Below the pieces are notes generated by a model that saw nothing but the letters and a program-made list of their open reading frames with translations, ran no database searches and had not been told where the DNA came from. This document shows, one piece after another, positions 1 through 64,000 of a DNA stretch of 64,000 nucleotides; positions within the stretch are counted from its first letter, which is position 1; every line of letters begins with the position of its first letter. The DNA comes from Phage NC-B, in the sequence record MK310183. One strand, given 5' to 3'. The position numbers were made by a program, and so were the translations under genes.

Positions 1-35
1 AGCCTTTCATCCCTTCTCAACATGAGTAAGAGAAA

Positions 36-160
36 TACGGGTAGGAAATCACTGGTTAGATATACATGGGTAGATAATCAATGTCTAATATTAATGGGTA
101 GGGTATTTATGGGTAGGCGTACCACTGAACGCAGGTAGGGCAGGGCTTAGGGCTTAAAGG
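36..160. repeat. cluster of short direct repeats, core GGGTAG(G), plus tandem GGGCTTA x2
   Basis: GGGTAG at 39-44, 68-73, 96-101, 111-116; AGGTAGGG 133-140; GGGCTTA at 143-149 and 150-156. Confidence 0.5.
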
Positions 161-310
161 CTGATTGATTTCCTAAAGGCAATTGCATTGGTAATAACCC
201 TTTTTTAAATGAGGACTCCCCCCCTTTTAGGAAACGCGCTCGGAGAGGCTAGGTCCATCCGGTCAAATTGAAATTTTAAACTGTTATATATAAGCATAAG
301 GAATAACTTA

Positions 311-475
311 ATGTGGAAATTGAAGATGATTATTCGTCAACTTAAATGTCAACATGAATACTACCCGATACGAATATCGAGAGGTGATGAACGGTTACAC
401 GCTTATTACAAGAGTACATGGAGATGCGCAGACTGTGGTAAGGTTAGGAATAGTAAATGGGTGGACAAGCCTTAA
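311..475 (+). CDS. hypothetical small Cys-rich protein (54 aa), not in ORF track
   Basis: ATG at 311 with AAGGA 9 nt upstream; open to TAA 473-475; KCQHE...CADCGK cysteine pattern. Confidence 0.25.
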   Translation: MWKLKMIIRQLKCQHEYYPIRISRGDERLHAYYKSTWRCADCGKVRNSKWVDKP

Positions 476-600
476 CATGATATGGCCTTAATGGGTATGC
501 CTTAATGTGGGGTAGCCTTTATGAAGTCCCCTTTACATCAGCGTACATGGGTTAGTACACGGGTGGGCCTTTAGATGAGTACGCCTTTATGGGTTGATCA
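455..600. repeat. degenerate tandem repeats, unit about 14-16 bp, core GCCTT(A/T)A followed by TGGGT-like
   Basis: GCCTT(A/T)A at 469, 485, 499, 515, 567, 583 with 14-16 bp spacing, interleaved with ATGGGT/GGGTAG-like cores. Confidence 0.5.
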
Positions 601-626
601 CTCTCGTTTATCAGAGGAGAACAAAT

Positions 627-887
627 ATGTTTCTAGACTTTTTATCAGAGGTACTTCCCTACTTCCGTACTGAGAAATGTGCATTTGTATTTGATGAAGG
701 GGAGGAGTCAATGACTTGTTTGGGTAGATTAGTAGACCTAGACGACGATGAAGATTTTGATGCTACGATGGACATTAGTTCATTGGGCTGGTTGTACATG
801 CGCTGCTTTGTAAGTTACAAGGCTGAAACGTTTAAAGATTATCGTTATGGTGATAACGTAAATACTGAAGGAGAGAATGATGAATAA
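627..887 (+). CDS. hypothetical acidic protein
   Basis: ORF 594..887 trimmed to internal ATG 627 with GAGGAGA SD 7 nt upstream. Confidence 0.5.
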   Translation: MFLDFLSEVLPYFRTEKCAFVFDEGEESMTCLGRLVDLDDDEDFDATMDISSLGWLYMRCFVSYKAETFKDYRYGDNVNTEGENDE

Positions 888-1536
888 CAATATGACAGGA
901 ACTAATACACTGAATGCAATCTATGAGAACATGGGATGTAAAGGCGAGGTTGTTTACAATGGTTCACTCCGTCCTTTATCAGAGGACACTTTTTATCTGA
1001 ATCGTGTTCATGAAACTACTGGAGGTAAATCCCAAGTTGAGATGGTAAAACAACTGGCTCATGGTTCTGTGTATGGTTATGCTCCTTCAACCCGTGAACT
1101 ATGGGAAGGTTTGATTCCTCGTACAGAAGCTAAAGATGTGAAAGACTATTTCACTGTAGCAAAAGAAGTTAAACGTAAGTGTCCATCCAATTTAGAAGTT
1201 GTTCCGTATGTAGCTGACAAACATGCACACCTACCGGATTATGCCCGTGAAATGATTGAGATGATTGAAGAAGCCGAGTATGAAGCTCTGAATAATTATT
1301 TAAATTCAAAAGATCAATGGTCACGTAATGTAGTAATTGATGAAGAAGGTAATGAAGTAGTTACGTGGGTACATGCTAGTGAACAAGCTCTGGACCCCGA
1401 GCTTGAAGAATACAAAAAATTTTTGGCGTCCTCTTCTTTTGATGTAGAGAATGACAAATCTGTTCCAGTTAGCTGGGAAGGTGAAACTGTAGCTCTCCAG
1501 ACTTTGTTCAACCTACACGTAGGTGATGTAGATTAA
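877..1536 (+). CDS. hypothetical protein (219 aa)
   Basis: ATGATG start after AGGAGAGA SD; followed by terminator hairpin. Confidence 0.6.
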   Translation: MMNNNMTGTNTLNAIYENMGCKGEVVYNGSLRPLSEDTFYLNRVHETTGGKSQVEMVKQLAHGSVYGYAPSTRELWEGLIPRTEAKDVKDYFTVAKEVKRKCPSNLEVVPYVADKHAHLPDYAREMIEMIEEAEYEALNNYLNSKDQWSRNVVIDEEGNEVVTWVHASEQALDPELEEYKKFLASSSFDVENDKSVPVSWEGETVALQTLFNLHVGDVD

Positions 1537-1545
1537 TAAAAGGTG

Positions 1546-1573
1546 TTGCCTCCTCTCGTGGGAGGCTTTTTGT
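1546..1573 (+). terminator. rho-independent terminator
   Basis: GCCTCC(1548-1553)-loop-GGAGGC(1561-1566) then TTTTTGTT. Confidence 0.65.
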
Positions 1574-1601
1574 TATAACGATAATGTAGAAGGAGTATAA
1601 G

Positions 1602-2069
1602 ATGTTTGGAGAAAAAGGAGAACTCACGCCTGCACAGGTAGCTGAGATTACAGGAAGACTGCCCGGAGTAACGGAAGAACTTGAATCCAAGGGCATGGAA
1701 CCAAGCACAGGGAAGTTCACTAAAGGTAATAAATTTGGACGTCCCAAAGGTAGTAGAGGTAAATTGACACAGCTCATGCTCGATCGTGTTGCTGCTAGTC
1801 ATCTGTCTCCTGATGAAGTGTTGATTCAGATTTATGAAGATCCAAATATTCCACCCGATCTTAGATTCAAGGCTGCAAGTAAAGTCGCTGATCTGGTATA
1901 TCCTAAGGCAGCTTCTGTTGAGGTTAAGATTGAGGAAGAGAATGTAATCAATGAAGAGTCACTGAACGCACAGATTCGAGACTTCTTGACTGGTGCACTG
2001 AAAGTGGATGTGCTACCTCCAGAGGACTCTGAGGACGCTGAAAAGGGGGAGGAAGCGGACGAGAGTTAA
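1602..2069 (+). CDS. putative terminase small subunit
   Basis: 155 aa ORF immediately upstream of large terminase; HTH-like segment LTPAQVAEITG; basic KGNKFGRPKGSRGK stretch. Confidence 0.45.
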   Translation: MFGEKGELTPAQVAEITGRLPGVTEELESKGMEPSTGKFTKGNKFGRPKGSRGKLTQLMLDRVAASHLSPDEVLIQIYEDPNIPPDLRFKAASKVADLVYPKAASVEVKIEEENVINEESLNAQIRDFLTGALKVDVLPPEDSEDAEKGEEADES

Positions 2070-2123
2070 TAGGAATAAAGGGGAGGGTTCTTTTCGCGAG
2101 GGATCTCTCCCTTTCTTATTTTA

Positions 2124-3677
2124 TTGGAGGAATATATGTCGTTAGATAAAGAAATCTATGAAGCTCTAACTGGAGACAAGTTGAGTATAGAGGAAAAGAA
2201 AGCTTTGCTCAATATGTTAAAAGAAAGGGACCAGTGGAGAAAATATAACAAGATGTTGGCTTTTAAAGCTTACGACTTTCAGAAGAAATTCTATGCAGCA
2301 GGGTTGAAGCATCGCTTTCGATTCCTGTGCGCAGCTAACCGTGTTGGTAAATCTTACAGCGAGGCATATGAGTTTGCTTGTCATGTCACAGGTCGCTATC
2401 CAACTTGGTGGACAGGTTACAGATTTAATCGACCCATATTGGCTTGGGCAGTAGGGATTACAGGGGACTCTACAAGAAAGGTATTGCAAAAGGAGTTGTT
2501 TGGAACACCTATCGGAAAGGATATGAATCTAATAGGAACAGGTGTTATTCCTCGTGATGCTATCGTATTGGACACGATAGAACGAGATGGGAATAAATTA
2601 CAGATTGTACAAATTAAGCATCAAAACGCGAGAGGCGAGTTTGACGGTTTAAGTACATTAGAGTTCCGTTCTACCCAACAGGGTGAACATACATTGATGG
2701 GTGCTACAGTTGATTATATTTGGCTGGACGAAGAAGATCCATATGAATCTATGGCAATCTTCTCTCAGTGCGTAACACGTACACTTACAACTAAAGGTTT
2801 AGTTACAATTACAGCTACACCAGAGAACGGTTTAACAGAGCTGGTGGATAAGTTTATGAAAGGTGAAGGAGATGAGAACACAGGTTCTCTGTATTTCCAG
2901 AATGCTTCTTGGTGGGATGCTCATGTAGATTTAGGTGGACATATCACTGACCAAGATATTAAAGACATGACTGAAGGTATTCCAACATGGCAGTTAGAGA
3001 TGCGTTCAAAAGGTATGCCGTTGCTTGGTTCTGGTTTGATTTATGACGTATCAGATGACATGATTAAGTGTGATCCCTTTGAGATACCTGATACGTGGAA
3101 ACGTGTTTGTGCTATTGATATTGGTATCGATCACCCGACAGCCGCTGTTTGGACAGCATATGATGCTAACACTGATACGATTTATGTTTATGACTGCTAT
3201 AAAGAAGGTGGGTTTACTCCGGTGTACCATGCACCAGCTATTAATGGTCGTGGTCAGTGGATTCCAGTTATTCTTCCTCACGATGCCGATAATATTGAGA
3301 AGGGAAGTGGTTCGTCTGTTGCTCAATTCTATAAGAATGCAGGAGTTAATGTACAGAGTGAGACCTTCTACAACAAGATTGGAATGGATGGTAAGAAGAA
3401 CTTCTTTGTAGAGCCGGGAATTACTGATATTCGTGAACGTATGATGTCGGGTCGTTTTAAAATCTTTAACATTGCATCTTGTGCTAAACTCTTTGAAGAG
3501 AAAGCTCGCTATCACCGTAAGGTTGGCAAGATTGTTAAGGAACATGATGACTTGATGGATGCTATGCGATATTCAGCTTGTTCTGTAACACATCGTGGAC
3601 GTAGTAAGCATGATGCTAGTTATGGTAGTTCATCGCTTTATCAAGACAATATTAACAGATGGAATCAGACCTACTAA
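2124..3677 (+). CDS. terminase large subunit
   Basis: Walker A-like CAANRVGKS, Walker B-like DYIWLDEED, C-terminal nuclease-like region; 517 aa. Confidence 0.9.
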   Translation: MEEYMSLDKEIYEALTGDKLSIEEKKALLNMLKERDQWRKYNKMLAFKAYDFQKKFYAAGLKHRFRFLCAANRVGKSYSEAYEFACHVTGRYPTWWTGYRFNRPILAWAVGITGDSTRKVLQKELFGTPIGKDMNLIGTGVIPRDAIVLDTIERDGNKLQIVQIKHQNARGEFDGLSTLEFRSTQQGEHTLMGATVDYIWLDEEDPYESMAIFSQCVTRTLTTKGLVTITATPENGLTELVDKFMKGEGDENTGSLYFQNASWWDAHVDLGGHITDQDIKDMTEGIPTWQLEMRSKGMPLLGSGLIYDVSDDMIKCDPFEIPDTWKRVCAIDIGIDHPTAAVWTAYDANTDTIYVYDCYKEGGFTPVYHAPAINGRGQWIPVILPHDADNIEKGSGSSVAQFYKNAGVNVQSETFYNKIGMDGKKNFFVEPGITDIRERMMSGRFKIFNIASCAKLFEEKARYHRKVGKIVKEHDDLMDAMRYSACSVTHRGRSKHDASYGSSSLYQDNINRWNQTY

Positions 3678-3682
3678 AAATA

Positions 3683-3706
3683 GGGGAGGCTTTGTCCTCC
3701 CTTTAG
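3683..3706 (+). terminator. weak hairpin, possible attenuator after terminase
   Basis: GGGAGG-CTTTGT-CCTCCC then TTT only. Confidence 0.3.
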
Positions 3707-3742
3707 TAGTTCCTTCCAAGCTATCACCGAGGGAGAGATTAG

Positions 3743-5986
3743 ATGGCTAAGAAGAAATTTAGTGAAGATGTTTTGGATGAATTACGCGTTGACCTTCAAC
3801 GTCGATTCAATTATGCTCAAGGTTATGTAGACTTAGCTGTAAAAGGCTATGCTCGTGAGGCTTGGGAATACTTCTATGGGAACCTTCCTGCTCCAGTTAC
3901 TGCTGGTAGCTCTAGTTGGGTAGACCGTACGGTATGGGAATCAGTGAATGGTACGCTCCAAGATATCATTAATGTGTTCTGTTCTGGTGACGAAGCGGTA
4001 ACTTTCGTAGCCGATAACCAAGAAGATAGTGATGCTGCTGACGTAGCCACTAAACTTGTCAACCAAATTTTGTTACGTGATAATCCGGGATACAATATTA
4101 TCTCTTCAGCGGCACAAGAGTGTCTGGTTACACGTAACTCTTTTATTAAATATTATTGGGATGAACAGACTTCTACTCAAACAGAAGAAGCAGAGGGCGT
4201 TCCTCCGGAAGCTTTGGCTGCATATGTCCAAGGTTTAGAAGCTGGTGGGCTTCAAGATTTAGAAATCTTTACCACTGACAACGAAGATGGTACAGTGGAT
4301 GTTAAAGTAACTTACAAACAAACAGTAAAACGCGTTAAAGTAGAATATGTTCCTTCAGAACAGATTTTTGTTGACGAACATGCTACCTCTTTTGCAGATG
4401 CTCAGTATTTCTGTCATCGCACACGTAAATCTAAAGAAGATCTGGTTGCTATGGGCTTCCCTAAAGACGAAATTGAAGCTTTTAATGACTGGACTGATAC
4501 AATGGACACCACTCAATCTACTGTTGCATGGTCACGTACTGACTGGAGACAGGATACAGATGCTGATATTGGTGTTGACACTGAAGATATCGCAAGTATG
4601 GTATGGGTTTACGAGCATTACATTCGTACTGGTACGCTCGATAAGAACAAAGAATCAAAACTCTACCAAGTTATTCAAGCAGGTGAGCATATTCTCTCTT
4701 GTGAAGAAGTAACTAGCATTCCTTTTGTAACATTCTGCCCCTATCCTATTCCGGGTTCATTCTATGGACAATCTGTTTATGATATCACCAAAGATATTCA
4801 GGATTTGCGTACCGCTTTGGTTCGTGGTTATATCGATAACGTAAACAATGCTAACTATGGTCGTTATAAGGCTCTTGTAGGTGCTTATGACCGTCGTTCT
4901 CTACTGGATAACCGTCCGGGTGGTGTAGTAGAAATGGAGCGTCAGGATGCGATTGATCTCTTTCCTTACCACAATCTACCTCAGGGTATTGATGGCTTAC
5001 TAGGAATGTCAGATGAGTTGAAAGAGACTCGTACTGGTGTTACTAAGCTTGGTATGGGCATTAACCCTGATGTGTTTAAGAATGATAACGCATATGCAAC
5101 TGTTGGATTGATGATGAATGCTGCTCAGAACCGTCTCCGTATGGTCTGTCGTAACATTGCTCACAACGGTATGGTTGAATTGATGCGTGGTATTTATAAT
5201 TTAGTCCGAGAAAATGGTGAGGTTCCTTTACAAGTACAAACCCCTCGTGGTATGGTTCAGGTTCATCCTAAACAACTGCCTGCTCGTCACAATCTACAAG
5301 TTGTTGTAGCTATCTCTCCTAGCGAGAAATCAGAACGTGCCCAGAAACTAATCAGCCTGAAGCAATTGATTGCTGCTGATGCTCAGTTAGCACCTCTGTT
5401 TACTCTGGAGCAAGATCGTTACATGACTGCACAGATCTTCGAGTTGATGGGAATTAAAGATACTCACAAATACTTAATGCCTCTGGAACAATATCAACCG
5501 CCAGAACCTTCTCCGATGGAAATCCTCCAGCTTGAGATGACTAAAGCACAGGTTGAGAACGTACAGGCTTCTTCTCAGAAGATGATTGCTGATGCATTCG
5601 ACCAGCGTGAACGCACTACGTTTGAACAGCAGAAAGCTGCGGACGAGTTCAGCTTACGTCAAGAAGAACTGCAATTTAAGCAAGAGAATGCTGCTGATCA
5701 GATGACTTTGGAGAATCGTAAAGAAGACAACAGTGCTACACTTGAACAAGCTAAGCATAAGTTGGCTCTGCTCCAGCAACAGGTCCGTCAGTATGAATCT
5801 GTACTTAAAGAATTGCAGATGACTCTTAATCACCAGGTCGATGTTGAGAAAGTTGCAAATCAGGCTAAGATTCAAGATAAGACTTTGGAACTCCAAAAGA
5901 AAGAAGCAAATGAAACTAAGAAAGAACAGCAGAGTTCAATCAAAGATTCACGGATTCCTAACCGTCGTCTTGGTAGTAGAAAATAA
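3743..5986 (+). CDS. portal protein
   Basis: 747 aa gene directly after terminase; charged coiled-coil C-terminal tail; synteny. Confidence 0.75.
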   Translation: MAKKKFSEDVLDELRVDLQRRFNYAQGYVDLAVKGYAREAWEYFYGNLPAPVTAGSSSWVDRTVWESVNGTLQDIINVFCSGDEAVTFVADNQEDSDAADVATKLVNQILLRDNPGYNIISSAAQECLVTRNSFIKYYWDEQTSTQTEEAEGVPPEALAAYVQGLEAGGLQDLEIFTTDNEDGTVDVKVTYKQTVKRVKVEYVPSEQIFVDEHATSFADAQYFCHRTRKSKEDLVAMGFPKDEIEAFNDWTDTMDTTQSTVAWSRTDWRQDTDADIGVDTEDIASMVWVYEHYIRTGTLDKNKESKLYQVIQAGEHILSCEEVTSIPFVTFCPYPIPGSFYGQSVYDITKDIQDLRTALVRGYIDNVNNANYGRYKALVGAYDRRSLLDNRPGGVVEMERQDAIDLFPYHNLPQGIDGLLGMSDELKETRTGVTKLGMGINPDVFKNDNAYATVGLMMNAAQNRLRMVCRNIAHNGMVELMRGIYNLVRENGEVPLQVQTPRGMVQVHPKQLPARHNLQVVVAISPSEKSERAQKLISLKQLIAADAQLAPLFTLEQDRYMTAQIFELMGIKDTHKYLMPLEQYQPPEPSPMEILQLEMTKAQVENVQASSQKMIADAFDQRERTTFEQQKAADEFSLRQEELQFKQENAADQMTLENRKEDNSATLEQAKHKLALLQQQVRQYESVLKELQMTLNHQVDVEKVANQAKIQDKTLELQKKEANETKKEQQSSIKDSRIPNRRLGSRK

Positions 5987-5995
5987 GGATACTGA

Positions 5996-6232
5996 ATGAA
6001 TACAAGACAGCAATTCAATAAAGAGCACGCCGCCGCTTTGGCGGCTCTCAATCACAACGGCATTCTTGACGCAGCATTAGAGGCATTAAAAGAAACCCTC
6101 ATGAGAGATATCGTATTAACCGAGGCTCATGAGAATAAGAAACGCGAAGAGTGTTATCAAAAGTATAAAATGGTTGGTAGCTTAAAAGAGGTCATAAAAG
6201 CTGCTATCAATAATGCAGGAGATATTTCCTAA
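5996..6232 (+). CDS. hypothetical protein
   Basis: 78 aa ORF between portal and scaffold; stop overlaps next start. Confidence 0.45.
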   Translation: MNTRQQFNKEHAAALAALNHNGILDAALEALKETLMRDIVLTEAHENKKREECYQKYKMVGSLKEVIKAAINNAGDIS

Positions 6233-7314
6233 TGGCAAATGATTATATTGACCCGAACGATTTTAAATCTTTCCTCCAACTAGACGACTTAAAAGGCTCC
6301 TTCAAAGAAGAGCTTAGTCAATTAGAATCAGAACGTGAACCAGAAGTGAACATTGATGATGAATTCCCAGAACAGTCTGAGACTTTTGATCTTGATGCTT
6401 CCGACCTTCTCGGTGATGACGATACGTTAGCGTTCGAAGATGAAGATGGTTGGGAAGATCGTGAAGAGGAAGGCGAAGAAGAAGAGGAAGAGTCGGAGTT
6501 CTCTGATGAAGACGATGAAGAAGATGATTCCGGTGAAGCAGATCACGATGAAGCTGCTAACAGTGATGAAGATGGCGAAGAAGGTGAAGTCTTTGACGTA
6601 GATTATGAAACTGTTATCACCCTTCCTGATGGTCGTGAGATGACTATTGAAGAGTTGTCTAATGGCTATTTGACTGGTGCAGAAATGTCCGAACGTGAGA
6701 CTACTTTGCAGCGTCATGTTGAAGCTTTTGAAGAACGTGTTGCTGGCTTGGGGGATGTATTAGAACTAGCTGCCCTAGAAGCAGACCGAGTAATTGAAGA
6801 TTACAACGGTTTTGATTGGGACAAACTCGCACAAGAAGATCCTCAAGCTTATGTAGAAAATAAACGTTTCTTAGAAAAATATACAGCTCGTCGCCAACAG
6901 CTTGAACAAGCTCAGCTTAAAATCAAGCAAGAAGCACTAGCAAAAGAACAACAGCTCTTCCAAGCTAAATGTACTGAGTGTGTAAGCGTACTTAAACGTG
7001 AGATTCCTAATTGGGATGACAACTTGTATCAGAACCTGATGCAGTATGCAATCGACTTAGGTGCTACAGAAGAAGAAGTGCTGAAAGAGAACCGTCCGTC
7101 AATCTTCCTAGCTCTACACAAAGCATACCAGTTTGATAAAGGTAAGCAGCAGGTGATGGCTAAGATTAAACGTCCCGGCTCTCCACGCAAGGTTGTGAAG
7201 TCCGATGCTTCTAAGTCTCGTTCTTCCAATACGCCAGACAACGCTAAGGTTGCCAAGGCATTCTCAGAGGGTCGTATTCGTCACGAAGACGCATTTAAGT
7301 ATCTCGTAGATTAA
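6232..7314 (+). CDS. scaffolding protein
   Basis: extremely acidic N-terminal half (D/E runs), helical coiled-coil C-terminal half, sits between portal and capsid. Confidence 0.7.
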   Translation: MANDYIDPNDFKSFLQLDDLKGSFKEELSQLESEREPEVNIDDEFPEQSETFDLDASDLLGDDDTLAFEDEDGWEDREEEGEEEEEESEFSDEDDEEDDSGEADHDEAANSDEDGEEGEVFDVDYETVITLPDGREMTIEELSNGYLTGAEMSERETTLQRHVEAFEERVAGLGDVLELAALEADRVIEDYNGFDWDKLAQEDPQAYVENKRFLEKYTARRQQLEQAQLKIKQEALAKEQQLFQAKCTECVSVLKREIPNWDDNLYQNLMQYAIDLGATEEEVLKENRPSIFLALHKAYQFDKGKQQVMAKIKRPGSPRKVVKSDASKSRSSNTPDNAKVAKAFSEGRIRHEDAFKYLVD

Positions 7315-7354
7315 TCGACAAATTTATTTTTAATAGTATAGGAGCTAATATAAC

Positions 7355-8413
7355 ATGGCAAATCCAACTTTATTTGTATCTTACGACCAGAATGGTAAAA
7401 AACTTTCTTTTGCTAACTGGATTTCTGTCCTGTCTCCGCAAGACACTCCGTTTGTGTCTATGACTGGTAAAGAGTCTATCAATCAGACTATTTTCAGCTG
7501 GCAGACCGATGCTCTGGCGAGCGTAGATGCTAACAACGCCCACGTCGAAGGTTCTCGTGCTGAAGACGGCGAAATGAAACCGACTGTAATCAAGTCCAAC
7601 GTTACCCAAATTCTGCGTAAAGTTGTTCGTGTTTCTGATACTGCTAACACCACCGCTAACTACGGTCGTGGTCGTGAACTTATGTATCAGCTGGAGAAGA
7701 AAGGTAAAGAGATTAAACGTGACCTCGAGAAAATCTTGCTGTCCGGTCAGGCTCGTACCGATATTCTGGCAGACCAGTATCTGACCAACTCTGCAACTGA
7801 TCCTGCTGTTGTAGGTCAGAATGATACCTCAGCTGCTCGTAAGACTGGTGCTTTCCAGTTCCTGTGTGCACACAACGGTGTTGCTGGTGGTGTTGTTAAG
7901 AAAGAAGATGGTCCTGCTGACCCGGATACTGGTGCAGTAACTGTTAAAGTTGCACAGAATGCTTCTAACCCGACTACGAACATCGGTTTTGATGAAGCTG
8001 ATATCTTTGATATGACTCTGCAACTGTATACCGCCGGTTCTGAAGCAGACATCATCATGATTAACCCTGCTCACGCTAGTATCTTTGCTAAGCTTCAGGA
8101 AAACTCTGTTGGTTCTCGTCAGCGTATCTTTGAGAACACCAAACAGTTCATCTATGAAGTTAACAGCATCACTGACCCACTGGGCCAGAGCTATAAAATC
8201 ATCGTTAACCGTTGGATGCCTGCTGATGCAGTTTACTTCTTCCGCAGCTCTGACTGGACTCAGATGGTTCTTCGTGCTCCGAAACGTACTGAACTGGCGA
8301 AAGATGGTTCTTACGAGAAATGGATGATCGAAATGGAAGTTGGTCTGCGTCACCGCAACCCATATGCTTCCGGTGTACTGTTCACTGCTGCGGGAAAGGT
8401 GGAAGCGGCGTAA
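7355..8413 (+). CDS. major capsid protein (short form)
   Basis: 352 aa ORF after scaffold, strong AGGAG SD, stop TAA 8411-8413. Confidence 0.85.
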   Translation: MANPTLFVSYDQNGKKLSFANWISVLSPQDTPFVSMTGKESINQTIFSWQTDALASVDANNAHVEGSRAEDGEMKPTVIKSNVTQILRKVVRVSDTANTTANYGRGRELMYQLEKKGKEIKRDLEKILLSGQARTDILADQYLTNSATDPAVVGQNDTSAARKTGAFQFLCAHNGVAGGVVKKEDGPADPDTGAVTVKVAQNASNPTTNIGFDEADIFDMTLQLYTAGSEADIIMINPAHASIFAKLQENSVGSRQRIFENTKQFIYEVNSITDPLGQSYKIIVNRWMPADAVYFFRSSDWTQMVLRAPKRTELAKDGSYEKWMIEMEVGLRHRNPYASGVLFTAAGKVEAA

Positions 8414-9192
8414 CAGTAGATTCCGTAACTGTTAGTCCTTCGTCGGTTGCAAGCCTTCCGACGGGGGCTACTCAGCAGTTTACAGCTACAGCAGAAATGA
8501 GCGACGGCTCCACAAGCACAACCGGATTTAATTGGTCCGTTGAGGGCGGTGGGGCTGTTTCTGTTTCTGGGCTATATACTGCACCGAGTACGTCGCAAGA
8601 AACCCCAGCAACTATTACGGCTATTAAAGGTGGTAAGTCAGGTACTGCTACAGTTCTATCTGTTTTTGAACCTGCTACTATTGAAGCCAAAGCTAACATC
8701 TCGGGTAAAGTAGGTGGAAGCACCACAGCTTTTACTACAATGTTTACAGCAACTAACTCTTCAGCAGAAGATTATTCTTTTGTTGTATCTCCGACGTCAG
8801 CAGGAACCGTTAGTGCCGCAGGAGTTTTAACTTTAAGTAATGATGCAACTGGCACAGTTACTGTTAAAGCAACTCATAAAACTCAGTCAGGTGTTGAAGC
8901 TACTATAACCTTTACAGGTGTTGTTGCTAAAGCAGCTATTACTGGAAAAACCGTCACTGGTAAGGTTGGTGGTGATACTATTACGTTTGCTGAGTTATTT
9001 ACAGCAACTAACTCTTCAGCAGAAGATTACAACTTCGTATCAAGTCCTCCTGAAATGACTTCATCTATCGATGAGAGCACTGGTCTTGTTACCTTGGCTG
9101 CTGGCGCTACAGGTGATATCACAATTACTGCTACTCACAAAACACAAACGTCTGTGACAGCAACTGCTACGATTACGGTGGTATCAGAGTAA
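7355..9192 (+). CDS. major capsid protein long form (capsid fused to three Ig-like Big_2-type domains via -1 frameshift at 8392-8398)
   Basis: -1 frame ORF 8320..9192 has no independent SD; contains tandem repeats ...FTATNSSAEDY...TVKATHKTQ... Confidence 0.55.
8392..8398 (+). other. -1 programmed ribosomal frameshift slippery heptamer G_GGA_AAG
   Basis: X_XXY_YYZ heptamer 5 codons before the capsid stop; the -1 frame is open from here to 9192 and encodes Ig-like domains. Confidence 0.6.
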
Positions 9193-9295
9193 CTGTTATT
9201 CTACTAGCACTTATTATCAGTGCAGGTGTGAAAATTACATTTAGAAAGAGTTCTGGTGTTTTCTGTAATCACTGTTAAATCTAGTACATAAGAAT

Positions 9296-9326
9296 AAAGC
9301 CGCCTTCGGGCGGCTTTTCTCATTTT
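9296..9326 (+). terminator. rho-independent terminator
   Basis: GCCGCC-TTCG-GGCGGC then TTTTCTCATTTT. Confidence 0.8.
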
Positions 9327-9390
9327 AAGACCCTTATAAGGAGATATGTAATGTATTCTCTTTGTCTATACACAACTAGGAGGACAAGTT

Positions 9391-10137
9391 ATGGCAATGC
9401 CTGACGTTCAATATCCCATCAATACCTACGGATGGCTTAAGAAAGCTGTGTCCCTCTGGGCTGACAGGGATGATGATGAATTTGTTAATCAGATTCCAAA
9501 CTTTATTAATTTTGCAGAGAAAGAAATCTATCGTAACTTACGAATTCCTCCTCTGGAAAAAGAAGTATACTTAGATATTAAAGATGGTGTGGCTTTTATT
9601 CCACCAGACTATTTAGAAGCTCAGTGGATGATGAGAGCAAGTAATGGACATATGTTCCGAGTAACTTCTCCAGAAGAATTAGATTGGTTGAAAAGAAATA
9701 ACTCAGTAAACCCAACTAACTGGAATCAGGGAGAAGTAAATTTTACTAGGTTGGGAAGTCGGTTCCTGTTCTACCCAGCTATCAACGCTGATACTCCAGT
9801 CTATCCTGATGATGGAAGTCCAATTATTCCGGCAGAAAACTCTGTTATCCTAAGCTATTATGCTGACCCTCCGGAATTTCATGAGGATTCTGATACAAGT
9901 GCAATTTTAACAATAGCTCCAGAGCTTCTTTTGTACTTTACTCTGCGTCATGCAAGCTTGTTTGTCCAAGATGATAATGGGGTTCAGAAATGGTCTGCTT
10001 TAGGGAAAGCTATTCTAGATGAGGTAGTTGAACAGAGTAAGAAAGCTGAATACTCAGGCTCTCCTCTAGTTATTCCTAGAACTATTGACCGTCTTCACAG
10101 CTCTCGTGAGTTGTATGGAATCAAACACTACAGTTAA
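9391..10137 (+). CDS. virion structural protein (possible head-tail adaptor)
   Basis: 248 aa ORF with AGGAGGA SD, first gene after capsid terminator. Confidence 0.45.
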   Translation: MAMPDVQYPINTYGWLKKAVSLWADRDDDEFVNQIPNFINFAEKEIYRNLRIPPLEKEVYLDIKDGVAFIPPDYLEAQWMMRASNGHMFRVTSPEELDWLKRNNSVNPTNWNQGEVNFTRLGSRFLFYPAINADTPVYPDDGSPIIPAENSVILSYYADPPEFHEDSDTSAILTIAPELLLYFTLRHASLFVQDDNGVQKWSALGKAILDEVVEQSKKAEYSGSPLVIPRTIDRLHSSRELYGIKHYS

Positions 10138-10146
10138 GGAGAGATT

Positions 10147-12924
10147 ATGATCGTTTATAACAACCAAGCACCAGCTAATCCTAATAATGTTGGTCAGTTT
10201 GGTGCTACAGAAGGTTCTATTGGAGCCTATAAACAAGCAGCGGAATATGCTGCTGATTCTAAATATTGGGCACTTTTAGCAGAATCTAAATTTGGGACAA
10301 CTGATGACCTGATTGCACAGGTGGAGCGTTTATACCAACAAGGTGTTTTACTCCGAGAAGATATTGAAGATCTGAAGCAGGATTTTGCTGCTCAAGACAT
10401 TCGCTTAATGAATTTGATTGCTCAAACAAATGCTGCTGTTGCAGATGCCAATAACTCAGTTGCACTTATTGATCAAAAGATTGTAGAAGTCCAGAAGCAA
10501 TTGGATATTCTAATGGATATGAAGGTTACTGTCACTACTCTGCCTCCGGGTTCTCAAGCTACTGGCTCTTTTGATAACCAAACTGGTGAGATTAAGCTGG
10601 GAATTCCTGAGGGTGAAAAAGGTGCAGATGGCTCTGTAACAGATCTGTCAACTGTATCTTCTGGGACTCCAGAGCTTGGGGATTTAGGTTTTTATGTAGA
10701 CAAAGATGACAATACTGTACACAAAACCACTCTAGAAAACATTGCTAACCTGATTCCTTCTGTTCGCTCTATCTCTGTCAATGGTGGAGAGGCTCAGGAT
10801 GGTGACGTTGCTTTGGATATTAATAAAACCACAGTGGGTTTAGGTAATGTTCTTAACGTGGCTCAATATAGTCGTCAAGAGATTAATGACAAGTTTGACA
10901 AACCTGTTAAGATTTATCAATCTAAAGCAGAAGCCGATGCAAATGCTCAATATCGTCAAGCCGGAGAATCTGTTTTAGTTTGGGAAGATACTCAGTATGT
11001 ATTCTACACTGTTGCTGCTAATAAAACCTTAACTCCAGTTAAATCTGAAAGTCGTATATTGACAGTAAACTCAAGATCTCCCGACTCTACAGGTAATATT
11101 GATATTACAATACCTACAGGGAACCCTTCTCTGTATTTAGGTGAAATGGTGATGTTTCCTTATGACCCTAATAAAACTGTATCGTATCCCGGTGTGTTGC
11201 CTGCTGATGGTAGATTAGTTTCTAAAGAAAACGCCTCTGATTTAGGTCCATCTCTTGTTAGTGGACAGCTTCCTGTGGTCTCTGAAACAGAATGGCAGGC
11301 CGGTGCTAGACAATACTTCTCTTGGGGTAAATTGGCAGATGGGGTTACTGATGCAGATTCTACTAACTTTATAAGTATCCGACTTCCTGACTGGACTGGT
11401 GGTGAGGCTATCAGGTCTCCTGATTCAGATAAAGATGCTAATTACAAAGGTCGTGTTCAATCTCAGATTCCTTACATTGTAACCGTAAACGGAAAAGCCC
11501 CTGATGATGCTAATGGTAATGTAGTCCTCACAGCTGCTAATGTTGGTGCAGCGGCATCTGGGGCAAATTCAGATATTACCTCTCTTAGTGGACTGACTAC
11601 TCCTCTCTCTGTTGCTCAGGGTGGTACGGGTGTCACCGATATTGGCTCGCTTCGTAGAGCGGCGTTGGTTCAGGGGGTTCTGTGTAATGATCAGGCCGGA
11701 CCTCAATCTTATAACAGTTATAGATCTCCTAACGGGGAATATGCTTTCAAAGTGGATAACTCGGGACTTGTTGCTTCTATTAATGCAGGGACGGAAAATG
11801 TCGTACCTTTTGCTATAGAATCGGGTGGTACAGGAGCCACTTCTGCTTATGATGCCCGTATTTCTTTGGGTTTAGGGAGATTCAGGGAAGAGGGTGTAGA
11901 AACTAAAATCTTCTCCCCAGATTTCGGAACGTATGTATATGTCAACGATACCTCTTGGGGTTGCTATAATACAGAAAGAGGGACTGTACCTTTAGGTATT
12001 GTTCAAGGAGGTACGGGAGCGATAACTGAGGCCGCTGCTCGCGTCAACCTGAAAGTTGATAAACTTATCCAGAGTTCAACTGACACTAAGCTCTTAGATG
12101 GTTCTGGAGAACATACCTTCTTTATTACAGATGCAGATTGGGGGTATTTCAATAACTCTGATTCTTCTCGAGTAGCATTACCGATTATAAGTGGTGGTAC
12201 AGGAGGGAAGACTCCAGCCGAGGGTTCTGAAAAACTAGGAGCTATGCACTGTCAGTATGGTCAATCGACTTTTTATGGTAGCGAAGATTTGCCAACAGGT
12301 ATTGGCTTCTACAATCAAGATGTTTCCCCGTTCCCCGGGGGTAGTGGAGCACCCTACTCCTATGCAGAGATTATGACCATCTCTGAAGGAGGTCGTGGTG
12401 GGAATTGGTCTCAGATTGGTTTCTCTACCATCACCAACCAAGCTCCTCGGTATCGTCAAAGAACTAATGACCCAGCTTTAATTACAAACTGGAGAGATTT
12501 CTTAATCCGAGATTTAAACACAACAGTAGATGTTAATGGTTTTGTCAAAATAGCGTCGCCTATTGTGAAAGTTAAGTCTGACGGCTCTTTTGAAGTTAAC
12601 GATGCAGCGGTTGGTGCGACAGTAGAGAAGCTGGGGGTTGGTATTTATAAGGTTTCTGGTGTCTTAGGTTTTAACTCTGACCCTTCTTGGGGAGGGACTT
12701 CTGGTGGATTCTCAGTTCCTTACAACTCTAACGGATTGGCTCTGCTCTGGGTCGACTATGAGATTGAAGAAACTGGTGATATTATCCTGAAAACCTACCA
12801 TCGTGTCCATGCTGATGCTCCTGTTTTTGCTAGAAATGAAATAGATGGATTAGCGGATGGGGATCCTGTAGATATTCCAGAAGGTCGGTGGATTGATCTT
12901 CGTGTCGAAATGCCATCCAAGTAA
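10147..12924 (+). CDS. tail fibre protein
   Basis: 925 aa; four copies of the tail-fibre repeat GGTG...(A/S)..AR..L(G/K) e.g. SVAQGGTGVTD, IESGGTGATSAYDARISLGL, IVQGGTGAITEAAARVNLKV, IISGGTGGKTPAEGSEKLGA. Confidence 0.7.
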   Translation: MIVYNNQAPANPNNVGQFGATEGSIGAYKQAAEYAADSKYWALLAESKFGTTDDLIAQVERLYQQGVLLREDIEDLKQDFAAQDIRLMNLIAQTNAAVADANNSVALIDQKIVEVQKQLDILMDMKVTVTTLPPGSQATGSFDNQTGEIKLGIPEGEKGADGSVTDLSTVSSGTPELGDLGFYVDKDDNTVHKTTLENIANLIPSVRSISVNGGEAQDGDVALDINKTTVGLGNVLNVAQYSRQEINDKFDKPVKIYQSKAEADANAQYRQAGESVLVWEDTQYVFYTVAANKTLTPVKSESRILTVNSRSPDSTGNIDITIPTGNPSLYLGEMVMFPYDPNKTVSYPGVLPADGRLVSKENASDLGPSLVSGQLPVVSETEWQAGARQYFSWGKLADGVTDADSTNFISIRLPDWTGGEAIRSPDSDKDANYKGRVQSQIPYIVTVNGKAPDDANGNVVLTAANVGAAASGANSDITSLSGLTTPLSVAQGGTGVTDIGSLRRAALVQGVLCNDQAGPQSYNSYRSPNGEYAFKVDNSGLVASINAGTENVVPFAIESGGTGATSAYDARISLGLGRFREEGVETKIFSPDFGTYVYVNDTSWGCYNTERGTVPLGIVQGGTGAITEAAARVNLKVDKLIQSSTDTKLLDGSGEHTFFITDADWGYFNNSDSSRVALPIISGGTGGKTPAEGSEKLGAMHCQYGQSTFYGSEDLPTGIGFYNQDVSPFPGGSGAPYSYAEIMTISEGGRGGNWSQIGFSTITNQAPRYRQRTNDPALITNWRDFLIRDLNTTVDVNGFVKIASPIVKVKSDGSFEVNDAAVGATVEKLGVGIYKVSGVLGFNSDPSWGGTSGGFSVPYNSNGLALLWVDYEIEETGDIILKTYHRVHADAPVFARNEIDGLADGDPVDIPEGRWIDLRVEMPSK

Positions 12925-12932
12925 ATTTAAGA

Positions 12933-12954
12933 ATGCCCTCTTCGGAGGGCTTTA
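12933..12954 (+). terminator. terminator-like hairpin
   Basis: GCCCTC-TTCG-GAGGGC then TTTA. Confidence 0.5.
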
Positions 12955-12967
12955 TGGAGGATTATAA

Positions 12968-15199
12968 ATGTCTAGAGAGTTAATGCCCAAATCTGGGATA
13001 ATGATGCCTCACGTGGTAGTTACTAGAGATGCCGCAGTAGTGGGTGTATCTACTGTAGATGGGGCCGCTGGTGCTATCAACTTAACAGAAAAATACCTTC
13101 AGAAGTCTGACGCTGAAGCAACCTATCAAACGAAAGCAGAAGGGGCTACTAAGCAATATGTAACCGACGCTATCAACCCCATTATGACAAATGCTCTTTT
13201 TAAAGATGACCCCTTTGTTAATAATGACACACCTATTCGCTCTGGCGGTGGTAATGGTGTTGAATCGGTAGATATGATTAAAGTCACCCCTGAGAACACC
13301 ATCAAACTAGGGAGCTATGCTTCTTCTGTTCAGGGGGTTGAGATTCATTCTGCTGGTCGTCTTCAGGTTGTTGATCAGAACGATTCTGGAGTCGAAACTA
13401 AATATCCGGTATACTCCAAAAGATATCGCCCAGAAGTTGAGGATTTACCTTTCGCTTCAATTGGCTCCTATGTTAAAGACTCCAAAGGACGCACTATTGG
13501 TGTAACTCGTACTGGTATCAACTCTGATATCAAACAGCTCACACAGAAAGTTACTTTCACTCAACCAGTAACTGTCCCTGATGCAGTTGGTGATTATGAT
13601 GCGGTTACTTTGAGACAGCTTCGAAACAGTGGTGGCGGTTCTGGTGGTCCTACCATGAGCGGTATCTCTAACTTCGGAATTGGCGACTTTCATTTACGTG
13701 ACAGCCGTGCTTTCATCCCAGCTTTTGAGGTAGTGTCTGATGGGCAGCTTTTGAATCGTGCTGACTACCCAGATTTATGGGCTTATGCACAACTGCTATC
13801 TCCAATCGAAGACTCTCTTTGGTTGAGCGATTGGTCGCAGCGAGGTAGATATTCCAAAGGAGACGGAACAACAACTTTCCGTGTTCCCGATAGGAACGGG
13901 GTTCAGAGTGGTTCTATTAAGTCTTTATTTGCTAGAGGTGACGGTGGCAACTCAGCTAACAACGGAGAGGTTAGACAATCTTCCATTCCTAATATTACTG
14001 GTAAGATTGGTTTTCATGGAAGTGGTGGTGATAACTCGGGTACAGTTTTGGCGAATGGTAGCGGTGCTTTTTCAGTGTCTCAGACAATACCTAGATATTT
14101 AAGCGGTGCAACAATAGTAGCCGCTGGGGCTAGTTCATACGGAGAAGCTAACCTTAATGCGTCTACTGTTAACCCTGTTTATGGTAGGTATCCTGAACTG
14201 GCTGATGAAGTCTTACCTCGCAATTTTACAGGTGTCTGGACTATTCGAGCACACGGTGGATTTACTGCTGCTAACACTTCTTGGTCTGTTATTAACAGTG
14301 ATGCTACAGTGACACCTGACGTGTATGCGAAAGGTGGTTTAATATCATCTGAATATAAAGTATCAGGGGTTGTTAGAGGGTCTGCTACTTTCCAATCGTC
14401 ATACAGGTTAATGAATGATGGAAAGTCTGAAGCATTTGGTGATATCGATGTTAAGACTTCCGAAGGTGGTCTTGGTCATTACTCTTTTAATGAAAAAGGA
14501 AGGCTACAGATAACTAACAGTGGTCCTGATGCTGCTGGTACTTCAGTTTCACTGAAGGGGGTTAATCGAGGCTGGAATGACATACAATTAGACCCCGGAT
14601 ACTCAAGAGAGACCACAGGAGGTGGGATTAACGTTATTAGTGATAATCAGGTTCGAGATAAAATCACAACTGGTATTAACATCTTCTCCTCAATAGACAC
14701 CGGATATCCTACCAAGACTGGTTTTGGGGCATACTCTCCTGGTTCAGATGATTTCGCCAAAGGTTTAATTTATGTCAGTGGGGATGGTGGATTTTTCTCT
14801 CGTTACTTCTTCGACCACTTTGGACAGATTAATGGTACAAATAGAGATGGTCAATTTAGTTATACGAAAAATGGACCATCAGACGAAAGAATAAAACGTG
14901 AGATTAGAGATATTTCCCCAGAGAAAGCCATTAGTGTTATTAAGGGTTTAAATTTCAAATCTTTTATATACACTAATGATGAACAAGAAAGAGTTCGCCG
15001 TGGGGTTATTGCCCAACAGGCAGAGAAAGTGGAACCTCTTTATGTTAAAACTCGAAAATACCCAGGAATGAAGGAAGGTGATCCAGAGATCGAGCAGAAA
15101 GAGCTAGACACTACTCCAATGCTTTTAGATACCATGCAGGTTGTTCAAGATCTGCTGAAGCGTATTGAAGTTCTAGAAGCGAAGTTAGCAGAGAAGTGA
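12968..15199 (+). CDS. tail fibre/tailspike with C-terminal intramolecular chaperone (peptidase S74-like) domain
   Basis: C-terminus PSDERIKREIRDISPEKAISVIKGL...RGVIAQQAEKVEPLY then coiled coil, matching auto-cleaving chaperone domains of phage fibres. Confidence 0.75.
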   Translation: MSRELMPKSGIMMPHVVVTRDAAVVGVSTVDGAAGAINLTEKYLQKSDAEATYQTKAEGATKQYVTDAINPIMTNALFKDDPFVNNDTPIRSGGGNGVESVDMIKVTPENTIKLGSYASSVQGVEIHSAGRLQVVDQNDSGVETKYPVYSKRYRPEVEDLPFASIGSYVKDSKGRTIGVTRTGINSDIKQLTQKVTFTQPVTVPDAVGDYDAVTLRQLRNSGGGSGGPTMSGISNFGIGDFHLRDSRAFIPAFEVVSDGQLLNRADYPDLWAYAQLLSPIEDSLWLSDWSQRGRYSKGDGTTTFRVPDRNGVQSGSIKSLFARGDGGNSANNGEVRQSSIPNITGKIGFHGSGGDNSGTVLANGSGAFSVSQTIPRYLSGATIVAAGASSYGEANLNASTVNPVYGRYPELADEVLPRNFTGVWTIRAHGGFTAANTSWSVINSDATVTPDVYAKGGLISSEYKVSGVVRGSATFQSSYRLMNDGKSEAFGDIDVKTSEGGLGHYSFNEKGRLQITNSGPDAAGTSVSLKGVNRGWNDIQLDPGYSRETTGGGINVISDNQVRDKITTGINIFSSIDTGYPTKTGFGAYSPGSDDFAKGLIYVSGDGGFFSRYFFDHFGQINGTNRDGQFSYTKNGPSDERIKREIRDISPEKAISVIKGLNFKSFIYTNDEQERVRRGVIAQQAEKVEPLYVKTRKYPGMKEGDPEIEQKELDTTPMLLDTMQVVQDLLKRIEVLEAKLAEK

Positions 15200-15202
15200 G
15201 AT

Positions 15203-15225
15203 AAGCCCCTTCGGGGGCTTTTAGG
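15203..15225 (+). terminator. rho-independent terminator
   Basis: AGCCCC-TTCG-GGGGCT then TTTTA. Confidence 0.7.
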
Positions 15226-15288
15226 AGTGAAACTGGTGAATAAGTAATGAAACTACTATATCCAAAAGGAAAATGAAAGGAGAAGAAA

Positions 15289-15507
15289 ATGAAAATGATG
15301 AAACAGGTAACTTATGGTCTAGCTTGCTTAGGGACAGGTTTTGTGATTTCCACAGCAGTACCTGTAAATGCAGTAGGCTCTCATTCTATTATAGAAGCTC
15401 CTGTAGAGAAGCTTAGTTCTCAATGTAAACAAAGGACCATTCAAAATAATTTGGTTGTTATTTGCCCAGACGCTCAATCTTCAGCTCTGAGAAAAATTCT
15501 TCCTTAA
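15289..15507 (+). CDS. small membrane/secreted protein, holin candidate
   Basis: 72 aa, N-terminal hydrophobic segment VTYGLACLGTGFVISTAVPV, strong AAAGGAG SD, immediately upstream of lysozyme. Confidence 0.35.
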   Translation: MKMMKQVTYGLACLGTGFVISTAVPVNAVGSHSIIEAPVEKLSSQCKQRTIQNNLVVICPDAQSSALRKILP

Positions 15508-15540
15508 TTGACCTAAAATAACAACAAAAGGAGGTCAAAG

Positions 15541-16032
15541 ATGGACGCTATCGCATTGCCGCCTGTACAGATGAGCCTAAGTCCGGCTGGTATGGAGTTT
15601 ATCATGAAGCATGAAGGCATGAGAACTAAAGCCTATAAAGACTCCGCTGGAATCTGGACTATATGTGTAGGGGCTACGCGCGATATGAATGGGTATCCAG
15701 TAAGACAAGGATTAACGTATTCTATAGAGGATTGTCTAGCTCTGCTAGATAGAGACACACAAGACTCTGTTCGTGCTACTCAGAAAAACATAAGAGTTCC
15801 TATGCTAGCTCATGAATTTGATGCTGTCACTTCTTTCAACTTTAATGTTGGTGGTGGTGCTTTGTCAACTTCAAAACTTAGGAAAGTGATCAACGGAGAT
15901 GTGAAGGGTGATGTTTACTCAGAGTTCTTACGTTGGGATAAGATAACTGTTAAAGGTGTAAAACAGCAGAGTCCGGGGCTTCACAATCGTAGGGTTGCAG
16001 AAGCAGACCTATACACCACAGGAAAATATTAA
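15541..16032 (+). CDS. lysozyme (glycoside hydrolase family 24, T4-lysozyme-like), likely endolysin
   Basis: catalytic-region motif HEGMRTKAYKDSAGIWTICVGAT. Confidence 0.85.
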   Translation: MDAIALPPVQMSLSPAGMEFIMKHEGMRTKAYKDSAGIWTICVGATRDMNGYPVRQGLTYSIEDCLALLDRDTQDSVRATQKNIRVPMLAHEFDAVTSFNFNVGGGALSTSKLRKVINGDVKGDVYSEFLRWDKITVKGVKQQSPGLHNRRVAEADLYTTGKY

Positions 16033-16044
16033 TGGAGGTGCCTT

Positions 16045-16848
16045 TTGGCTATCGAAACAACTGCGGTAGTAACTACCGACTTAAACCCTCTGTACCCACG
16101 GGACAGGGATTATCTTTATGAAGGGGCTGCCCAGATACGACTGGTCAAACAAGTATTAATTAACACCTTTCCTAACATCACAGAGCCAGTTCAACTTGAC
16201 TCAGATTCTTTCAACATTCTAGCAAACAAGGTCTCCTTTACTGGAGATTCTATGGATGTTGGAGGTTTGATGATCAAAAACTTAACTCCGGGAACAGGAG
16301 ACAAAGACGCTGTAACCAAAGGTCAGATGGAAGCTTTCATGTTGAATTGGATGCAGAATAAACTATACCGTATTGGTGCTTACTACATCACTGAAGAAGA
16401 TATCAACCCCGGAGATTCTAGCTCTCTTGGTTTTGGTTCTTGGGCTAAAGTAACTGGTGTTATTATGGGTACTGGTGTTGTTAACCCTGATGGATCTGTT
16501 CCTAATGCTCAGCGTGTTGAATTCCAAGCAGGTGGCACAGGAGGTCGAGTATTCAACACAATCCGTGCTGACAATATGCCTCTTACTACAATCAATGGTT
16601 CCAGTTTTCAAGTTAGTTCTTATTCTCACTCACATAATATCACGATGGGTCGTGGAGATGCTAGCGGTCACAACAGCAGTCCTAATTGGTATAGTCCGGG
16701 TGGTGGTTATACTCAGGTAACTGATACTAACACTCACTCTCACTCGATTACAGGTTCTGTTAGTTTTGGACGTGATGATGTATCGAGACAACCTATCAAC
16801 ACTTTGCCGCCTTTCAGAGCAGCGCATATCTGGAGACGTATTAGCTAA
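16045..16848 (+). CDS. tail fibre protein (short)
   Basis: DAVTKGQ motif, Gly-rich, paired His motifs HSHNIT / HSHSIT typical of fibre tips. Confidence 0.55.
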   Translation: MAIETTAVVTTDLNPLYPRDRDYLYEGAAQIRLVKQVLINTFPNITEPVQLDSDSFNILANKVSFTGDSMDVGGLMIKNLTPGTGDKDAVTKGQMEAFMLNWMQNKLYRIGAYYITEEDINPGDSSSLGFGSWAKVTGVIMGTGVVNPDGSVPNAQRVEFQAGGTGGRVFNTIRADNMPLTTINGSSFQVSSYSHSHNITMGRGDASGHNSSPNWYSPGGGYTQVTDTNTHSHSITGSVSFGRDDVSRQPINTLPPFRAAHIWRRIS

Positions 16849-16857
16849 GGAGGAACT

Positions 16858-19800
16858 ATGGCGCTTTATCCAATAAAATCTTTAGGGGCTGTAGGGGTTA
16901 TTGCTGACCAAGCTCCGACTGATTTAGCACCTAATGCTTTCACTAATGCTATCAATGCCCGCTTTGTAGAGCAAAGAGTTTTTAAGACGGGGGGCAATGC
17001 CCCTCTTTCTTATGTAGAAGAAGATAAAGAGATTACACCACTTTCTTTTATATCAATGCCTTTTGACTACTATAGTGCAGGTAATAGCTTTCTGATTGTT
17101 GGTACAGACAAAAAGCTATACAAGCTAACAGATGAAAGTTTGACAGATATTAGCCGAAAGGTTGCTACTGTCACAAAAAGAGCTTCCGCTTCTATTAAGA
17201 TATATCCGGTTGTTTCTCAGATTGTTCCTAAAGAAACTTCTATTTCAATGAATTTCAATCAAACTAAAGCCTTGGAAGTTTCTATTCTTCCTGAAGATGC
17301 TAATAACACAGCTTTAGTTTGGGAGGTTAGTAATTCTTCTTATGGTAAAGTAGAAGCTGACACCGAGAACCCTAAAACTGCAACTTTGACGTCTTATGAA
17401 AAAGAAGGGAATTTAGTAGTTACTGTATCAACAGCTGATAAATCTATTAGTGCTCAGATTGCAGTAAACATCATAGATGGTGATTCTGGTATCTTCTTAA
17501 GTCAGGATACAATAACTGTCCGCAAAGGTGGTAACACAACGCTAACTGCTGTTACTGGAAAAACTCCTGTAACTTGGGTCTCTAGTAATGCTTCTGTTGT
17601 GTCTGTAACACCTAATGCTAATACACTGACAGCTACTTTGTCTGCTAATGGTGAGGGTACTGTAACAATAACTGCTGATAACGGAACTAAGAGTGCTTCT
17701 TGTCAAGTTACTGTTATACCTCAGATAGACAGTATCACTCTGAGTCAGACAAGCGTTCAAATGAGCAGGGGTACTCAGTATGTTTTAACTGCTACGGTTA
17801 ATCCTTCAGATGCTCCCAATAAAAGCATAACTTGGACTTCCTCTAATCCTACCATTGCCACAGTTTCTGGAAATAGTACAGAAGCGGTAATAACAGGGTT
17901 ACTAGCTGGGTTTACTGAAATCACAGCTGTTACTCAAGAGGGTGATAGATCAGCAACCTGTACAGTGAGAGTTGATTTAGCTGGGAGAATGATGCGAACT
18001 TCTGCAATGGCTTTATCAGAACCTGTTGTAGATTCTATACAAGAAGAAGAAACCAATAATACTCCTATCGAATCAGAAGAGGTTTTATATTTTGTTAATG
18101 AGCCATCTGGAGTTGATACCTCAGGAATGTATGAAGGTAACAACTTCTATGATTACTCAAACGTCAACGATATGGAAGGTTTTGCACGAGCTGCACTCAT
18201 GTCCAGCGATACTCCGTTGCAATCTTTATCACTAGATATCATCGATGCCTCTCTTGATGTTGGGGAAGATATTGTAATTACAGCCAATGCTTTGCCTGAG
18301 GGAGAGTATTTCTATCAGTGGACAGTGGACAAAGCAGGATATGTTTCAACCACATCTACTACCGGGAAATCTCTAAAACTGACAGCTATTCGTAAAGGTG
18401 AGATCAAAGTTACTTGTACTGCTAGTCAAATGACTCAGAAAGATTATGATGCTTTTGACGACTATCCTTGGTATCACACCATAATCTCTAACTGTGCAGT
18501 GGCTACCACTCACTATGAAACACCACAGGTCAAAGAGTTTGAATCTGAGTATTTCGTAGATCTTCCGGGATGGGGTGAGCAAACAGTCGTTGATAATGAT
18601 GGCAACCCTTCTGTTAAGAAATTTAACTGGAAGTGTGAGCGTATTCGTGCATTCAACAACAGACTTTTTGCTCTGAATATGAGGGAATCTAATGCATCTG
18701 GTGTAACTACTCACTACCCTCTAAGACTTCGGTGGTCGAATTTCGCTAACGAAAACAAAGCTCCATCTCTTTGGGATGATTATGCTTATGATCGTTTAAC
18801 AACTTCAGACCTATCAGCAAACATCGTTGGTCAAACTGAGGCTTTGGAAAATGGGTACGCTGGGTATATAGATTTAGCAGATTCTAACGGAAGCTTGATT
18901 GATGTACTTCCTCTGAAAGATTACCTTTTTGTTTACACGGAGTTCGAAACCTACATTGGCTCTCCAACCAATAACACATATCAGCCCCTTATGTTTAAGA
19001 AGCTGTTTAATGACTCTGGCATACTTGCTCCTGAGTGTGCAGTTGAAGTCGAAGGTGGACACTTCGTAGTAACTCAAAATGATGTGATCTTACATAATGG
19101 TGCATCTAAAAAATCTATAGCATCTAACCGAGTCAAGAATCTTCTCATTAATGAGATCTGTCTAGTAAACCCTCTAGCTACTAGAGTTCACCTACACCAA
19201 GACAAGAAAGAGGTTTGGGTTTTATATGTAGGTCCGGGAGAGCCTAAAGAGAGTTTTGCTTGTAATAAAGCCGCTGTTTGGAATTATGAGTTTGACACTT
19301 GGTCTTTCCGTACAATACCATATGCTCAGTGTATTGGGTTAGTCGATCCACCAGTTCTTGAGAGAGGTCCAATCTGGGCAGATTTTCAAGAGATCACTTG
19401 GGATGATCCCTCTATTAACCAATTAGTCTGGAGAAAGGATGCTAATAACTTCCGTCAAAGGATTACAATAGTTGGCTCTTTCCTGAAGGGATTCTATCAA
19501 GTGGATGTTGGTGCTCTGGACTACATCTATGATAGAACCAATGATAGGATTATAGAAAAACCTTTAGAAATGAGGCTAGAAAGAACTGGTATTGATTTTG
19601 ATAATGTCACTAATGAGTGGAATCAAAAACATATTAATAGATTTAGACCTCAAGTTACTGGTACAGGTACTTATACTTTTGAAGTCGGTGGAAGTCAATT
19701 CTCAAACGAGTATGGACACAATCACTCAACTAAAGAGTTTAGGGTAGGCTCAGATCGTCATGTATCCGTGAGACTGAACCATCCATACCTATTCTATAAT

Positions 19801-19878
19801 GTTATAGATAATGATGTTAACAGTAATGCTTCTATGAATGGTTTAACCATAGAGTTTAGTGTTGGCGGTCGAAGATAA
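16858..19878 (+). CDS. large tail protein with tandem Ig-like (Big_2-type) domains
   Basis: 1006 aa; N-terminal third has repeated approx 85 aa Ig-like units (…TLTA…VSS/TSSN…VTV…). Confidence 0.55.
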   Translation: MALYPIKSLGAVGVIADQAPTDLAPNAFTNAINARFVEQRVFKTGGNAPLSYVEEDKEITPLSFISMPFDYYSAGNSFLIVGTDKKLYKLTDESLTDISRKVATVTKRASASIKIYPVVSQIVPKETSISMNFNQTKALEVSILPEDANNTALVWEVSNSSYGKVEADTENPKTATLTSYEKEGNLVVTVSTADKSISAQIAVNIIDGDSGIFLSQDTITVRKGGNTTLTAVTGKTPVTWVSSNASVVSVTPNANTLTATLSANGEGTVTITADNGTKSASCQVTVIPQIDSITLSQTSVQMSRGTQYVLTATVNPSDAPNKSITWTSSNPTIATVSGNSTEAVITGLLAGFTEITAVTQEGDRSATCTVRVDLAGRMMRTSAMALSEPVVDSIQEEETNNTPIESEEVLYFVNEPSGVDTSGMYEGNNFYDYSNVNDMEGFARAALMSSDTPLQSLSLDIIDASLDVGEDIVITANALPEGEYFYQWTVDKAGYVSTTSTTGKSLKLTAIRKGEIKVTCTASQMTQKDYDAFDDYPWYHTIISNCAVATTHYETPQVKEFESEYFVDLPGWGEQTVVDNDGNPSVKKFNWKCERIRAFNNRLFALNMRESNASGVTTHYPLRLRWSNFANENKAPSLWDDYAYDRLTTSDLSANIVGQTEALENGYAGYIDLADSNGSLIDVLPLKDYLFVYTEFETYIGSPTNNTYQPLMFKKLFNDSGILAPECAVEVEGGHFVVTQNDVILHNGASKKSIASNRVKNLLINEICLVNPLATRVHLHQDKKEVWVLYVGPGEPKESFACNKAAVWNYEFDTWSFRTIPYAQCIGLVDPPVLERGPIWADFQEITWDDPSINQLVWRKDANNFRQRITIVGSFLKGFYQVDVGALDYIYDRTNDRIIEKPLEMRLERTGIDFDNVTNEWNQKHINRFRPQVTGTGTYTFEVGGSQFSNEYGHNHSTKEFRVGSDRHVSVRLNHPYLFYNVIDNDVNSNASMNGLTIEFSVGGRR

Positions 19879-19883
19879 CAAAT

Positions 19884-19912
19884 AGGGGCTTCGGCCCCTT
19901 TTATTGTTTTTA
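19884..19912 (+). terminator. rho-independent terminator
   Basis: GGGGC-TTCG-GCCCC then TTTTATTGTTTTT. Confidence 0.7.
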
Positions 19913-19913
19913 A

Positions 19914-20894
19914 TTGGAGGTACTTATGGGTGCTGGAGGTTTTCGAAAGAATACTGGTAGAAACAACACCACACTTCCGTACAATGTTGGTTTTCTAAAC
20001 AATGTGCAGGATACAGAAACTTACAACGTTGCCGTCTATGATGAACTACAAAAAGTTAGTACAGCAACTAATCAGATGTTTCAAGCTATTGATGAAATAC
20101 ATGAAGAAATTGATGTTAGGATTAAAGCTCTTAATGCAATGAATCTTCAATTTGATGAACTTGAAAACAGAATTACTACAGAGATCGAAACAGCTATTGC
20201 TGATATTCAAACACAGATGGGCAATCTGTCCACTGAAGATATTTGGGATAATTCAGTACAACCGCCAGTTAAGCTAGAAAGTTCTATGGCAGGGTTTAAA
20301 ACTTCTATAGAAGGTAATGAGGTTAAGATACAGTCTGTTGAGGGAATCGTAAACCAGCAGGGAGAGGAAATTGGCTTAGTTCAAACAGAGATCTCCAACA
20401 TTAACAGCAGTCTATCTTCTTATATGAAGCTATCTGACTACGAAGCTACGTGGGGAATTAACTCAAACGTCAACGGCAGGTATGCTGGTGTCAAACTAAC
20501 TAACAACGGCACGAATAGTCAGTTCCAAGTTACAGCTGATAAGTTTGTTGTAGGTGATGGTAACTCAGGTAATACACCTTTTGTGTTTGAAGGAGGTCGA
20601 GCTAAGATAGAGTTTGCTGATATTAAGAATGTCAATATCACAACTGCTCAGATTGCTAATGCTCGTATCCAGTTTGCTCAGATAGATAACGTGTGGATTA
20701 CTGATGGTCAGATTGCCAATCTTACAGCTAACAAGATCACTGCTGGCTCTATGAGTGGTTCAAACTGGAGACTTACTGTTGGCGGGGATTTTGTGATGGG
20801 TGGTACAGGTGGAGCACAGCTCTGGATGAATGGGAATAGAATCGATTTCTATGACGGGAGTGGTGCACTGAGAATCAGGATAGGGAGTTGGTAA
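19914..20894 (+). CDS. tail fibre-like virion protein
   Basis: N-terminal coiled coil; C-terminal repeats AQIANARIQFAQIDNVWITDGQIANLTANKITAG. Confidence 0.45.
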   Translation: MEVLMGAGGFRKNTGRNNTTLPYNVGFLNNVQDTETYNVAVYDELQKVSTATNQMFQAIDEIHEEIDVRIKALNAMNLQFDELENRITTEIETAIADIQTQMGNLSTEDIWDNSVQPPVKLESSMAGFKTSIEGNEVKIQSVEGIVNQQGEEIGLVQTEISNINSSLSSYMKLSDYEATWGINSNVNGRYAGVKLTNNGTNSQFQVTADKFVVGDGNSGNTPFVFEGGRAKIEFADIKNVNITTAQIANARIQFAQIDNVWITDGQIANLTANKITAGSMSGSNWRLTVGGDFVMGGTGGAQLWMNGNRIDFYDGSGALRIRIGSW

Positions 20895-20895
20895 T

Positions 20896-21927
20896 ATGGC
20901 TTATGGAATATGGTGTCAACCTGTAGGACCGGGACCAGCTTCCCCGGCTCCTCTCTTTATTGATAGCGGAAGTACTTTTCCTCAAATAAAAAATTCAATA
21001 AGTGGGAGTTTTAACTTTAATGGGGCTGGAAGGTCTTTTCCTATTAGCGGGTGGGATGGGAGTGGTCAGATAGTGATTGTACCAACAGGCTCTCTTTGTT
21101 GGCAATGGGAGGTTCCTCCTAACTTAATTCCTGATGTATATTGTGTCAACAATATTTATGTAGAGAATAACACATCGTTCAGGGTTACATTAAATCAAAA
21201 TCCGGGAAGCAACCCTTTGTTTGACTGTGGTTTCAATGTATATCAAATCTACCCAAGAGCTGATAGGAACTATGGAATAACCTTCTCTAATACAGCTGAT
21301 TATTTCTCTATCTCAGATGCTGGGATTGTGGGTCAATGCATCTGGGCTTGGCAAGGAACTATAAACAACGCTCTACAGATACCTGATATTGGTGGTTTCT
21401 ATATGCCTAATGCTGTAGTTTTTGCTAACTGGTCTGATGGTGGTGTTGGTTTATCTTATACATCAGGAGATAGGGTGATTCGAGTTTATCAAAACAGGTC
21501 TTATAACAATGGCAACACTAATGAAGGTGGTTCTGTGTTTGCTAGGGTTGCTGTATTTTGTAATGGTGCTGGGGTTCCTGAACACAACGGCGGTTTAAAT
21601 ATATATTCTCCCGGAACTACTCAGTGCGTATTCTCTACTTATAGGTCTCCTTTTACAGTAGACACTTTCGTAGGCTCAGCAGGTGGAAATACTGGCTTAG
21701 CTTATCCTATGATTCCTCTGTCTTCTGGAGTTGGAGCTATCAGAGGAAGTGGGAGTGGTTGGTATTATCAACAAATGCGTTCTCATACCATGTCAGGGTC
21801 TTCAATAGGAACTGGATATGGTAGATATATGTTCCAATGGTCTAACAGTTATGACTTAGGTTCTAATGCTGCTGTTAATATCTCCATCCCTGTAATCAAC
21901 GCTGCTAAGATTTTTGCAGGTTTATGA
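20896..21927 (+). CDS. virion protein (hypothetical)
   Basis: 343 aa, Gly/Asn/Ser-rich, in structural operon. Confidence 0.45.
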   Translation: MAYGIWCQPVGPGPASPAPLFIDSGSTFPQIKNSISGSFNFNGAGRSFPISGWDGSGQIVIVPTGSLCWQWEVPPNLIPDVYCVNNIYVENNTSFRVTLNQNPGSNPLFDCGFNVYQIYPRADRNYGITFSNTADYFSISDAGIVGQCIWAWQGTINNALQIPDIGGFYMPNAVVFANWSDGGVGLSYTSGDRVIRVYQNRSYNNGNTNEGGSVFARVAVFCNGAGVPEHNGGLNIYSPGTTQCVFSTYRSPFTVDTFVGSAGGNTGLAYPMIPLSSGVGAIRGSGSGWYYQQMRSHTMSGSSIGTGYGRYMFQWSNSYDLGSNAAVNISIPVINAAKIFAGL

Positions 21928-21939
21928 TAAGGAGTTTTT

Positions 21940-22737
21940 ATGACAAAAATAATGGGAGTGTCAGAGCTTGACCCTTTGGTCCAACAAGCTTCTAAGAAAT
22001 ATGGCATTCCTGCTGCTCTTATACATGCAGTGATTCAGAGAGAGTCTAATGGAAGACCTTCTGTTGAATCTGGTACAGGACCAGTAGGTTTAATGCAAAT
22101 CAGTAAGGGGTTGGCTAAAGATTATGGATATAAACTTGAAGATAGGTTAGACCCTGCAAAGAATATTGACATGGGTGCTAGATATTTAAGAGATAACCTG
22201 AAAGCTTTTGATGGTGATGTGAGGAAGGCTTTGGTGGGGTATTCAGAAGGAACTGGTGGTGCTAAGCAAATGTTTGCTGGTAAGAGAGGGTTTACACCTC
22301 AAGCTTTAGATTCAATGAATAATAAGCTGTTCCTACCATTCTTTGATAAGAATACAGCAGCGGCACAAGTGGCTAATCCTGTAGGTGCTTTGAAAGCAGT
22401 TCAGCCTGTGGACCAGTTTGATTCTAATACACTGACTAGAGAAGGTGCTGCAAACGCTCCTACTCAAGCAGAGATAGCTGCAAGCAAGGCTGGAGCTTTA
22501 GGTGGTCGTCCTGTAGAGTTTTACTCTGATGAACAATCTACTGGGGAAAATCAAAAACCTCAACAGAACTTTGGAAATGCTGTATTGGCAGCTGCTTCTA
22601 TGCTTGCAGGAAAACAGCCTAACTCTCAAACCGTACAGAGAGCACATGCCCCTACTCAAGCAGGTTCTCGATACAGTCCACAAACACAAGCCGTGCTGAG
22701 ACGTTTGTCTAGCATAGGTACTGATATTTACAGATAA
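21940..22737 (+). CDS. virion-associated lytic transglycosylase (SLT domain) protein
   Basis: SLT signature AVIQRESNGRP...GPVGLMQI with catalytic Glu. Confidence 0.8.
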   Translation: MTKIMGVSELDPLVQQASKKYGIPAALIHAVIQRESNGRPSVESGTGPVGLMQISKGLAKDYGYKLEDRLDPAKNIDMGARYLRDNLKAFDGDVRKALVGYSEGTGGAKQMFAGKRGFTPQALDSMNNKLFLPFFDKNTAAAQVANPVGALKAVQPVDQFDSNTLTREGAANAPTQAEIAASKAGALGGRPVEFYSDEQSTGENQKPQQNFGNAVLAAASMLAGKQPNSQTVQRAHAPTQAGSRYSPQTQAVLRRLSSIGTDIYR

Positions 22738-22746
22738 GGAGGACGT

Positions 22747-23799
22747 ATGTCTCTTTTCGGTTCTGCTCCTAAATCTAAGACTACGGTAGCTCCGTCTTCT
22801 CAGGTTGATGCTCTTCTGAAACAGATTGTAGCAAATGCTCAGGCTATGAATCAAAACGATCAAGGTTTTATTGGTCGTAACGTAGCGGGTTTTAATGAAA
22901 ACCAAACAGCAGCTCTTTCTAATTTAGCAAATTCTAACACACTCAACCAACTCAGTCAGATGTACACCCCTAGAACTCAACAAGGGTTGGACCAGATGAA
23001 TGAGTTGGCTCAGAAATATCAAAACCTAGTTAATAAAGGTGGTATCACTGCTCAGGATGTTAATAATTTTAGCTCTGGATTGAATAGCTCTGCTTTAGCT
23101 AAGTCTACAGGTAAAGCTGCTGCTAATGTATCTCTTGGTAATGGTTCTGATTCAGGTTCTCTTAGACGTGCTGCTGCTCAAGGTGCTGCTCTCTCTTCAG
23201 CGAATACAAACCTTTCTCGTTCTATTCAAGGTAAAAACATGGGTGTTAGCAATCTTATGAATAACAACTCCTATCAGCAAGGTTTGCTCAATGCTCAATC
23301 GGGTCTAGCAAATCAGAATCTGAATCTAGGAGCTGCTGGGGTACAAGCTGGTCAACAGGCAATACAGAATCAGCTCACTGCTGGGAATCTTCAACAACAG
23401 CAAGATCAACTCCAAGCTAACAACAATTGGGAGAATGCTATTGGCAATCAGCAGTATGGTTGGAATCGGCTTAACAACCAGCTTAATGTATTAAACTCAG
23501 TAAGCCCAATGGCTGGGTACACCATTACTAACAAAGGTGCTGCCCCTAATGTTTCACAACAAATCCTTGGTGCTGGGGTTACTGGTCTTGGTATTGCTGG
23601 ACGTCTAGGTGCTTTTACCCCTAATCAGCAAACTACTAATGCTTGGAACTCATACAATGCTTCTGGAGGTCAAGCTGGGATGGCTGGTCCTATGATTGGT
23701 GGCTCAAACCTGTCTCAACAGAATGGTCAGAGCAACTGGTTATCTACCGCAGGAAGTAATATCTTAGGTGGTGTTCTAGGAGCCTTTGGAGCAAATTAA
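22747..23799 (+). CDS. Gln/Asn/Gly-rich internal virion protein (paralog A)
   Basis: starts MSLFGSAPKSKTT; low-complexity Q/N/S/G; paralogous to next gene. Confidence 0.55.
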   Translation: MSLFGSAPKSKTTVAPSSQVDALLKQIVANAQAMNQNDQGFIGRNVAGFNENQTAALSNLANSNTLNQLSQMYTPRTQQGLDQMNELAQKYQNLVNKGGITAQDVNNFSSGLNSSALAKSTGKAAANVSLGNGSDSGSLRRAAAQGAALSSANTNLSRSIQGKNMGVSNLMNNNSYQQGLLNAQSGLANQNLNLGAAGVQAGQQAIQNQLTAGNLQQQQDQLQANNNWENAIGNQQYGWNRLNNQLNVLNSVSPMAGYTITNKGAAPNVSQQILGAGVTGLGIAGRLGAFTPNQQTTNAWNSYNASGGQAGMAGPMIGGSNLSQQNGQSNWLSTAGSNILGGVLGAFGAN

Positions 23800-23808
23800 G
23801 GAGGAGCT

Positions 23809-24777
23809 ATGGCTTTATTTGGTGGTGGGAGTAGCAAGACTACTTCTAAAATGACAAGACCTGACTACATTCAATCCTATATTGACCAGTTGGTCAATCA
23901 GGTTAATAACACTAGTTCAGGTGATTATGTGTATCGAGAAAATGTTGGACTTAATCAAAACCAACAAGAAGCTCTGAACAATCTATCACAATCTGGTGCA
24001 TTAGGTGCACTTTCTTCTCAATACATGGATGCTGCTCAATCTGGCTTAGGTTATCTAGATAACGCATACTCTGGATATAACAACCTATCTAACTCTGGTC
24101 AAATCACTGGGGAACAGATTGGTGCTCTTGCAGGCCAGCTCTATGACGATGAGGCTGTGCAAGCAGCTATTGCAGCGAATAATGAACAAACCCAACAGAG
24201 TTTGGCTAGGAATGCACTTCCTCAAATCTCTCAGCAGTTTGCTGGTCAGCAAGGTTCTGGTGCACGTATGGCTAAATCTTTTGCTCAAGGTGATGCTCTG
24301 AACCAGATGCAGAACACAGCAACCAATATTACTAATAGTGCTTATGACTCCGCTCTAACTCAAGCACAGAACATTCTTTCTGGTAATAGACAAACACAAG
24401 CATCTGCTTTGGGTGGTTTATCTAACATTGGCTCCAATCTTGCTAATCTAGGAAACCAAGCTGGTCAGTTATCACAACAGCAAATGATGAATCAGTGGAA
24501 TGCAGGACTGCAACAGCAGCAACAACAGCAGTCTGATTTGAACAATGCTTATGAGAATGCTCAGAATGCCGCTAATTGGGGTTGGCAGGATATTAACAAT
24601 CAACTAGGTGCTGCCGGGGTTCTTAATGGAGCTTTAGGGACAACCACAACTACTAAAACATCTGGTGGTAGTGGAGGCTTCCTAGGTGGTGCTGCTAGCG
24701 GTGCTGCTGCTGGCTCAGCTTTTGGCCCTTGGGGTGCTTTAGCTGGCGGTGTTATCGGTGGCTTAGCTAGCTCTTAA
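23809..24777 (+). CDS. Gln/Asn/Gly-rich internal virion protein (paralog B)
   Basis: starts MALFGGGSSKTTS; poly-Q stretch; Gly-rich C-terminus. Confidence 0.55.
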   Translation: MALFGGGSSKTTSKMTRPDYIQSYIDQLVNQVNNTSSGDYVYRENVGLNQNQQEALNNLSQSGALGALSSQYMDAAQSGLGYLDNAYSGYNNLSNSGQITGEQIGALAGQLYDDEAVQAAIAANNEQTQQSLARNALPQISQQFAGQQGSGARMAKSFAQGDALNQMQNTATNITNSAYDSALTQAQNILSGNRQTQASALGGLSNIGSNLANLGNQAGQLSQQQMMNQWNAGLQQQQQQQSDLNNAYENAQNAANWGWQDINNQLGAAGVLNGALGTTTTTKTSGGSGGFLGGAASGAAAGSAFGPWGALAGGVIGGLASS

Positions 24778-24791
24778 TTAGGAGAATAATT

Positions 24792-26459
24792 ATGCAACAA
24801 ACTTCTTATGCGTATCTTCGCAGTCAAGACCCAAGAAATCAGATTTATGGTGTTAAACAAGGGGCCGCTTCGGCCTCTCCATACATGGCAAGACCTGCTT
24901 ACCCAGCTGCTGATGTTTCAATGTATAGTCAGAGACCTCCTGCCTCTCCTGTAGGTTTATCCTCTCTTGTTGCTACTGCTCAAGAAGACCAAGAAGCTAT
25001 GTTAAATCCGGGATTTAGGCAGCGCCTTATGGAAGCAGAGAATCAAGGGACTCCTACAAGCCTTCAGGGTATTGATATTGGCGAACCAGCTCCTGCTATG
25101 AATAACCCAGATCTATCCTCTGATGAGGGTCTACAAGCTGCTGGGTTGATGCCTAGTGACCCACTTCCTGTTACTCCTCCTCGTAAACCTCTGGAAGAAA
25201 CAGATAAAGAGTTCTCTCCAGTTCAGGTGGAACAGGCTCAGAATGTTATTAACACTTTAGCTAATAGTAATCCAGCTCCTGAAGGTATGGCTGGTGCAAC
25301 TCGTGCTAAAGACCAAGAACGTATTAATAATGATATTATGGAAGTAGCTAAAGCTAAAGATCCAGCGCAAGCTTGGAATGAGCTTCAGAAGCAACCGTTC
25401 TACCAGAAGTCTAGTTTCTATACTGGCTTAATGGGTGTTGGTCTTTCTATCATGTCAGGTAAATCTCCTATTGAAGCTTTCCAGATTGGTTCTGGCTTAG
25501 CTGCTCAGGATGAAACTAAACAACAACTAGAAGCCAATCGCGATGCTCTGTTAGAACAAGGCTACTCTCAAGATTCAGTTGCTGCTGCAATTGCTTCGGG
25601 AGATCCTTCTCTTCTCAAGATGCGTCAGATGAGTCCTCAGGAGAAAATGGCTCTTGCTGCTCAGGATGAAGAACGTGCTAATCGTGAGTGGGATAGACGT
25701 CAACAGATTCAGGATCAATCAGTTCGTGAACGTGCTGCTGAGACTCGTCGTGCTGCTGAAGAACGTGCTGATGCACAATTTGCTAAACAGAAAGAGCTTA
25801 TTGAATATCGTGATAAGGTTAAAGCAGACCGCGCTGAACAAGCTGCTCAGAGCTTCAACTTCAGTACGAAAGAGCTTCGTAACGTTCAGAATACTGCTGA
25901 AGGTTCTGTTGCTAAGCAGTGGGCAGAAAAAGCTGCTCTGTTTAAACAGTCTCATAAGGACTTGGATTTGGCAGATCAGGCTATTAAAGATAAAGACTAC
26001 CAATCCGCTCGTACCGCTTACATGCAGGCTATTATGAACTCCGCAAGGGCAGAAATTGGTGCTAACCGTTCTCTCCAAGCTGATGACTTGGCCCACTTTG
26101 CAGAAGACCCATCAATCTTTGTTAAGGTTGGTAACACTTGGTCCCTTAAAGCAGGCTATCGTCCTTCTGATGCTGCTCTGTCATACGCTCGTAAGCAGGC
26201 AACTGTTGGTGCTTCTTCGGCTGACAAAGGTGTTCTGGAGTCTAAGAAATCAACTATTGATGCTTATGTGGGTTCTGGCATGAATAAGAAACGTGCAACA
26301 GCTTTGGTTAACCGTGGTATACCTTCTGGCGGTTTCTATGACCCATACAAGACTTTTGATGCAGAAGCTGAAGAATCTGTTGGTGGAGATGCAACCAATC
26401 CTCGCTTAACAGGTGCTCTTTCTTCTTCAGCGGCAGATACGAGTTGGATGTTCCAGTAA
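24792..26459 (+). CDS. internal virion protein (putative)
   Basis: 555 aa in structural operon, charged helical central region. Confidence 0.5.
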   Translation: MQQTSYAYLRSQDPRNQIYGVKQGAASASPYMARPAYPAADVSMYSQRPPASPVGLSSLVATAQEDQEAMLNPGFRQRLMEAENQGTPTSLQGIDIGEPAPAMNNPDLSSDEGLQAAGLMPSDPLPVTPPRKPLEETDKEFSPVQVEQAQNVINTLANSNPAPEGMAGATRAKDQERINNDIMEVAKAKDPAQAWNELQKQPFYQKSSFYTGLMGVGLSIMSGKSPIEAFQIGSGLAAQDETKQQLEANRDALLEQGYSQDSVAAAIASGDPSLLKMRQMSPQEKMALAAQDEERANREWDRRQQIQDQSVRERAAETRRAAEERADAQFAKQKELIEYRDKVKADRAEQAAQSFNFSTKELRNVQNTAEGSVAKQWAEKAALFKQSHKDLDLADQAIKDKDYQSARTAYMQAIMNSARAEIGANRSLQADDLAHFAEDPSIFVKVGNTWSLKAGYRPSDAALSYARKQATVGASSADKGVLESKKSTIDAYVGSGMNKKRATALVNRGIPSGGFYDPYKTFDAEAEESVGGDATNPRLTGALSSSAADTSWMFQ

Positions 26460-26529
26460 TCTAAGACCTAAGTCCTATCTCTTATAATGTATATAGGAGG
26501 TAGGACATTTTTATTTATAAGGAGACGTT

Positions 26530-29500
26530 ATGGCTAATTTAAAATCGTGGGAAGAAGCTTCCAAAGCTCCTGCGTATCTGAACGCCTCTCCAGAGCAACA
26601 GGCTCAAATGAGAGAACAATACAAGGCAGCAGGGGGCACTATTCCTGAGACTCAACCACAAGAGCAACCACAACAAGAAGAACGAGGTGCTATTGGGGAG
26701 TTTGCTCAAGGTGTGTCTAACGCTCTTCAATCAGGTGGTGCTAACATTGCAGCTAGTGCTGCTAAAGGTTTAGGTGGGCTGGTAGAGATTGGTGAAAACT
26801 TAACTGGTTCAGAAACAAGCTATGGTAAGCGCATTCAAGAGAACTCTAAGCAATTGCTGGAAGAACGCTTATCCAAGATAGAAGACGGTTTTGGTAAAAC
26901 AGCTGGTCAGTATGCTGGTGTTGCTGCTGATATTGGTTTGACAGTTGCAAACCCTGCTGTTGCTGCTGCTGTTATCGCAGCTCGTGAAACAGGTCGTGCT
27001 TATGCTGATCAAACTCCTAAAGAAGATGAAGATAAGTCAGTCTTAGATGCTGCTCTTGTTGGTGGTGCTAACTACGCTGCTCAGAAGATACTTCCGGGCA
27101 TGACTGGTACAGCTTCTACTACTCTTGGTCGTGTAGGACAAAGCGTAGCCTCTAACGCAGTTGCTGGTGCTAAGGGTGGTGCTATTGTTGGTGCTGCTGA
27201 AGCTCAGAACAAATATGGGGATGACACTACTCTAGCTAACGTATTAGAAGGGGCTATTGAAGAGGGTGCACTCGGTGCTGCTTATGGTGGGGCGATTGGT
27301 GGGGTTCATGGGTTAATAAGCCGTCCTAGCCCTCAAGTGTTTGATCGTACTCCTGAGCATGTTAAGACTGACATTGCTGCTGAAGATGAGGCTATTCGTA
27401 AAGCTGCTAACGCTGATGAACTTCGTGAAGCCTATGCTAAAGCTGAGAACGCTAATGCTGCCTCTGCTTTAAACCTTCTGGATGAAAATGGTTTCCGAAT
27501 CACAGATGCAGTTGCTATGGACTCTCCTGCTGTTCAGCGTATTTTAAATACAGACCAAAGCCGCGCTGAGAAGGCTGCTACGGTTCAGAAAGATAGCTCT
27601 AATGTTCCCGGTCTTAATCCTCTCGCTTCTCCTAAGAAGACTCAAGGTAAAGCTTTTGCTGACAATGAGTACAACCAGAAACAAGCTGTGGCAATGAAAG
27701 ATGCAATGGCTGACTACACTAAAGATAACACCAAAGCCCTTACTGATGTTCTAGACAATCTAGACCGAGAGTTAGTAGCTCTGAGAGCAAGTGGTGATTT
27801 TACTGGTAGTACTATTGACATTAAAAACCGTACTCAAGCTGATCGTGATTTTATTGATGCTTATAAAACTTTCTACAGCGAAGCTAATCGTTTCAAAGCT
27901 CGTGATGGTGAAGATCTAAACAACTTCATTGATAAAGCTACTCAGTTGCAGAAGCTATCTGAGAATGTTTCTCCAGAGATGAAGAAGGCCATTGGTGGAT
28001 TAAAGAAACTGAAAGGTATGCCTGAAGGTTTTAACCCTATTCAAGATGCTTTCACTCTGAATAATACAGCTAAGTTCATGAGTAACCAAGACCGTGGTTG
28101 GACCTCTCTGACTGATGATGGTTTTCGTGAAGCTCCGGCTCCTGTGCTAGTTAAGAACCCTCTCGGTGCAGCCAAGTATGTGCTTAATCGCTTTACTTCT
28201 GACCGTGCTCGTGCTCAACGTGAGAAGCAACAGTCAGCTAATAGTGAAGCTATCCGCTCTTTGGCTAGGGCTGATTTAGAAGTACAACGAGCTAGGACTC
28301 AGGCTGAAGAAGCAAGAGCAAAAATGGAAGAAGAACCAACCACAGAAGACATCAAATTCCGTACTCAAAATGATGCACCTTCCGAACCGGTTCGTGAGGA
28401 GCCTTCTGCTACTACTGTGACGGAAGAAATTCCTTCCTCTCCAGCTCCAACTGAAACACCTCTTACTGCGAGGGATTTAGTTGCTCAAAGACGTGCTATC
28501 CAACAAGCAGAGCTTAGACGTCAAGAAGCTGAAGCTGCTCAGGCTCAAGAAAGTGCTACACCAGAACCTGAACCACAGCAAGAAGCTCTTACAGCTAGAG
28601 AATTAGTAGCTCAGCGTAGGGCTGTAGCAGAGGCTAAGAAACGTCAAGAGGCAGAGGAAGCAGAACGTGCTAAAGAAGCTCCTGAGGAAGCCGTAGAAGA
28701 GCCTAAAGAGAAACCTGAGCCATTACCTGCTCGTGCTCCTAAAGCTCCTGAGAAGGCTCCTGAGCCTGTTAAACCGTCCCTTGGTGTAGAACGTCTAGCT
28801 TCTATGTCAACTGCTGCTCGTCAAGCAACAAAAGACCGTGCTGATCGATTTGCTCGTTCTTTGTATTCGGCTGCTGCTAAAGCTAAAGCCACTGCGGAAA
28901 ACTTCCTTTCTTACAAGGGAGATCCTAAAGAGCTTATGCGTCGTATCCGTCAGGAAGACCAAGCAAACAACACACAGCGTCATGAAGAGATGGCTAGAAA
29001 CCAACTAGCTTCCCAGCAAGGCATTGCTTCTGCTAAATCTCAACATGTTCGTGCTTCTTTTGCTGATTGGGTGAAAGAACGTGGGTTGCCTTCTGATATT
29101 GCTACTAAGGCTTTACGGGCTGAAGAGAAAGGTTTAGGTGGGAACGTCACAAGTCTAGATTCACTGAAGCGAAGAGCTGAGCGTTTATATCAGAAACAAA
29201 GAGATGATGAGTTTGACCGTCTCTATCGAGAGGCTCTGGAAGAGAATAAAGCTTTTGATAAGAGAGATGCTCCTAAACTGGTAGACCAGAAGAAAGAGCT
29301 TCAGGATGAAATTGGTGCGTTGCTTGATGCTGAACCGTTACGTCCTGCTCAGAAAGATGCTATGCGTAGGATTATGGAAGACTTCGTGGAGAGTAAGTTT
29401 AAATCTTCAGAGAAAGCTGGAAGGGTTGAGGCTTTGGAAGTTGGTCAGATGAAGGATGTGTGGGATGGGTTTATTAATACCTATAACCGAGAAGTTAACA

Positions 29501-30975
29501 TGTTCAACAAGGCTAACAAGAATTCTCAATACGAAGCAGCAGCTAAACACTTGCAAGCACGTCAAGAACGTCTTGAGACGCTCCGTAACAGAGCTAAGGC
29601 TCGCAGTGATGCTAAGGCAGCCATGGAGGCTGAGAAGCAGTCCTTGGAGGCTATAGCGGCTCAGAAATCAGAGATAGAGAAGATGTTCAAAGAATTGCCT
29701 GAAAGTGTCAGAGAGGCTCAGGAAGGGCGTACTTTGAAACAGCTTGCTGCTCACCATGATAAGAACTCTCCAGTACCACCAGAGCGTTTCCGTAGTATCA
29801 TTGAACGTATTCACAACGCTGAGAGTGATTACCTCGATCGAAAACGCCGTTTGACCGAAGCAGAGGAAGATGCTCGTGAAGCTAAGTGGAATAGGATGTA
29901 TGAACAGGCTGAGGAAATGAACCGTAAGTTTGATATCGATGCTAGAGTGAAGAGAGATAAAGCTCTAAAGGAAGCTCAAGAACGAGAGAATGACTTAATG
30001 GCAGTTCAACGTCAGCGTGATGACATTCATAAGCGTTTAGTCAATACTCTGGAAGAGAAGGGAGTTTCTAGGGAAGATGCTGAAGCGTATGCTGGGTCTT
30101 ACATGGATAATCGGTATGCTTTGTTAGAGAAACCAATGACTCCAGTGGAACATCAGAATGCTCGTGCTCGTATCGAATCTGACGTAGAGAAGTTTGTTAA
30201 GAAATACGAAACAGCTACTCCAATCGAAAGAGAGATTGCTAAGGCAACTGGTGATGCAGATGGGAAGGCTTCTGATCTGGATGCAGAAACAGCAAAAGCT
30301 ATTGAAGATGCTCGTAAAGTGGATTCTGACTTTAAGAAACTTTTAGATGAAGAGAAGGAAATGGAGAAGATTCGTTCGGCTCTACCTGAAGATGAAAGAT
30401 CTCAGGCGAACTCTGATATTCTGGAAAGTATCAAGAAACAGGAAGATGATTTTGCTAGCAAAGCAGAGAAAGCTTTTATTGAAGGGAAGGACTTGCAGGA
30501 GTTAGCGAGTGTTGCAGAAGTTCTAGATAGGGTTCATGGTGCAGACAAGGCTGGTAACAACCGTCGATTTGTACGTGCTCTACAGACTGCTGCCGAGAAC
30601 AAGAAACGTTATGGGGATAATCCAGTGGCTTGGTTTAGTGCTGATGATTATTCTGCTATTGCGAAACTTGGTGCTGCTTCGGCAGGTGGTAACAAATCTC
30701 GAGCACTTGAGAAGATCTTTGGTTCTACAGCAGAACAAGCTAAAGGGAAACTTTTAGGGCGGGATGATGTAGCTAAGATTAGGCGTGTGATTGAAGCGAA
30801 TCCTAATGTTAAGATTCCTTCTTACAAGACAACTACTAGACAAGAGTACATGCAGTTCTTGGAGAAGTATAATGACGAGGGAGAGTTGAAAGTCAAACGT
30901 GGTTCTCTGTCTGACAAGTTGGAGAGAGGTAAGCGTCAAGCCAAACTCCGTGTTAGAGTTCGAGCTAAGGAGTAA
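26530..30975 (+). CDS. large internal virion/ejection protein (1481 aa)
   Basis: A/E/K-rich coiled-coil protein, last gene of structural arm; no polymerase motifs. Confidence 0.5.
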   Translation: MANLKSWEEASKAPAYLNASPEQQAQMREQYKAAGGTIPETQPQEQPQQEERGAIGEFAQGVSNALQSGGANIAASAAKGLGGLVEIGENLTGSETSYGKRIQENSKQLLEERLSKIEDGFGKTAGQYAGVAADIGLTVANPAVAAAVIAARETGRAYADQTPKEDEDKSVLDAALVGGANYAAQKILPGMTGTASTTLGRVGQSVASNAVAGAKGGAIVGAAEAQNKYGDDTTLANVLEGAIEEGALGAAYGGAIGGVHGLISRPSPQVFDRTPEHVKTDIAAEDEAIRKAANADELREAYAKAENANAASALNLLDENGFRITDAVAMDSPAVQRILNTDQSRAEKAATVQKDSSNVPGLNPLASPKKTQGKAFADNEYNQKQAVAMKDAMADYTKDNTKALTDVLDNLDRELVALRASGDFTGSTIDIKNRTQADRDFIDAYKTFYSEANRFKARDGEDLNNFIDKATQLQKLSENVSPEMKKAIGGLKKLKGMPEGFNPIQDAFTLNNTAKFMSNQDRGWTSLTDDGFREAPAPVLVKNPLGAAKYVLNRFTSDRARAQREKQQSANSEAIRSLARADLEVQRARTQAEEARAKMEEEPTTEDIKFRTQNDAPSEPVREEPSATTVTEEIPSSPAPTETPLTARDLVAQRRAIQQAELRRQEAEAAQAQESATPEPEPQQEALTARELVAQRRAVAEAKKRQEAEEAERAKEAPEEAVEEPKEKPEPLPARAPKAPEKAPEPVKPSLGVERLASMSTAARQATKDRADRFARSLYSAAAKAKATAENFLSYKGDPKELMRRIRQEDQANNTQRHEEMARNQLASQQGIASAKSQHVRASFADWVKERGLPSDIATKALRAEEKGLGGNVTSLDSLKRRAERLYQKQRDDEFDRLYREALEENKAFDKRDAPKLVDQKKELQDEIGALLDAEPLRPAQKDAMRRIMEDFVESKFKSSEKAGRVEALEVGQMKDVWDGFINTYNREVNMFNKANKNSQYEAAAKHLQARQERLETLRNRAKARSDAKAAMEAEKQSLEAIAAQKSEIEKMFKELPESVREAQEGRTLKQLAAHHDKNSPVPPERFRSIIERIHNAESDYLDRKRRLTEAEEDAREAKWNRMYEQAEEMNRKFDIDARVKRDKALKEAQERENDLMAVQRQRDDIHKRLVNTLEEKGVSREDAEAYAGSYMDNRYALLEKPMTPVEHQNARARIESDVEKFVKKYETATPIEREIAKATGDADGKASDLDAETAKAIEDARKVDSDFKKLLDEEKEMEKIRSALPEDERSQANSDILESIKKQEDDFASKAEKAFIEGKDLQELASVAEVLDRVHGADKAGNNRRFVRALQTAAENKKRYGDNPVAWFSADDYSAIAKLGAASAGGNKSRALEKIFGSTAEQAKGKLLGRDDVAKIRRVIEANPNVKIPSYKTTTRQEYMQFLEKYNDEGELKVKRGSLSDKLERGKRQAKLRVRVRAKE

Positions 30976-30981
30976 ACAAGA

Positions 30982-31022
30982 AAAGCCCCCAACCTGTAAA
31001 AAGGAAGGGGGCTTCTTTATTT
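30982..31022. terminator. bidirectional terminator at convergence of the two arms
   Basis: GCCCCC(30985-30990)-16 nt loop-GGGGGC(31007-31012), T-rich on both flanks. Confidence 0.7.
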
Positions 31023-31080
31023 CTAGATGTTAGAATCCATCAAATTCATCATACATCCCAATTTTCTTCTTCAAAGTCAA

Positions 31081-31347
31081 TCATAAAACCTCCCAATCAT
31101 CTGCAAATAGATCACCTTGAGATGGAACCCATCCGGGCTGTACAATACCTTGAGCATTCTTTAAAACCAGATGAGGGGCAATATAGAACTGACCTACAAT
31201 ATCAGCTTTTTCGTAAAGAGAACCCGGTAGAGCTTCTTCTACTTCATAACCACCTGCTTTAAAGACAAACTGGTTTGCACCATTCCAACCAGAGCGAGTG
31301 ACCTTTTTCCCTTCTTTTACTTTAATAAGCGCTGAACTAAAATCCAT
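31081..31347 (-). CDS. hypothetical protein (possible DUF2829-like)
   Basis: 88 aa; N-terminal ALIKVKEGKKVTRSGWNG resembles a motif I associate with DUF2829 phage proteins (memory only). Confidence 0.5.
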   Translation of the reverse strand: MDFSSALIKVKEGKKVTRSGWNGANQFVFKAGGYEVEEALPGSLYEKADIVGQFYIAPHLVLKNAQGIVQPGWVPSQGDLFADDWEVL

Positions 31348-31355
31348 TTGTTCTC

Positions 31356-31655
31356 CTAGATTAAATCATAATACTTAATAATATCGGAGAGCTTAAACTC
31401 TCGAATGTCATTCTTGTCGTTGTCCCAAGCGGTCATTATCCAACAAGGTTTGCCCCCATTATGATAACGGGAAGAAGCAACTGAGGTTCGTAAAGGAATA
31501 ACGGAGCGGTCTGCAATTTCACCTCTCCAATTACGATAGCTAAAACGAAGAGTTTGTGTCGTAGATACTTGATCATTTGTGCTTTCCTTGTTCATGGATT
31601 CAAAGACTTCCTTTTCTTCAGGAGTCTCTAGATTTTTTAAATTCACGTCTTGCAT
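31356..31655 (-). CDS. hypothetical protein
   Basis: 99 aa ORF. Confidence 0.5.
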   Translation of the reverse strand: MQDVNLKNLETPEEKEVFESMNKESTNDQVSTTQTLRFSYRNWRGEIADRSVIPLRTSVASSRYHNGGKPCWIMTAWDNDKNDIREFKLSDIIKYYDLI

Positions 31656-32022
31656 CGTTTTCCTCTTTAGTTTTTATCTTATGGCAAGGCTCTTTGCATA
31701 AGACTTGAAAACCATCTTTCTCAACTAAAGCCCTCTCGATGATTTCATCCCAAGTAGCTTCATGGTCCACTGGAACAATAGGCTTTATATGGTCTACTGC
31801 TACGTCTTTAAGAGGAGAATCATTACCACACATGGCGCACTTGTAATGCATTGCCAGTTTGCCAGTTTTAGGGTTGATTTTACGTTCTGTCTGAGCCTCT
31901 TTGAGAGAATCAAACATAGGTTTCCATTTCCTAGTCAGAGAACGAATCCCTGACTTAATGAAGGAGTTATAACGTGCTTCAGTCCACTGACCAGAGCATC
32001 TTGTCTTCTCAGCTTTCGCCAT
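31618..32022 (-). CDS. HNH endonuclease
   Basis: HYKCAMCG...VDHIKP...LCKEPCHKIK HNH/zinc-finger pattern. Confidence 0.75.
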   Translation of the reverse strand: MAKAEKTRCSGQWTEARYNSFIKSGIRSLTRKWKPMFDSLKEAQTERKINPKTGKLAMHYKCAMCGNDSPLKDVAVDHIKPIVPVDHEATWDEIIERALVEKDGFQVLCKEPCHKIKTKEENDARREFKKSRDS

Positions 32023-32200
32023 AACCTACATCCATATCAGCATCTTCCCAAATGCGTTTATTGACTCGGTGTGATTCTTTATCAGCACGAGGGATACGAC
32101 CTGTGCGACGATCAAATGCTTGGTGCTTAATCTTTTGATCTTTACGAGATTCACGAGTAGAGAAGTTTTCATCATACGAACGATAGTCAAATTTACCCAT
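32009..32200 (-). CDS. hypothetical basic protein
   Basis: 63 aa ORF. Confidence 0.35.
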   Translation of the reverse strand: MGKFDYRSYDENFSTRESRKDQKIKHQAFDRRTGRIPRADKESHRVNKRIWEDADMDVGYGES

Positions 32201-32210
32201 TATAATATCC

Positions 32211-33032
32211 TTATTCCCAAGTTTTATCTAACCATGACCAATCAAAGAGGTCACCTTCAGCTTGTCCAACGAAGAGCAATCGAGCGTTTTCTAACATCTT
32301 ATCTTCTGCTTCTTCCTCGAACCTCTTATAGTATTCCATTCGTATAATATGATAAAGAGTCCACTTATCGAATACCTTCTCAATAAGTTTGATTGCAGCC
32401 TTGCTACCAATGCCTTTACGACGCATTACTAGATTGCCACCCCATATCATTTCAACCTTCTCACCACATCCGGGAATGTTATCTGTGCTATCCCCGATCA
32501 GCATCTGGTAGAAGAAGTTCTGCCATGCTACTTCCTCTGGTACATAGTGAGGAGGTACTTCTTTCTGTCTCTCCCCGCAAGCCCAACGGTAATGCCATCC
32601 GGGGGTGATTAACAAATCTTTATCACGGGTGCAAATGATAGTGTTCTTATCACGTCTCTGTCTTTCAGCTAAGGCATCATCTGCCTCTCTCCCAAAAACT
32701 TCAACGAATTCATAATTCTCTTTAATGTAATCGCTGACATTTTGCCAGTGGTGAGGTCTTTCTCCCGGTGGTCGATTAGCTTTATAACCTTGCTGCTTAG
32801 CAATATCAAACCGAAAATTACCACCTTCGCTGAAGTAAAAGATTGTTTTCTCGCAACCAGACCTTGCAATGATTACATCTATTTTATGTTGAAGTCGTTC
32901 AATCAAGAATCCATAATCAACTGGAACACGACCTGTGTCTAGAAAAGGATGCTCTTGTGTAAGAGCACCGACTTCATATCGCAGAACATCTGCATCTACA
33001 ATTGCTACTTCCGGATAGATTACATCAGACAT
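32211..33032 (-). CDS. 5'-3' exonuclease / flap endonuclease
   Basis: motifs IVDADVLRYE, GREADDALA, TRDKDLL, GDSTDNIPG; start moved to internal ATG 33032 (overlaps upstream stop by 8 nt). Confidence 0.85.
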   Translation of the reverse strand: MSDVIYPEVAIVDADVLRYEVGALTQEHPFLDTGRVPVDYGFLIERLQHKIDVIIARSGCEKTIFYFSEGGNFRFDIAKQQGYKANRPPGERPHHWQNVSDYIKENYEFVEVFGREADDALAERQRRDKNTIICTRDKDLLITPGWHYRWACGERQKEVPPHYVPEEVAWQNFFYQMLIGDSTDNIPGCGEKVEMIWGGNLVMRRKGIGSKAAIKLIEKVFDKWTLYHIIRMEYYKRFEEEAEDKMLENARLLFVGQAEGDLFDWSWLDKTWE

Positions 33033-33621
33033 AGAGACCTCTCCGTGTCCCTTCAATAATCCACTCCAAATCCTCCACTGCCTCTTCTACAGAACGGTCG
33101 TTAAAGAGGAGATAGGTTGGTAGATTTGTTCCTTCAATATAAGAACGAGAGTCCCCTTCAAAGGAGCAGCCATCTCGGAGAATCTGAACTACTCGAACAT
33201 GGAAGTGTTTCTCTAGTTCTTCAACTTCTGCTTTAAATCCACCATCAGAGAAGACGATAACATCATTCTGTGATGGGATACGTTGTTGAATATTGCTAAC
33301 AGCAAGTTTACCCATGCAGGTCTCACCAAACATGGGCTTCAGATAGTTCTCACTAGTTGCAATCATCAAGTCTCGAACTGACTTACCGTCCCATTCAGGA
33401 CGGCTATGTTCTTTCCACTCACGATCGTTGTACAGCTCCATGAACTCATAAAGAGGTAGACCTAATGCAGCAGCAGCCACTCGATACATAGGCTCCTTAA
33501 AAGCCTTTACATGCGGCCTAAACTCGGTGTTACCAAGTGTTTTCTCTAACCAAGAATTAGCGATTGTGTCTTTACCACAACCCGGTGGTCCATTCAGAAT
33601 TACTACTAATGGTTTACTCAT
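33025..33621 (-). CDS. P-loop kinase, putative (d)NMP kinase
   Basis: Walker A LNGPPGCGKDT. Confidence 0.55.
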   Translation of the reverse strand: MSKPLVVILNGPPGCGKDTIANSWLEKTLGNTEFRPHVKAFKEPMYRVAAAALGLPLYEFMELYNDREWKEHSRPEWDGKSVRDLMIATSENYLKPMFGETCMGKLAVSNIQQRIPSQNDVIVFSDGGFKAEVEELEKHFHVRVVQILRDGCSFEGDSRSYIEGTNLPTYLLFNDRSVEEAVEDLEWIIEGTRRGLYV

Positions 33622-34271
33622 TATTGAATCATCCCTTGAAGATCTTCTTTATCAAAGTGCTTCTCTACTACCGCTTCATACAGATCACGATTCTCTGAAT
33701 AACGACGATAGAAGGTTCCGTGTGAAATTCCCAACTCTTGCTGGATGTGATCATGTGGGATGCCGAGAAAGAGCATTGAGAACATGCTTGCCATCTTACG
33801 GTTTTCCATAATGTCACTCAGGTCTTGGAAGAAGAAAAAGATTCTAGATTCCAAGAACGGATCTCCAGTAGAATCATGCTTATCCATCGCAATCTCTAAA
33901 GGACTTTCCCATGAATTCATCTCAGGAGGTCTAAACATATCAGCCTCTGGAATAGAGTAGATACGTCGGTCTCCAACTGTCTGACGATTAGAACGAATCG
34001 ACCAGATGATATTCTTGACACGATAAGTCATGTGCTCAATATCTTTTTCATCAGTGAGCAGAAGTTCTTCTTGCTTTGCAAACACAAAACGCCAAGCGTT
34101 CAGTAATACTTCCTGAGCAACATCCTCTGCCTCGTGATAGTCTTTAATGTCATACATAAAATACTTATGCACAACTTTCCAGTTCTCTCGATAAAATTCA
34201 TCGAAGGTTGGATAATATTTAATAGGTATGCCATGAATACGATAGCGTGTGGGTGTTGTCTTTTTCTTCAT
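33621..34271 (-). CDS. phage-encoded sigma factor (sigma-70/ECF-like)
   Basis: region-2-like [18 protein letters not shown] and C-terminal [24 protein letters not shown]. Confidence 0.7.
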
Positions 34272-34295
34272 AAGTCGTCCTTAACTTACTTTACA

Positions 34296-34520
34296 TTAAA
34301 CTACACAGAATAAATACATTGCTGTATCAGGACAAGGGATGGCTGTCTGAATGCCACTTACTTTAATCCACATATCCTCTTCAGAGTCATAATAAGCCCA
34401 ATAGGACTGATCTCCATCTACAAAGAATTTAAAGGTTCGTCCCCAAACCTGATTATTGTATTCCCATACTGCATGAAGCTGAGTAACACCTTCTGGTATT
34501 GTAAGTTCCGCTCTGATCAT
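34296..34520 (-). CDS. hypothetical protein
   Basis: 74 aa ORF; start overlaps upstream stop (ATGA). Confidence 0.45.
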   Translation of the reverse strand: MIRAELTIPEGVTQLHAVWEYNNQVWGRTFKFFVDGDQSYWAYYDSEEDMWIKVSGIQTAIPCPDTAMYLFCVV

Positions 34521-34777
34521 TGTATTCCTCTCTCCTTGAGAGCTTTAAGCAAACCGTTGTGGTTAGCGGCACAGGTTGTATAATTGTCCTGATACCACTC
34601 GAGTGTTGTTGCAAGTGCTACTCCCTGTCCACTCTGAAGTAAAGGGAGGTCTACATCACATTCAGCTTTTAGGTTTGTTGGTAAGGGCATTAGCTGCCTG
34701 CTGTTGTCGCTCGTTGAACAAGCTGACATACTCATCACTAGCACACACATTGTAAAAAACTGGCTTAGTCTTTTCAT
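34517..34777 (-). CDS. o-spanin (Rz1-like outer-membrane lipoprotein)
   Basis: signal peptide with lipobox ...VMSMSAC; Pro-rich mature part; gene overlaps i-spanin 3' end in another frame. Confidence 0.6.
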   Translation of the reverse strand: MKRLSQFFTMCVLVMSMSACSTSDNSRQLMPLPTNLKAECDVDLPLLQSGQGVALATTLEWYQDNYTTCAANHNGLLKALKERGIQ

Positions 34778-35009
34778 AATGCATCTCTTTGTAAATAGTT
34801 TCCGTGTTCTTCTTCCAGTTTGATAAACCAGTCAGAACTTTCTGAGCCACTTCATCAGCAGCCTTAGCTCTCTCAATCTCAATCTCTTGCTGTTTCTTCT
34901 CTTGGTCAAGAGCATTGCTGTCATTTCGATATTGCTCAAACTTGACACCACCAAAGAAAATCAGAGCTGTGAAGATTAAAAAACCTATATTGTTTTGAAG
35001 CTTTTCCAT
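34662..35009 (-). CDS. i-spanin (Rz-like)
   Basis: N-terminal TM (IGFLIFTALIFFGG) then coiled-coil periplasmic domain; start set to ATG 35009 (GGAG SD) because GTG 35033 lies inside the upstream terminator. Confidence 0.6.
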   Translation of the reverse strand: MEKLQNNIGFLIFTALIFFGGVKFEQYRNDSNALDQEKKQQEIEIERAKAADEVAQKVLTGLSNWKKNTETIYKEMHYEKTKPVFYNVCASDEYVSLFNERQQQAANALTNKPKS

Positions 35010-35021
35010 TTTAACTCCAAC

Positions 35022-35049
35022 GAAAAAAGCCACCCGAAGGTGGCTAAGC
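35022..35049 (-). terminator. rho-independent terminator
   Basis: minus-strand AGCCACC-UUCG-GGUGGCU then UUUUUUCG. Confidence 0.75.
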
Positions 35050-35067
35050 TATTACAAGGAGAGATTC

Positions 35068-35808
35068 TTAGAATGGAGAGTCATCCTCTTCAAAGGTTGA
35101 TTGCGGCTCTTCATTAATGGTAGGGATGCTTGGAGTAGCATCTTTCTGTTCAGTGTCAGAAGCTTTAGTAACTTCACGACCAGCCAGAGGGATATTCTTA
35201 GCATCGTTAGCTTGAGTCAAGAGGTTACGTTGGAATGGGAAGATTGCTTGATAAGCAGCTAAGTTAGCGTCAGTCTCAGCATACGGTTCGAAGAAGATCA
35301 ACTCACTACGAGGAGCACCTACCGCGTCACGATATTTAGTCGGGATTGGAGTGATGCTTTTAATGGAGTTTTTCTTCTCACCAGCTTTGTTTACATAGGA
35401 ATTAACCAGAATGTTAACAGGCTGACCTAACAGCATATCTTTAAACCAACCCAAATCACCTTTCAGTGCTTGAACACTTGGGTCGATCATTTTAATCAGA
35501 TTTAGAATACCAGAGTTCTTAGCTCGTGGATTTACATCGAAAGATTTAAACTGGCAAGCAGGACGAGGGTCCAGAGGTTTGCCTTCATTATCAGTCCCTG
35601 TTGCATCTACGCCAATCAGCTCAAAAGCTAAGTCCATACGGAAAGCTGGATTCTTAGGAGTAACTGCTTTGGTTTTAGGGTCAATCCAAGGGTCACGATT
35701 GTGAACACCCAAACCTACAACACGAACAATACGTGCTTCGTACTCACCATCAGGGATTACATTGTAGTTGGATTTACGGGATACAGACAGTTCAGGGATC
35801 ATAGACAT
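35068..35808 (-). CDS. putative single-stranded DNA-binding protein
   Basis: 246 aa; acidic C-terminal tail ending ...FEEDDSPF (SSB-like terminal Phe); first gene after AT-rich intergenic region. Confidence 0.5.
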   Translation of the reverse strand: MSMIPELSVSRKSNYNVIPDGEYEARIVRVVGLGVHNRDPWIDPKTKAVTPKNPAFRMDLAFELIGVDATGTDNEGKPLDPRPACQFKSFDVNPRAKNSGILNLIKMIDPSVQALKGDLGWFKDMLLGQPVNILVNSYVNKAGEKKNSIKSITPIPTKYRDAVGAPRSELIFFEPYAETDANLAAYQAIFPFQRNLLTQANDAKNIPLAGREVTKASDTEQKDATPSIPTINEEPQSTFEEDDSPF

Positions 35809-36141
35809 ATTAATATTTCCTTATATAGATTTAAGATTGTTGCTCTCTTTGAGCGGTTTGTATACTATATACATTACACTTATACAGATAAGGTTCTATT
35901 ATACTATAACCTTTTTGGTAGTAGATAATGACAAGTAGTAATGTATATATGGTATAGCTAGTAAAGCTATTGCAGGCTTGTATATTGGGCAATCATTGTA
36001 ACCCTTGCAAGTACCGAAGGGCAGGAGACACCTGCGAGATAAAAATAGAGAATTAAGGAAATCCTTGATTTAGGTTGAGGACTCCTAGGACTTTGATTCT
36101 CTATTAAAATCAAAAGAAAACTTAACTTAAAACAATAACTT
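35809..36141. promoter_or_regulatory. long AT-rich intergenic region, candidate promoter cluster or origin
   Basis: 333 bp non-coding; repeated TATAC/TATACT motifs; inverted repeat AGAGAAT...ATTCTCT around a CCTAGG palindrome. Confidence 0.35.
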
Positions 36142-36780
36142 CTACCATTCTAAAAGACCTTTAAAACTAGTTTGTTCTACTGTTCTCTGATAAGGTAAGT
36201 TAGATTCTGCTTGTTTGCTTAACATCTCTTGTACTTTATCAGTAATTGGATAATCTTTTTGTAATAAAGAAGCTATCCACTCTTTCCTACTTTCCAGTTC
36301 TTTTCTAATCTCTTGCAGAGACACAGCTTTGTAATCAATTTGTTCCATAGAGGTACAAAAATATCTCCAATCTTTGATAGTAGAGTTATGAGTATGAGCA
36401 TAGATATTATACTTTCCTCTCATTTCATCAGAGTGAATAGGAATATGAGTTACCCAAAATTCTTTGTATTTATAATCACCACTGATGTGTCTAAAGACTT
36501 TCATCATATCAGGGAGAAGTTCTAATCTGTCATGATTTCCTAAGACAAGATGTTTCTCTCCCTTTACTTCAGCGATAATATCAAGTGCATATTTCTCAAA
36601 CACCCAATCACCTGTAAAGAAAGTTTTATCACGTTTAGTAACATGGTCGAACGCTGCTAAGATAGCTTTGTCATGTTCTTCAATACTACTAAACTTCTTT
36701 CTAAAATTACAGATGTTACGATGGCCTAGGTGACCATCACCTGCAAAATAAACTTCAGCCATTCTCGTATGTGTCCTCAT
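36142..36780 (-). CDS. calcineurin-like metallophosphoesterase
   Basis: motifs GDGHLGHRN (GDxHG), GDWVF, LVLGNHD (GNHD). Confidence 0.75.
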   Translation of the reverse strand: MRTHTRMAEVYFAGDGHLGHRNICNFRKKFSSIEEHDKAILAAFDHVTKRDKTFFTGDWVFEKYALDIIAEVKGEKHLVLGNHDRLELLPDMMKVFRHISGDYKYKEFWVTHIPIHSDEMRGKYNIYAHTHNSTIKDWRYFCTSMEQIDYKAVSLQEIRKELESRKEWIASLLQKDYPITDKVQEMLSKQAESNLPYQRTVEQTSFKGLLEW

Positions 36781-36922
36781 AATATGAGTAGTTGAAGGAT
36801 TCAGCTTTCGTTTCAGCCTCCTCCATATCGTCTGTTTCCAGAATCACTTTCCAGCCAGAACCTTCAGGATACTCAGCCCCTTCGTCTAGCCAGACTTTAT
36901 ACCGTTTAGATAGTGCAACCAT
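36755..36922 (-). CDS. small acidic protein (paralog of 37490..37669)
   Basis: shares K(R/K)YxVW...GxGGWxxILxTDxxEEAExxAxxxNxxYYE with 37490..37669; start set to ATG 36922. Confidence 0.45.
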   Translation of the reverse strand: MVALSKRYKVWLDEGAEYPEGSGWKVILETDDMEEAETKAESFNYSYYEDTYENG

Positions 36923-37109
36923 CGCAGATATAATCTCCACTCAAGGATTCTTGTAAGAGACGAGATTGCTCATCGGCATACAAAGCATCAATTTCTTCCT
37001 TGAGCTTTGCAAGCTCTACAAAGTTGATAAGTTGCCCATAATCTGTCGCATCTGTGATAAATTGAAACAAACCTGTCGCATCATTTTTAATAATATATTC
37101 ATTAGACAT
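36906..37109 (-). CDS. hypothetical protein
   Basis: 67 aa ORF. Confidence 0.4.
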   Translation of the reverse strand: MSNEYIIKNDATGLFQFITDATDYGQLINFVELAKLKEEIDALYADEQSRLLQESLSGDYICDGCTI

Positions 37110-37333
37110 TATAGCAACTCCCTTTGTTTACTGTTGATAACAGTCATCGCTGTTACTGGGTTGTTTGTTCCAAGATATTCTAGAACAGAGACACCCTTAG
37201 TCGGTTTATCAGCCTCTATGTAATTCTTAACCTTGCCACCAAGAACCGCTAGAGAAGCCTGAGCTTCTGCTTCATCAGTATGAACTCGGTCAACTGTTTT
37301 CTTTCCAATCGTGTAAGTGTGAACGTAAATCAT
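37109..37333 (-). CDS. hypothetical protein
   Basis: 74 aa ORF. Confidence 0.4.
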   Translation of the reverse strand: MIYVHTYTIGKKTVDRVHTDEAEAQASLAVLGGKVKNYIEADKPTKGVSVLEYLGTNNPVTAMTVINSKQRELL

Positions 37334-37536
37334 TTAACTTCCTCAATATCGACTAATTCAAAACTTCCTATTTCTTCAAGTTTGATAATCTCTTTAACCT
37401 TCTCAACAGCTTTAATAGGGTTTTCTTCTTCTACAACTTTACACCCTGACACTTCAAGACTTCCTGTTCCACGAAGGTATAAATTTAACTTATAAACTAC
37501 TTTGTAGTATTTCATCGTGCTCCCAATTTCTTTCAT
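37330..37536 (-). CDS. hypothetical protein
   Basis: 68 aa ORF. Confidence 0.4.
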   Translation of the reverse strand: MKEIGSTMKYYKVVYKLNLYLRGTGSLEVSGCKVVEEENPIKAVEKVKEIIKLEEIGSFELVDIEEVK

Positions 37537-37669
37537 AATATCCAGAGTTGTAGTTTAGGGCGCATTTCTCGGCCTCTTCTATGTTGTCTGTGTTTAGGAT
37601 ATTAACCCAACCACCAACTTCATCAAAACCCTCTTCTTCTTCATTAAACCATACGCTGTATTTCTTCAT
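37490..37669 (-). CDS. small acidic protein (paralog of 36755..36922)
   Basis: start set to ATG 37669 (MKKYSVWF...). Confidence 0.45.
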   Translation of the reverse strand: MKKYSVWFNEEEEGFDEVGGWVNILNTDNIEEAEKCALNYNSGYYERNWEHDEILQSSL

Positions 37670-37841
37670 CTTGATAAGACTCTCCCCCAATCCTTGATGT
37701 AACAGCGACCGTCAACCCACTTGGTCTCTGATTTAAACTCTTTTGAGATTCGAGTCTCGCAATCTTCTTTACTGTAATCTCCAAGAGCATCCATCGCCCA
37801 AAGAAACAGAGCAATTACAATAGACCAGATTAGAAACTTCT

Positions 37842-38234
37842 TCATCGTATCACCAGAGGCTCTTCAGAGTATACAGGAGAGGCTATTTCTACCGGAGGTG
37901 CTGCTCTAAGGTCATTAAGCCTTACGCCCTTCAGCATACCATCTAGGTGGTCCATTTTAGGGATACCTACAGGGAAGTCATCAATCCAAACATCCACAAA
38001 GAAACCCAAGCTCTGGGTGACGGAATCCTTCTGAACACCGTTGCAAAAGATAACAGGAATATCTAGACTTGCTGCATCTGCTAGAAGCTCCTCATTTGAA
38101 TACCCATTGGGTTGAGCAAAACGATAGGTGACAATACGTACATCATGTCCACGAGATTTCATAAGACCTACAATGTGGGTCCACATCTCTTTGTCCACTG
38201 TAAAAGTATCATCATAATCTAAACCAATATTCAT
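37842..38234 (-). CDS. HAD-superfamily phosphatase (putative nucleotidase)
   Basis: N-terminal MNIGLDYDDTFT contains the DxDxT motif. Confidence 0.55.
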   Translation of the reverse strand: MNIGLDYDDTFTVDKEMWTHIVGLMKSRGHDVRIVTYRFAQPNGYSNEELLADAASLDIPVIFCNGVQKDSVTQSLGFFVDVWIDDFPVGIPKMDHLDGMLKGVRLNDLRAAPPVEIASPVYSEEPLVIR

Positions 38235-38244
38235 ATTAGCCTCT

Positions 38245-38272
38245 TAGACAAGAAAAGCCACCCGAAGGTAGC
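38245..38272 (-). terminator. rho-independent terminator
   Basis: minus-strand GCUACC-UUCG-GGUGGC then UUUUCUUGUC, right after stop of 38273..38518. Confidence 0.7.
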
Positions 38273-38518
38273 TTATTTATTCTGTGTTTCCAGTTCGCTG
38301 ATACGAACTTTCAAACCGTTAATCTCAGCCTGAGCAGCTTCTAGTTTAATTAGAGCTTCTTCAGCGTCAGCTTCTGTTTGAAGAACCGCAGTGGTTAGTT
38401 CGTATAAAGCTTGGCGGAGAGAGTCTTTGCCCATAGCATGAATCTGTGCAACAAAGAATTGCTTACCTTCCGTGGTTTCCAAAGTCTCTTTTAATTCTTT
38501 AGATGTTAAAGTCATCAT
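38273..38518 (-). CDS. hypothetical coiled-coil protein
   Basis: 81 aa helical protein; start shares a base with upstream stop (TAATG). Confidence 0.5.
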   Translation of the reverse strand: MMTLTSKELKETLETTEGKQFFVAQIHAMGKDSLRQALYELTTAVLQTEADAEEALIKLEAAQAEINGLKVRISELETQNK

Positions 38519-38685
38519 TACTCCCTTTCATAAATTTTAAGAACTGTACCGCCATCTGCTTCAATCTGAGCAACTACTTCATCGCGCTCTTCATCAGAAT
38601 AAACCAGTTGGTTGTGAAATTTGCCTGTACTATCTTGGAAATATACATTCCATTTTGGAGCAGGTTTACGAATCAAATCCATCAT
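38518..38685 (-). CDS. hypothetical small protein (55 aa), not in ORF track
   Basis: ATGATG start with GAGGAGA SD 7 nt upstream; stop TAA overlaps next gene start. Confidence 0.35.
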   Translation of the reverse strand: MMDLIRKPAPKWNVYFQDSTGKFHNQLVYSDEERDEVVAQIEADGGTVLKIYERE

Positions 38686-38873
38686 TGATCTTTCTCCTCT
38701 CGTTCAACCCATGTACGGAAAAGCTCCCCATACACTTTGGCATCATCAAAACGTCCTTCTTCCTGTGCGAGTTTTTGTTGCTTCAAGCACCATTCAGAAC
38801 TTTTTACTTCTTCCACTTCCTTGTCTCCTTAAAAAGAACTAATCAATAAGACTAGTTCATTTCGTAATACGAT

Positions 38874-39065
38874 TCAGCTCTTCCACGGGAGGTTGATGGT
38901 TAAATTCTTAATGGAGAAATCTTTATCAGGAAACTCTTCCATTAACTCAGCCGCTTCTTGAATAGCTTTTCTTTCTGTGTTATAGATGCAGAAATGTCCA
39001 TTACAGCAAACAATTGCATCTTTTGCTCCCGTAATGGCCCATGTTTCATGTACATGTCTAGTCAC
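38874..39065 (-). CDS. hypothetical protein
   Basis: 63 aa ORF. Confidence 0.45.
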   Translation of the reverse strand: MTRHVHETWAITGAKDAIVCCNGHFCIYNTERKAIQEAAELMEEFPDKDFSIKNLTINLPWKS

Positions 39066-39082
39066 TATTCCTCCACTACAAA

Positions 39083-40930
39083 TTAGTGAGTGTGATTCCA
39101 GTTTAACCCAATCTTACAGTCAGATGCCAGAGGGCATTCCATTTTGAGATACTCACCTGCTTTACGAACACACTCTTCAGTGAGGGTACGAAGTTTGTTA
39201 ACATCGTCACGATGTACAGTGAACTGGCCTTCATCATGCATGTCAATAACCTTCGCACAACGAACACCATCACGCTCAATCCATTTATTAAGGAATAGCA
39301 TTGCATACTTCATAACAATCGCCCCAGCGCTCTGTAAGAGAGTATTTAAGGCTTTATGAACCATAACCTTTCCAGTTGCATCTCTTCTCATTGTAATACG
39401 ACGTCCATCCACACCGTAGATGTATCCACTTTGTGCTTTCTCTGTCATACGTTCAATAAGAATTGCAATACAAGGATTCTCTGCTAAGAATCTTGCCCTC
39501 ATGACAGCTCCTTCATCAGAGCCACCGCCTACGATGCTTCCTAACTTAGCGTCACCAGCTCCGTAGTTGAATGCGTAGATAAATGTTTTAGCATTATCAC
39601 GAGTAGGAAGGCCAGCAAGTTTTTGGTTATGTGAGTGAATATCTCCTTCTAAAAGAATATCTCTGTACATAACAGCAGAAGCTAGACCGCGTTCAGCTTC
39701 TCGTTTCTTAGCCGGGTTGTTTTCTCGCTCTGCTTCAGCGAGCATCTCACGACATTCTTTAATAAGGTAGTGAGCTAGCATCCTCAGCTCAAGACCAGAG
39801 CCATCGTAACCTAAGAAGATTTCACGACCAGCAGGAACATAGAACTTATAGGCACCTACAGGTTTGTCTTTCTTGCCCGGTTTTCCCACTTCGTAGATAA
39901 TGTTAGTACCCTTTCGTACGTAACACCCATCAGGGATATGGTTGGTAATGATGAAAGGATGGTTATGACTATCGTCTGAGGAATAGTCAGATTGAAAAAG
40001 ACTGCGGCACTCGTGACCAAACAAACCGCGAGAAGGAATATTAACAACAATGCGATGTTTAAAACGAAATGTCGGAGTAGCGCAGCTATTAGCTTCGGCG
40101 GACAACTTACCATCTTTACGTTCCTTGTCGATAAGCCCGCTAATCAAACCTAGCCTGTGAGCCGCTACAACGCGTCTCTTAAGCAAACTTCCTACACCCC
40201 CTAGCTCACCCCCAAGCCCTTCTTCAAGAGTCTCCTCAAGGTTTGTAGGGGCTGTAGGCCACTTGTTTGATGTAGCCAAAGCTTTTTTGATTTCATCAAA
40301 GGTTACAGGCTTCTTCCTATTAGGGTTAAGACCTAAACCGCTGACATAAGCTTTCATATAATTGACAGTGTGATAACGGAAGTGCTTATCCAAAAACCTT
40401 CGGATATCAGCATCTATCATCTCTGCTGTCTGTTTCTCTTTAGCGTTACCTCGAATCCAAGCAGAATACCATGCAGAGTATGTACCATACTTCTTCATAG
40501 CTTTACGAATTTCAAAAGTATTCCAAGGTTTCTTAGAATAATTCCACTCTGGAGGTATAAAACCTTCATCCATCAAGGCTTCTTTAATACGTGCATCTTT
40601 TGATGGGTCAAAATCTACATACTCAACGCAAGTAAACGCCCCACCGATATCTTCTCTTTTAAGACCAACCCTATCGCAATAGAGCTGAGGCCACTTCTGT
40701 AAAGCACCTGACTTCTTAAAAGGCTTAGCATAAGTTGAACCATCCACCCGCATTTTAGGGAGGAGAGGAATCAGTTCTTTATCAATATTGACAATAATCT
40801 CTTTGAGAAGGTGAACAAACCACCGAGCGTTTCTTCTGTTGAAGTTGACTCCATGCTTCGCTTGTTTTGAGATTATATCAGCGACTGTCATCTCCGTTAT
40901 GAAAGGTAACTTATCAGGGTTATCCATCAC
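39083..40930 (-). CDS. DNA polymerase, family A (polymerase domain only)
   Basis: motif A DGSGLELRMLAHY, motif B RDNAKTFIYAFNYGAG, motif C VIDMHDE; no exonuclease motifs in this ORF. Confidence 0.85.
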   Translation of the reverse strand: MMDNPDKLPFITEMTVADIISKQAKHGVNFNRRNARWFVHLLKEIIVNIDKELIPLLPKMRVDGSTYAKPFKKSGALQKWPQLYCDRVGLKREDIGGAFTCVEYVDFDPSKDARIKEALMDEGFIPPEWNYSKKPWNTFEIRKAMKKYGTYSAWYSAWIRGNAKEKQTAEMIDADIRRFLDKHFRYHTVNYMKAYVSGLGLNPNRKKPVTFDEIKKALATSNKWPTAPTNLEETLEEGLGGELGGVGSLLKRRVVAAHRLGLISGLIDKERKDGKLSAEANSCATPTFRFKHRIVVNIPSRGLFGHECRSLFQSDYSSDDSHNHPFIITNHIPDGCYVRKGTNIIYEVGKPGKKDKPVGAYKFYVPAGREIFLGYDGSGLELRMLAHYLIKECREMLAEAERENNPAKKREAERGLASAVMYRDILLEGDIHSHNQKLAGLPTRDNAKTFIYAFNYGAGDAKLGSIVGGGSDEGAVMRARFLAENPCIAILIERMTEKAQSGYIYGVDGRRITMRRDATGKVMVHKALNTLLQSAGAIVMKYAMLFLNKWIERDGVRCAKVIDMHDEGQFTVHRDDVNKLRTLTEECVRKAGEYLKMECPLASDCKIGLNWNHTH

Positions 40931-40943
40931 CCACTCCTTATAG

Positions 40944-41297
40944 TTATTGGTATATTAAATCTGTGAATGCTTGGTTGTCTTCAACAATATCTAAAGCTTC
41001 ATATGAATCAGCCAATTCATCCACATAAAAGACTGCTGGAATATCTTCTGCTCGTTGTCTACGAGCTTCTCTCTGTTCGTTGCTGTTTCTCTGAACCTGT
41101 GCAAGTTTCATACCCCACACCTGCTCATATAACTCTGGATACTTGTCACTAACCACTACATAGTTTCGAGCTGATTGGTTTCTATTAATCTTCGCTGTCA
41201 ACTCAATAAACTGGCGAAACTCTTGAATAGAGAGGTTGTCATGAATATTATCCCACTTGAGAACGCAGTGACGTTCTAGGCGTTGAGGTACTGGCAT
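40944..41297 (-). CDS. hypothetical protein
   Basis: 117 aa ORF. Confidence 0.5.
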   Translation of the reverse strand: MPVPQRLERHCVLKWDNIHDNLSIQEFRQFIELTAKINRNQSARNYVVVSDKYPELYEQVWGMKLAQVQRNSNEQREARRQRAEDIPAVFYVDELADSYEALDIVEDNQAFTDLIYQ

Positions 41298-41300
41298 AAC

Positions 41301-41558
41301 TTACTCCACTGTAGGGAATGGTTTTAGGTTGTTCATGGCTGTACGAACATCAGCACAGATTTCAGGGTCACGATAAGAGAGGAATTTACCATCCTTACCA
41401 CGAATCATTACATTAGTCCGTGCTGTTTTATTAGGCAATAAAGAAATCCCTTCAATAAGATGGTTGGTAGGGTGTTGTCCTTGATTAACCTTGTAGTCAT
41501 GAGTCTGAGCGTCACCATTAAAGAGATGATCACGAATTTGGATTAAGCTAATCTTCAT
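41301..41558 (-). CDS. hypothetical protein, TARTNV-motif family (paralog 1)
   Basis: …NKTARTNVMIRGKDGKFLSYRD…NLKPFP; start set to ATG 41558. Confidence 0.5.
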   Translation of the reverse strand: MKISLIQIRDHLFNGDAQTHDYKVNQGQHPTNHLIEGISLLPNKTARTNVMIRGKDGKFLSYRDPEICADVRTAMNNLKPFPTVE

Positions 41559-41559
41559 A

Positions 41560-41811
41560 TTATGCACCAAAGTTAGGGAAAGGTTTCAGATTTTCAATAG
41601 ACTTAGCAATACGCTTAGGAACATCCTTATCACGGAAGGAGATGAACTTTCCATCAGGACCACGAAGGGCTACATTAGTACGAGCTGTTGTTTTGTTAAA
41701 CTGAATCATCTCAACAGAGCTTGTAACATTTTCTACAGGAAAAGTATAGCTCTCAGTTGTGTTCAGAGAAGGGAGGAAATCAGTTACAGTGATGTAAGTT
41801 ACTTTAGACAT
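41560..41811 (-). CDS. hypothetical protein, TARTNV-motif family (paralog 2)
   Basis: …NKTTARTNVALRGPDGKFISFRD…NLKPFP; start set to ATG 41811 because GTG 41847 lies inside the terminator. Confidence 0.5.
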   Translation of the reverse strand: MSKVTYITVTDFLPSLNTTESYTFPVENVTSSVEMIQFNKTTARTNVALRGPDGKFISFRDKDVPKRIAKSIENLKPFPNFGA

Positions 41812-41829
41812 ATTTATTACCTTAGGTTC

Positions 41830-41862
41830 TATAAAAGAAAAGGCCACCCGAAATGGGTAGCC
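41830..41862 (-). terminator. rho-independent terminator
   Basis: minus-strand GGCUACCC-AUUUC-GGGUGGCC then UUUUCUUUUAU. Confidence 0.75.
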
Positions 41863-41867
41863 TTATA

Positions 41868-42185
41868 TCAACTTGAGCTTAAAGCTCCTTTGCGACCGCC
41901 TGCTGATTTTCCAGCACGATCTCCACTTTTGCCGCCGTTCGAGCGATTTCGAGAGACTGATTCAACACGTAAGTTACTTGACGCATTAGAACCTCCCGAC
42001 TTGATTGATCGTTTGTGTCCAACATCTTTACCTCGGACAGCAGCTTTTCCATCGCGCTTTTCAACGATGCGACGTGCACGGTGGCGCTGAGCATCTCCGC
42101 TCTTGCTACCAACGCCGGTCTCACCCCTTGCGATTGCAGTTCTTCGTTCTTGTGCATAATCACGTTTCGCCTTATCGGTCATCAT
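41868..42185 (-). CDS. basic Gly/Ser/Arg/Lys-rich low-complexity protein (KGG-repeat-like?)
   Basis: 105 aa ORF with strong TAAGGAG SD; locally GC-rich; a second long ORF (41879..42163) overlaps in another frame. Confidence 0.4.
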   Translation of the reverse strand: MMTDKAKRDYAQERRTAIARGETGVGSKSGDAQRHRARRIVEKRDGKAAVRGKDVGHKRSIKSGGSNASSNLRVESVSRNRSNGGKSGDRAGKSAGGRKGALSSS

Positions 42186-42187
42186 AA

Positions 42188-42217
42188 CTCCTTAATATAT
42201 CAGTGTACACTAAGGAG
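42188..42217 (-). promoter_or_regulatory. SD-sequestering hairpin upstream of 41868..42185
   Basis: inverted repeat CTCCTTA (42188-42194) / TAAGGAG (42211-42217); in the mRNA the anti-SD arm pairs with the SD. Confidence 0.4.
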
Positions 42218-42229
42218 TATACATTATGT

Positions 42230-42967
42230 TTATGATTTTTCAGATTCCATTGCTTTAACAATAGCTTTACAGAAACCTGAACGAACAATATCATCCGATT
42301 CGCCATCTACTAGAGCGGCAAATTCAAATAACTGGTGACGGTAGATGAAATCAGTAGCCCAATCAAGACCGCTCTCACCACGCATGTCGTGCTGGTTAGT
42401 GTCCCCCATACAGAACATCTGAGAGGTTTCACCAAGACGTGTCATGATTGAATATGCTTCATCAGGAGTAGTGTTCTGGAACTCATCAACAATCACGATA
42501 GCATCGTTGAACGAGCGACCACGTAGATATTCCAGAGGTACGAACTCAATATTACCATTACCTACTTGACATTCGTAGAAACCTTTACCGTAGCGCTGAG
42601 TAATAACATCAACGATTGGCATTAGGTATGGTTCAAACTTCTCACGAAGCCCACCGGGAAGTAATCCAAGACTATTACCCATACCAACAGCAGGTCGGCT
42701 TAGGATAATCTTCTCAATCTTCCCACTCTTCAGAGCATCAATCACTGTAGAAGTGATTACGAAGGTCTTACCACAACCAGCAGGAGCATCTGTGAATACA
42801 ACCTGTTTGGTTTTAATTGCATCAAGCAGCTCACTCTGGAATTGGTTCTGAGGTACTACCGGCTTAGCAAGAACTACTTCTTCAAATTCCCGCTTTCCTT
42901 TCTTGGTGACGAGAGCTTCACGACGTAATTCTCTCCGTGATGCTTTCCGAGATTCTCTACGACTCAT
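42230..42967 (-). CDS. phoH: PhoH-like ATPase
   Basis: DAPAGCGKTF Walker A, ILSRPAVGMGNSLGLLPGGLREKFEPY PhoH signature. Confidence 0.85.
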   Translation of the reverse strand: MSRRESRKASRRELRREALVTKKGKREFEEVVLAKPVVPQNQFQSELLDAIKTKQVVFTDAPAGCGKTFVITSTVIDALKSGKIEKIILSRPAVGMGNSLGLLPGGLREKFEPYLMPIVDVITQRYGKGFYECQVGNGNIEFVPLEYLRGRSFNDAIVIVDEFQNTTPDEAYSIMTRLGETSQMFCMGDTNQHDMRGESGLDWATDFIYRHQLFEFAALVDGESDDIVRSGFCKAIVKAMESEKS

Positions 42968-43145
42968 TTCCTACCTCCGTGTTCTTCATATAAGAAGCTA
43001 CAGGATTTACACTCTGAGCAATGGATACCTATAACCTTAATTTCGACAAACTTCTTATTCTTCCCTTTAGTCGGGGAGCCTTTGGCAAGCTCCCGTATTA
43101 CTTTCGAGTCCAAATGGAGAAGAGTTGATTCACATTTAAAACATT

Positions 43146-43466
43146 TCAGATTGATTTGTCCTTATGTAAACGGTATACTTCAGTAGCCATACAAGCTATA
43201 CGCTCGTCATGAGGAAGATGCATACCAGTGGAGCCATTCCATCCATTGAACTCTGAATCAAAGAATCCGATAGGCTCAGGATACATCTCTTGCAAAGTGG
43301 TTAAGTCATCGGCCACTTGTTGCCATTTGTCATCAGACCAGATTGGGTCATCCAACCAATAATACAAATAGGAGTGGATAAGCATCTGTGTTCTGTATCG
43401 TTTAATCACTTCAGCAGGACTAATCTCGTTTCCGTTACCAGTCCTAAATGTATTATCGTTGATCAT
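43146..43466 (-). CDS. hypothetical protein
   Basis: 106 aa ORF. Confidence 0.5.
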   Translation of the reverse strand: MINDNTFRTGNGNEISPAEVIKRYRTQMLIHSYLYYWLDDPIWSDDKWQQVADDLTTLQEMYPEPIGFFDSEFNGWNGSTGMHLPHDERIACMATEVYRLHKDKSI

Positions 43467-43775
43467 TTAGATAACCTTGTGCTCGTAGATGCTGGGGTTG
43501 AAATAATGCAACCAGTTTATATATTGTTTCTGTTCAAGGTAGTGTCTGCAATCATGACAAAAAGCATGACCCAAACCTGTTTCCTCGTTCAGCTTGAAGT
43601 TGATAAGAAGCTTCTGCTTTTGACAGAAGCTACATGCTTTAGTGGGCTTCACGTAGTGCATCCCATGAGATTGGGAAAAGTTTACGAAGCTCTTCATCAA
43701 CAGTTGATGCGAACACTCGTACTTCATACTGAGCATGGTCTGACAGCCGCTGACGACATAACTCTGACCAACCAT
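43467..43775 (-). CDS. hypothetical Zn-ribbon protein (start uncertain)
   Basis: Cys pairs CSFC...CHDC; 5' part overlaps the 3' end of thyX, true start probably internal (ATG at 43697 or 43661). Confidence 0.4.
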   Translation of the reverse strand: MVGQSYVVSGCQTMLSMKYECSHQLLMKSFVNFSQSHGMHYVKPTKACSFCQKQKLLINFKLNEETGLGHAFCHDCRHYLEQKQYINWLHYFNPSIYEHKVI

Positions 43776-44289
43776 ACAAAGAGCCTGTCCACACCCATTC
43801 AGTGATCATGCCCTGAGGCAATACAAATCGAGCTTGCTCTGGAGCAATAAACTTAATTAATTCATCATACGACTCAAGAGCTGTTTCATATGCCCGATTA
43901 ATCAGAACTAGTGCAGAGTTTTGTGCTCCTGTGGTGAGGAGATTCCCCGCACCTGCATGGAGGTCCGAAGGTCTTTCAAAAATCTCTTTAGGGATGAAGA
44001 GTTCAACTGCTCCATCTTTATACCGCCGGGACATTTCGTTCCACGAGAATCCAACTTGATGCTTGCCCAGCTGTCTCGCAATTGCGATTGGCGCTTTGCA
44101 TCGGAAGCTAATTGTCGGATGACGGAATGGTGTGACATGCTTTTCTCTGGCAAGGAACTTGATAAGGCGTTCATCTCGTTCATTTAACTCTCCTTCACGA
44201 GTAACCCCAAAAGAAACTCGAGCTGCATTAACAACAGATTTATCAGAACCCATTGCTTCGATTAGTGTTGCTTGTAATTGTTCATTCAT
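43639..44289 (-). CDS. thyX: flavin-dependent thymidylate synthase ThyX-like (divergent)
   Basis: AARVSFG..., HVTPFRHP, RLSDHAQYEV match ThyX; canonical RHR motif replaced by KHQ (LGKHQVGFSWNEMSRRY). Confidence 0.75.
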   Translation of the reverse strand: MNEQLQATLIEAMGSDKSVVNAARVSFGVTREGELNERDERLIKFLAREKHVTPFRHPTISFRCKAPIAIARQLGKHQVGFSWNEMSRRYKDGAVELFIPKEIFERPSDLHAGAGNLLTTGAQNSALVLINRAYETALESYDELIKFIAPEQARFVLPQGMITEWVWTGSLYGWSELCRQRLSDHAQYEVRVFASTVDEELRKLFPISWDALREAH

Positions 44290-44303
44290 CCTTGAACTCT
44301 TCC

Positions 44304-44519
44304 TTAATAATGAATCTTTTTATAAACCATATTGCTTCCGCCTTCTGTTTCAATCCCTTTCTGAATTGTAATCTTAGAAGCGCCAGTGTTAGCAATTTTC
44401 AAAGCTCGCTTAAATCTGCGAGCCTCTTTCCGTGTGGAGTATGTTGAGAAGCTAGGGATTGTACTATCAAAATTAAACCACTTAACTACCCAAAAAGTAA
44501 TCCAAGGTTTCTTTGCCAT
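44304..44519 (-). CDS. small basic protein, TRKEAR-motif family (paralog 3)
   Basis: 71 aa; shares W.V..W...F.TRKEAR..K and C-terminal Tyr with 46386..46598 and 46598..46813. Confidence 0.5.
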   Translation of the reverse strand: MAKKPWITFWVVKWFNFDSTIPSFSTYSTRKEARRFKRALKIANTGASKITIQKGIETEGGSNMVYKKIHY

Positions 44520-44520
44520 A

Positions 44521-44796
44521 TTACTTACCTTTCAGAGCCGTGTCTAAAAATGCACGGAGATTAGATTCAGTTTGCATACCTGACAAGCTGTAGTGAGCAC
44601 CACTATTCTTATCAGGGACTACAAAGGCTGGGATACTGCGAACACCGTATTCAATAGCTCGCTCTCGACCATCACCTTCAGAGATGTTTACCTCTTCAAC
44701 TTCAACGTTGTAATCAGCCACAACCTTCTTAAACACAGGAGCCATAGCTGCACACGGAGCACATGAATTACTATAAAACTTAATTACTTTACTCAT
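44521..44796 (-). CDS. thioredoxin-like protein
   Basis: VIKFYSNSCAPCAAMAP (CxxC), YGVRSIPAFVV, NLRAFLDTAL; start set to ATG 44796 (AAGGA SD). Confidence 0.7.
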   Translation of the reverse strand: MSKVIKFYSNSCAPCAAMAPVFKKVVADYNVEVEEVNISEGDGRERAIEYGVRSIPAFVVPDKNSGAHYSLSGMQTESNLRAFLDTALKGK

Positions 44797-44986
44797 TCTA
44801 TTCCTTGTTAATAAACAGGTTGATATGACGCTGGGTAGCAGGAACAACAATAAAAGATTTATACTGACCTTTTGCTAAGTCATGAGCAATCTTCTTTGTC
44901 TGACCAAGACCCATCACACAGCCACTAACGATAATGGCATGTGCTTGTAATTCTTCAGGTAGGTTTAGTTTCACTCTTTGGATTCC

Positions 44987-45172
44987 TTATAGCATACAAA
45001 GAATAATAACAAGAGGTAGTGTTATAGCAAAATGTACCAGAACAACACTACCTAGCTTGATAGCTTTAACATCCTCTTCTGCTGGGTTTTCTTTAATTGC
45101 TAAATTTCGAGCTTTATATATAACAGTACCAACTATTAACGACCACACGGCCCACACAATCAGTGAAATCAT
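44987..45172 (-). CDS. small two-TM membrane protein (paralog 1)
   Basis: MISLIVWAVWSLIVGTVIY...KENP...LGSVVLVHFAITLPLVIIL. Confidence 0.5.
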   Translation of the reverse strand: MISLIVWAVWSLIVGTVIYKARNLAIKENPAEEDVKAIKLGSVVLVHFAITLPLVIILCML

Positions 45173-45181
45173 GTCAAACCC

Positions 45182-45361
45182 TTATGCAGTCAACAGGTGG
45201 AGAAGGAAAGGAATGACAACAGAGAAAACTACCAGAGCAATGCTACCATGTTTAATAGGTTTGGCATCATTTGGATTTTCTTTAAGCATCTGTTTCTGAG
45301 CCAGATAAACGATACCACCAACAAGAATTGCCCATACAGACCACACGATTGCTGAAAACAT
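45182..45361 (-). CDS. small two-TM membrane protein (paralog 2)
   Basis: MFSAIVWSVWAILVGGIVY...KENP...HGSIALVVFSVVIPFLLHL; start set to ATG 45361. Confidence 0.5.
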   Translation of the reverse strand: MFSAIVWSVWAILVGGIVYLAQKQMLKENPNDAKPIKHGSIALVVFSVVIPFLLHLLTA

Positions 45362-45424
45362 ATTCATATCCTTATAAAGAAGTTCGCCCCACCTCTTAAA
45401 CAAAGAGACAGGGCGGAGGTTTGA

Positions 45425-46000
45425 TTAGTAAGACACGTCACCACTGGAGTGGGACATGTTGCTCTTGACGAAGTAACAGAACTTGCCAAGACCTTCATTA
45501 ATTTCTTGAAGCATACTCTGATCAACTGGATAGGTGCACAAGTCTGAATCAAACTCGTCCATCTTCTCAATGATACACATAAGAGTCATGCACATGTCGG
45601 AAAGCATACCGTCCATGTCGAGATCAGCGTTACCTTCTCGGAACCAAGCATGACCTAAATAGTTACTAGCAGTAGCATCCACTTTAACACAGTGAAAGCG
45701 CATACGCTCTGCTATTCGGTCGCCTGCCTCACGAGCATAATCTTCTAGTTCATCGAACATACCATGAACACCTTGGAAACCAGCTCCAGAGACGTTCCAG
45801 TGGTAGTTCTTTGCTTTGATGTGTAGAAGTTCAAGGTTAGCTTGCACACCACACAAGATGTGTTCTAAGCTGTTACCACTAATCAGTTTATTCATTCCCT
45901 CAAGACGAGAAATAGAAGAGTCAGTAGTAGAGAATGGGTTGCTAGGACCCACTCTTGTTAGCTCTGGTAAATCGAAGACATTATTATGCATTAGGTGCAT
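45425..46000 (-). CDS. dps: Dps-like ferritin-fold protein
   Basis: LELLHIKAKNYHWNVSGAGFQGVHGMFDELEDYAREAGDRIAERMR closely matches the Dps ferroxidase-centre region (H, H, D, E positions conserved). Confidence 0.8.
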   Translation of the reverse strand: MHLMHNNVFDLPELTRVGPSNPFSTTDSSISRLEGMNKLISGNSLEHILCGVQANLELLHIKAKNYHWNVSGAGFQGVHGMFDELEDYAREAGDRIAERMRFHCVKVDATASNYLGHAWFREGNADLDMDGMLSDMCMTLMCIIEKMDEFDSDLCTYPVDQSMLQEINEGLGKFCYFVKSNMSHSSGDVSY

Positions 46001-46313
46001 CCCCTTCTAAGTTAGTTGAATTAGCTACATTACGAGCAATGTTATCCATGACCTGCTGTGTGATAACAATGCAATTCTGAGGGTCTACTGATTTAGAACG
46101 CCCCATTTCAGGGTCATAGACTTTGACTCGCTTGGCTGTTGAGCCAGTAACTTGCAACACTTTGAGAAGATAACCTTGATTTCCAATAGACCATGCAACA
46201 ACATCACGATTCTTGATATAACGACCAAGCATATCCCGATGATAGAACTGCTGCATAACTTTAGCTTTGCTAATCTCTTCAGATGGCGGAGCCACTTTAC
46301 TCAAATCTAACAT
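45984..46313 (-). CDS. hypothetical protein
   Basis: 109 aa ORF. Confidence 0.5.
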   Translation of the reverse strand: MLDLSKVAPPSEEISKAKVMQQFYHRDMLGRYIKNRDVVAWSIGNQGYLLKVLQVTGSTAKRVKVYDPEMGRSKSVDPQNCIVITQQVMDNIARNVANSTNLEGDAPNA

Positions 46314-46385
46314 TTCACTCTCTCCTGTTTAACACAATATTCTTATACTGTATATACATTTGAGAGTGATCATATCTACTACCAA

Positions 46386-46598
46386 TCAGTAGTAAACATA
46401 TCCAGAGATATATGAGCCTTTATCCCCACTAAACTCAAACCATCGATGCATGTCAGCACGTTTAACCGTACCGACTAGAGCTTTCATATTCTTCTTAGCA
46501 ATACGAGCCTCTTTACGAGTGTTAAACAGTTTGATACTATCTTTACCTAGATGGACACCATCTTCCCAAACAACACGAACAGCCCACATCTTTTTCAT
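46386..46598 (-). CDS. small basic protein, TRKEAR-motif family (paralog 2)
   Basis: MKKMWAVRVVWEDG...FNTRKEARIAKK...SGYVYY. Confidence 0.5.
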   Translation of the reverse strand: MKKMWAVRVVWEDGVHLGKDSIKLFNTRKEARIAKKNMKALVGTVKRADMHRWFEFSGDKGSYISGYVYY

Positions 46599-46813
46599 TA
46601 GTAATGTACCTTTCCGCTGATATAAATACGGCCTGAGGTATACTCATAGCCCTTGAGAATCTTAACAGAGATAAGATATCCAGTGTGTAATTCACTGAAT
46701 GATTTCTTAAGCCTACGTGCATCTTCTCGTGTTTTCTGGTAGGTCATGGTCACACCCCCACTTGTCCACTCTGTCTTAACTAACCAAATTCTTTTCATAA
46801 GACCTGCTCTCAT
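46598..46813 (-). CDS. small basic protein, TRKEAR-motif family (paralog 1)
   Basis: ...WLVKTEW...YQKTREDARRLKK...SGKVHY; stop/start overlap with paralog 2. Confidence 0.5.
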   Translation of the reverse strand: MRAGLMKRIWLVKTEWTSGGVTMTYQKTREDARRLKKSFSELHTGYLISVKILKGYEYTSGRIYISGKVHY

Positions 46814-47347
46814 TTAGACACCCTTAGAAGCAACTACACCTTCGCTACCATTATAGCGACCCTTAACTGCATAGGAATGTTCACCAGCATGTGAATGCTC
46901 AAACATCACCATCTGACCAACACGCATACCAGCACGAACTCGTAAGCTGTGGTGCTTGGTTACGTTATGAAATTCGAATGTCAGCTTGCTGTTGTTAAAC
47001 CCAGCGTCTGCCCAACCAGCATGTAAATGGTTCAGGCCACAACGAGCCATCGAAGATCGCAAAACAAACAAACTGGAGATGTTATCTGGAAGGTTGAACT
47101 CTTCCATTGAGTGAGCCAAGAAGAATTGTCCCGGAGTGATGATAATACCATCTTCAGGGATTTTTACTTCTTTCCACTTGAGGTTTTCTTTAGCATCAAT
47201 GTCAACAATACCATCAGCCTGTTCTTCAACAAGGATAGTATCACCAATGCGGATATCCACGCTAGCAGCGTTAACATATTTATGCTCCGCATCTAAAAAG
47301 CCATTATCAATAACGCTGTGTAATTCTTGAGAACCTAAAAGACTCAT
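46814..47347 (-). CDS. dcd: dCTP deaminase (Dcd/dUTPase superfamily)
   Basis: AASVDIRIGD, RSSMARCGLNHLHAGWADAGF, LRVRAGMRVGQMVMFE match Dcd. Confidence 0.8.
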   Translation of the reverse strand: MSLLGSQELHSVIDNGFLDAEHKYVNAASVDIRIGDTILVEEQADGIVDIDAKENLKWKEVKIPEDGIIITPGQFFLAHSMEEFNLPDNISSLFVLRSSMARCGLNHLHAGWADAGFNNSKLTFEFHNVTKHHSLRVRAGMRVGQMVMFEHSHAGEHSYAVKGRYNGSEGVVASKGV

Positions 47348-48789
47348 GAGTTTCTGTTTCCTTGTACGGATGATGCCAAATTATTAATCATGTTGCGAGC
47401 TGTTTCACGAGATAGTGTAACACCTGCTAAGTTGTTACGAAGCTCACCAGATAGTTCACGAGCAGTAGCTCGAAGTTCTGCACCAAGTGCAGTGTCAGAG
47501 TGAGCCAGACCGTTACGACGACCAACAGGTCGAGGAGCTTCGTTAGCGTCATTAGCTAATGATGCAAAACCAATATGAGCAGCTTCACGAGCCGCTATAG
47601 CTGATACTCGATCTTCTGTAGGGGTTGGTAAATCACCAACGTCTACACGTTCGATATCACTAGCACGAATTCCACCAACAACAGATCTTACTGTTTCCCA
47701 TGAACGACGAGAACGCTGCAAATCATCCATTGATGGAGAAGAAACAGGACGAGCAGTTCCCCCTGAGACATGCCATGTATGGTTGTGGGTGTCCGTCCCG
47801 GAAGAGCGTGAACTAACACGTAAGTCACCGGTAAAAGTTTCACGAGGTGCCACTGTAGAAGGAGCTGCGAATCTTGCCTGTTGCCAAGAATCACGTCTGT
47901 TGGTTCCCGGAGTCCAAGGCTGCGTGATTGCTTCAGCACCTATAGTGGTTAATCCGCTAGACCATTCTGTCTGTAGATTAACTTCCTCGTCCAGATAACT
48001 ACGACCCCTTTCCTGAGGAATGTTTAATATAGTTTCCATCATCTTCAGGGTATAATGACGACGCTGATTCTGATATAAATTTACACCAGCCATAGGTCCA
48101 ACTAAATCACTAATCAGGTGAACTTCTGGCTCACCGAAAGCTCCCATTGCAAGGTGCATATATTCAGTAGAACTGCTATAAACTGCAACAGTTGCTTCAG
48201 GCCACTTCTTGTGAACATACTTCATTTCACGACTAGATACCACAGGAATGTCACGAGTGTATGACATTGCAAACAAACCTTCGTTTGACACATACAGATT
48301 ACCAAGAGTCATAAACCCTTGACAGATCATAGGGAAGCGACGGCTTAAAGTGTCCATATCCAAAGGTAGATTAATCATCATCTGGATTTTAACTTGATCA
48401 ATCTCAATTTCCAGAATCTCTTGGAAAGTGAAAAGCGCTTCAGCATAAGTTGTCCCGTTAACAGGTTGAACTAGTCGAGATGTTACTTGAAGTCCCTTAC
48501 TCTCTGTCCAAGACAAGAAGTTGTCGAGGAACAGTGCAGCATTGCCTACGTTAGCAGGGCTATTTTCCTGACGAGTGTTCCAACGAAGACCGCCTTGAAC
48601 TAGGAAGATATCAACATCATTCGGAGTTCTATTTTGGAAGAACGTATCACGGATAGCACCACCTGCAATAACAGGATAGATGCCATCAGGGACTACGTTA
48701 TCTCTGATCAAATTACGAATCAGGTCAAGCCCTACACTGAGGGCTTCTCCTTCTTGAAGGTTCAATTCAGACAATGGAATCTTAATCAT
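47344..48789 (-). CDS. nucleotidyltransferase (CCA-adding / poly(A) polymerase head-domain type) with disordered Arg/Ser-rich C-terminal half
   Basis: VIAGGAIRDTFFQNRTPNDVDIFLV matches the GGxxRD...DxD head-domain signature; C-terminal about 230 aa are R/S/T/A/G-rich low complexity. Confidence 0.6.
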   Translation of the reverse strand: MIKIPLSELNLQEGEALSVGLDLIRNLIRDNVVPDGIYPVIAGGAIRDTFFQNRTPNDVDIFLVQGGLRWNTRQENSPANVGNAALFLDNFLSWTESKGLQVTSRLVQPVNGTTYAEALFTFQEILEIEIDQVKIQMMINLPLDMDTLSRRFPMICQGFMTLGNLYVSNEGLFAMSYTRDIPVVSSREMKYVHKKWPEATVAVYSSSTEYMHLAMGAFGEPEVHLISDLVGPMAGVNLYQNQRRHYTLKMMETILNIPQERGRSYLDEEVNLQTEWSSGLTTIGAEAITQPWTPGTNRRDSWQQARFAAPSTVAPRETFTGDLRVSSRSSGTDTHNHTWHVSGGTARPVSSPSMDDLQRSRRSWETVRSVVGGIRASDIERVDVGDLPTPTEDRVSAIAAREAAHIGFASLANDANEAPRPVGRRNGLAHSDTALGAELRATARELSGELRNNLAGVTLSRETARNMINNLASSVQGNRNS

Positions 48790-48791
48790 TT

Positions 48792-49340
48792 CTACATTTT
48801 CCAGTTGAGAGATGGGGGATTTCTATAATCAAATCCTGCCATTTGGCAAAGACACATGTAAACCTTAACTGTTAAGTTAACGTCTTGCTCACAATACGTG
48901 AACATGTCTTCAGTGAAAGCATCCCATGCTTCTTCCTGTTCACCATAGTCACCCTTCAGCTCTCCCAGAAATTCGCCCCATTGCTTGAGGCCATGACCGC
49001 GAGGGCCATGTCTAGGGTCGCCTTTGGGGTATTCTGGACTGTCACCAATACGGTCAGGCTTGAGGTATCGACTCAGGCACAGGGTATCAAAGACATTAAA
49101 ACGAAAAGGTATCACATGAGAGTAGAATTTAAAGAGAGCACATAAATCATAATCAATGATGTTATGTCCAATCACAACATCAGCCTCTTTGAGTTTATAA
49201 AGAGCATCCTCAATCTCATGTGGTCTAAACCCCCAACGCTCTCCTGAGAGAACATCAAAAATCCAAACACACCAGATATCAGAGACTTCTTCATACAACC
49301 CGTTGGCTTCTATGTCAAAAGCGTAAAGTTTCTTATCCAT
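48792..49340 (-). CDS. 3'-5' exonuclease (DnaQ/DEDD, Pol I proofreading type), separate gene
   Basis: Exo I FDIEANGL, Exo [10 protein letters not shown], Exo [11 protein letters not shown]; start set to ATG 49340. Confidence 0.8.
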
Positions 49341-49776
49341 AAGATTTTTCCAGATACCGCAAGGCGGAGCGTATAATCTCAAGGTCATCTTTTAAATAAC
49401 CTATCCCTGAATTGCACGATCTGCATAGGATTCCTCTAACAACACCTGTTTCGTGACAATGGTCCACACAAGCAATTTTACTTATGTTTTTCATTTCATC
49501 CGAGATGCTTAACTCTTTGCCGCAAATAGCACAAGAGTTATCCTGAGAACCCAATAGAGCTTTGACGTCATCAAGACTTAAACCATATTGCTTCAGTGAG
49601 TTTTTCCTAGAAGCTTTTCGGTGAATCTCTTTAACACCCTCTATATTGTGATATCTGAACATAGTCCTGTCATTCATGCAGACTTTACAAGAAGACCTAT
49701 ACCTGCCAGACTCAGACCTCTTATAGAAAGCGTCTAGGGGTTTTTCAACCCCACACTTACTACAGGTTTTTACCAA
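49333..49776 (-). CDS. endonuclease VII-like Holliday-junction resolvase
   Basis: [24 protein letters not shown] matches the T4 endo VII core; N-terminal zinc-ribbon cysteines. Confidence 0.8.
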
Positions 49777-51560
49777 GGCCGTGCCTCCCCATCTTGTGTT
49801 AGAAGGGAAGCTGCATCTTCTCCGTTGGTGACTGTAAACGGATTATCTTCATCAACTTCATGATCTTCTCGTTCCACAAGACGACCTGTTTCGTTGATGT
49901 ATTTGGTATAGCAAACCCCTGTCTGTCCATAGTTACGCTCTTTGAGCAGACGTATGATTGACAAGTTTTTACCTAACCCATCCGCTTGCTTATTACGTTC
50001 GAAACCGATAATACATTGACACCAGCGCATTAATGAACGTGAGCCAGTAAACTGTACTTCTTTAACCTGACCACCTTCTTCGTGAGGGGCACCGCCCGCC
50101 GGAGCATTCAAGTGAGATAACACAAAAGCAGTGAAGTCTAATTCCTTACACATACCAGCAAGCTCTGAAGCAATCTTACTGATTTCTGTATTCACTTCGG
50201 ATGGAGTTAAGTGAGATACCAATGCAGTGATGTTATCAAGGATGATAAACTTACACTGATTCTCAACTACCCAAAAGCGAATACACTGCTTAATGTCTTC
50301 CCACTCATTCTGTCCAAAGTTGTCGTATAAGAAAAACTTATCAGCGTATCGAAGTGCTTCATCTCGTAGCTGACTTTCTTCATACTCAACATCTGGTCGG
50401 TGAAATGGAACAGATGCAGACTTACCAGCAATGTTCTTAACAGACATGCCTACCTTCTCTTCCAAGAAGAAGCCACCACCATTAAAACCATGCTCAAGGC
50501 AAAGCCATGCTACCAGTTCGTGTGCGATTAAGGTTTTACCTGAACCAACACCACCTCCGATTGCAACCATCTCTCCCCAACGAATACCAAAGGTCATGTC
50601 ATTGAGAGTTTTCCACGGATAAGGGATACCCCATTCCGCTTTCTTCAGAGCGTCTTCAAGGCAGTCAAAAACTGTAACAGCTCCAGCAGGAGATTCCCGC
50701 TTAGCTGAATACTTCAGATTATTGAAAAGCTCTTGACCTCTCCCTGCCAGTAACATGTCGTTTGCATCTTTGATTTCCTTTTCCTGTCCGTTGTAAGTAA
50801 ACGTACCTTTTGGAATTCTTGCAAACTTGACATGTGGGTACAGAGAACGACCTTTAGTCAATGCAATCTCACCTGCATCATCATTGTCCATGCAGAGTAC
50901 AATCTCCTCGAAACCGTTAATAAAATCACGATTTCTTGATAACACAGAAGAGATTGAACCTGCACCGAACGGAAGAGAGACACAAGCAGGTTTGATATTA
51001 GTTGCGTTTGTGAACGCAGTAAGTACGTGGAATCCAGACATACAAGAGAGTGGGTCTTCAAAGATGAAGAGCTTCTTATTGTAAACATCGCCACGTTGTG
51101 CTTGAGCCATACCAAATAAGTCGGCTTCTTTCACATTACCTACATAATAGAACTTCTTGCTGTCTAGAAGTTTTACTTCATATCCAACAATATTCCCATC
51201 ACGTTCACGAGGGAAGAAGTAGCTGTCAGGAGTTTGACCGTCTGTTTGACTTAAACCAATACGGCATCCATAACGTTCAGATACAGCTTTAGGAATTAAG
51301 CGACGAGTCAATTCTCCCTGAGGAAGCTCTAAGCAATCGTCTAAGACTTCTCGGAGTTCTTCAGGGGACAGCTCTTTCTTTTCATTAGGAGTGGGCGTCG
51401 TTCCTTTCTCGAAGATTTCATACGCACCACATCTGTTACATGAACCCCACTCCTCACCGGACTCTTCATTTCGGAAGAGAATCATGTGATTGCGGGTCTT
51501 ATCACGACCATGAGAGATACACTCTTTACAGCCCGTGTCTCCCAAAATGATCTTTGACAT
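49770..51560 (-). CDS. DNA primase/helicase (T7 gp4-like)
   Basis: N-terminal zinc ribbon CKECISHG...CNRCGAY; helicase Walker A GGGVGSGKT, Walker B FIILDNIT. Confidence 0.85.
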   Translation of the reverse strand: MSKIILGDTGCKECISHGRDKTRNHMILFRNEESGEEWGSCNRCGAYEIFEKGTTPTPNEKKELSPEELREVLDDCLELPQGELTRRLIPKAVSERYGCRIGLSQTDGQTPDSYFFPRERDGNIVGYEVKLLDSKKFYYVGNVKEADLFGMAQAQRGDVYNKKLFIFEDPLSCMSGFHVLTAFTNATNIKPACVSLPFGAGSISSVLSRNRDFINGFEEIVLCMDNDDAGEIALTKGRSLYPHVKFARIPKGTFTYNGQEKEIKDANDMLLAGRGQELFNNLKYSAKRESPAGAVTVFDCLEDALKKAEWGIPYPWKTLNDMTFGIRWGEMVAIGGGVGSGKTLIAHELVAWLCLEHGFNGGGFFLEEKVGMSVKNIAGKSASVPFHRPDVEYEESQLRDEALRYADKFFLYDNFGQNEWEDIKQCIRFWVVENQCKFIILDNITALVSHLTPSEVNTEISKIASELAGMCKELDFTAFVLSHLNAPAGGAPHEEGGQVKEVQFTGSRSLMRWCQCIIGFERNKQADGLGKNLSIIRLLKERNYGQTGVCYTKYINETGRLVEREDHEVDEDNPFTVTNGEDAASLLTQDGEARPW

Positions 51561-51595
51561 GCTCTATCCTCCTTGGAATTCCTTGAGCAATCTTC

Positions 51596-51802
51596 TTAGT
51601 AAAACGATCGTATTTCTTCCCACACATCATCTTGCAAGTTTCTAAAACCCTGCAAGGTTTGCTTTGTTCTGTGAATAAATTCTTCAGAGTGCTTATCAGG
51701 TGTGAGCATACTGACAAACTTTTCATAGCGATTAATCTTCCACCGCATCTTCAAGTAGTCAGATTCCAGCTTTCTTAACTTCTGCCTGTCAGTTACTGTC
51801 AT
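51596..51802 (-). CDS. hypothetical protein
   Basis: ORF 51596..51898 trimmed to ATG 51802 to limit overlap with upstream gene. Confidence 0.4.
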   Translation of the reverse strand: MTVTDRQKLRKLESDYLKMRWKINRYEKFVSMLTPDKHSEEFIHRTKQTLQGFRNLQDDVWEEIRSFY

Positions 51803-52220
51803 CCTTCTCACCTGCCAGATATGCTGTCCAGTCACCAGATTCAACCAGAACATCTTGTTCTTCGTCGATGTGATAAATCCACGCTTCCACAGTTTCACCG
51901 CTGTCCAATAATACTGGAATCAGCGTACGCTTGTAAAAGGTGTATGGGTTATCATTACCACGATGACCTTCCAGACCGTCATACGGACCTTCCAGACCAG
52001 CTTGGGTTGTTTCAAAGACCTCTACACGAACAGGCTTACCGTTGCTGTCATGCTCCAGAGATACACTTGGGAAGTATGCTGTGCAATACTGATACAGGTT
52101 ACAGTTGTTTACTGTCCACCCTTCACCAATAGACACACCACCTGCGCGAGCATTGATAGCGTGGTTGTGTTGACCTTTACGAAGAGAACCATACGTTGCA
52201 ACTAATACTTTATCAGACAT
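51789..52220 (-). CDS. gamma-glutamyl cyclotransferase-like (AIG2/GGCT family) protein
   Basis: N-terminal VATYGSLRKGQHNH (YGSL motif). Confidence 0.7.
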   Translation of the reverse strand: MSDKVLVATYGSLRKGQHNHAINARAGGVSIGEGWTVNNCNLYQYCTAYFPSVSLEHDSNGKPVRVEVFETTQAGLEGPYDGLEGHRGNDNPYTFYKRTLIPVLLDSGETVEAWIYHIDEEQDVLVESGDWTAYLAGEKDDSN

Positions 52221-52224
52221 TACA

Positions 52225-52422
52225 TTACCTTTTGTTTAAAATTTCTTTTGTACAAGAAGTCCCGTTACACACGAGAACTGTTTGAGTTATAGAATCGACA
52301 ACTGTTACATGGCTGCCGCATTGAGTTATGATTTGACCTCTCCCTGAATCTTTAGAGATGCATTCATCAGCGGCGATTGCTGACACACTGAATAAGGAGA
52401 GGAAAAATAGAATCTTTTTCAT
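52225..52422 (-). CDS. small secreted Cys-containing protein
   Basis: signal peptide MKKILFFLSLFSVSAIAADE; 5 Cys in mature part. Confidence 0.45.
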   Translation of the reverse strand: MKKILFFLSLFSVSAIAADECISKDSGRGQIITQCGSHVTVVDSITQTVLVCNGTSCTKEILNKR

Positions 52423-52428
52423 TGCTGC

Positions 52429-52845
52429 TTACCAATCATGTTGGAAACCAGAATATCCAGAGAAGATGATTGATCGGATTGGCTTTTCAGGGAATTCTTC
52501 AAAACATCCCTTAATGGCTTTCTTGGTTTCATCAGACATTGACTCTTTTTCGCCAAACCAGTATTCTTCAAAAATATCAGAGAAGATATAAGTTCGGTAT
52601 CTTTCCAAGTCATAAAAACCTTCCACTGCACCTGTAACAGCTCGACTGATCGTACTAGAAGCTACAGGAAATAAATCACTGTGCTCCATAAATAAACACC
52701 AACGATCAAAGAGTGGAATCTCTTCATCTTTCAGAAGACTCTCTAATTCTTCCTTTGCCTCTTTCTTATTCTTCTCAAAGAGGTTTTTGGAATATTCTAC
52801 ATCTAAGATACGACTCTTAAACATATCCAGTTTATTGTCAACCAT
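52429..52845 (-). CDS. hypothetical protein
   Basis: 138 aa ORF. Confidence 0.5.
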   Translation of the reverse strand: MVDNKLDMFKSRILDVEYSKNLFEKNKKEAKEELESLLKDEEIPLFDRWCLFMEHSDLFPVASSTISRAVTGAVEGFYDLERYRTYIFSDIFEEYWFGEKESMSDETKKAIKGCFEEFPEKPIRSIIFSGYSGFQHDW

Positions 52846-52901
52846 TTACAACCTCCAGTTAAATTCGAACTAGCCTCCTCTTTCGAAGAGGCTAAAGCAA
52901 A

Positions 52902-53087
52902 TTATTCTACTTCGAAGTGTTTGATCACACCAGTTAGTACATCAGATTGGAATGTACCCACTAGCTCTGCGCCTCGGAAGAAATTGACATTTGTTCCTAG
53001 TGTTTCAAAGCGCTCTGCTTGAATGTCCAGAGATTGAATATTCCCTTCTGATGTTACTGTACGAAACATGATTGTATATTTATTCAT
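52902..53087 (-). CDS. hypothetical protein
   Basis: 61 aa ORF. Confidence 0.4.
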   Translation of the reverse strand: MNKYTIMFRTVTSEGNIQSLDIQAERFETLGTNVNFFRGAELVGTFQSDVLTGVIKHFEVE

Positions 53088-53326
53088 AGACTTGTTACTC
53101 CCTTATCTGCTTGTGCAATAGCAAAAATTCGCTCTACACATTCCATTGAGTCTTTATCACCACGCTTTAAGAAGGTGACGATAGCAGAGAATTGATTACC
53201 AATCATTCTCTTATTGGTGATACCAAACTCTTCACAGAGTTGGTTAATCATTTTACGAGAGCCTACAATCAGAGGCTCTTTTTCTTCAGTCATTCCACGG
53301 CTGATCAAATCTTCGATAGACAACAT
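53084..53326 (-). CDS. hypothetical protein
   Basis: 80 aa ORF; ATGA overlap with downstream gene. Confidence 0.45.
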   Translation of the reverse strand: MLSIEDLISRGMTEEKEPLIVGSRKMINQLCEEFGITNKRMIGNQFSAIVTFLKRGDKDSMECVERIFAIAQADKGVTSL

Positions 53327-53352
53327 TACAAATTCCTTTTTGTTTAATTTAA

Positions 53353-54588
53353 TTATAGAGTTACTGCTACTTCGCTACCTTCAACATTGACAGACTCTAA
53401 CTTGCGAGGGTTATGAATCTGGACTGGATTGACCGGAACGTTCCAACCACTGCGGTAGAAGTTACGACCATCACAGAACAGGATGACATTGGCAGACATT
53501 GCATTCGGTTGCAGGTTGTTGTGGACATGACGGATATTTGCAATCCAGTAGCCACGAGACAAAGTGTAGCCAGTAGGTGCATTACGAATAGTTTGAGTAT
53601 TCATCTGACCTTCCAGTTGCATTTCTTCAGGAACCATATCAACTGAATCAATCGGCTGTGCTACTTGTCCTTCCAGTGCAAAGTTTTCATCATCAGCACT
53701 TTCACTGTCATCAACCAACTCACCATCTCCGTCTTCAATCGGAGTCTGGTAAACCACTTTATACTGAGGAGTATAGAGAGGGTTCTGAGCTTTAACAAAC
53801 TCAAGAATGTTATGACGGTAGGTATCCAGAGTTGTACCAGTCAGGCCCGGTGCTGTATTAACTTCCAGTACCCACGCTTCTTGACCTTTGGTGATAATAT
53901 CAACTGCACCGAAATCCAGACCCATTGATTCAACAGCTTTCACTGCATTGATCAGAGAGGCGTCATTCGGAGCATCTGTGAAGGAGCTTGAGTAAACCCA
54001 GCCAGTGTGGTGATTACGAATATCTTCACGATAGTTAGGGTCTTCGCGATAACCATTGCGACGAATCTTCTTCTGAACATAGGTGATTACACCTTTGAAC
54101 ACATGGACACGCCACTCACGACGTGGGCCTTGAATGCCTTTAGTGTACAGTTCAGCTCGACCAAGACCATCACCCGGTTCTACAACAACAATGCCCGAAC
54201 CAGAGTGACCAGTCAGCTCATGGCGCTCATACACAATATTACCAGTGTTTGACCACTCTTGAGCAGTCTCTTGAGCATCTGTGTATTCCACAGTTTTAAC
54301 ACCTGCTTGGTCCATCACGCTGAAAGCACGACGTTTGTTCGCTGCCATATGTAAGGCTGCGGTACGGTTAAGGACGGTTGAAGAACCAAAGAATGATTCA
54401 GGATAGCGACGGTTCCCGTAGTTAACAACCACATCACCTTCACGAGAACGCCAGCGGCTATTCTCTGAAAGAAGACCCATCACGTTAGCATTGATGCGTT
54501 CATCACGGATAGTATCACTGATAGCAGATACTAGAGCGTTAACAGAATCAGACGGGCCATACGGAAGAACACGGATACGAGTAGTCAT
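53353..54588 (-). CDS. ATP-grasp ligase (RimK/glutathione-synthetase-like)
   Basis: C-terminal GLDFGAVDIITKGQEAWVLEVNTAPGLTG matches the ATP-grasp Mg/ATP-binding signature; HSGSGIVVVEPG. Confidence 0.7.
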   Translation of the reverse strand: MTTRIRVLPYGPSDSVNALVSAISDTIRDERINANVMGLLSENSRWRSREGDVVVNYGNRRYPESFFGSSTVLNRTAALHMAANKRRAFSVMDQAGVKTVEYTDAQETAQEWSNTGNIVYERHELTGHSGSGIVVVEPGDGLGRAELYTKGIQGPRREWRVHVFKGVITYVQKKIRRNGYREDPNYREDIRNHHTGWVYSSSFTDAPNDASLINAVKAVESMGLDFGAVDIITKGQEAWVLEVNTAPGLTGTTLDTYRHNILEFVKAQNPLYTPQYKVVYQTPIEDGDGELVDDSESADDENFALEGQVAQPIDSVDMVPEEMQLEGQMNTQTIRNAPTGYTLSRGYWIANIRHVHNNLQPNAMSANVILFCDGRNFYRSGWNVPVNPVQIHNPRKLESVNVEGSEVAVTL

Positions 54589-54591
54589 TTT

Positions 54592-54813
54592 TTAGATACC
54601 TTTTAGTTTAAGAATTTCGTTACGACAGGATTGAATTTTAGCTTCGATTGCCCAATACTCAGCGAACATTTCGTCTTCTTGGGCATCGCTTGGAGAGTCG
54701 ATTAAGTTAAAAGCAAACGGATACAGCTTTCGCTGCTCCGTTACCAGTTGTTGAAGTCGGAGTTGTTGATACTCCAGCATTGTCAGGTGAGGCTTAGCTC
54801 CCCTGTTTGACAT
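54592..54813 (-). CDS. hypothetical protein
   Basis: ORF 54592..54822 trimmed to ATG 54813. Confidence 0.4.
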   Translation of the reverse strand: MSNRGAKPHLTMLEYQQLRLQQLVTEQRKLYPFAFNLIDSPSDAQEDEMFAEYWAIEAKIQSCRNEILKLKGI

Positions 54814-55027
54814 GAGGCTCAACTTTAATCCCCTTCATTTTAACATAGTCAGCCAACACGTTATTAATAACGGTTGGAAAAGGGATTTCTACTGGAGAGT
54901 CAACCAGCTTCCCAATACCTTCTTGCATCCACTTCTGGATTGCTCGGAGGTTATCACATCCTGTGCTTGTCATCGGAATACGGCGGGTAGTTACCACGTT
55001 ATCCAACATCAGTTTACGAACTTCCAT
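54794..55027 (-). CDS. hypothetical protein
   Basis: 77 aa ORF. Confidence 0.45.
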   Translation of the reverse strand: MEVRKLMLDNVVTTRRIPMTSTGCDNLRAIQKWMQEGIGKLVDSPVEIPFPTVINNVLADYVKMKGIKVEPHVKQGS

Positions 55028-55038
55028 AACTATACCTC

Positions 55039-57072
55039 TTAGTGTTTACCTTTACAGTAATCTGAATTACAGATCACCCTGTTTTCTTTGTTCAGTGAGC
55101 AAGTTTCTGCATCACGCCACGGAATTTGTTTATAACAGACTGCACAAAACCCAATTGAAGTCCAGAGGGCTTTTGTAAACTCAGCTGTTCGTTGTCCATC
55201 GTAACTGACAACTGTTTTTCGGAGAGAGGTTGACTTTTCTGGAAATGTCTCCGCTTTCTCAGCGGGTACCTCCTTTGGGGCATTCTTTGGACCATAAACA
55301 GAGATGGCATAGGTATCACCACCACGTTTTTCCAAATACGAATTAGGAACATCTGCAAGTGTGATATCCCCTGAACGTTTTGCTGAGCTAACCATTACAA
55401 TCATACGGCTAAGCATACGTTCATCAACACGAACAGCTACTTCAGGACGACGTGGGTTGGTTGTGTCCACTGCTTTAGTCCAAATATAACCCTCAGACAG
55501 CGTAACATTCTTTACTTTGTCTTTGATTTCTTTGGAGCAGATATAACAAACGTCTTCACCACGAAGTTTACTCATTTCGTTGTCAAACTCGAAATCAGTC
55601 TTGACTTCACCACAGATAGCACATACACCCAAAGGCACATCTTCTTCCTCTTCAGAGGTTTTAGATAACGCTTCGAAGCATTCTGGATGCCAGTATGCCT
55701 GATAAGCAAACACAGCCTTACGAGCATCTTTCCAGTCAATGTGCTTATCACAACCACCACAGTCACCATGAGAGTGAGACTCCCAGAACTTACGAGTGAC
55801 TTCTACACCATTCTTAGTGATGAAGGAGTCCTCTGCATCAAAAGGGATATCATCATCAAAATCAGCAGTAGTGCTTTGAGGCTCCTTATCTGTAGCATCA
55901 ACAAACAGCCCTGAAGTTAGTACGAGGCGAATCATACTGTCCACTTCGGAGATACAAGCAATCGTCCCGCGATATACTACCTTTGGGTTTTCAAGAGCCT
56001 TAAGATATTCATCTTTGGCTACGTTGTGAACATCCCCTTCGACATACTCTTGGGCTTTATCATCGTAGATGTAACCAACCATCTTACCACGATCTGTGTT
56101 GTTATAAGCATGGAACTCGTGAGGAATAATATCCACACGACCATCACGACGATAAGGAAGACCACGATCGGCAGCCAGTTTGTTCTGGTCTTCAATCGCT
56201 TTACGACGACGAATGTCTCCGCTTGTCACGCCGGGCTTGTCGTCTTTGTTTCCGTAAATGTCGCTTGTGCTGCTGCTTGATTTGTTTGTCTGTTGGTTCT
56301 GATATAGAGAGGAGTTCGAGTAATAGCCGCCCCAGCGACTCGTTATCGTAAAAACCGGAAGCTTGTGCTCCACCTCTTGAACCAGAGTCATACGACTGTT
56401 AGACACATCAAAGATATACTCAGTTCCCACTTTACACTCGAAGTGGTCATTGATACGGTTCTTATGGGACTTAGAACGCTCTAAAATCCACATAAGCATA
56501 GCTTCTTCAGAAGCCCCAAACCAATCTAAACCACAACGGGCTAGGTGGAAAGGACGCTCATCATTACGGATAATGTGAAGCGTGTTGTCTTTAGCATCAT
56601 GCCAAATCAAAGTGAATGCACCATCCAGTTTTTGGATAGTCTCTGCTGCTCCAATGGTGTTAATTGAGTGGCAGATGTTTTCACTATCAACTTCGAAACG
56701 TTTACTGTCAGGAAGGAGATCTTGATCTAACAGGGTTCCATTATGAACCAGAGTGATATCACCGTGAGTAAATGGGTGAGCGTTTCGAGCATTGACAGCC
56801 CCACGAGTGGCATGTCGGCTATGACCAACAATCCACGAAGGAGGAACTACGTAGTTCGTAAGTCCTTTGGTAATATTCTTATATTCTGTCTGGAGCATAA
56901 AAGCGTAAGAAGGAAGAGCTTCTTTGTAAGAGAAGACTTGCTTTTCACCTTTACGCTGACCAAACACACCAGTTGAGTGCTGTCCACGGAAAACACCAGC
57001 ATACAGAAGTTGGTTGAAAATATCCAAATCTGTTGAGGTCATGTTGCCGCCAGCTAATACGATACCACAAAT
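55039..57072 (-). CDS. class-II glutamine amidotransferase (Ntn-hydrolase) domain protein with Cys-rich C-terminal extension; predicted non-AUG (ATT) start
   Basis: GVFRGQHSTGVF, GHSRHATRGAVNARNAHPF, LVHNGTL match the GlmS/PurF-type GATase domain; in-frame codons just upstream of the ATG read K-I-C-G-I-V-L-A-G-G-N, i.e. the conserved (M)CGIV N-terminus, bounded by a stop two codons further up. Confidence 0.75.
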   Translation of the reverse strand: MCGIVLAGGNMTSTDLDIFNQLLYAGVFRGQHSTGVFGQRKGEKQVFSYKEALPSYAFMLQTEYKNITKGLTNYVVPPSWIVGHSRHATRGAVNARNAHPFTHGDITLVHNGTLLDQDLLPDSKRFEVDSENICHSINTIGAAETIQKLDGAFTLIWHDAKDNTLHIIRNDERPFHLARCGLDWFGASEEAMLMWILERSKSHKNRINDHFECKVGTEYIFDVSNSRMTLVQEVEHKLPVFTITSRWGGYYSNSSLYQNQQTNKSSSSTSDIYGNKDDKPGVTSGDIRRRKAIEDQNKLAADRGLPYRRDGRVDIIPHEFHAYNNTDRGKMVGYIYDDKAQEYVEGDVHNVAKDEYLKALENPKVVYRGTIACISEVDSMIRLVLTSGLFVDATDKEPQSTTADFDDDIPFDAEDSFITKNGVEVTRKFWESHSHGDCGGCDKHIDWKDARKAVFAYQAYWHPECFEALSKTSEEEEDVPLGVCAICGEVKTDFEFDNEMSKLRGEDVCYICSKEIKDKVKNVTLSEGYIWTKAVDTTNPRRPEVAVRVDERMLSRMIVMVSSAKRSGDITLADVPNSYLEKRGGDTYAISVYGPKNAPKEVPAEKAETFPEKSTSLRKTVVSYDGQRTAEFTKALWTSIGFCAVCYKQIPWRDAETCSLNKENRVICNSDYCKGKH

Positions 57073-57149
57073 TTTCTAATCCACCTGAAGGGTAAACCCT
57101 TTCATCTAATTAACCTTTAAATGCGCCCTTTATCAGAGCGCCCATTGTG

Positions 57150-58250
57150 TTACAGCAGTCGTTCTAACTGCATTTCCAGATGATCTGGAATATAACCAGT
57201 GACATTATCATCACTACTGCCTGATTCACGCATCAATGCAAACATGTGACGAATCTCACCAACCGTTGCGGTTCGTGTATTCTCAATCTGGTTAGAGTAA
57301 TGAGATAAGATTTCTTCATAGACACGGTTAGCATTACCACGAACATATCCCAAGAAACCATAGAAGTCATTCATGTCACGAAGATTAATCAAGATTTCTC
57401 CATCAGAACCTGTCTGATGTACACGAACTCGACCGACCAAAGTTACAGATCGCTCACGACAGAACAGAATATCTCGAGCAAGACGATACCCTTCAGTGAG
57501 ATCACTATCTCTTGGGGTGTAGTCTAGAGGTAGATGTTGAATCATAGGAGCGAAGCGCAGCTCATTCAACTTCTCAACATAAGCTTCATTGTCTAAATCT
57601 GCATATTCAACAGCCAGTTTCTTGAGAACCAAGAAACGATTGACCAGATTTAGCAGCTGACTCTTTTTCCACTTCGGCTCTGAGATACGGAACTCAACAG
57701 AACCAAACTGAGAGAGAGGTAACAGATTAAGGGAGGTGTACTTGTCCCAGCTATTAACAAGAGTACGGAAGAAATCTTCCCCATCTCGGTTGAACGCTGA
57801 TGAAGCATTCATAACTTGAGCTTGAACAACAGCAAAAGCTGGGCAGAAGTTACTACGGTAACGATGATATCCAGAACATTTGAACATCATCTTTTCATAG
57901 AACGTCCACCCAAGAATAACTTTCTTAAGGATATTACTATCAGCGTCCCGCATATCCATATGAACGTGAGTGGAGCAGCGCCAAGTTCCCTCGGCTCCAG
58001 AATCCTGTACCGCTTCACTCAGATTGTTAATAGCACGAAGTAATTCTTCACCGTTGTAAGGTCGTGAACAAACTAACTCACAACCATCACGAAGAGAGCC
58101 GTCTTCAGTACAAACCCACATATCGACGTCAATGTCAGTCGTACCTTCAACCTCTAACTCAATACCAACACCACACTGAAAGGCAATACTTGGATGCGGT
58201 TCAGATAAGCGAGGGTTACGGTATCCAAAAACTTGTGCTACGGTTGTCAT
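57150..58250 (-). CDS. amidoligase-like protein (glutamine-synthetase-like fold)
   Basis: GVGIELEVEG and STHVHMD motifs; sits next to the GATase and near a GGCT gene, the neighbourhood I recall being described for this family. Confidence 0.6.
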   Translation of the reverse strand: MTTVAQVFGYRNPRLSEPHPSIAFQCGVGIELEVEGTTDIDVDMWVCTEDGSLRDGCELVCSRPYNGEELLRAINNLSEAVQDSGAEGTWRCSTHVHMDMRDADSNILKKVILGWTFYEKMMFKCSGYHRYRSNFCPAFAVVQAQVMNASSAFNRDGEDFFRTLVNSWDKYTSLNLLPLSQFGSVEFRISEPKWKKSQLLNLVNRFLVLKKLAVEYADLDNEAYVEKLNELRFAPMIQHLPLDYTPRDSDLTEGYRLARDILFCRERSVTLVGRVRVHQTGSDGEILINLRDMNDFYGFLGYVRGNANRVYEEILSHYSNQIENTRTATVGEIRHMFALMRESGSSDDNVTGYIPDHLEMQLERLL

Positions 58251-58873
58251 AATGATTCCACCAACTCTACATTATATGATGACAGGTCTGAAGAAATATG
58301 CTTGAACTTCTCCAGAAGGTTTAAAGATTGACGACCATTGTCGCCATAACCAGCTTCAAGAAGCACGTTTCCAACGTAAGCCCCTTTGTAATAAACTTTT
58401 CCATCGACAGGATTGATATAGATGAAACGAGTAACCAACCCTTCAAACTCTGGATTAAACAGGTTGTACACCAAATCACCCGGAATCGAACGTCCGAGAG
58501 AAGGTGGAGCACCACGAAGTTTATTCCCCATCAAGCCTTTAGCTCGCTGACGAACAGGGTTAATATGGGTCCAGCTCACCATGTTATTACCATGCTGAAG
58601 GTATCCTACATCTGGAGACTCCAGAATGAGGTTGTGATCAAACACTGGGATATTACTAACAATCTGACGTTCAAACTGACCTTCAGAGTTTTTAGTCCAG
58701 CGTTCCGCCTCAAACACTAAAGACATTTCAGCGTCGTGTGAGTAGTCGTCGATATCAAAGTTACCTTGCTGACGAACATCAAGCACATATAGAGGGAGGT
58801 TTTTACCATCAGGTGATCGCTGAGCAATCCATGTTCCACAATAATAGTGTTGAAAATCTCTTAACAGGCTCAC
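58247..58873 (-). CDS. hypothetical protein
   Basis: 208 aa ORF, ATGA overlap. Confidence 0.5.
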   Translation of the reverse strand: MSLLRDFQHYYCGTWIAQRSPDGKNLPLYVLDVRQQGNFDIDDYSHDAEMSLVFEAERWTKNSEGQFERQIVSNIPVFDHNLILESPDVGYLQHGNNMVSWTHINPVRQRAKGLMGNKLRGAPPSLGRSIPGDLVYNLFNPEFEGLVTRFIYINPVDGKVYYKGAYVGNVLLEAGYGDNGRQSLNLLEKFKHISSDLSSYNVELVESL

Positions 58874-58882
58874 AATATCACC

Positions 58883-59689
58883 TTATACAATCTGGAGTTT
58901 AGAGGAGAATTTATCCGCTTCTTTAACATCGTTACTGTTGATGATGTTGTGAAGCTTTTCAATTGGAAGGCGAGAGTGAAGTGACATCAATACTTCTATA
59001 TCACAACCCTGAACAACCTTATCCACTTGCTCATAAACAAACTTGCGAGTGGACTTATCACCAATCCAGAAGTTAGAAAGAGAACGATATTCAATACCGT
59101 AATCTTTGTAGCGAATGGCAGAAGCCTTTCCGTACAACTCTTTACGACGAGTGTCTTTATCCATGATCACAGCTGGCAAGGACAGGAAGTAATCACACAA
59201 CACACCCAACATCATTTGAGTTTGTCGAGTAATCTCTAAAGTCCCGGAGACACCAAGGTGCACATGACCCCCAGCAGTACGCAAACCTTTATCAGTTGCG
59301 ACCGGTGAAGGGTTCTTTTGTCCAGTGAAGGCATTGAAATCAGGAGTACAACCAAATACAAAGGCTGACGGATGGAAAGATTCAAGCTCTTCTGAAGTGA
59401 ACACATGAGAGCTAATCCCAAGTGCTGCCTCCATGCCACGTTCATTGAGAACTTTGTTAGTCAGATCAATACCGCGCTGAATGTTATCATCAAACGCTTC
59501 AAACCCTTTCTGTGGGTTAATATCAAACTCGGCCAGAACGTTGTCTTCTTGAAGACGAACATCAGGAGCCAGATCAATTTTATTATCTTTAGAACAGCCC
59601 AGCTTACCAGCCACAGAGGTGATAATACCGGAAGCAGTACGAACAAACATTTCAGGGTCAGAGCCAATAAGGAAAGCGCGCTTAGTCAT
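58883..59689 (-). CDS. hypothetical protein (possible second ligase-fold protein)
   Basis: AFLIGSDPEMFV and GGHVHLGV resemble the acidic-strand plus HVH pattern of 57150..58250; start set to ATG 59689. Confidence 0.45.
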   Translation of the reverse strand: MTKRAFLIGSDPEMFVRTASGIITSVAGKLGCSKDNKIDLAPDVRLQEDNVLAEFDINPQKGFEAFDDNIQRGIDLTNKVLNERGMEAALGISSHVFTSEELESFHPSAFVFGCTPDFNAFTGQKNPSPVATDKGLRTAGGHVHLGVSGTLEITRQTQMMLGVLCDYFLSLPAVIMDKDTRRKELYGKASAIRYKDYGIEYRSLSNFWIGDKSTRKFVYEQVDKVVQGCDIEVLMSLHSRLPIEKLHNIINSNDVKEADKFSSKLQIV

Positions 59690-60632
59690 TGTAATACTCC
59701 ACGAGTTCATCAAAAAGGGAAACAACACGAGCACCAGCTTCTTCTGGTGTCATTGAGGAAGGTACTGCTTGCATCAGACGTTCGATAAAACTTCGAACAG
59801 TAATTCTGTCCATACGCTGATCTAATACTTCTCGCTTGTGACCTGCACAAGTTGACCAGAGACGTAACCACTCACTCATACTCTCATAATGGTCAGGGTC
59901 TTGGTCACGACGACGTGCCATACGACGGAGAACTCCATCATTATGGTTTCGTACATAACCATCTCGGTTGTCATCAACACCGAATACATTCTGAACCCAT
60001 ACGTTTTCAGAAAATTCATCAGTGGTGCAAATTAATGGCAGAAATGCAATTGCACTCATGTCGCCATCAAAATAAGTCGCTGCTGACTCATCGGTTGAGT
60101 CTACGTCATTACTATAACACCAGCGACCAAAGAAGTTACGACTTAAACCAGCTAAGCGTAGAGCTAAACCGATTCGTTGTCGCTTAAGCAACTCTTCCTT
60201 GTCTTGTACGCCTTCCTGAAGGAACTCCATTCCATTAAAATCACCATCCAAATAGCTACGGATGGTCATTAGTCCAGTAAACACCTTGTCTGCTGGATGG
60301 TTTCGAAGGTTCACGGCAATGGAGTTCACCGAAGTGACAGAGAACATATCTTTATAGCAAGACATTGAGTTAAAAATATCTGTTGCTTCAACTAAAGCTC
60401 TTTCGATATCTTTAGCTGGCACGCCATAAAAATTGTGAGGCCAGAAGTTAATAACTTCAATTTCTGAAGTTCTATCACGAAGGCTTGTTCGGTTACGACT
60501 TTCACCGTTAATGTCTGTAACAGAATACATGTGCATGCAGTTAAAAGTACCAAAGCAAGCTCTTCCTTTGAACACTGACTCACCGAAATCCTCTGCCGGT
60601 GTTACCGGAGCAATCGATGCGGAGATTGACAT
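59682..60632 (-). CDS. hypothetical protein
   Basis: 316 aa ORF. Confidence 0.5.
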   Translation of the reverse strand: MSISASIAPVTPAEDFGESVFKGRACFGTFNCMHMYSVTDINGESRNRTSLRDRTSEIEVINFWPHNFYGVPAKDIERALVEATDIFNSMSCYKDMFSVTSVNSIAVNLRNHPADKVFTGLMTIRSYLDGDFNGMEFLQEGVQDKEELLKRQRIGLALRLAGLSRNFFGRWCYSNDVDSTDESAATYFDGDMSAIAFLPLICTTDEFSENVWVQNVFGVDDNRDGYVRNHNDGVLRRMARRRDQDPDHYESMSEWLRLWSTCAGHKREVLDQRMDRITVRSFIERLMQAVPSSMTPEEAGARVVSLFDELVEYYND

Positions 60633-60640
60633 ATTCGCCT

Positions 60641-61858
60641 CTATTTATTAAAGAATAGTTTTTCCATAATGGTTTCCCACTCTTCTGAGGGGAGGGTTGA
60701 GAACCCGTTTCCGTGAAGCCTGTTTGTCATGCAACTAATAATATTGTACATGTTGTAGCTTCGGGTGGATTCTGTTCCATTGTTCCAGTTATAACCGAAA
60801 ACAATTTTATCGAAGGAGGTTTTATCCGTAGTTACTTCTCGGATAAACTCAACCAAGAGCGATTTCTCTGTGATGACCGCACGTTCACCATCTGGCAGAT
60901 TGCAATACTGAGGAAGAAGGATTGGTAAGAACATCGAATTGTTCACTCGACAATCACGAACACCTTCACTGCGATAGATTAGGCTTGAGAAGTCTTCATC
61001 ACGCAGGTGTCCTTCACCTTCAGTGTATTCACACTGTCGCCACTTGGTCTGGCGAGGCTCAATCATTGTACTACCAACGCCTACTGTATACAGAGACGCT
61101 TGGAAAATACATGAATCGTAATCATTCCCCGTTAAAGCAACTTGCTCGTTGCCGAACACATCCACTGAAGAGTTAATCAGTCGGCTGAATGCAAGAGAGG
61201 CTAAAGGGGACCAGCCTTTCTTATACATCTTGTTCAGCATTTCATACACAGCAGATTTTTCATCATCTGTATAGAATGTACGATTCAGCATCAGATAGAA
61301 CAGAGCGCGATCAGCAGGACAACCATCAGTACAAACACCCATGAATCCTACTTCATGCCATACCAGACATGAGTCAGAATCTTTATCCATGAATGCTTCA
61401 AAGGCTTCCATTACAGCCCTGTCAGTAACATCAGGACGGTTGTTTTCTTCTGCCCATGTTTCTACATGAGAAGGAGGACGAGGGTCTCCATTCTCCACCC
61501 CTTCGCGGAAATATTGAGTGGTAATAGGCTTTTTATCACCATAACGTTTTACACCATAAGCGGGAAGGTGTGTACCAGAGTTCCAGATGTACTTAATTTC
61601 GGACATAGGCATCATGTTTTCGAGAACGTTCTCTTCAGCAGTGCCTTGACGAACCATCATATTTTCACTCCACACCTTAATGCGGATATTCCAGCCGTAG
61701 TTGCTGTCGTATGTGCAGTAGTAGTCAGGATCACCGTCTTCATCTTCACCATAATCACCACCCTGATAGTAACCCGCTTTCAGGAAACCATAACAAGGAG
61801 GCCAAACAGTTACAACGTCTTCTGATTCTTTCCAGCTTTGAAGTGTTACAGGGAACAT
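60641..61858 (-). CDS. hypothetical protein
   Basis: ORF 60641..61957 trimmed to ATG 61858 (AGAGG SD, no overlap with upstream gene). Confidence 0.5.
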   Translation of the reverse strand: MFPVTLQSWKESEDVVTVWPPCYGFLKAGYYQGGDYGEDEDGDPDYYCTYDSNYGWNIRIKVWSENMMVRQGTAEENVLENMMPMSEIKYIWNSGTHLPAYGVKRYGDKKPITTQYFREGVENGDPRPPSHVETWAEENNRPDVTDRAVMEAFEAFMDKDSDSCLVWHEVGFMGVCTDGCPADRALFYLMLNRTFYTDDEKSAVYEMLNKMYKKGWSPLASLAFSRLINSSVDVFGNEQVALTGNDYDSCIFQASLYTVGVGSTMIEPRQTKWRQCEYTEGEGHLRDEDFSSLIYRSEGVRDCRVNNSMFLPILLPQYCNLPDGERAVITEKSLLVEFIREVTTDKTSFDKIVFGYNWNNGTESTRSYNMYNIISCMTNRLHGNGFSTLPSEEWETIMEKLFFNK

Positions 61859-61868
61859 TTTTACCTCT

Positions 61869-62231
61869 TTACTCTGATACCAGAAGGCCCAGAGATTTGC
61901 GAATGTAGTCAATACTACGGAAGTTTCGATAGTTCTCTTGGAAGCGCATCTTTTCAAACTCTGCTTCCTGAAGCTCTACCTCTGCTGCTTTATATCCCGA
62001 TAAAGCTAAACTCACCACATCCTGAGGCAAGACATTACGACGACGAATAAGATATTTATTCGCTTTTAATTTACCTTGTGCACGAGCCATTTTGGCCTTT
62101 GCCGCCTTGATTCCATGAGAAATCCAAAGCAGTTGCTGCTTCAGGTCTTCCTCGTCCATACCACCTAAATCGTTTGCTACTTTATGCAGCGTAGACAGGT
62201 TTACATGGCCTTTAATGGGGCGTAGGTTCAT
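61869..62231 (-). CDS. hypothetical protein
   Basis: 120 aa basic helical ORF. Confidence 0.5.
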   Translation of the reverse strand: MNLRPIKGHVNLSTLHKVANDLGGMDEEDLKQQLLWISHGIKAAKAKMARAQGKLKANKYLIRRRNVLPQDVVSLALSGYKAAEVELQEAEFEKMRFQENYRNFRSIDYIRKSLGLLVSE

Positions 62232-62395
62232 AACTTCTCCTGTTTGTCACATTGATTGGTTAGCCAGTTGTAAGACCCTCTGTTATTCTTGCTTAACTCA
62301 CAAGATACAAAGGAAGTCACACGGGCAAACCCCACAGTGGCTAAGCAAATAAAGATTGCTGCCAATAAGAATTTAGCTTTCAACTTATTATCCAT
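62228..62395 (-). CDS. hypothetical small secreted/membrane protein (55 aa), not in ORF track
   Basis: MDNKLKAKFLLAAIFICLATVGFA signal-like N-terminus; AGAGG SD; stop TGA overlaps next ATG (ATGA). Confidence 0.35.
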   Translation of the reverse strand: MDNKLKAKFLLAAIFICLATVGFARVTSFVSCELSKNNRGSYNWLTNQCDKQEKL

Positions 62396-62636
62396 ACAAC
62401 CTCTTCTTTGAACTTAAAAAAGGACTCTCCTAAGAGAGCCAAGCTTTAAGGCCAATTAAATAGATATCACCCAATATCTGTGGATAACCTGCTCTTAAAA
62501 TATTCTATCCGACGGATGTTCGAGGATTACTCCTCTCCCTAGCATCGGCCCCATACGGGTAAGATTAAATTAAGTTTAGGTTAGTTGAGCCAGAATAGCT
62601 CACATAGCCCTCTGATACTCACAAGGGCTATAGATG

Positions 62637-62888
62637 TTACTCTGTGGCTCCGTCGAATCGGAGGATTGCTGTTGGAACAGGAATCACCACCATGTCAATC
62701 TCTAAACGGAAGAGATGACCTGTACTTAGCTGAACTGCTGTTACAGGTTTAGCGATACCCCCAACAGAAGCTGAGGGGATTCGAATAAAGAACTCCCCCG
62801 GATATTCAGTTGCACGGAATACATCTCCCGGTGTCATGTCCTTTACTTGGACAACCAATTCAGGAGGTTGTTTATTAGCAATTTGCAT
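62637..62888 (-). CDS. hypothetical protein
   Basis: 83 aa ORF after a 240-bp non-coding region. Confidence 0.45.
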   Translation of the reverse strand: MQIANKQPPELVVQVKDMTPGDVFRATEYPGEFFIRIPSASVGGIAKPVTAVQLSTGHLFRLEIDMVVIPVPTAILRFDGATE

Positions 62889-63121
62889 TACAGACCTTTC
62901 TTAGCACGATCTTTGGCAGTTTTGCCGGTGCGAATACGGTGGGAAACATTAACCAATTCGCCGCCTTCGACGATGGTTACGCTTTTGTTTTTCGCAATAT
63001 CGAATACAGTCTTCTCTGTACCGCCCAGACGAATCTGTTTAGGTTCGCTGTGGGTCTGAGTTGATTTAGACCGGAACTGGAACGGCTGACGGATGGCATC
63101 AATTGCGCTAACTTTAGACAT
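62888..63121 (-). CDS. hypothetical protein
   Basis: 77 aa ORF. Confidence 0.45.
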   Translation of the reverse strand: MSKVSAIDAIRQPFQFRSKSTQTHSEPKQIRLGGTEKTVFDIAKNKSVTIVEGGELVNVSHRIRTGKTAKDRAKKGL

Positions 63122-63148
63122 GTTTTATTACCTTACATTAAAGAGAGA

Positions 63149-63562
63149 TTAAACAACAAATTGGAACGCTTTGTATCCAAACTTGTAAGAGAAGTCGTGC
63201 TTGAATTTCACTACACGACCACGATCACGGAAAGATTTCAGACGGCTAATAAAGCCAGCCATCGGCTCAGGGTCAATAGGGCTACGAATCTTCATAGCTA
63301 CAGAGTGCAGCTTGAAGCGTTTACCAGTGCTACAGGCCATCATCACATACTCCATACGAGTAGTCCAGATGTTGAGCACCATGCTTGTTTTCTCCGCTGA
63401 CCAACCAGTCTTGCGGGCGATTTCCTTGTGGACATTAAGCTCCAAAGGAAGAGGGAATTGCTTGTTGAATGAAGCCGGATATAGCTTGACCAGAAGGTCA
63501 ATGTTTTCTTTATACGTTAAATAAGCCAATTTCTTGCTTACGTTGGGGAATTTCCCAGCCAT
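63149..63562 (-). CDS. ProQ/FinO-domain-like RNA-binding protein (putative)
   Basis: LVKLYPASFNKQFPLPLELNVHKEI and VLNIWTTRMEYV...GKRFKLHS align with the ProQ N-terminal domain pattern; start set to ATG 63562. Confidence 0.5.
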   Translation of the reverse strand: MAGKFPNVSKKLAYLTYKENIDLLVKLYPASFNKQFPLPLELNVHKEIARKTGWSAEKTSMVLNIWTTRMEYVMMACSTGKRFKLHSVAMKIRSPIDPEPMAGFISRLKSFRDRGRVVKFKHDFSYKFGYKAFQFVV

Positions 63563-63761
63563 TTTTTGAAGCTCCAAAACAGCGCCGAAAAGAGAGGCGT
63601 CATAGTAGCTAAAGGGAGGAGAGAAGAGGGCTTATTTACTTGCCTTTTTCTGTCCGTTAATGTACCAGATAACTGAGCCATCAGGCTGTCGCTGACCAAA
63701 GCCTTTCAGGTTAACCATTTCTTCTTCAGAGTAGGCACGTTTTCTCACTGAGTTTCTCCTG

Positions 63762-63992
63762 TCAATAGAAGGTGTGTGTAGAGTCATCGTTCATACATAA
63801 CCAAACGAAGAAGACAATCACACAGAAAGCAATAACACCGAGAATTGCAAGGATTATAGTGTTAGCTAATGTGATATCTAACACGCTTTGCAGATACATA
63901 AAGAACTGTACGACACCACATATCATTAGCACGACACCAACAACAATGAGGAGCCAATATGTGCAGAGAAGGGCTGCATCCAATAGTGACAC
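63762..63992 (-). CDS. small hydrophobic membrane protein (two predicted TM segments)
   Basis: 76 aa, LLCTYWLLIVVGVVLMICGVV and IILAILGVIAFCVIVFFVWL. Confidence 0.5.
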   Translation of the reverse strand: MSLLDAALLCTYWLLIVVGVVLMICGVVQFFMYLQSVLDITLANTIILAILGVIAFCVIVFFVWLCMNDDSTHTFY

Positions 63993-64000
63993 ATATTTTG

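Follow-up and report, generated by a model that had tools for sequence, protein, structure and literature searches.

Of the three major protein classes that associate with bacterial sRNAs, one consists of FinO-domain proteins. The Escherichia coli member ProQ is 232 aa long and carries a linker and a Tudor-like C-terminal domain in addition to its N-terminal FinO domain, and, to our knowledge, mechanistic studies of the domain have so far dealt with chromosomal or plasmid members only.

Members of the family are known to bind intrinsic terminators (PMC9674577, PMC12001967, PMC9977716). The RNA contacts have been described for RocC, in which Tyr87 and Arg97 hold the 3'-terminal nucleotide by its phosphate and the R97M substitution brings affinity down more than 200-fold; Gly52 of the same protein is "nearly completely conserved", and Arg75 is about 80% conserved, with R75D losing more than 100-fold in affinity (PMC9674577). 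The meningococcal protein NMB1681 binds dozens of sRNAs (PMC9674577), and ProQ is described as guarding 3' ends against poly(A) polymerase (PMC12086684). Phage-encoded FinO proteins were acknowledged in a 2023 review (PMC9977716). Our search of the literature found no experimental study of a phage FinO/ProQ protein, none that concerned phiEco32 and ProQ together, and no RNA-binding experiment on the protein described here or on any lytic-phage homologue of it.

The gene and its place in the early arm

The window, by which we mean the whole stretch of 64,000 nucleotides that was analysed, covers the greater part of the genome of a podophage related to phiEco32 (Gordonclarkvirinae). Its top DNA matches are Bas87, TH43, PAS59, ECBP2, and SU7, at 92-95% identity, and SU7 is classified in Suseptimavirus. 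Large rightward ORFs occupy 1-31 kb of the window and leftward ORFs occupy 32-64 kb. In phages of the phiEco32-like group the late genes run rightward; the leftward genes comprise a middle block followed, at the far right end, by an early block in which almost no gene has a known function (PMC8948821, PMC9965538). A sequence-only reading of this DNA had placed a ProQ/FinO-like gene in a block of small early-type genes near the right edge of the window. Both the position and the setting stand: the ORF is found at 63149-63562 on the minus strand (Table 1), among small leftward ORFs at the right window edge and in the arm that the literature classes as early. Synteny with phiEco32 and YF01 likewise puts the gene in the early arm, and we infer the timing of its expression from this position.

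Table 1. Features of the FinO-like locus, by position in the window or, for RNA-contact residues, by residue of the protein
Feature	Position	Strand	Details
FinO-domain protein CDS	63149..63562	minus	137 aa, stop included; ATG 63562-63560, TAA 63151-63149; from ORF list, same CDS in SU7
Shine-Dalgarno GGAG	63575-63572	minus	9 nt 5' of the ATG; SU7 has an annotated RBS at the matching position
FinO domain proper	63233..63535	minus	Residues about 10-110
Extra C-terminal helix	63179..63223	minus	Residues 114-128, beyond the canonical FinO domain; AlphaFold2
Single-gene cassette (gene + RBS)	63122..63582	minus	461 nt; local blastn/tblastn against the phiEco32 locus, phiEco32 annotation
Intrinsic terminator GGCUCUC-UUAG-GAGAGUC + U6	62413..62440	minus	Terminator scan; also annotated in SU7; 3' half invariant in 14 phages
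RocC Tyr87 equivalent (3'-terminal phosphate recognition)	Tyr72		Invariant in 39 homologues; ProQ Tyr70
RocC Arg97 equivalent (3'-terminal phosphate recognition)	Arg82		Invariant in 39 homologues; ProQ Arg80
RocC Thr82 equivalent (highly conserved)	Thr67		Kept
RocC Ser70 equivalent (helix N-cap)	Ser55		Kept
RocC Lys73 equivalent (N-cap region)	Lys58		Kept
RocC Lys119 equivalent (last helix)	Arg107		Basic character kept
RocC Gly52 equivalent (Gly of the beta-turn before helix 4)	Asn43		Replaced; Gly in most subfamily members
RocC Lys71 equivalent (N-cap region)	Ala56		Replaced
RocC Arg75 equivalent (N-cap Arg; ProQ Arg58)	Ser60		Replaced; most phage subfamily members have a non-basic residue here

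The SU7 record annotates the corresponding 414-nt CDS together with an RBS. A longer version of the ORF beginning at a TTG (63577) would overlap the GGAG site and is not used in the SU7 record. The encoded protein is very basic, with a pI of 10.1 and a net charge of +14.8 (about +15). Comparison of four orthologues yielded dN/dS values of 0.04-0.12 (8-20 synonymous versus 3-5 non-synonymous changes, dS up to 0.28), and the ORF is therefore a genuine functional gene under strong purifying selection. It is the only FinO-like ORF of the window, as a search of the six-frame ORFs with the family HMM recovered no second FinO-like paralogue. A scan for the phiEco32 middle/late promoter motif, TAATGTATA, produced one match with one mismatch inside the gene (63511-63519), which we did not retain; the window holds 25 matches versus 18±4 expected by chance.

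The gene is an accessory single-gene insertion, present in about 21 Suseptimavirus-like phages and missing from phiEco32. Where the window has the 461-nt cassette, phiEco32 has a spacer of 59 nt, and the genes on either side are the homologues of phi32_93 and phi32_94. Proteins with at least 90% identity were found in only 21 Escherichia phage records, and another 70 or so records of the Kuravirus type show matches in the flanks only. Among the BASEL phages, Bas86 and Bas87 carry near-identical orthologues, and the corresponding region is present in Bas88. On the 3' side of the gene, the same strand contains ORFs of 77 and 83 aa, a 240-nt non-coding stretch, and then the intrinsic terminator at 62440-62413, where transcription of the unit that includes the FinO-like gene most likely stops.

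The non-coding stretch (62396-62636, minus strand) holds an undescribed structured RNA element. The DNA of the stretch is conserved in Kuravirus (84%) and, at about 70%, in Salmonella phages of the 7-11 type, which are distant relatives and also have no annotation for it, and pattern scans recovered the element from 6 IMG/VR contigs and 11 metagenome contigs. The consensus structure drawn from a 14-sequence alignment has 59 pairs, with standard pairing in 98.7% of the sequence-by-pair cells versus 37-51% when the partners are slid, and with compensatory double changes at 11 pairs versus 0-2 in the slid controls. Next to the inner helix is a non-canonical pair, A..G or C..A, whose covariation is perfect in 19 of 19 sequences and recurs in both clades. 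The element is laid out as a hairpin just past the stop codon that precedes it, then a multi-helix core (62587-62476), a spacer, and the intrinsic terminator, directly after which come the RBS and ATG (62395) of the next gene. Rfam assigned no family to it; STnc100 was the single match, with an E-value of 0.2 and 21 bits against a gathering score of 47, which is chance. With a covariance model of the core, one more copy, a divergent one, was detected in SU7, in a different intergenic gap of the early region beyond the right edge of the window (40.7 bits, E=2e-6), and this copy shows additional compensatory changes. The element may function as a leader or attenuator, in antitermination or processing, or as an sRNA derived from a 3'UTR. 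Phages that have the element may have or lack the FinO-like gene, so the two are not obligate partners.

Family membership, fold, and RNA-contact residues

The relationship of this protein to ProQ and FinO is invisible to single-sequence methods, and profiles and structure were needed to see it. Used alone, the protein scored 25.9 bits against Pfam PF04352 (E=9.9e-6, residues 18-87), just below the gathering score of 27. A phmmer search with the single protein against PDB sequences returned no match, BLASTP against the N-terminal domain of E. coli ProQ detected no similarity (E about 2), and NCBIfam gave chance L31 matches only. The protein belongs to phrog_18901, a PHROG without known function. 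A word-indexed homologue search with the single protein retrieved 1 cluster, and an exhaustive phmmer search retrieved 43 cluster representatives.

Proteins of 28-36% identity were found by tblastn in Salmonella 7-11-like, Erwinia phiEa21-4-like, and Aeromonas LAh phages, among others, several of which already carry a ProQ/FinO or RNA chaperone annotation. PF04352 was matched by all four of the phage homologues first aligned (best 5.4e-19) and is carried by 15 of the 15 database matches of the profile search. When a family profile built from 39 homologues was run against 177,635 PDB sequences, the best match was the ProQ N-terminal domain (E 1.9e-14), followed by RocC (7e-12), FinO (8e-10), Lpp1663 (6e-9), and NMB1681 (2e-6). 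No PDB sequence outside the FinO-domain proteins was significantly matched by this profile, the next match having an E-value of 0.46.

With AlphaFold2, a prediction made from the homologue alignment reached a pLDDT of 90.7 and a pTM of 0.85, and one made from the single sequence had a pLDDT of 44 and was unusable. A Foldseek comparison of the model with the PDB placed FinO-domain structures in all 26 of its best 26 matches, and the protein, as modelled, adopts the FinO fold. The model has helices at residues 10-27, 44-52, 56-66, and 70-79, a beta-hairpin at 81-83/93-95, and a helix at 98-110 that completes the canonical domain, within which lie Asn43, Ser55, Lys58, Ser60, Thr67, Arg69, Tyr72, Arg82, and Arg107. 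The extra C-terminal helix falls in a region predicted with a pLDDT of 96-97 (residues 101-130), and many members of the phage subfamily share a conserved C-terminal block of the F..F...FG.PAF type in the 39-homologue alignment. Pfam detected no further domain in the 137-aa protein, and the model consists of one domain and one extra helix.

These results bear on what had been read from the letters alone. The protein had been aligned by eye with the ProQ/FinO N-terminal domain on the basis of four motifs (LYPASF, FPLPLEL, WTTRMEYV, and GKRFKLHS), all of which are in the translation. The likeness is real when judged by profile and structure, but it does not extend to pairwise comparison, where BLASTP against the ProQ N-terminal domain came back empty. 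The two computational checks then proposed, a PF04352 profile search and a structure prediction, bear out the ProQ/FinO-like identity: the score of the lone protein lies at the edge of the Pfam cut-off, the 39-homologue profile matches FinO-domain proteins only, and the predicted fold is confidently that of FinO. The functions suggested in the same reading, a remodelling of sRNA or mRNA stability or a decoy role towards host ProQ, are speculative.

We mapped RNA-contact residues by HMM alignment to RocC, with numbering that agrees with the RocC-RocR structure paper (PMC9674577); the correspondences are listed in Table 1. The two residues that recognize the 3'-terminal phosphate are unchanged, and Thr67 likely corresponds to the Thr that packs on the terminal base, an assignment that is our own. 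Trp66 and Arg69, which map to RocC Phe81 and Arg84, are likewise invariant across the 39 homologues, and the invariant Arg69 thus has a counterpart in RocC that is absent in ProQ. The Asn at position 43 is common to the window protein and its close orthologues. Since Asn is frequently able to take up the Gly-type turn conformation, its presence is a deviation from the family and no exclusion from it. With Tyr72, Arg82, and Thr67 kept and the equivalents of RocC Arg75 and Lys71 replaced, the 3'-end pocket is intact and the surface that would contact the hairpin backbone is remodelled.

A separate observation concerns the neighbours of the homologues. In six lineages (Salmonella 7-11, Erwinia phiEa21-4, and the metagenomic contigs L006-8, L009, L010-11, and L012), the closest homologues of the FinO-like gene directly adjoin Prs-like and NAMPT-like genes. 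This pair is the Pfam signature by which NARP1, an anti-defence operon for NAD+ reconstitution that consists of Adps and Namat, was recognised, and the paper describing NARP1 presents an operon of two genes and mentions no FinO-domain neighbour (bioRxiv 10.1101/2024.02.11.579819). No NARP1 genes were detected in the 64-kb window by tblastn, and the FinO-like genes of contig L013 and of Aeromonas LAh_8 have no NARP1-type genes beside them.

Candidate ligands and rival explanations

Our preferred reading, to which we assign a probability of roughly 0.6, is that this minimal, very basic FinO-domain protein of a phage-specific subfamily binds terminator-type RNAs of the phage or the host. It would be made early in infection and would bind RNAs that end in intrinsic terminators, contacting terminator hairpins and their 3' tails. 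The likeliest ligands would be the phage's own early transcripts, because the early arm is unusually rich in terminator-like hairpins, with ligands of the host ProQ type also possible. Between 58000 and 64000 in the window there are 9 such hairpins versus 4.5±1.8 expected, and the SU7 early arm has 16 versus 6.2±2.8 expected. Bound 3' ends might be shielded from 3' exonucleases and polyadenylation, or pairing between RNAs might be helped, and the outcome would be an altered stability or pairing of the bound RNA. Against this reading stand the replacement of the Gly52 and Arg75 equivalents, which are normally conserved and functionally important, the change of the Lys71 equivalent to Ala56, the Pfam score short of the gathering threshold, and the lack of an NCBIfam match.

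Alternatively, the protein could serve host takeover as a competitor or decoy, displacing ProQ from sRNAs and mRNAs or soaking up its ligands and so bringing about an early collapse of host post-transcriptional control. The fold and 3'-end pocket that it shares with ProQ would suit such a role, as would its early-arm position and the fact that the hosts of the subfamily phages (Escherichia, Salmonella, Erwinia, Aeromonas, Hafnia, and Shewanella) are all gammaproteobacteria, a group of which chromosomal ProQ is typical (PMC9977716). We nevertheless find this role unlikely. There is no mimicry of the ProQ sequence by BLASTP, and the positions of ProQ Arg32, Lys54, Arg58, and Arg62 are taken by Leu38, Ala56, Ser60, and Asn64; with these basic residues of the RNA surface replaced, the RNA specificity is probably different from that of ProQ. 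Moreover, the sister genus Kuravirus infects the same host and does without the gene.

The protein might instead be the dedicated partner of one or more structured RNAs of the phage, in the manner of FinO-FinP, FopA-Inc, or RocC-RocR, and control their stability or the read-through from early to middle genes. The obvious candidate is the element of about 225 nt with its terminator that lies 0.5 kb downstream of the gene, within its transcription unit, a covariation-supported RNA on the strand of the gene (62413-62636). FinO proteins of mobile elements typically have partners on their own element (PMC9977716), and the FinO-like gene of phage 7-11 is also upstream of a copy of the RNA, in one leftward cluster. 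The distribution of the two argues the other way, since the element is present in Kuravirus phages that have no such protein and was not found beside the FinO-like genes of 11 other loci, so the pairing of protein and RNA is not obligate. Nor is there an evident cis-antisense RNA. The plus strand has terminator-like hairpins in the 5' part of the gene at 63486-63501 and 63542-63559, and a FinP-like antisense RNA was rejected for want of a promoter-like site upstream of either. The second hairpin is built from the first codons of the gene, its loop is changed by a Phe-to-Leu codon in the L028 variant, and we treat it as chance. A dedicated partnership is, on balance, quite unlikely. We are equally doubtful of a broader version, in which the phage FinO subfamily would be a specialised regulator that acts on early-arm structured RNAs here, through read-through or stability, or that is coupled to NARP1 across the subfamily; if true, it would be the first defined role of a FinO-domain protein in a virulent phage.

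It is also conceivable that the FinO scaffold was kept while terminator binding was lost or changed, the protein having taken on another nucleic acid or a protein partner, for instance one linked to NAD+ reconstitution. Such repurposing would accommodate the replaced Gly52 and Arg75 equivalents, the subfamily's invariant Arg69 together with the extra C-terminal helix, and the Prs-like and NAMPT-like genes that adjoin homologues in six lineages. However, the invariance of the 3'-nucleotide pocket would be difficult to account for if the ligand were not an RNA 3' end, the window phage maintains the gene under purifying selection although Prs and NAMPT homologues are missing from its 64 kb, and NARP1 as described is a two-gene operon that needs no third component (bioRxiv 10.1101/2024.02.11.579819), all of which makes repurposing very unlikely. 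Finally, we give almost no credence to a decaying or functionless passenger gene, which would fit an accessory gene missing from Kuravirus and labelled "hypothetical protein" in GenBank but is at odds with the low dN/dS at dS up to 0.28 and with an intact ORF, RBS, and confidently folded domain.

Returning to the preferred reading of a terminator-binding FinO-domain protein, its interest is that a virulent phage adds its own FinO-domain protein to a host that already has ProQ, which raises the question of whether phage transcripts are stabilised or the ProQ network is disturbed. The BASEL phages with near-identical orthologues grow on E. coli and offer a tractable system.

Relation to known FinO-domain proteins

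The closest relative in a database is the protein of Escherichia phage vB_EcoP_SU7 (UniProt A0A8F3C9D8, GenBank QWY14189.1), which is 98% identical over 137 residues, is encoded at the same locus, and has a predicted structure that matches ours with a TM of 0.89; there is no material difference between the two. UniProt automatically labels it a "ProQ/FinO domain-containing protein", and the novelty of our domain assignment is therefore modest. The 7-11 homologue bears the same UniProt label and is hypothetical in GenBank.

Among characterized proteins, the nearest in architecture are NMB1681, the ProQ of Neisseria meningitidis (PDB 3MW6), and Legionella Lpp1663 (PDB 6S10), at about 16-19% identity. 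Both of these are chromosomal, whereas the window protein is a phage gene product that adds a C-terminal helix and is without the N-cap Arg. RocC, solved with the RocR terminator bound (PDB 7RGU, 7RGT), has Gly52, Lys71, and Arg75 where the window protein has Asn43, Ala56, and Ser60, and it has a dedicated sRNA partner in RocR, whereas none is known for the window protein.

In mobile-element lifestyle, the nearest proteins are FinO of F-like plasmids (PDB 1DVO), FopA of pCol1B9, and PcnR of IncI2. With these, a cis-antisense RNA of the protein's own replicon controls conjugation or copy number; no such RNA was detected for the window protein, whose setting, unlike that of the plasmid proteins, is the early arm of a virulent phage.

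E. coli ProQ (N-terminal domain, PDB 5NB9) has a homologous FinO domain, as the profile match indicates, and its Tyr70 and Arg80 correspond to Tyr72 and Arg82, but its basic surface of Arg32, Lys54, Arg58, and Arg62 is not conserved in the window protein. The window protein belongs to the ProQ/FinO family but is no ProQ orthologue, because it has only 137 aa and is without the linker or the Tudor-like domain. As such, "ProQ-like" is best read here as "minimal FinO-domain protein".

A structured RNA element and its second copy in SU7

Downstream of the FinO-like gene lies a conserved structured RNA element that is common to the phiEco32-like and 7-11-like phages and for which no family was found in Rfam. 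Compensatory changes occur in 11 of the 59 consensus pairs of this element, and one non-canonical pair, A..G / C..A, covaries perfectly. Because its terminal intrinsic terminator abuts the ribosome-binding site (RBS) of the next gene, the element looks like a leader, an element for attenuation or antitermination, or an sRNA from a 3'UTR. Located 3' of it are an HNH endonuclease gene and genes for 316-aa and 406-aa proteins of unknown function (phrog_13102 and phrog_13063).

A second, divergent paralogous copy was found in phage SU7 (Escherichia phage vB_EcoP_SU7, L001) with the covariance model of the element (40.7 bits, E = 2e-6), and this copy provides additional compensatory changes; the equivalent position in NC-B falls to the right of the window's end. 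A third SU7 gap, at 8540-8804, carries the short motifs CAACTAACC and TATCCAC, which are similar to those of the element, and the covariance model gave no detection in this gap.

Features of the window and of related phages and proteins
Feature	Location	Strand	Remarks
Structured RNA element	window 62413-62636	minus	conserved, no annotation; between early operon and next gene
Core of the element	window 62476-62587	minus
Intrinsic terminator closing the element	window 62413-62440	minus	abuts RBS of next gene
Second, divergent paralogous copy of the element	L001 (SU7) 11308-11403	minus	early intergenic gap SU7_105 / SU7_104
Terminator-like hairpin, then T-run	window 63542-63559	plus	opposite FinO-like gene
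Second terminator-like hairpin, then T-run	window 63486-63501	plus	opposite FinO-like gene
83-aa ORF	window 62637-62888	minus	in place of phiEco32 phi32_91 and phi32_92
Large middle-arm ORFs	window about 55039-58250	minus	by position, match SU7 genes annotated as glutamine amidotransferase and amidoligase
Extra C-terminal domain	A2 columns about 200-290		P0012, P0015, P0019 (7-11 protein), P0025, P0028
BFVD match G0X575	Salmonella phage 7-11		125 aa; apparent FinO fold
BFVD match K4F7Y7	Cronobacter phage GAP52		144 aa; apparent FinO fold

Terminators and promoters in the early arm

Intrinsic-terminator-like hairpins are in excess both in window 58000-64000 (9 versus 4.5 ± 1.8 expected) and in SU7 6000-13998 (16 versus 6.2 ± 2.8), and sigma-70-like promoter matches are rarer than expected in the same two regions (3 versus 10.7 ± 2.8 and 5 versus 16 ± 3.6, respectively). 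Two such hairpins lie on the plus strand opposite the FinO-like gene, one of them overlapping its start codon. No promoter-like site was found upstream of either, so the coding sequence, together with the A-rich spacer, probably gives rise to them incidentally.

Gene neighbourhoods

The replacement of two phiEco32 genes, one of which (phi32_92) encodes a membrane protein, by an 83-aa ORF is a second cassette-type difference from phiEco32, adjoining the FinO-like insertion. Prs-like and NAMPT-like genes, the signature pair of NARP1-type NAD+ reconstitution, directly adjoin FinO-like homologues in six lineages (loci L002 (7-11), L003 (phiEa21-4), the metagenomic contigs L006-L012, and L021). This arrangement is absent in the window, in locus L013 and in Aeromonas phage LAh_8, the last of which has a NUDIX gene near its FinO-like gene. 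The FinO-NARP1 association goes unmentioned in the NARP1 preprint (bioRxiv 10.1101/2024.02.11.579819).

Variation within the FinO subfamily

In our alignment of 39 homologues (A2), the members of 227-250 aa form a subset with a conserved extra C-terminal domain, in which a ..GN-HPF/L.. motif is followed by a beta-rich stretch. The window protein lacks this domain, unlike these longer members, which include the 7-11 protein. Predicted structures further suggest that 7-11-like phages carry a second, unannotated protein that appears to have a FinO fold (Foldseek E about 1e-6, TM 0.66-0.72, for the two BFVD matches), whereas the window encodes a single FinO-like protein.
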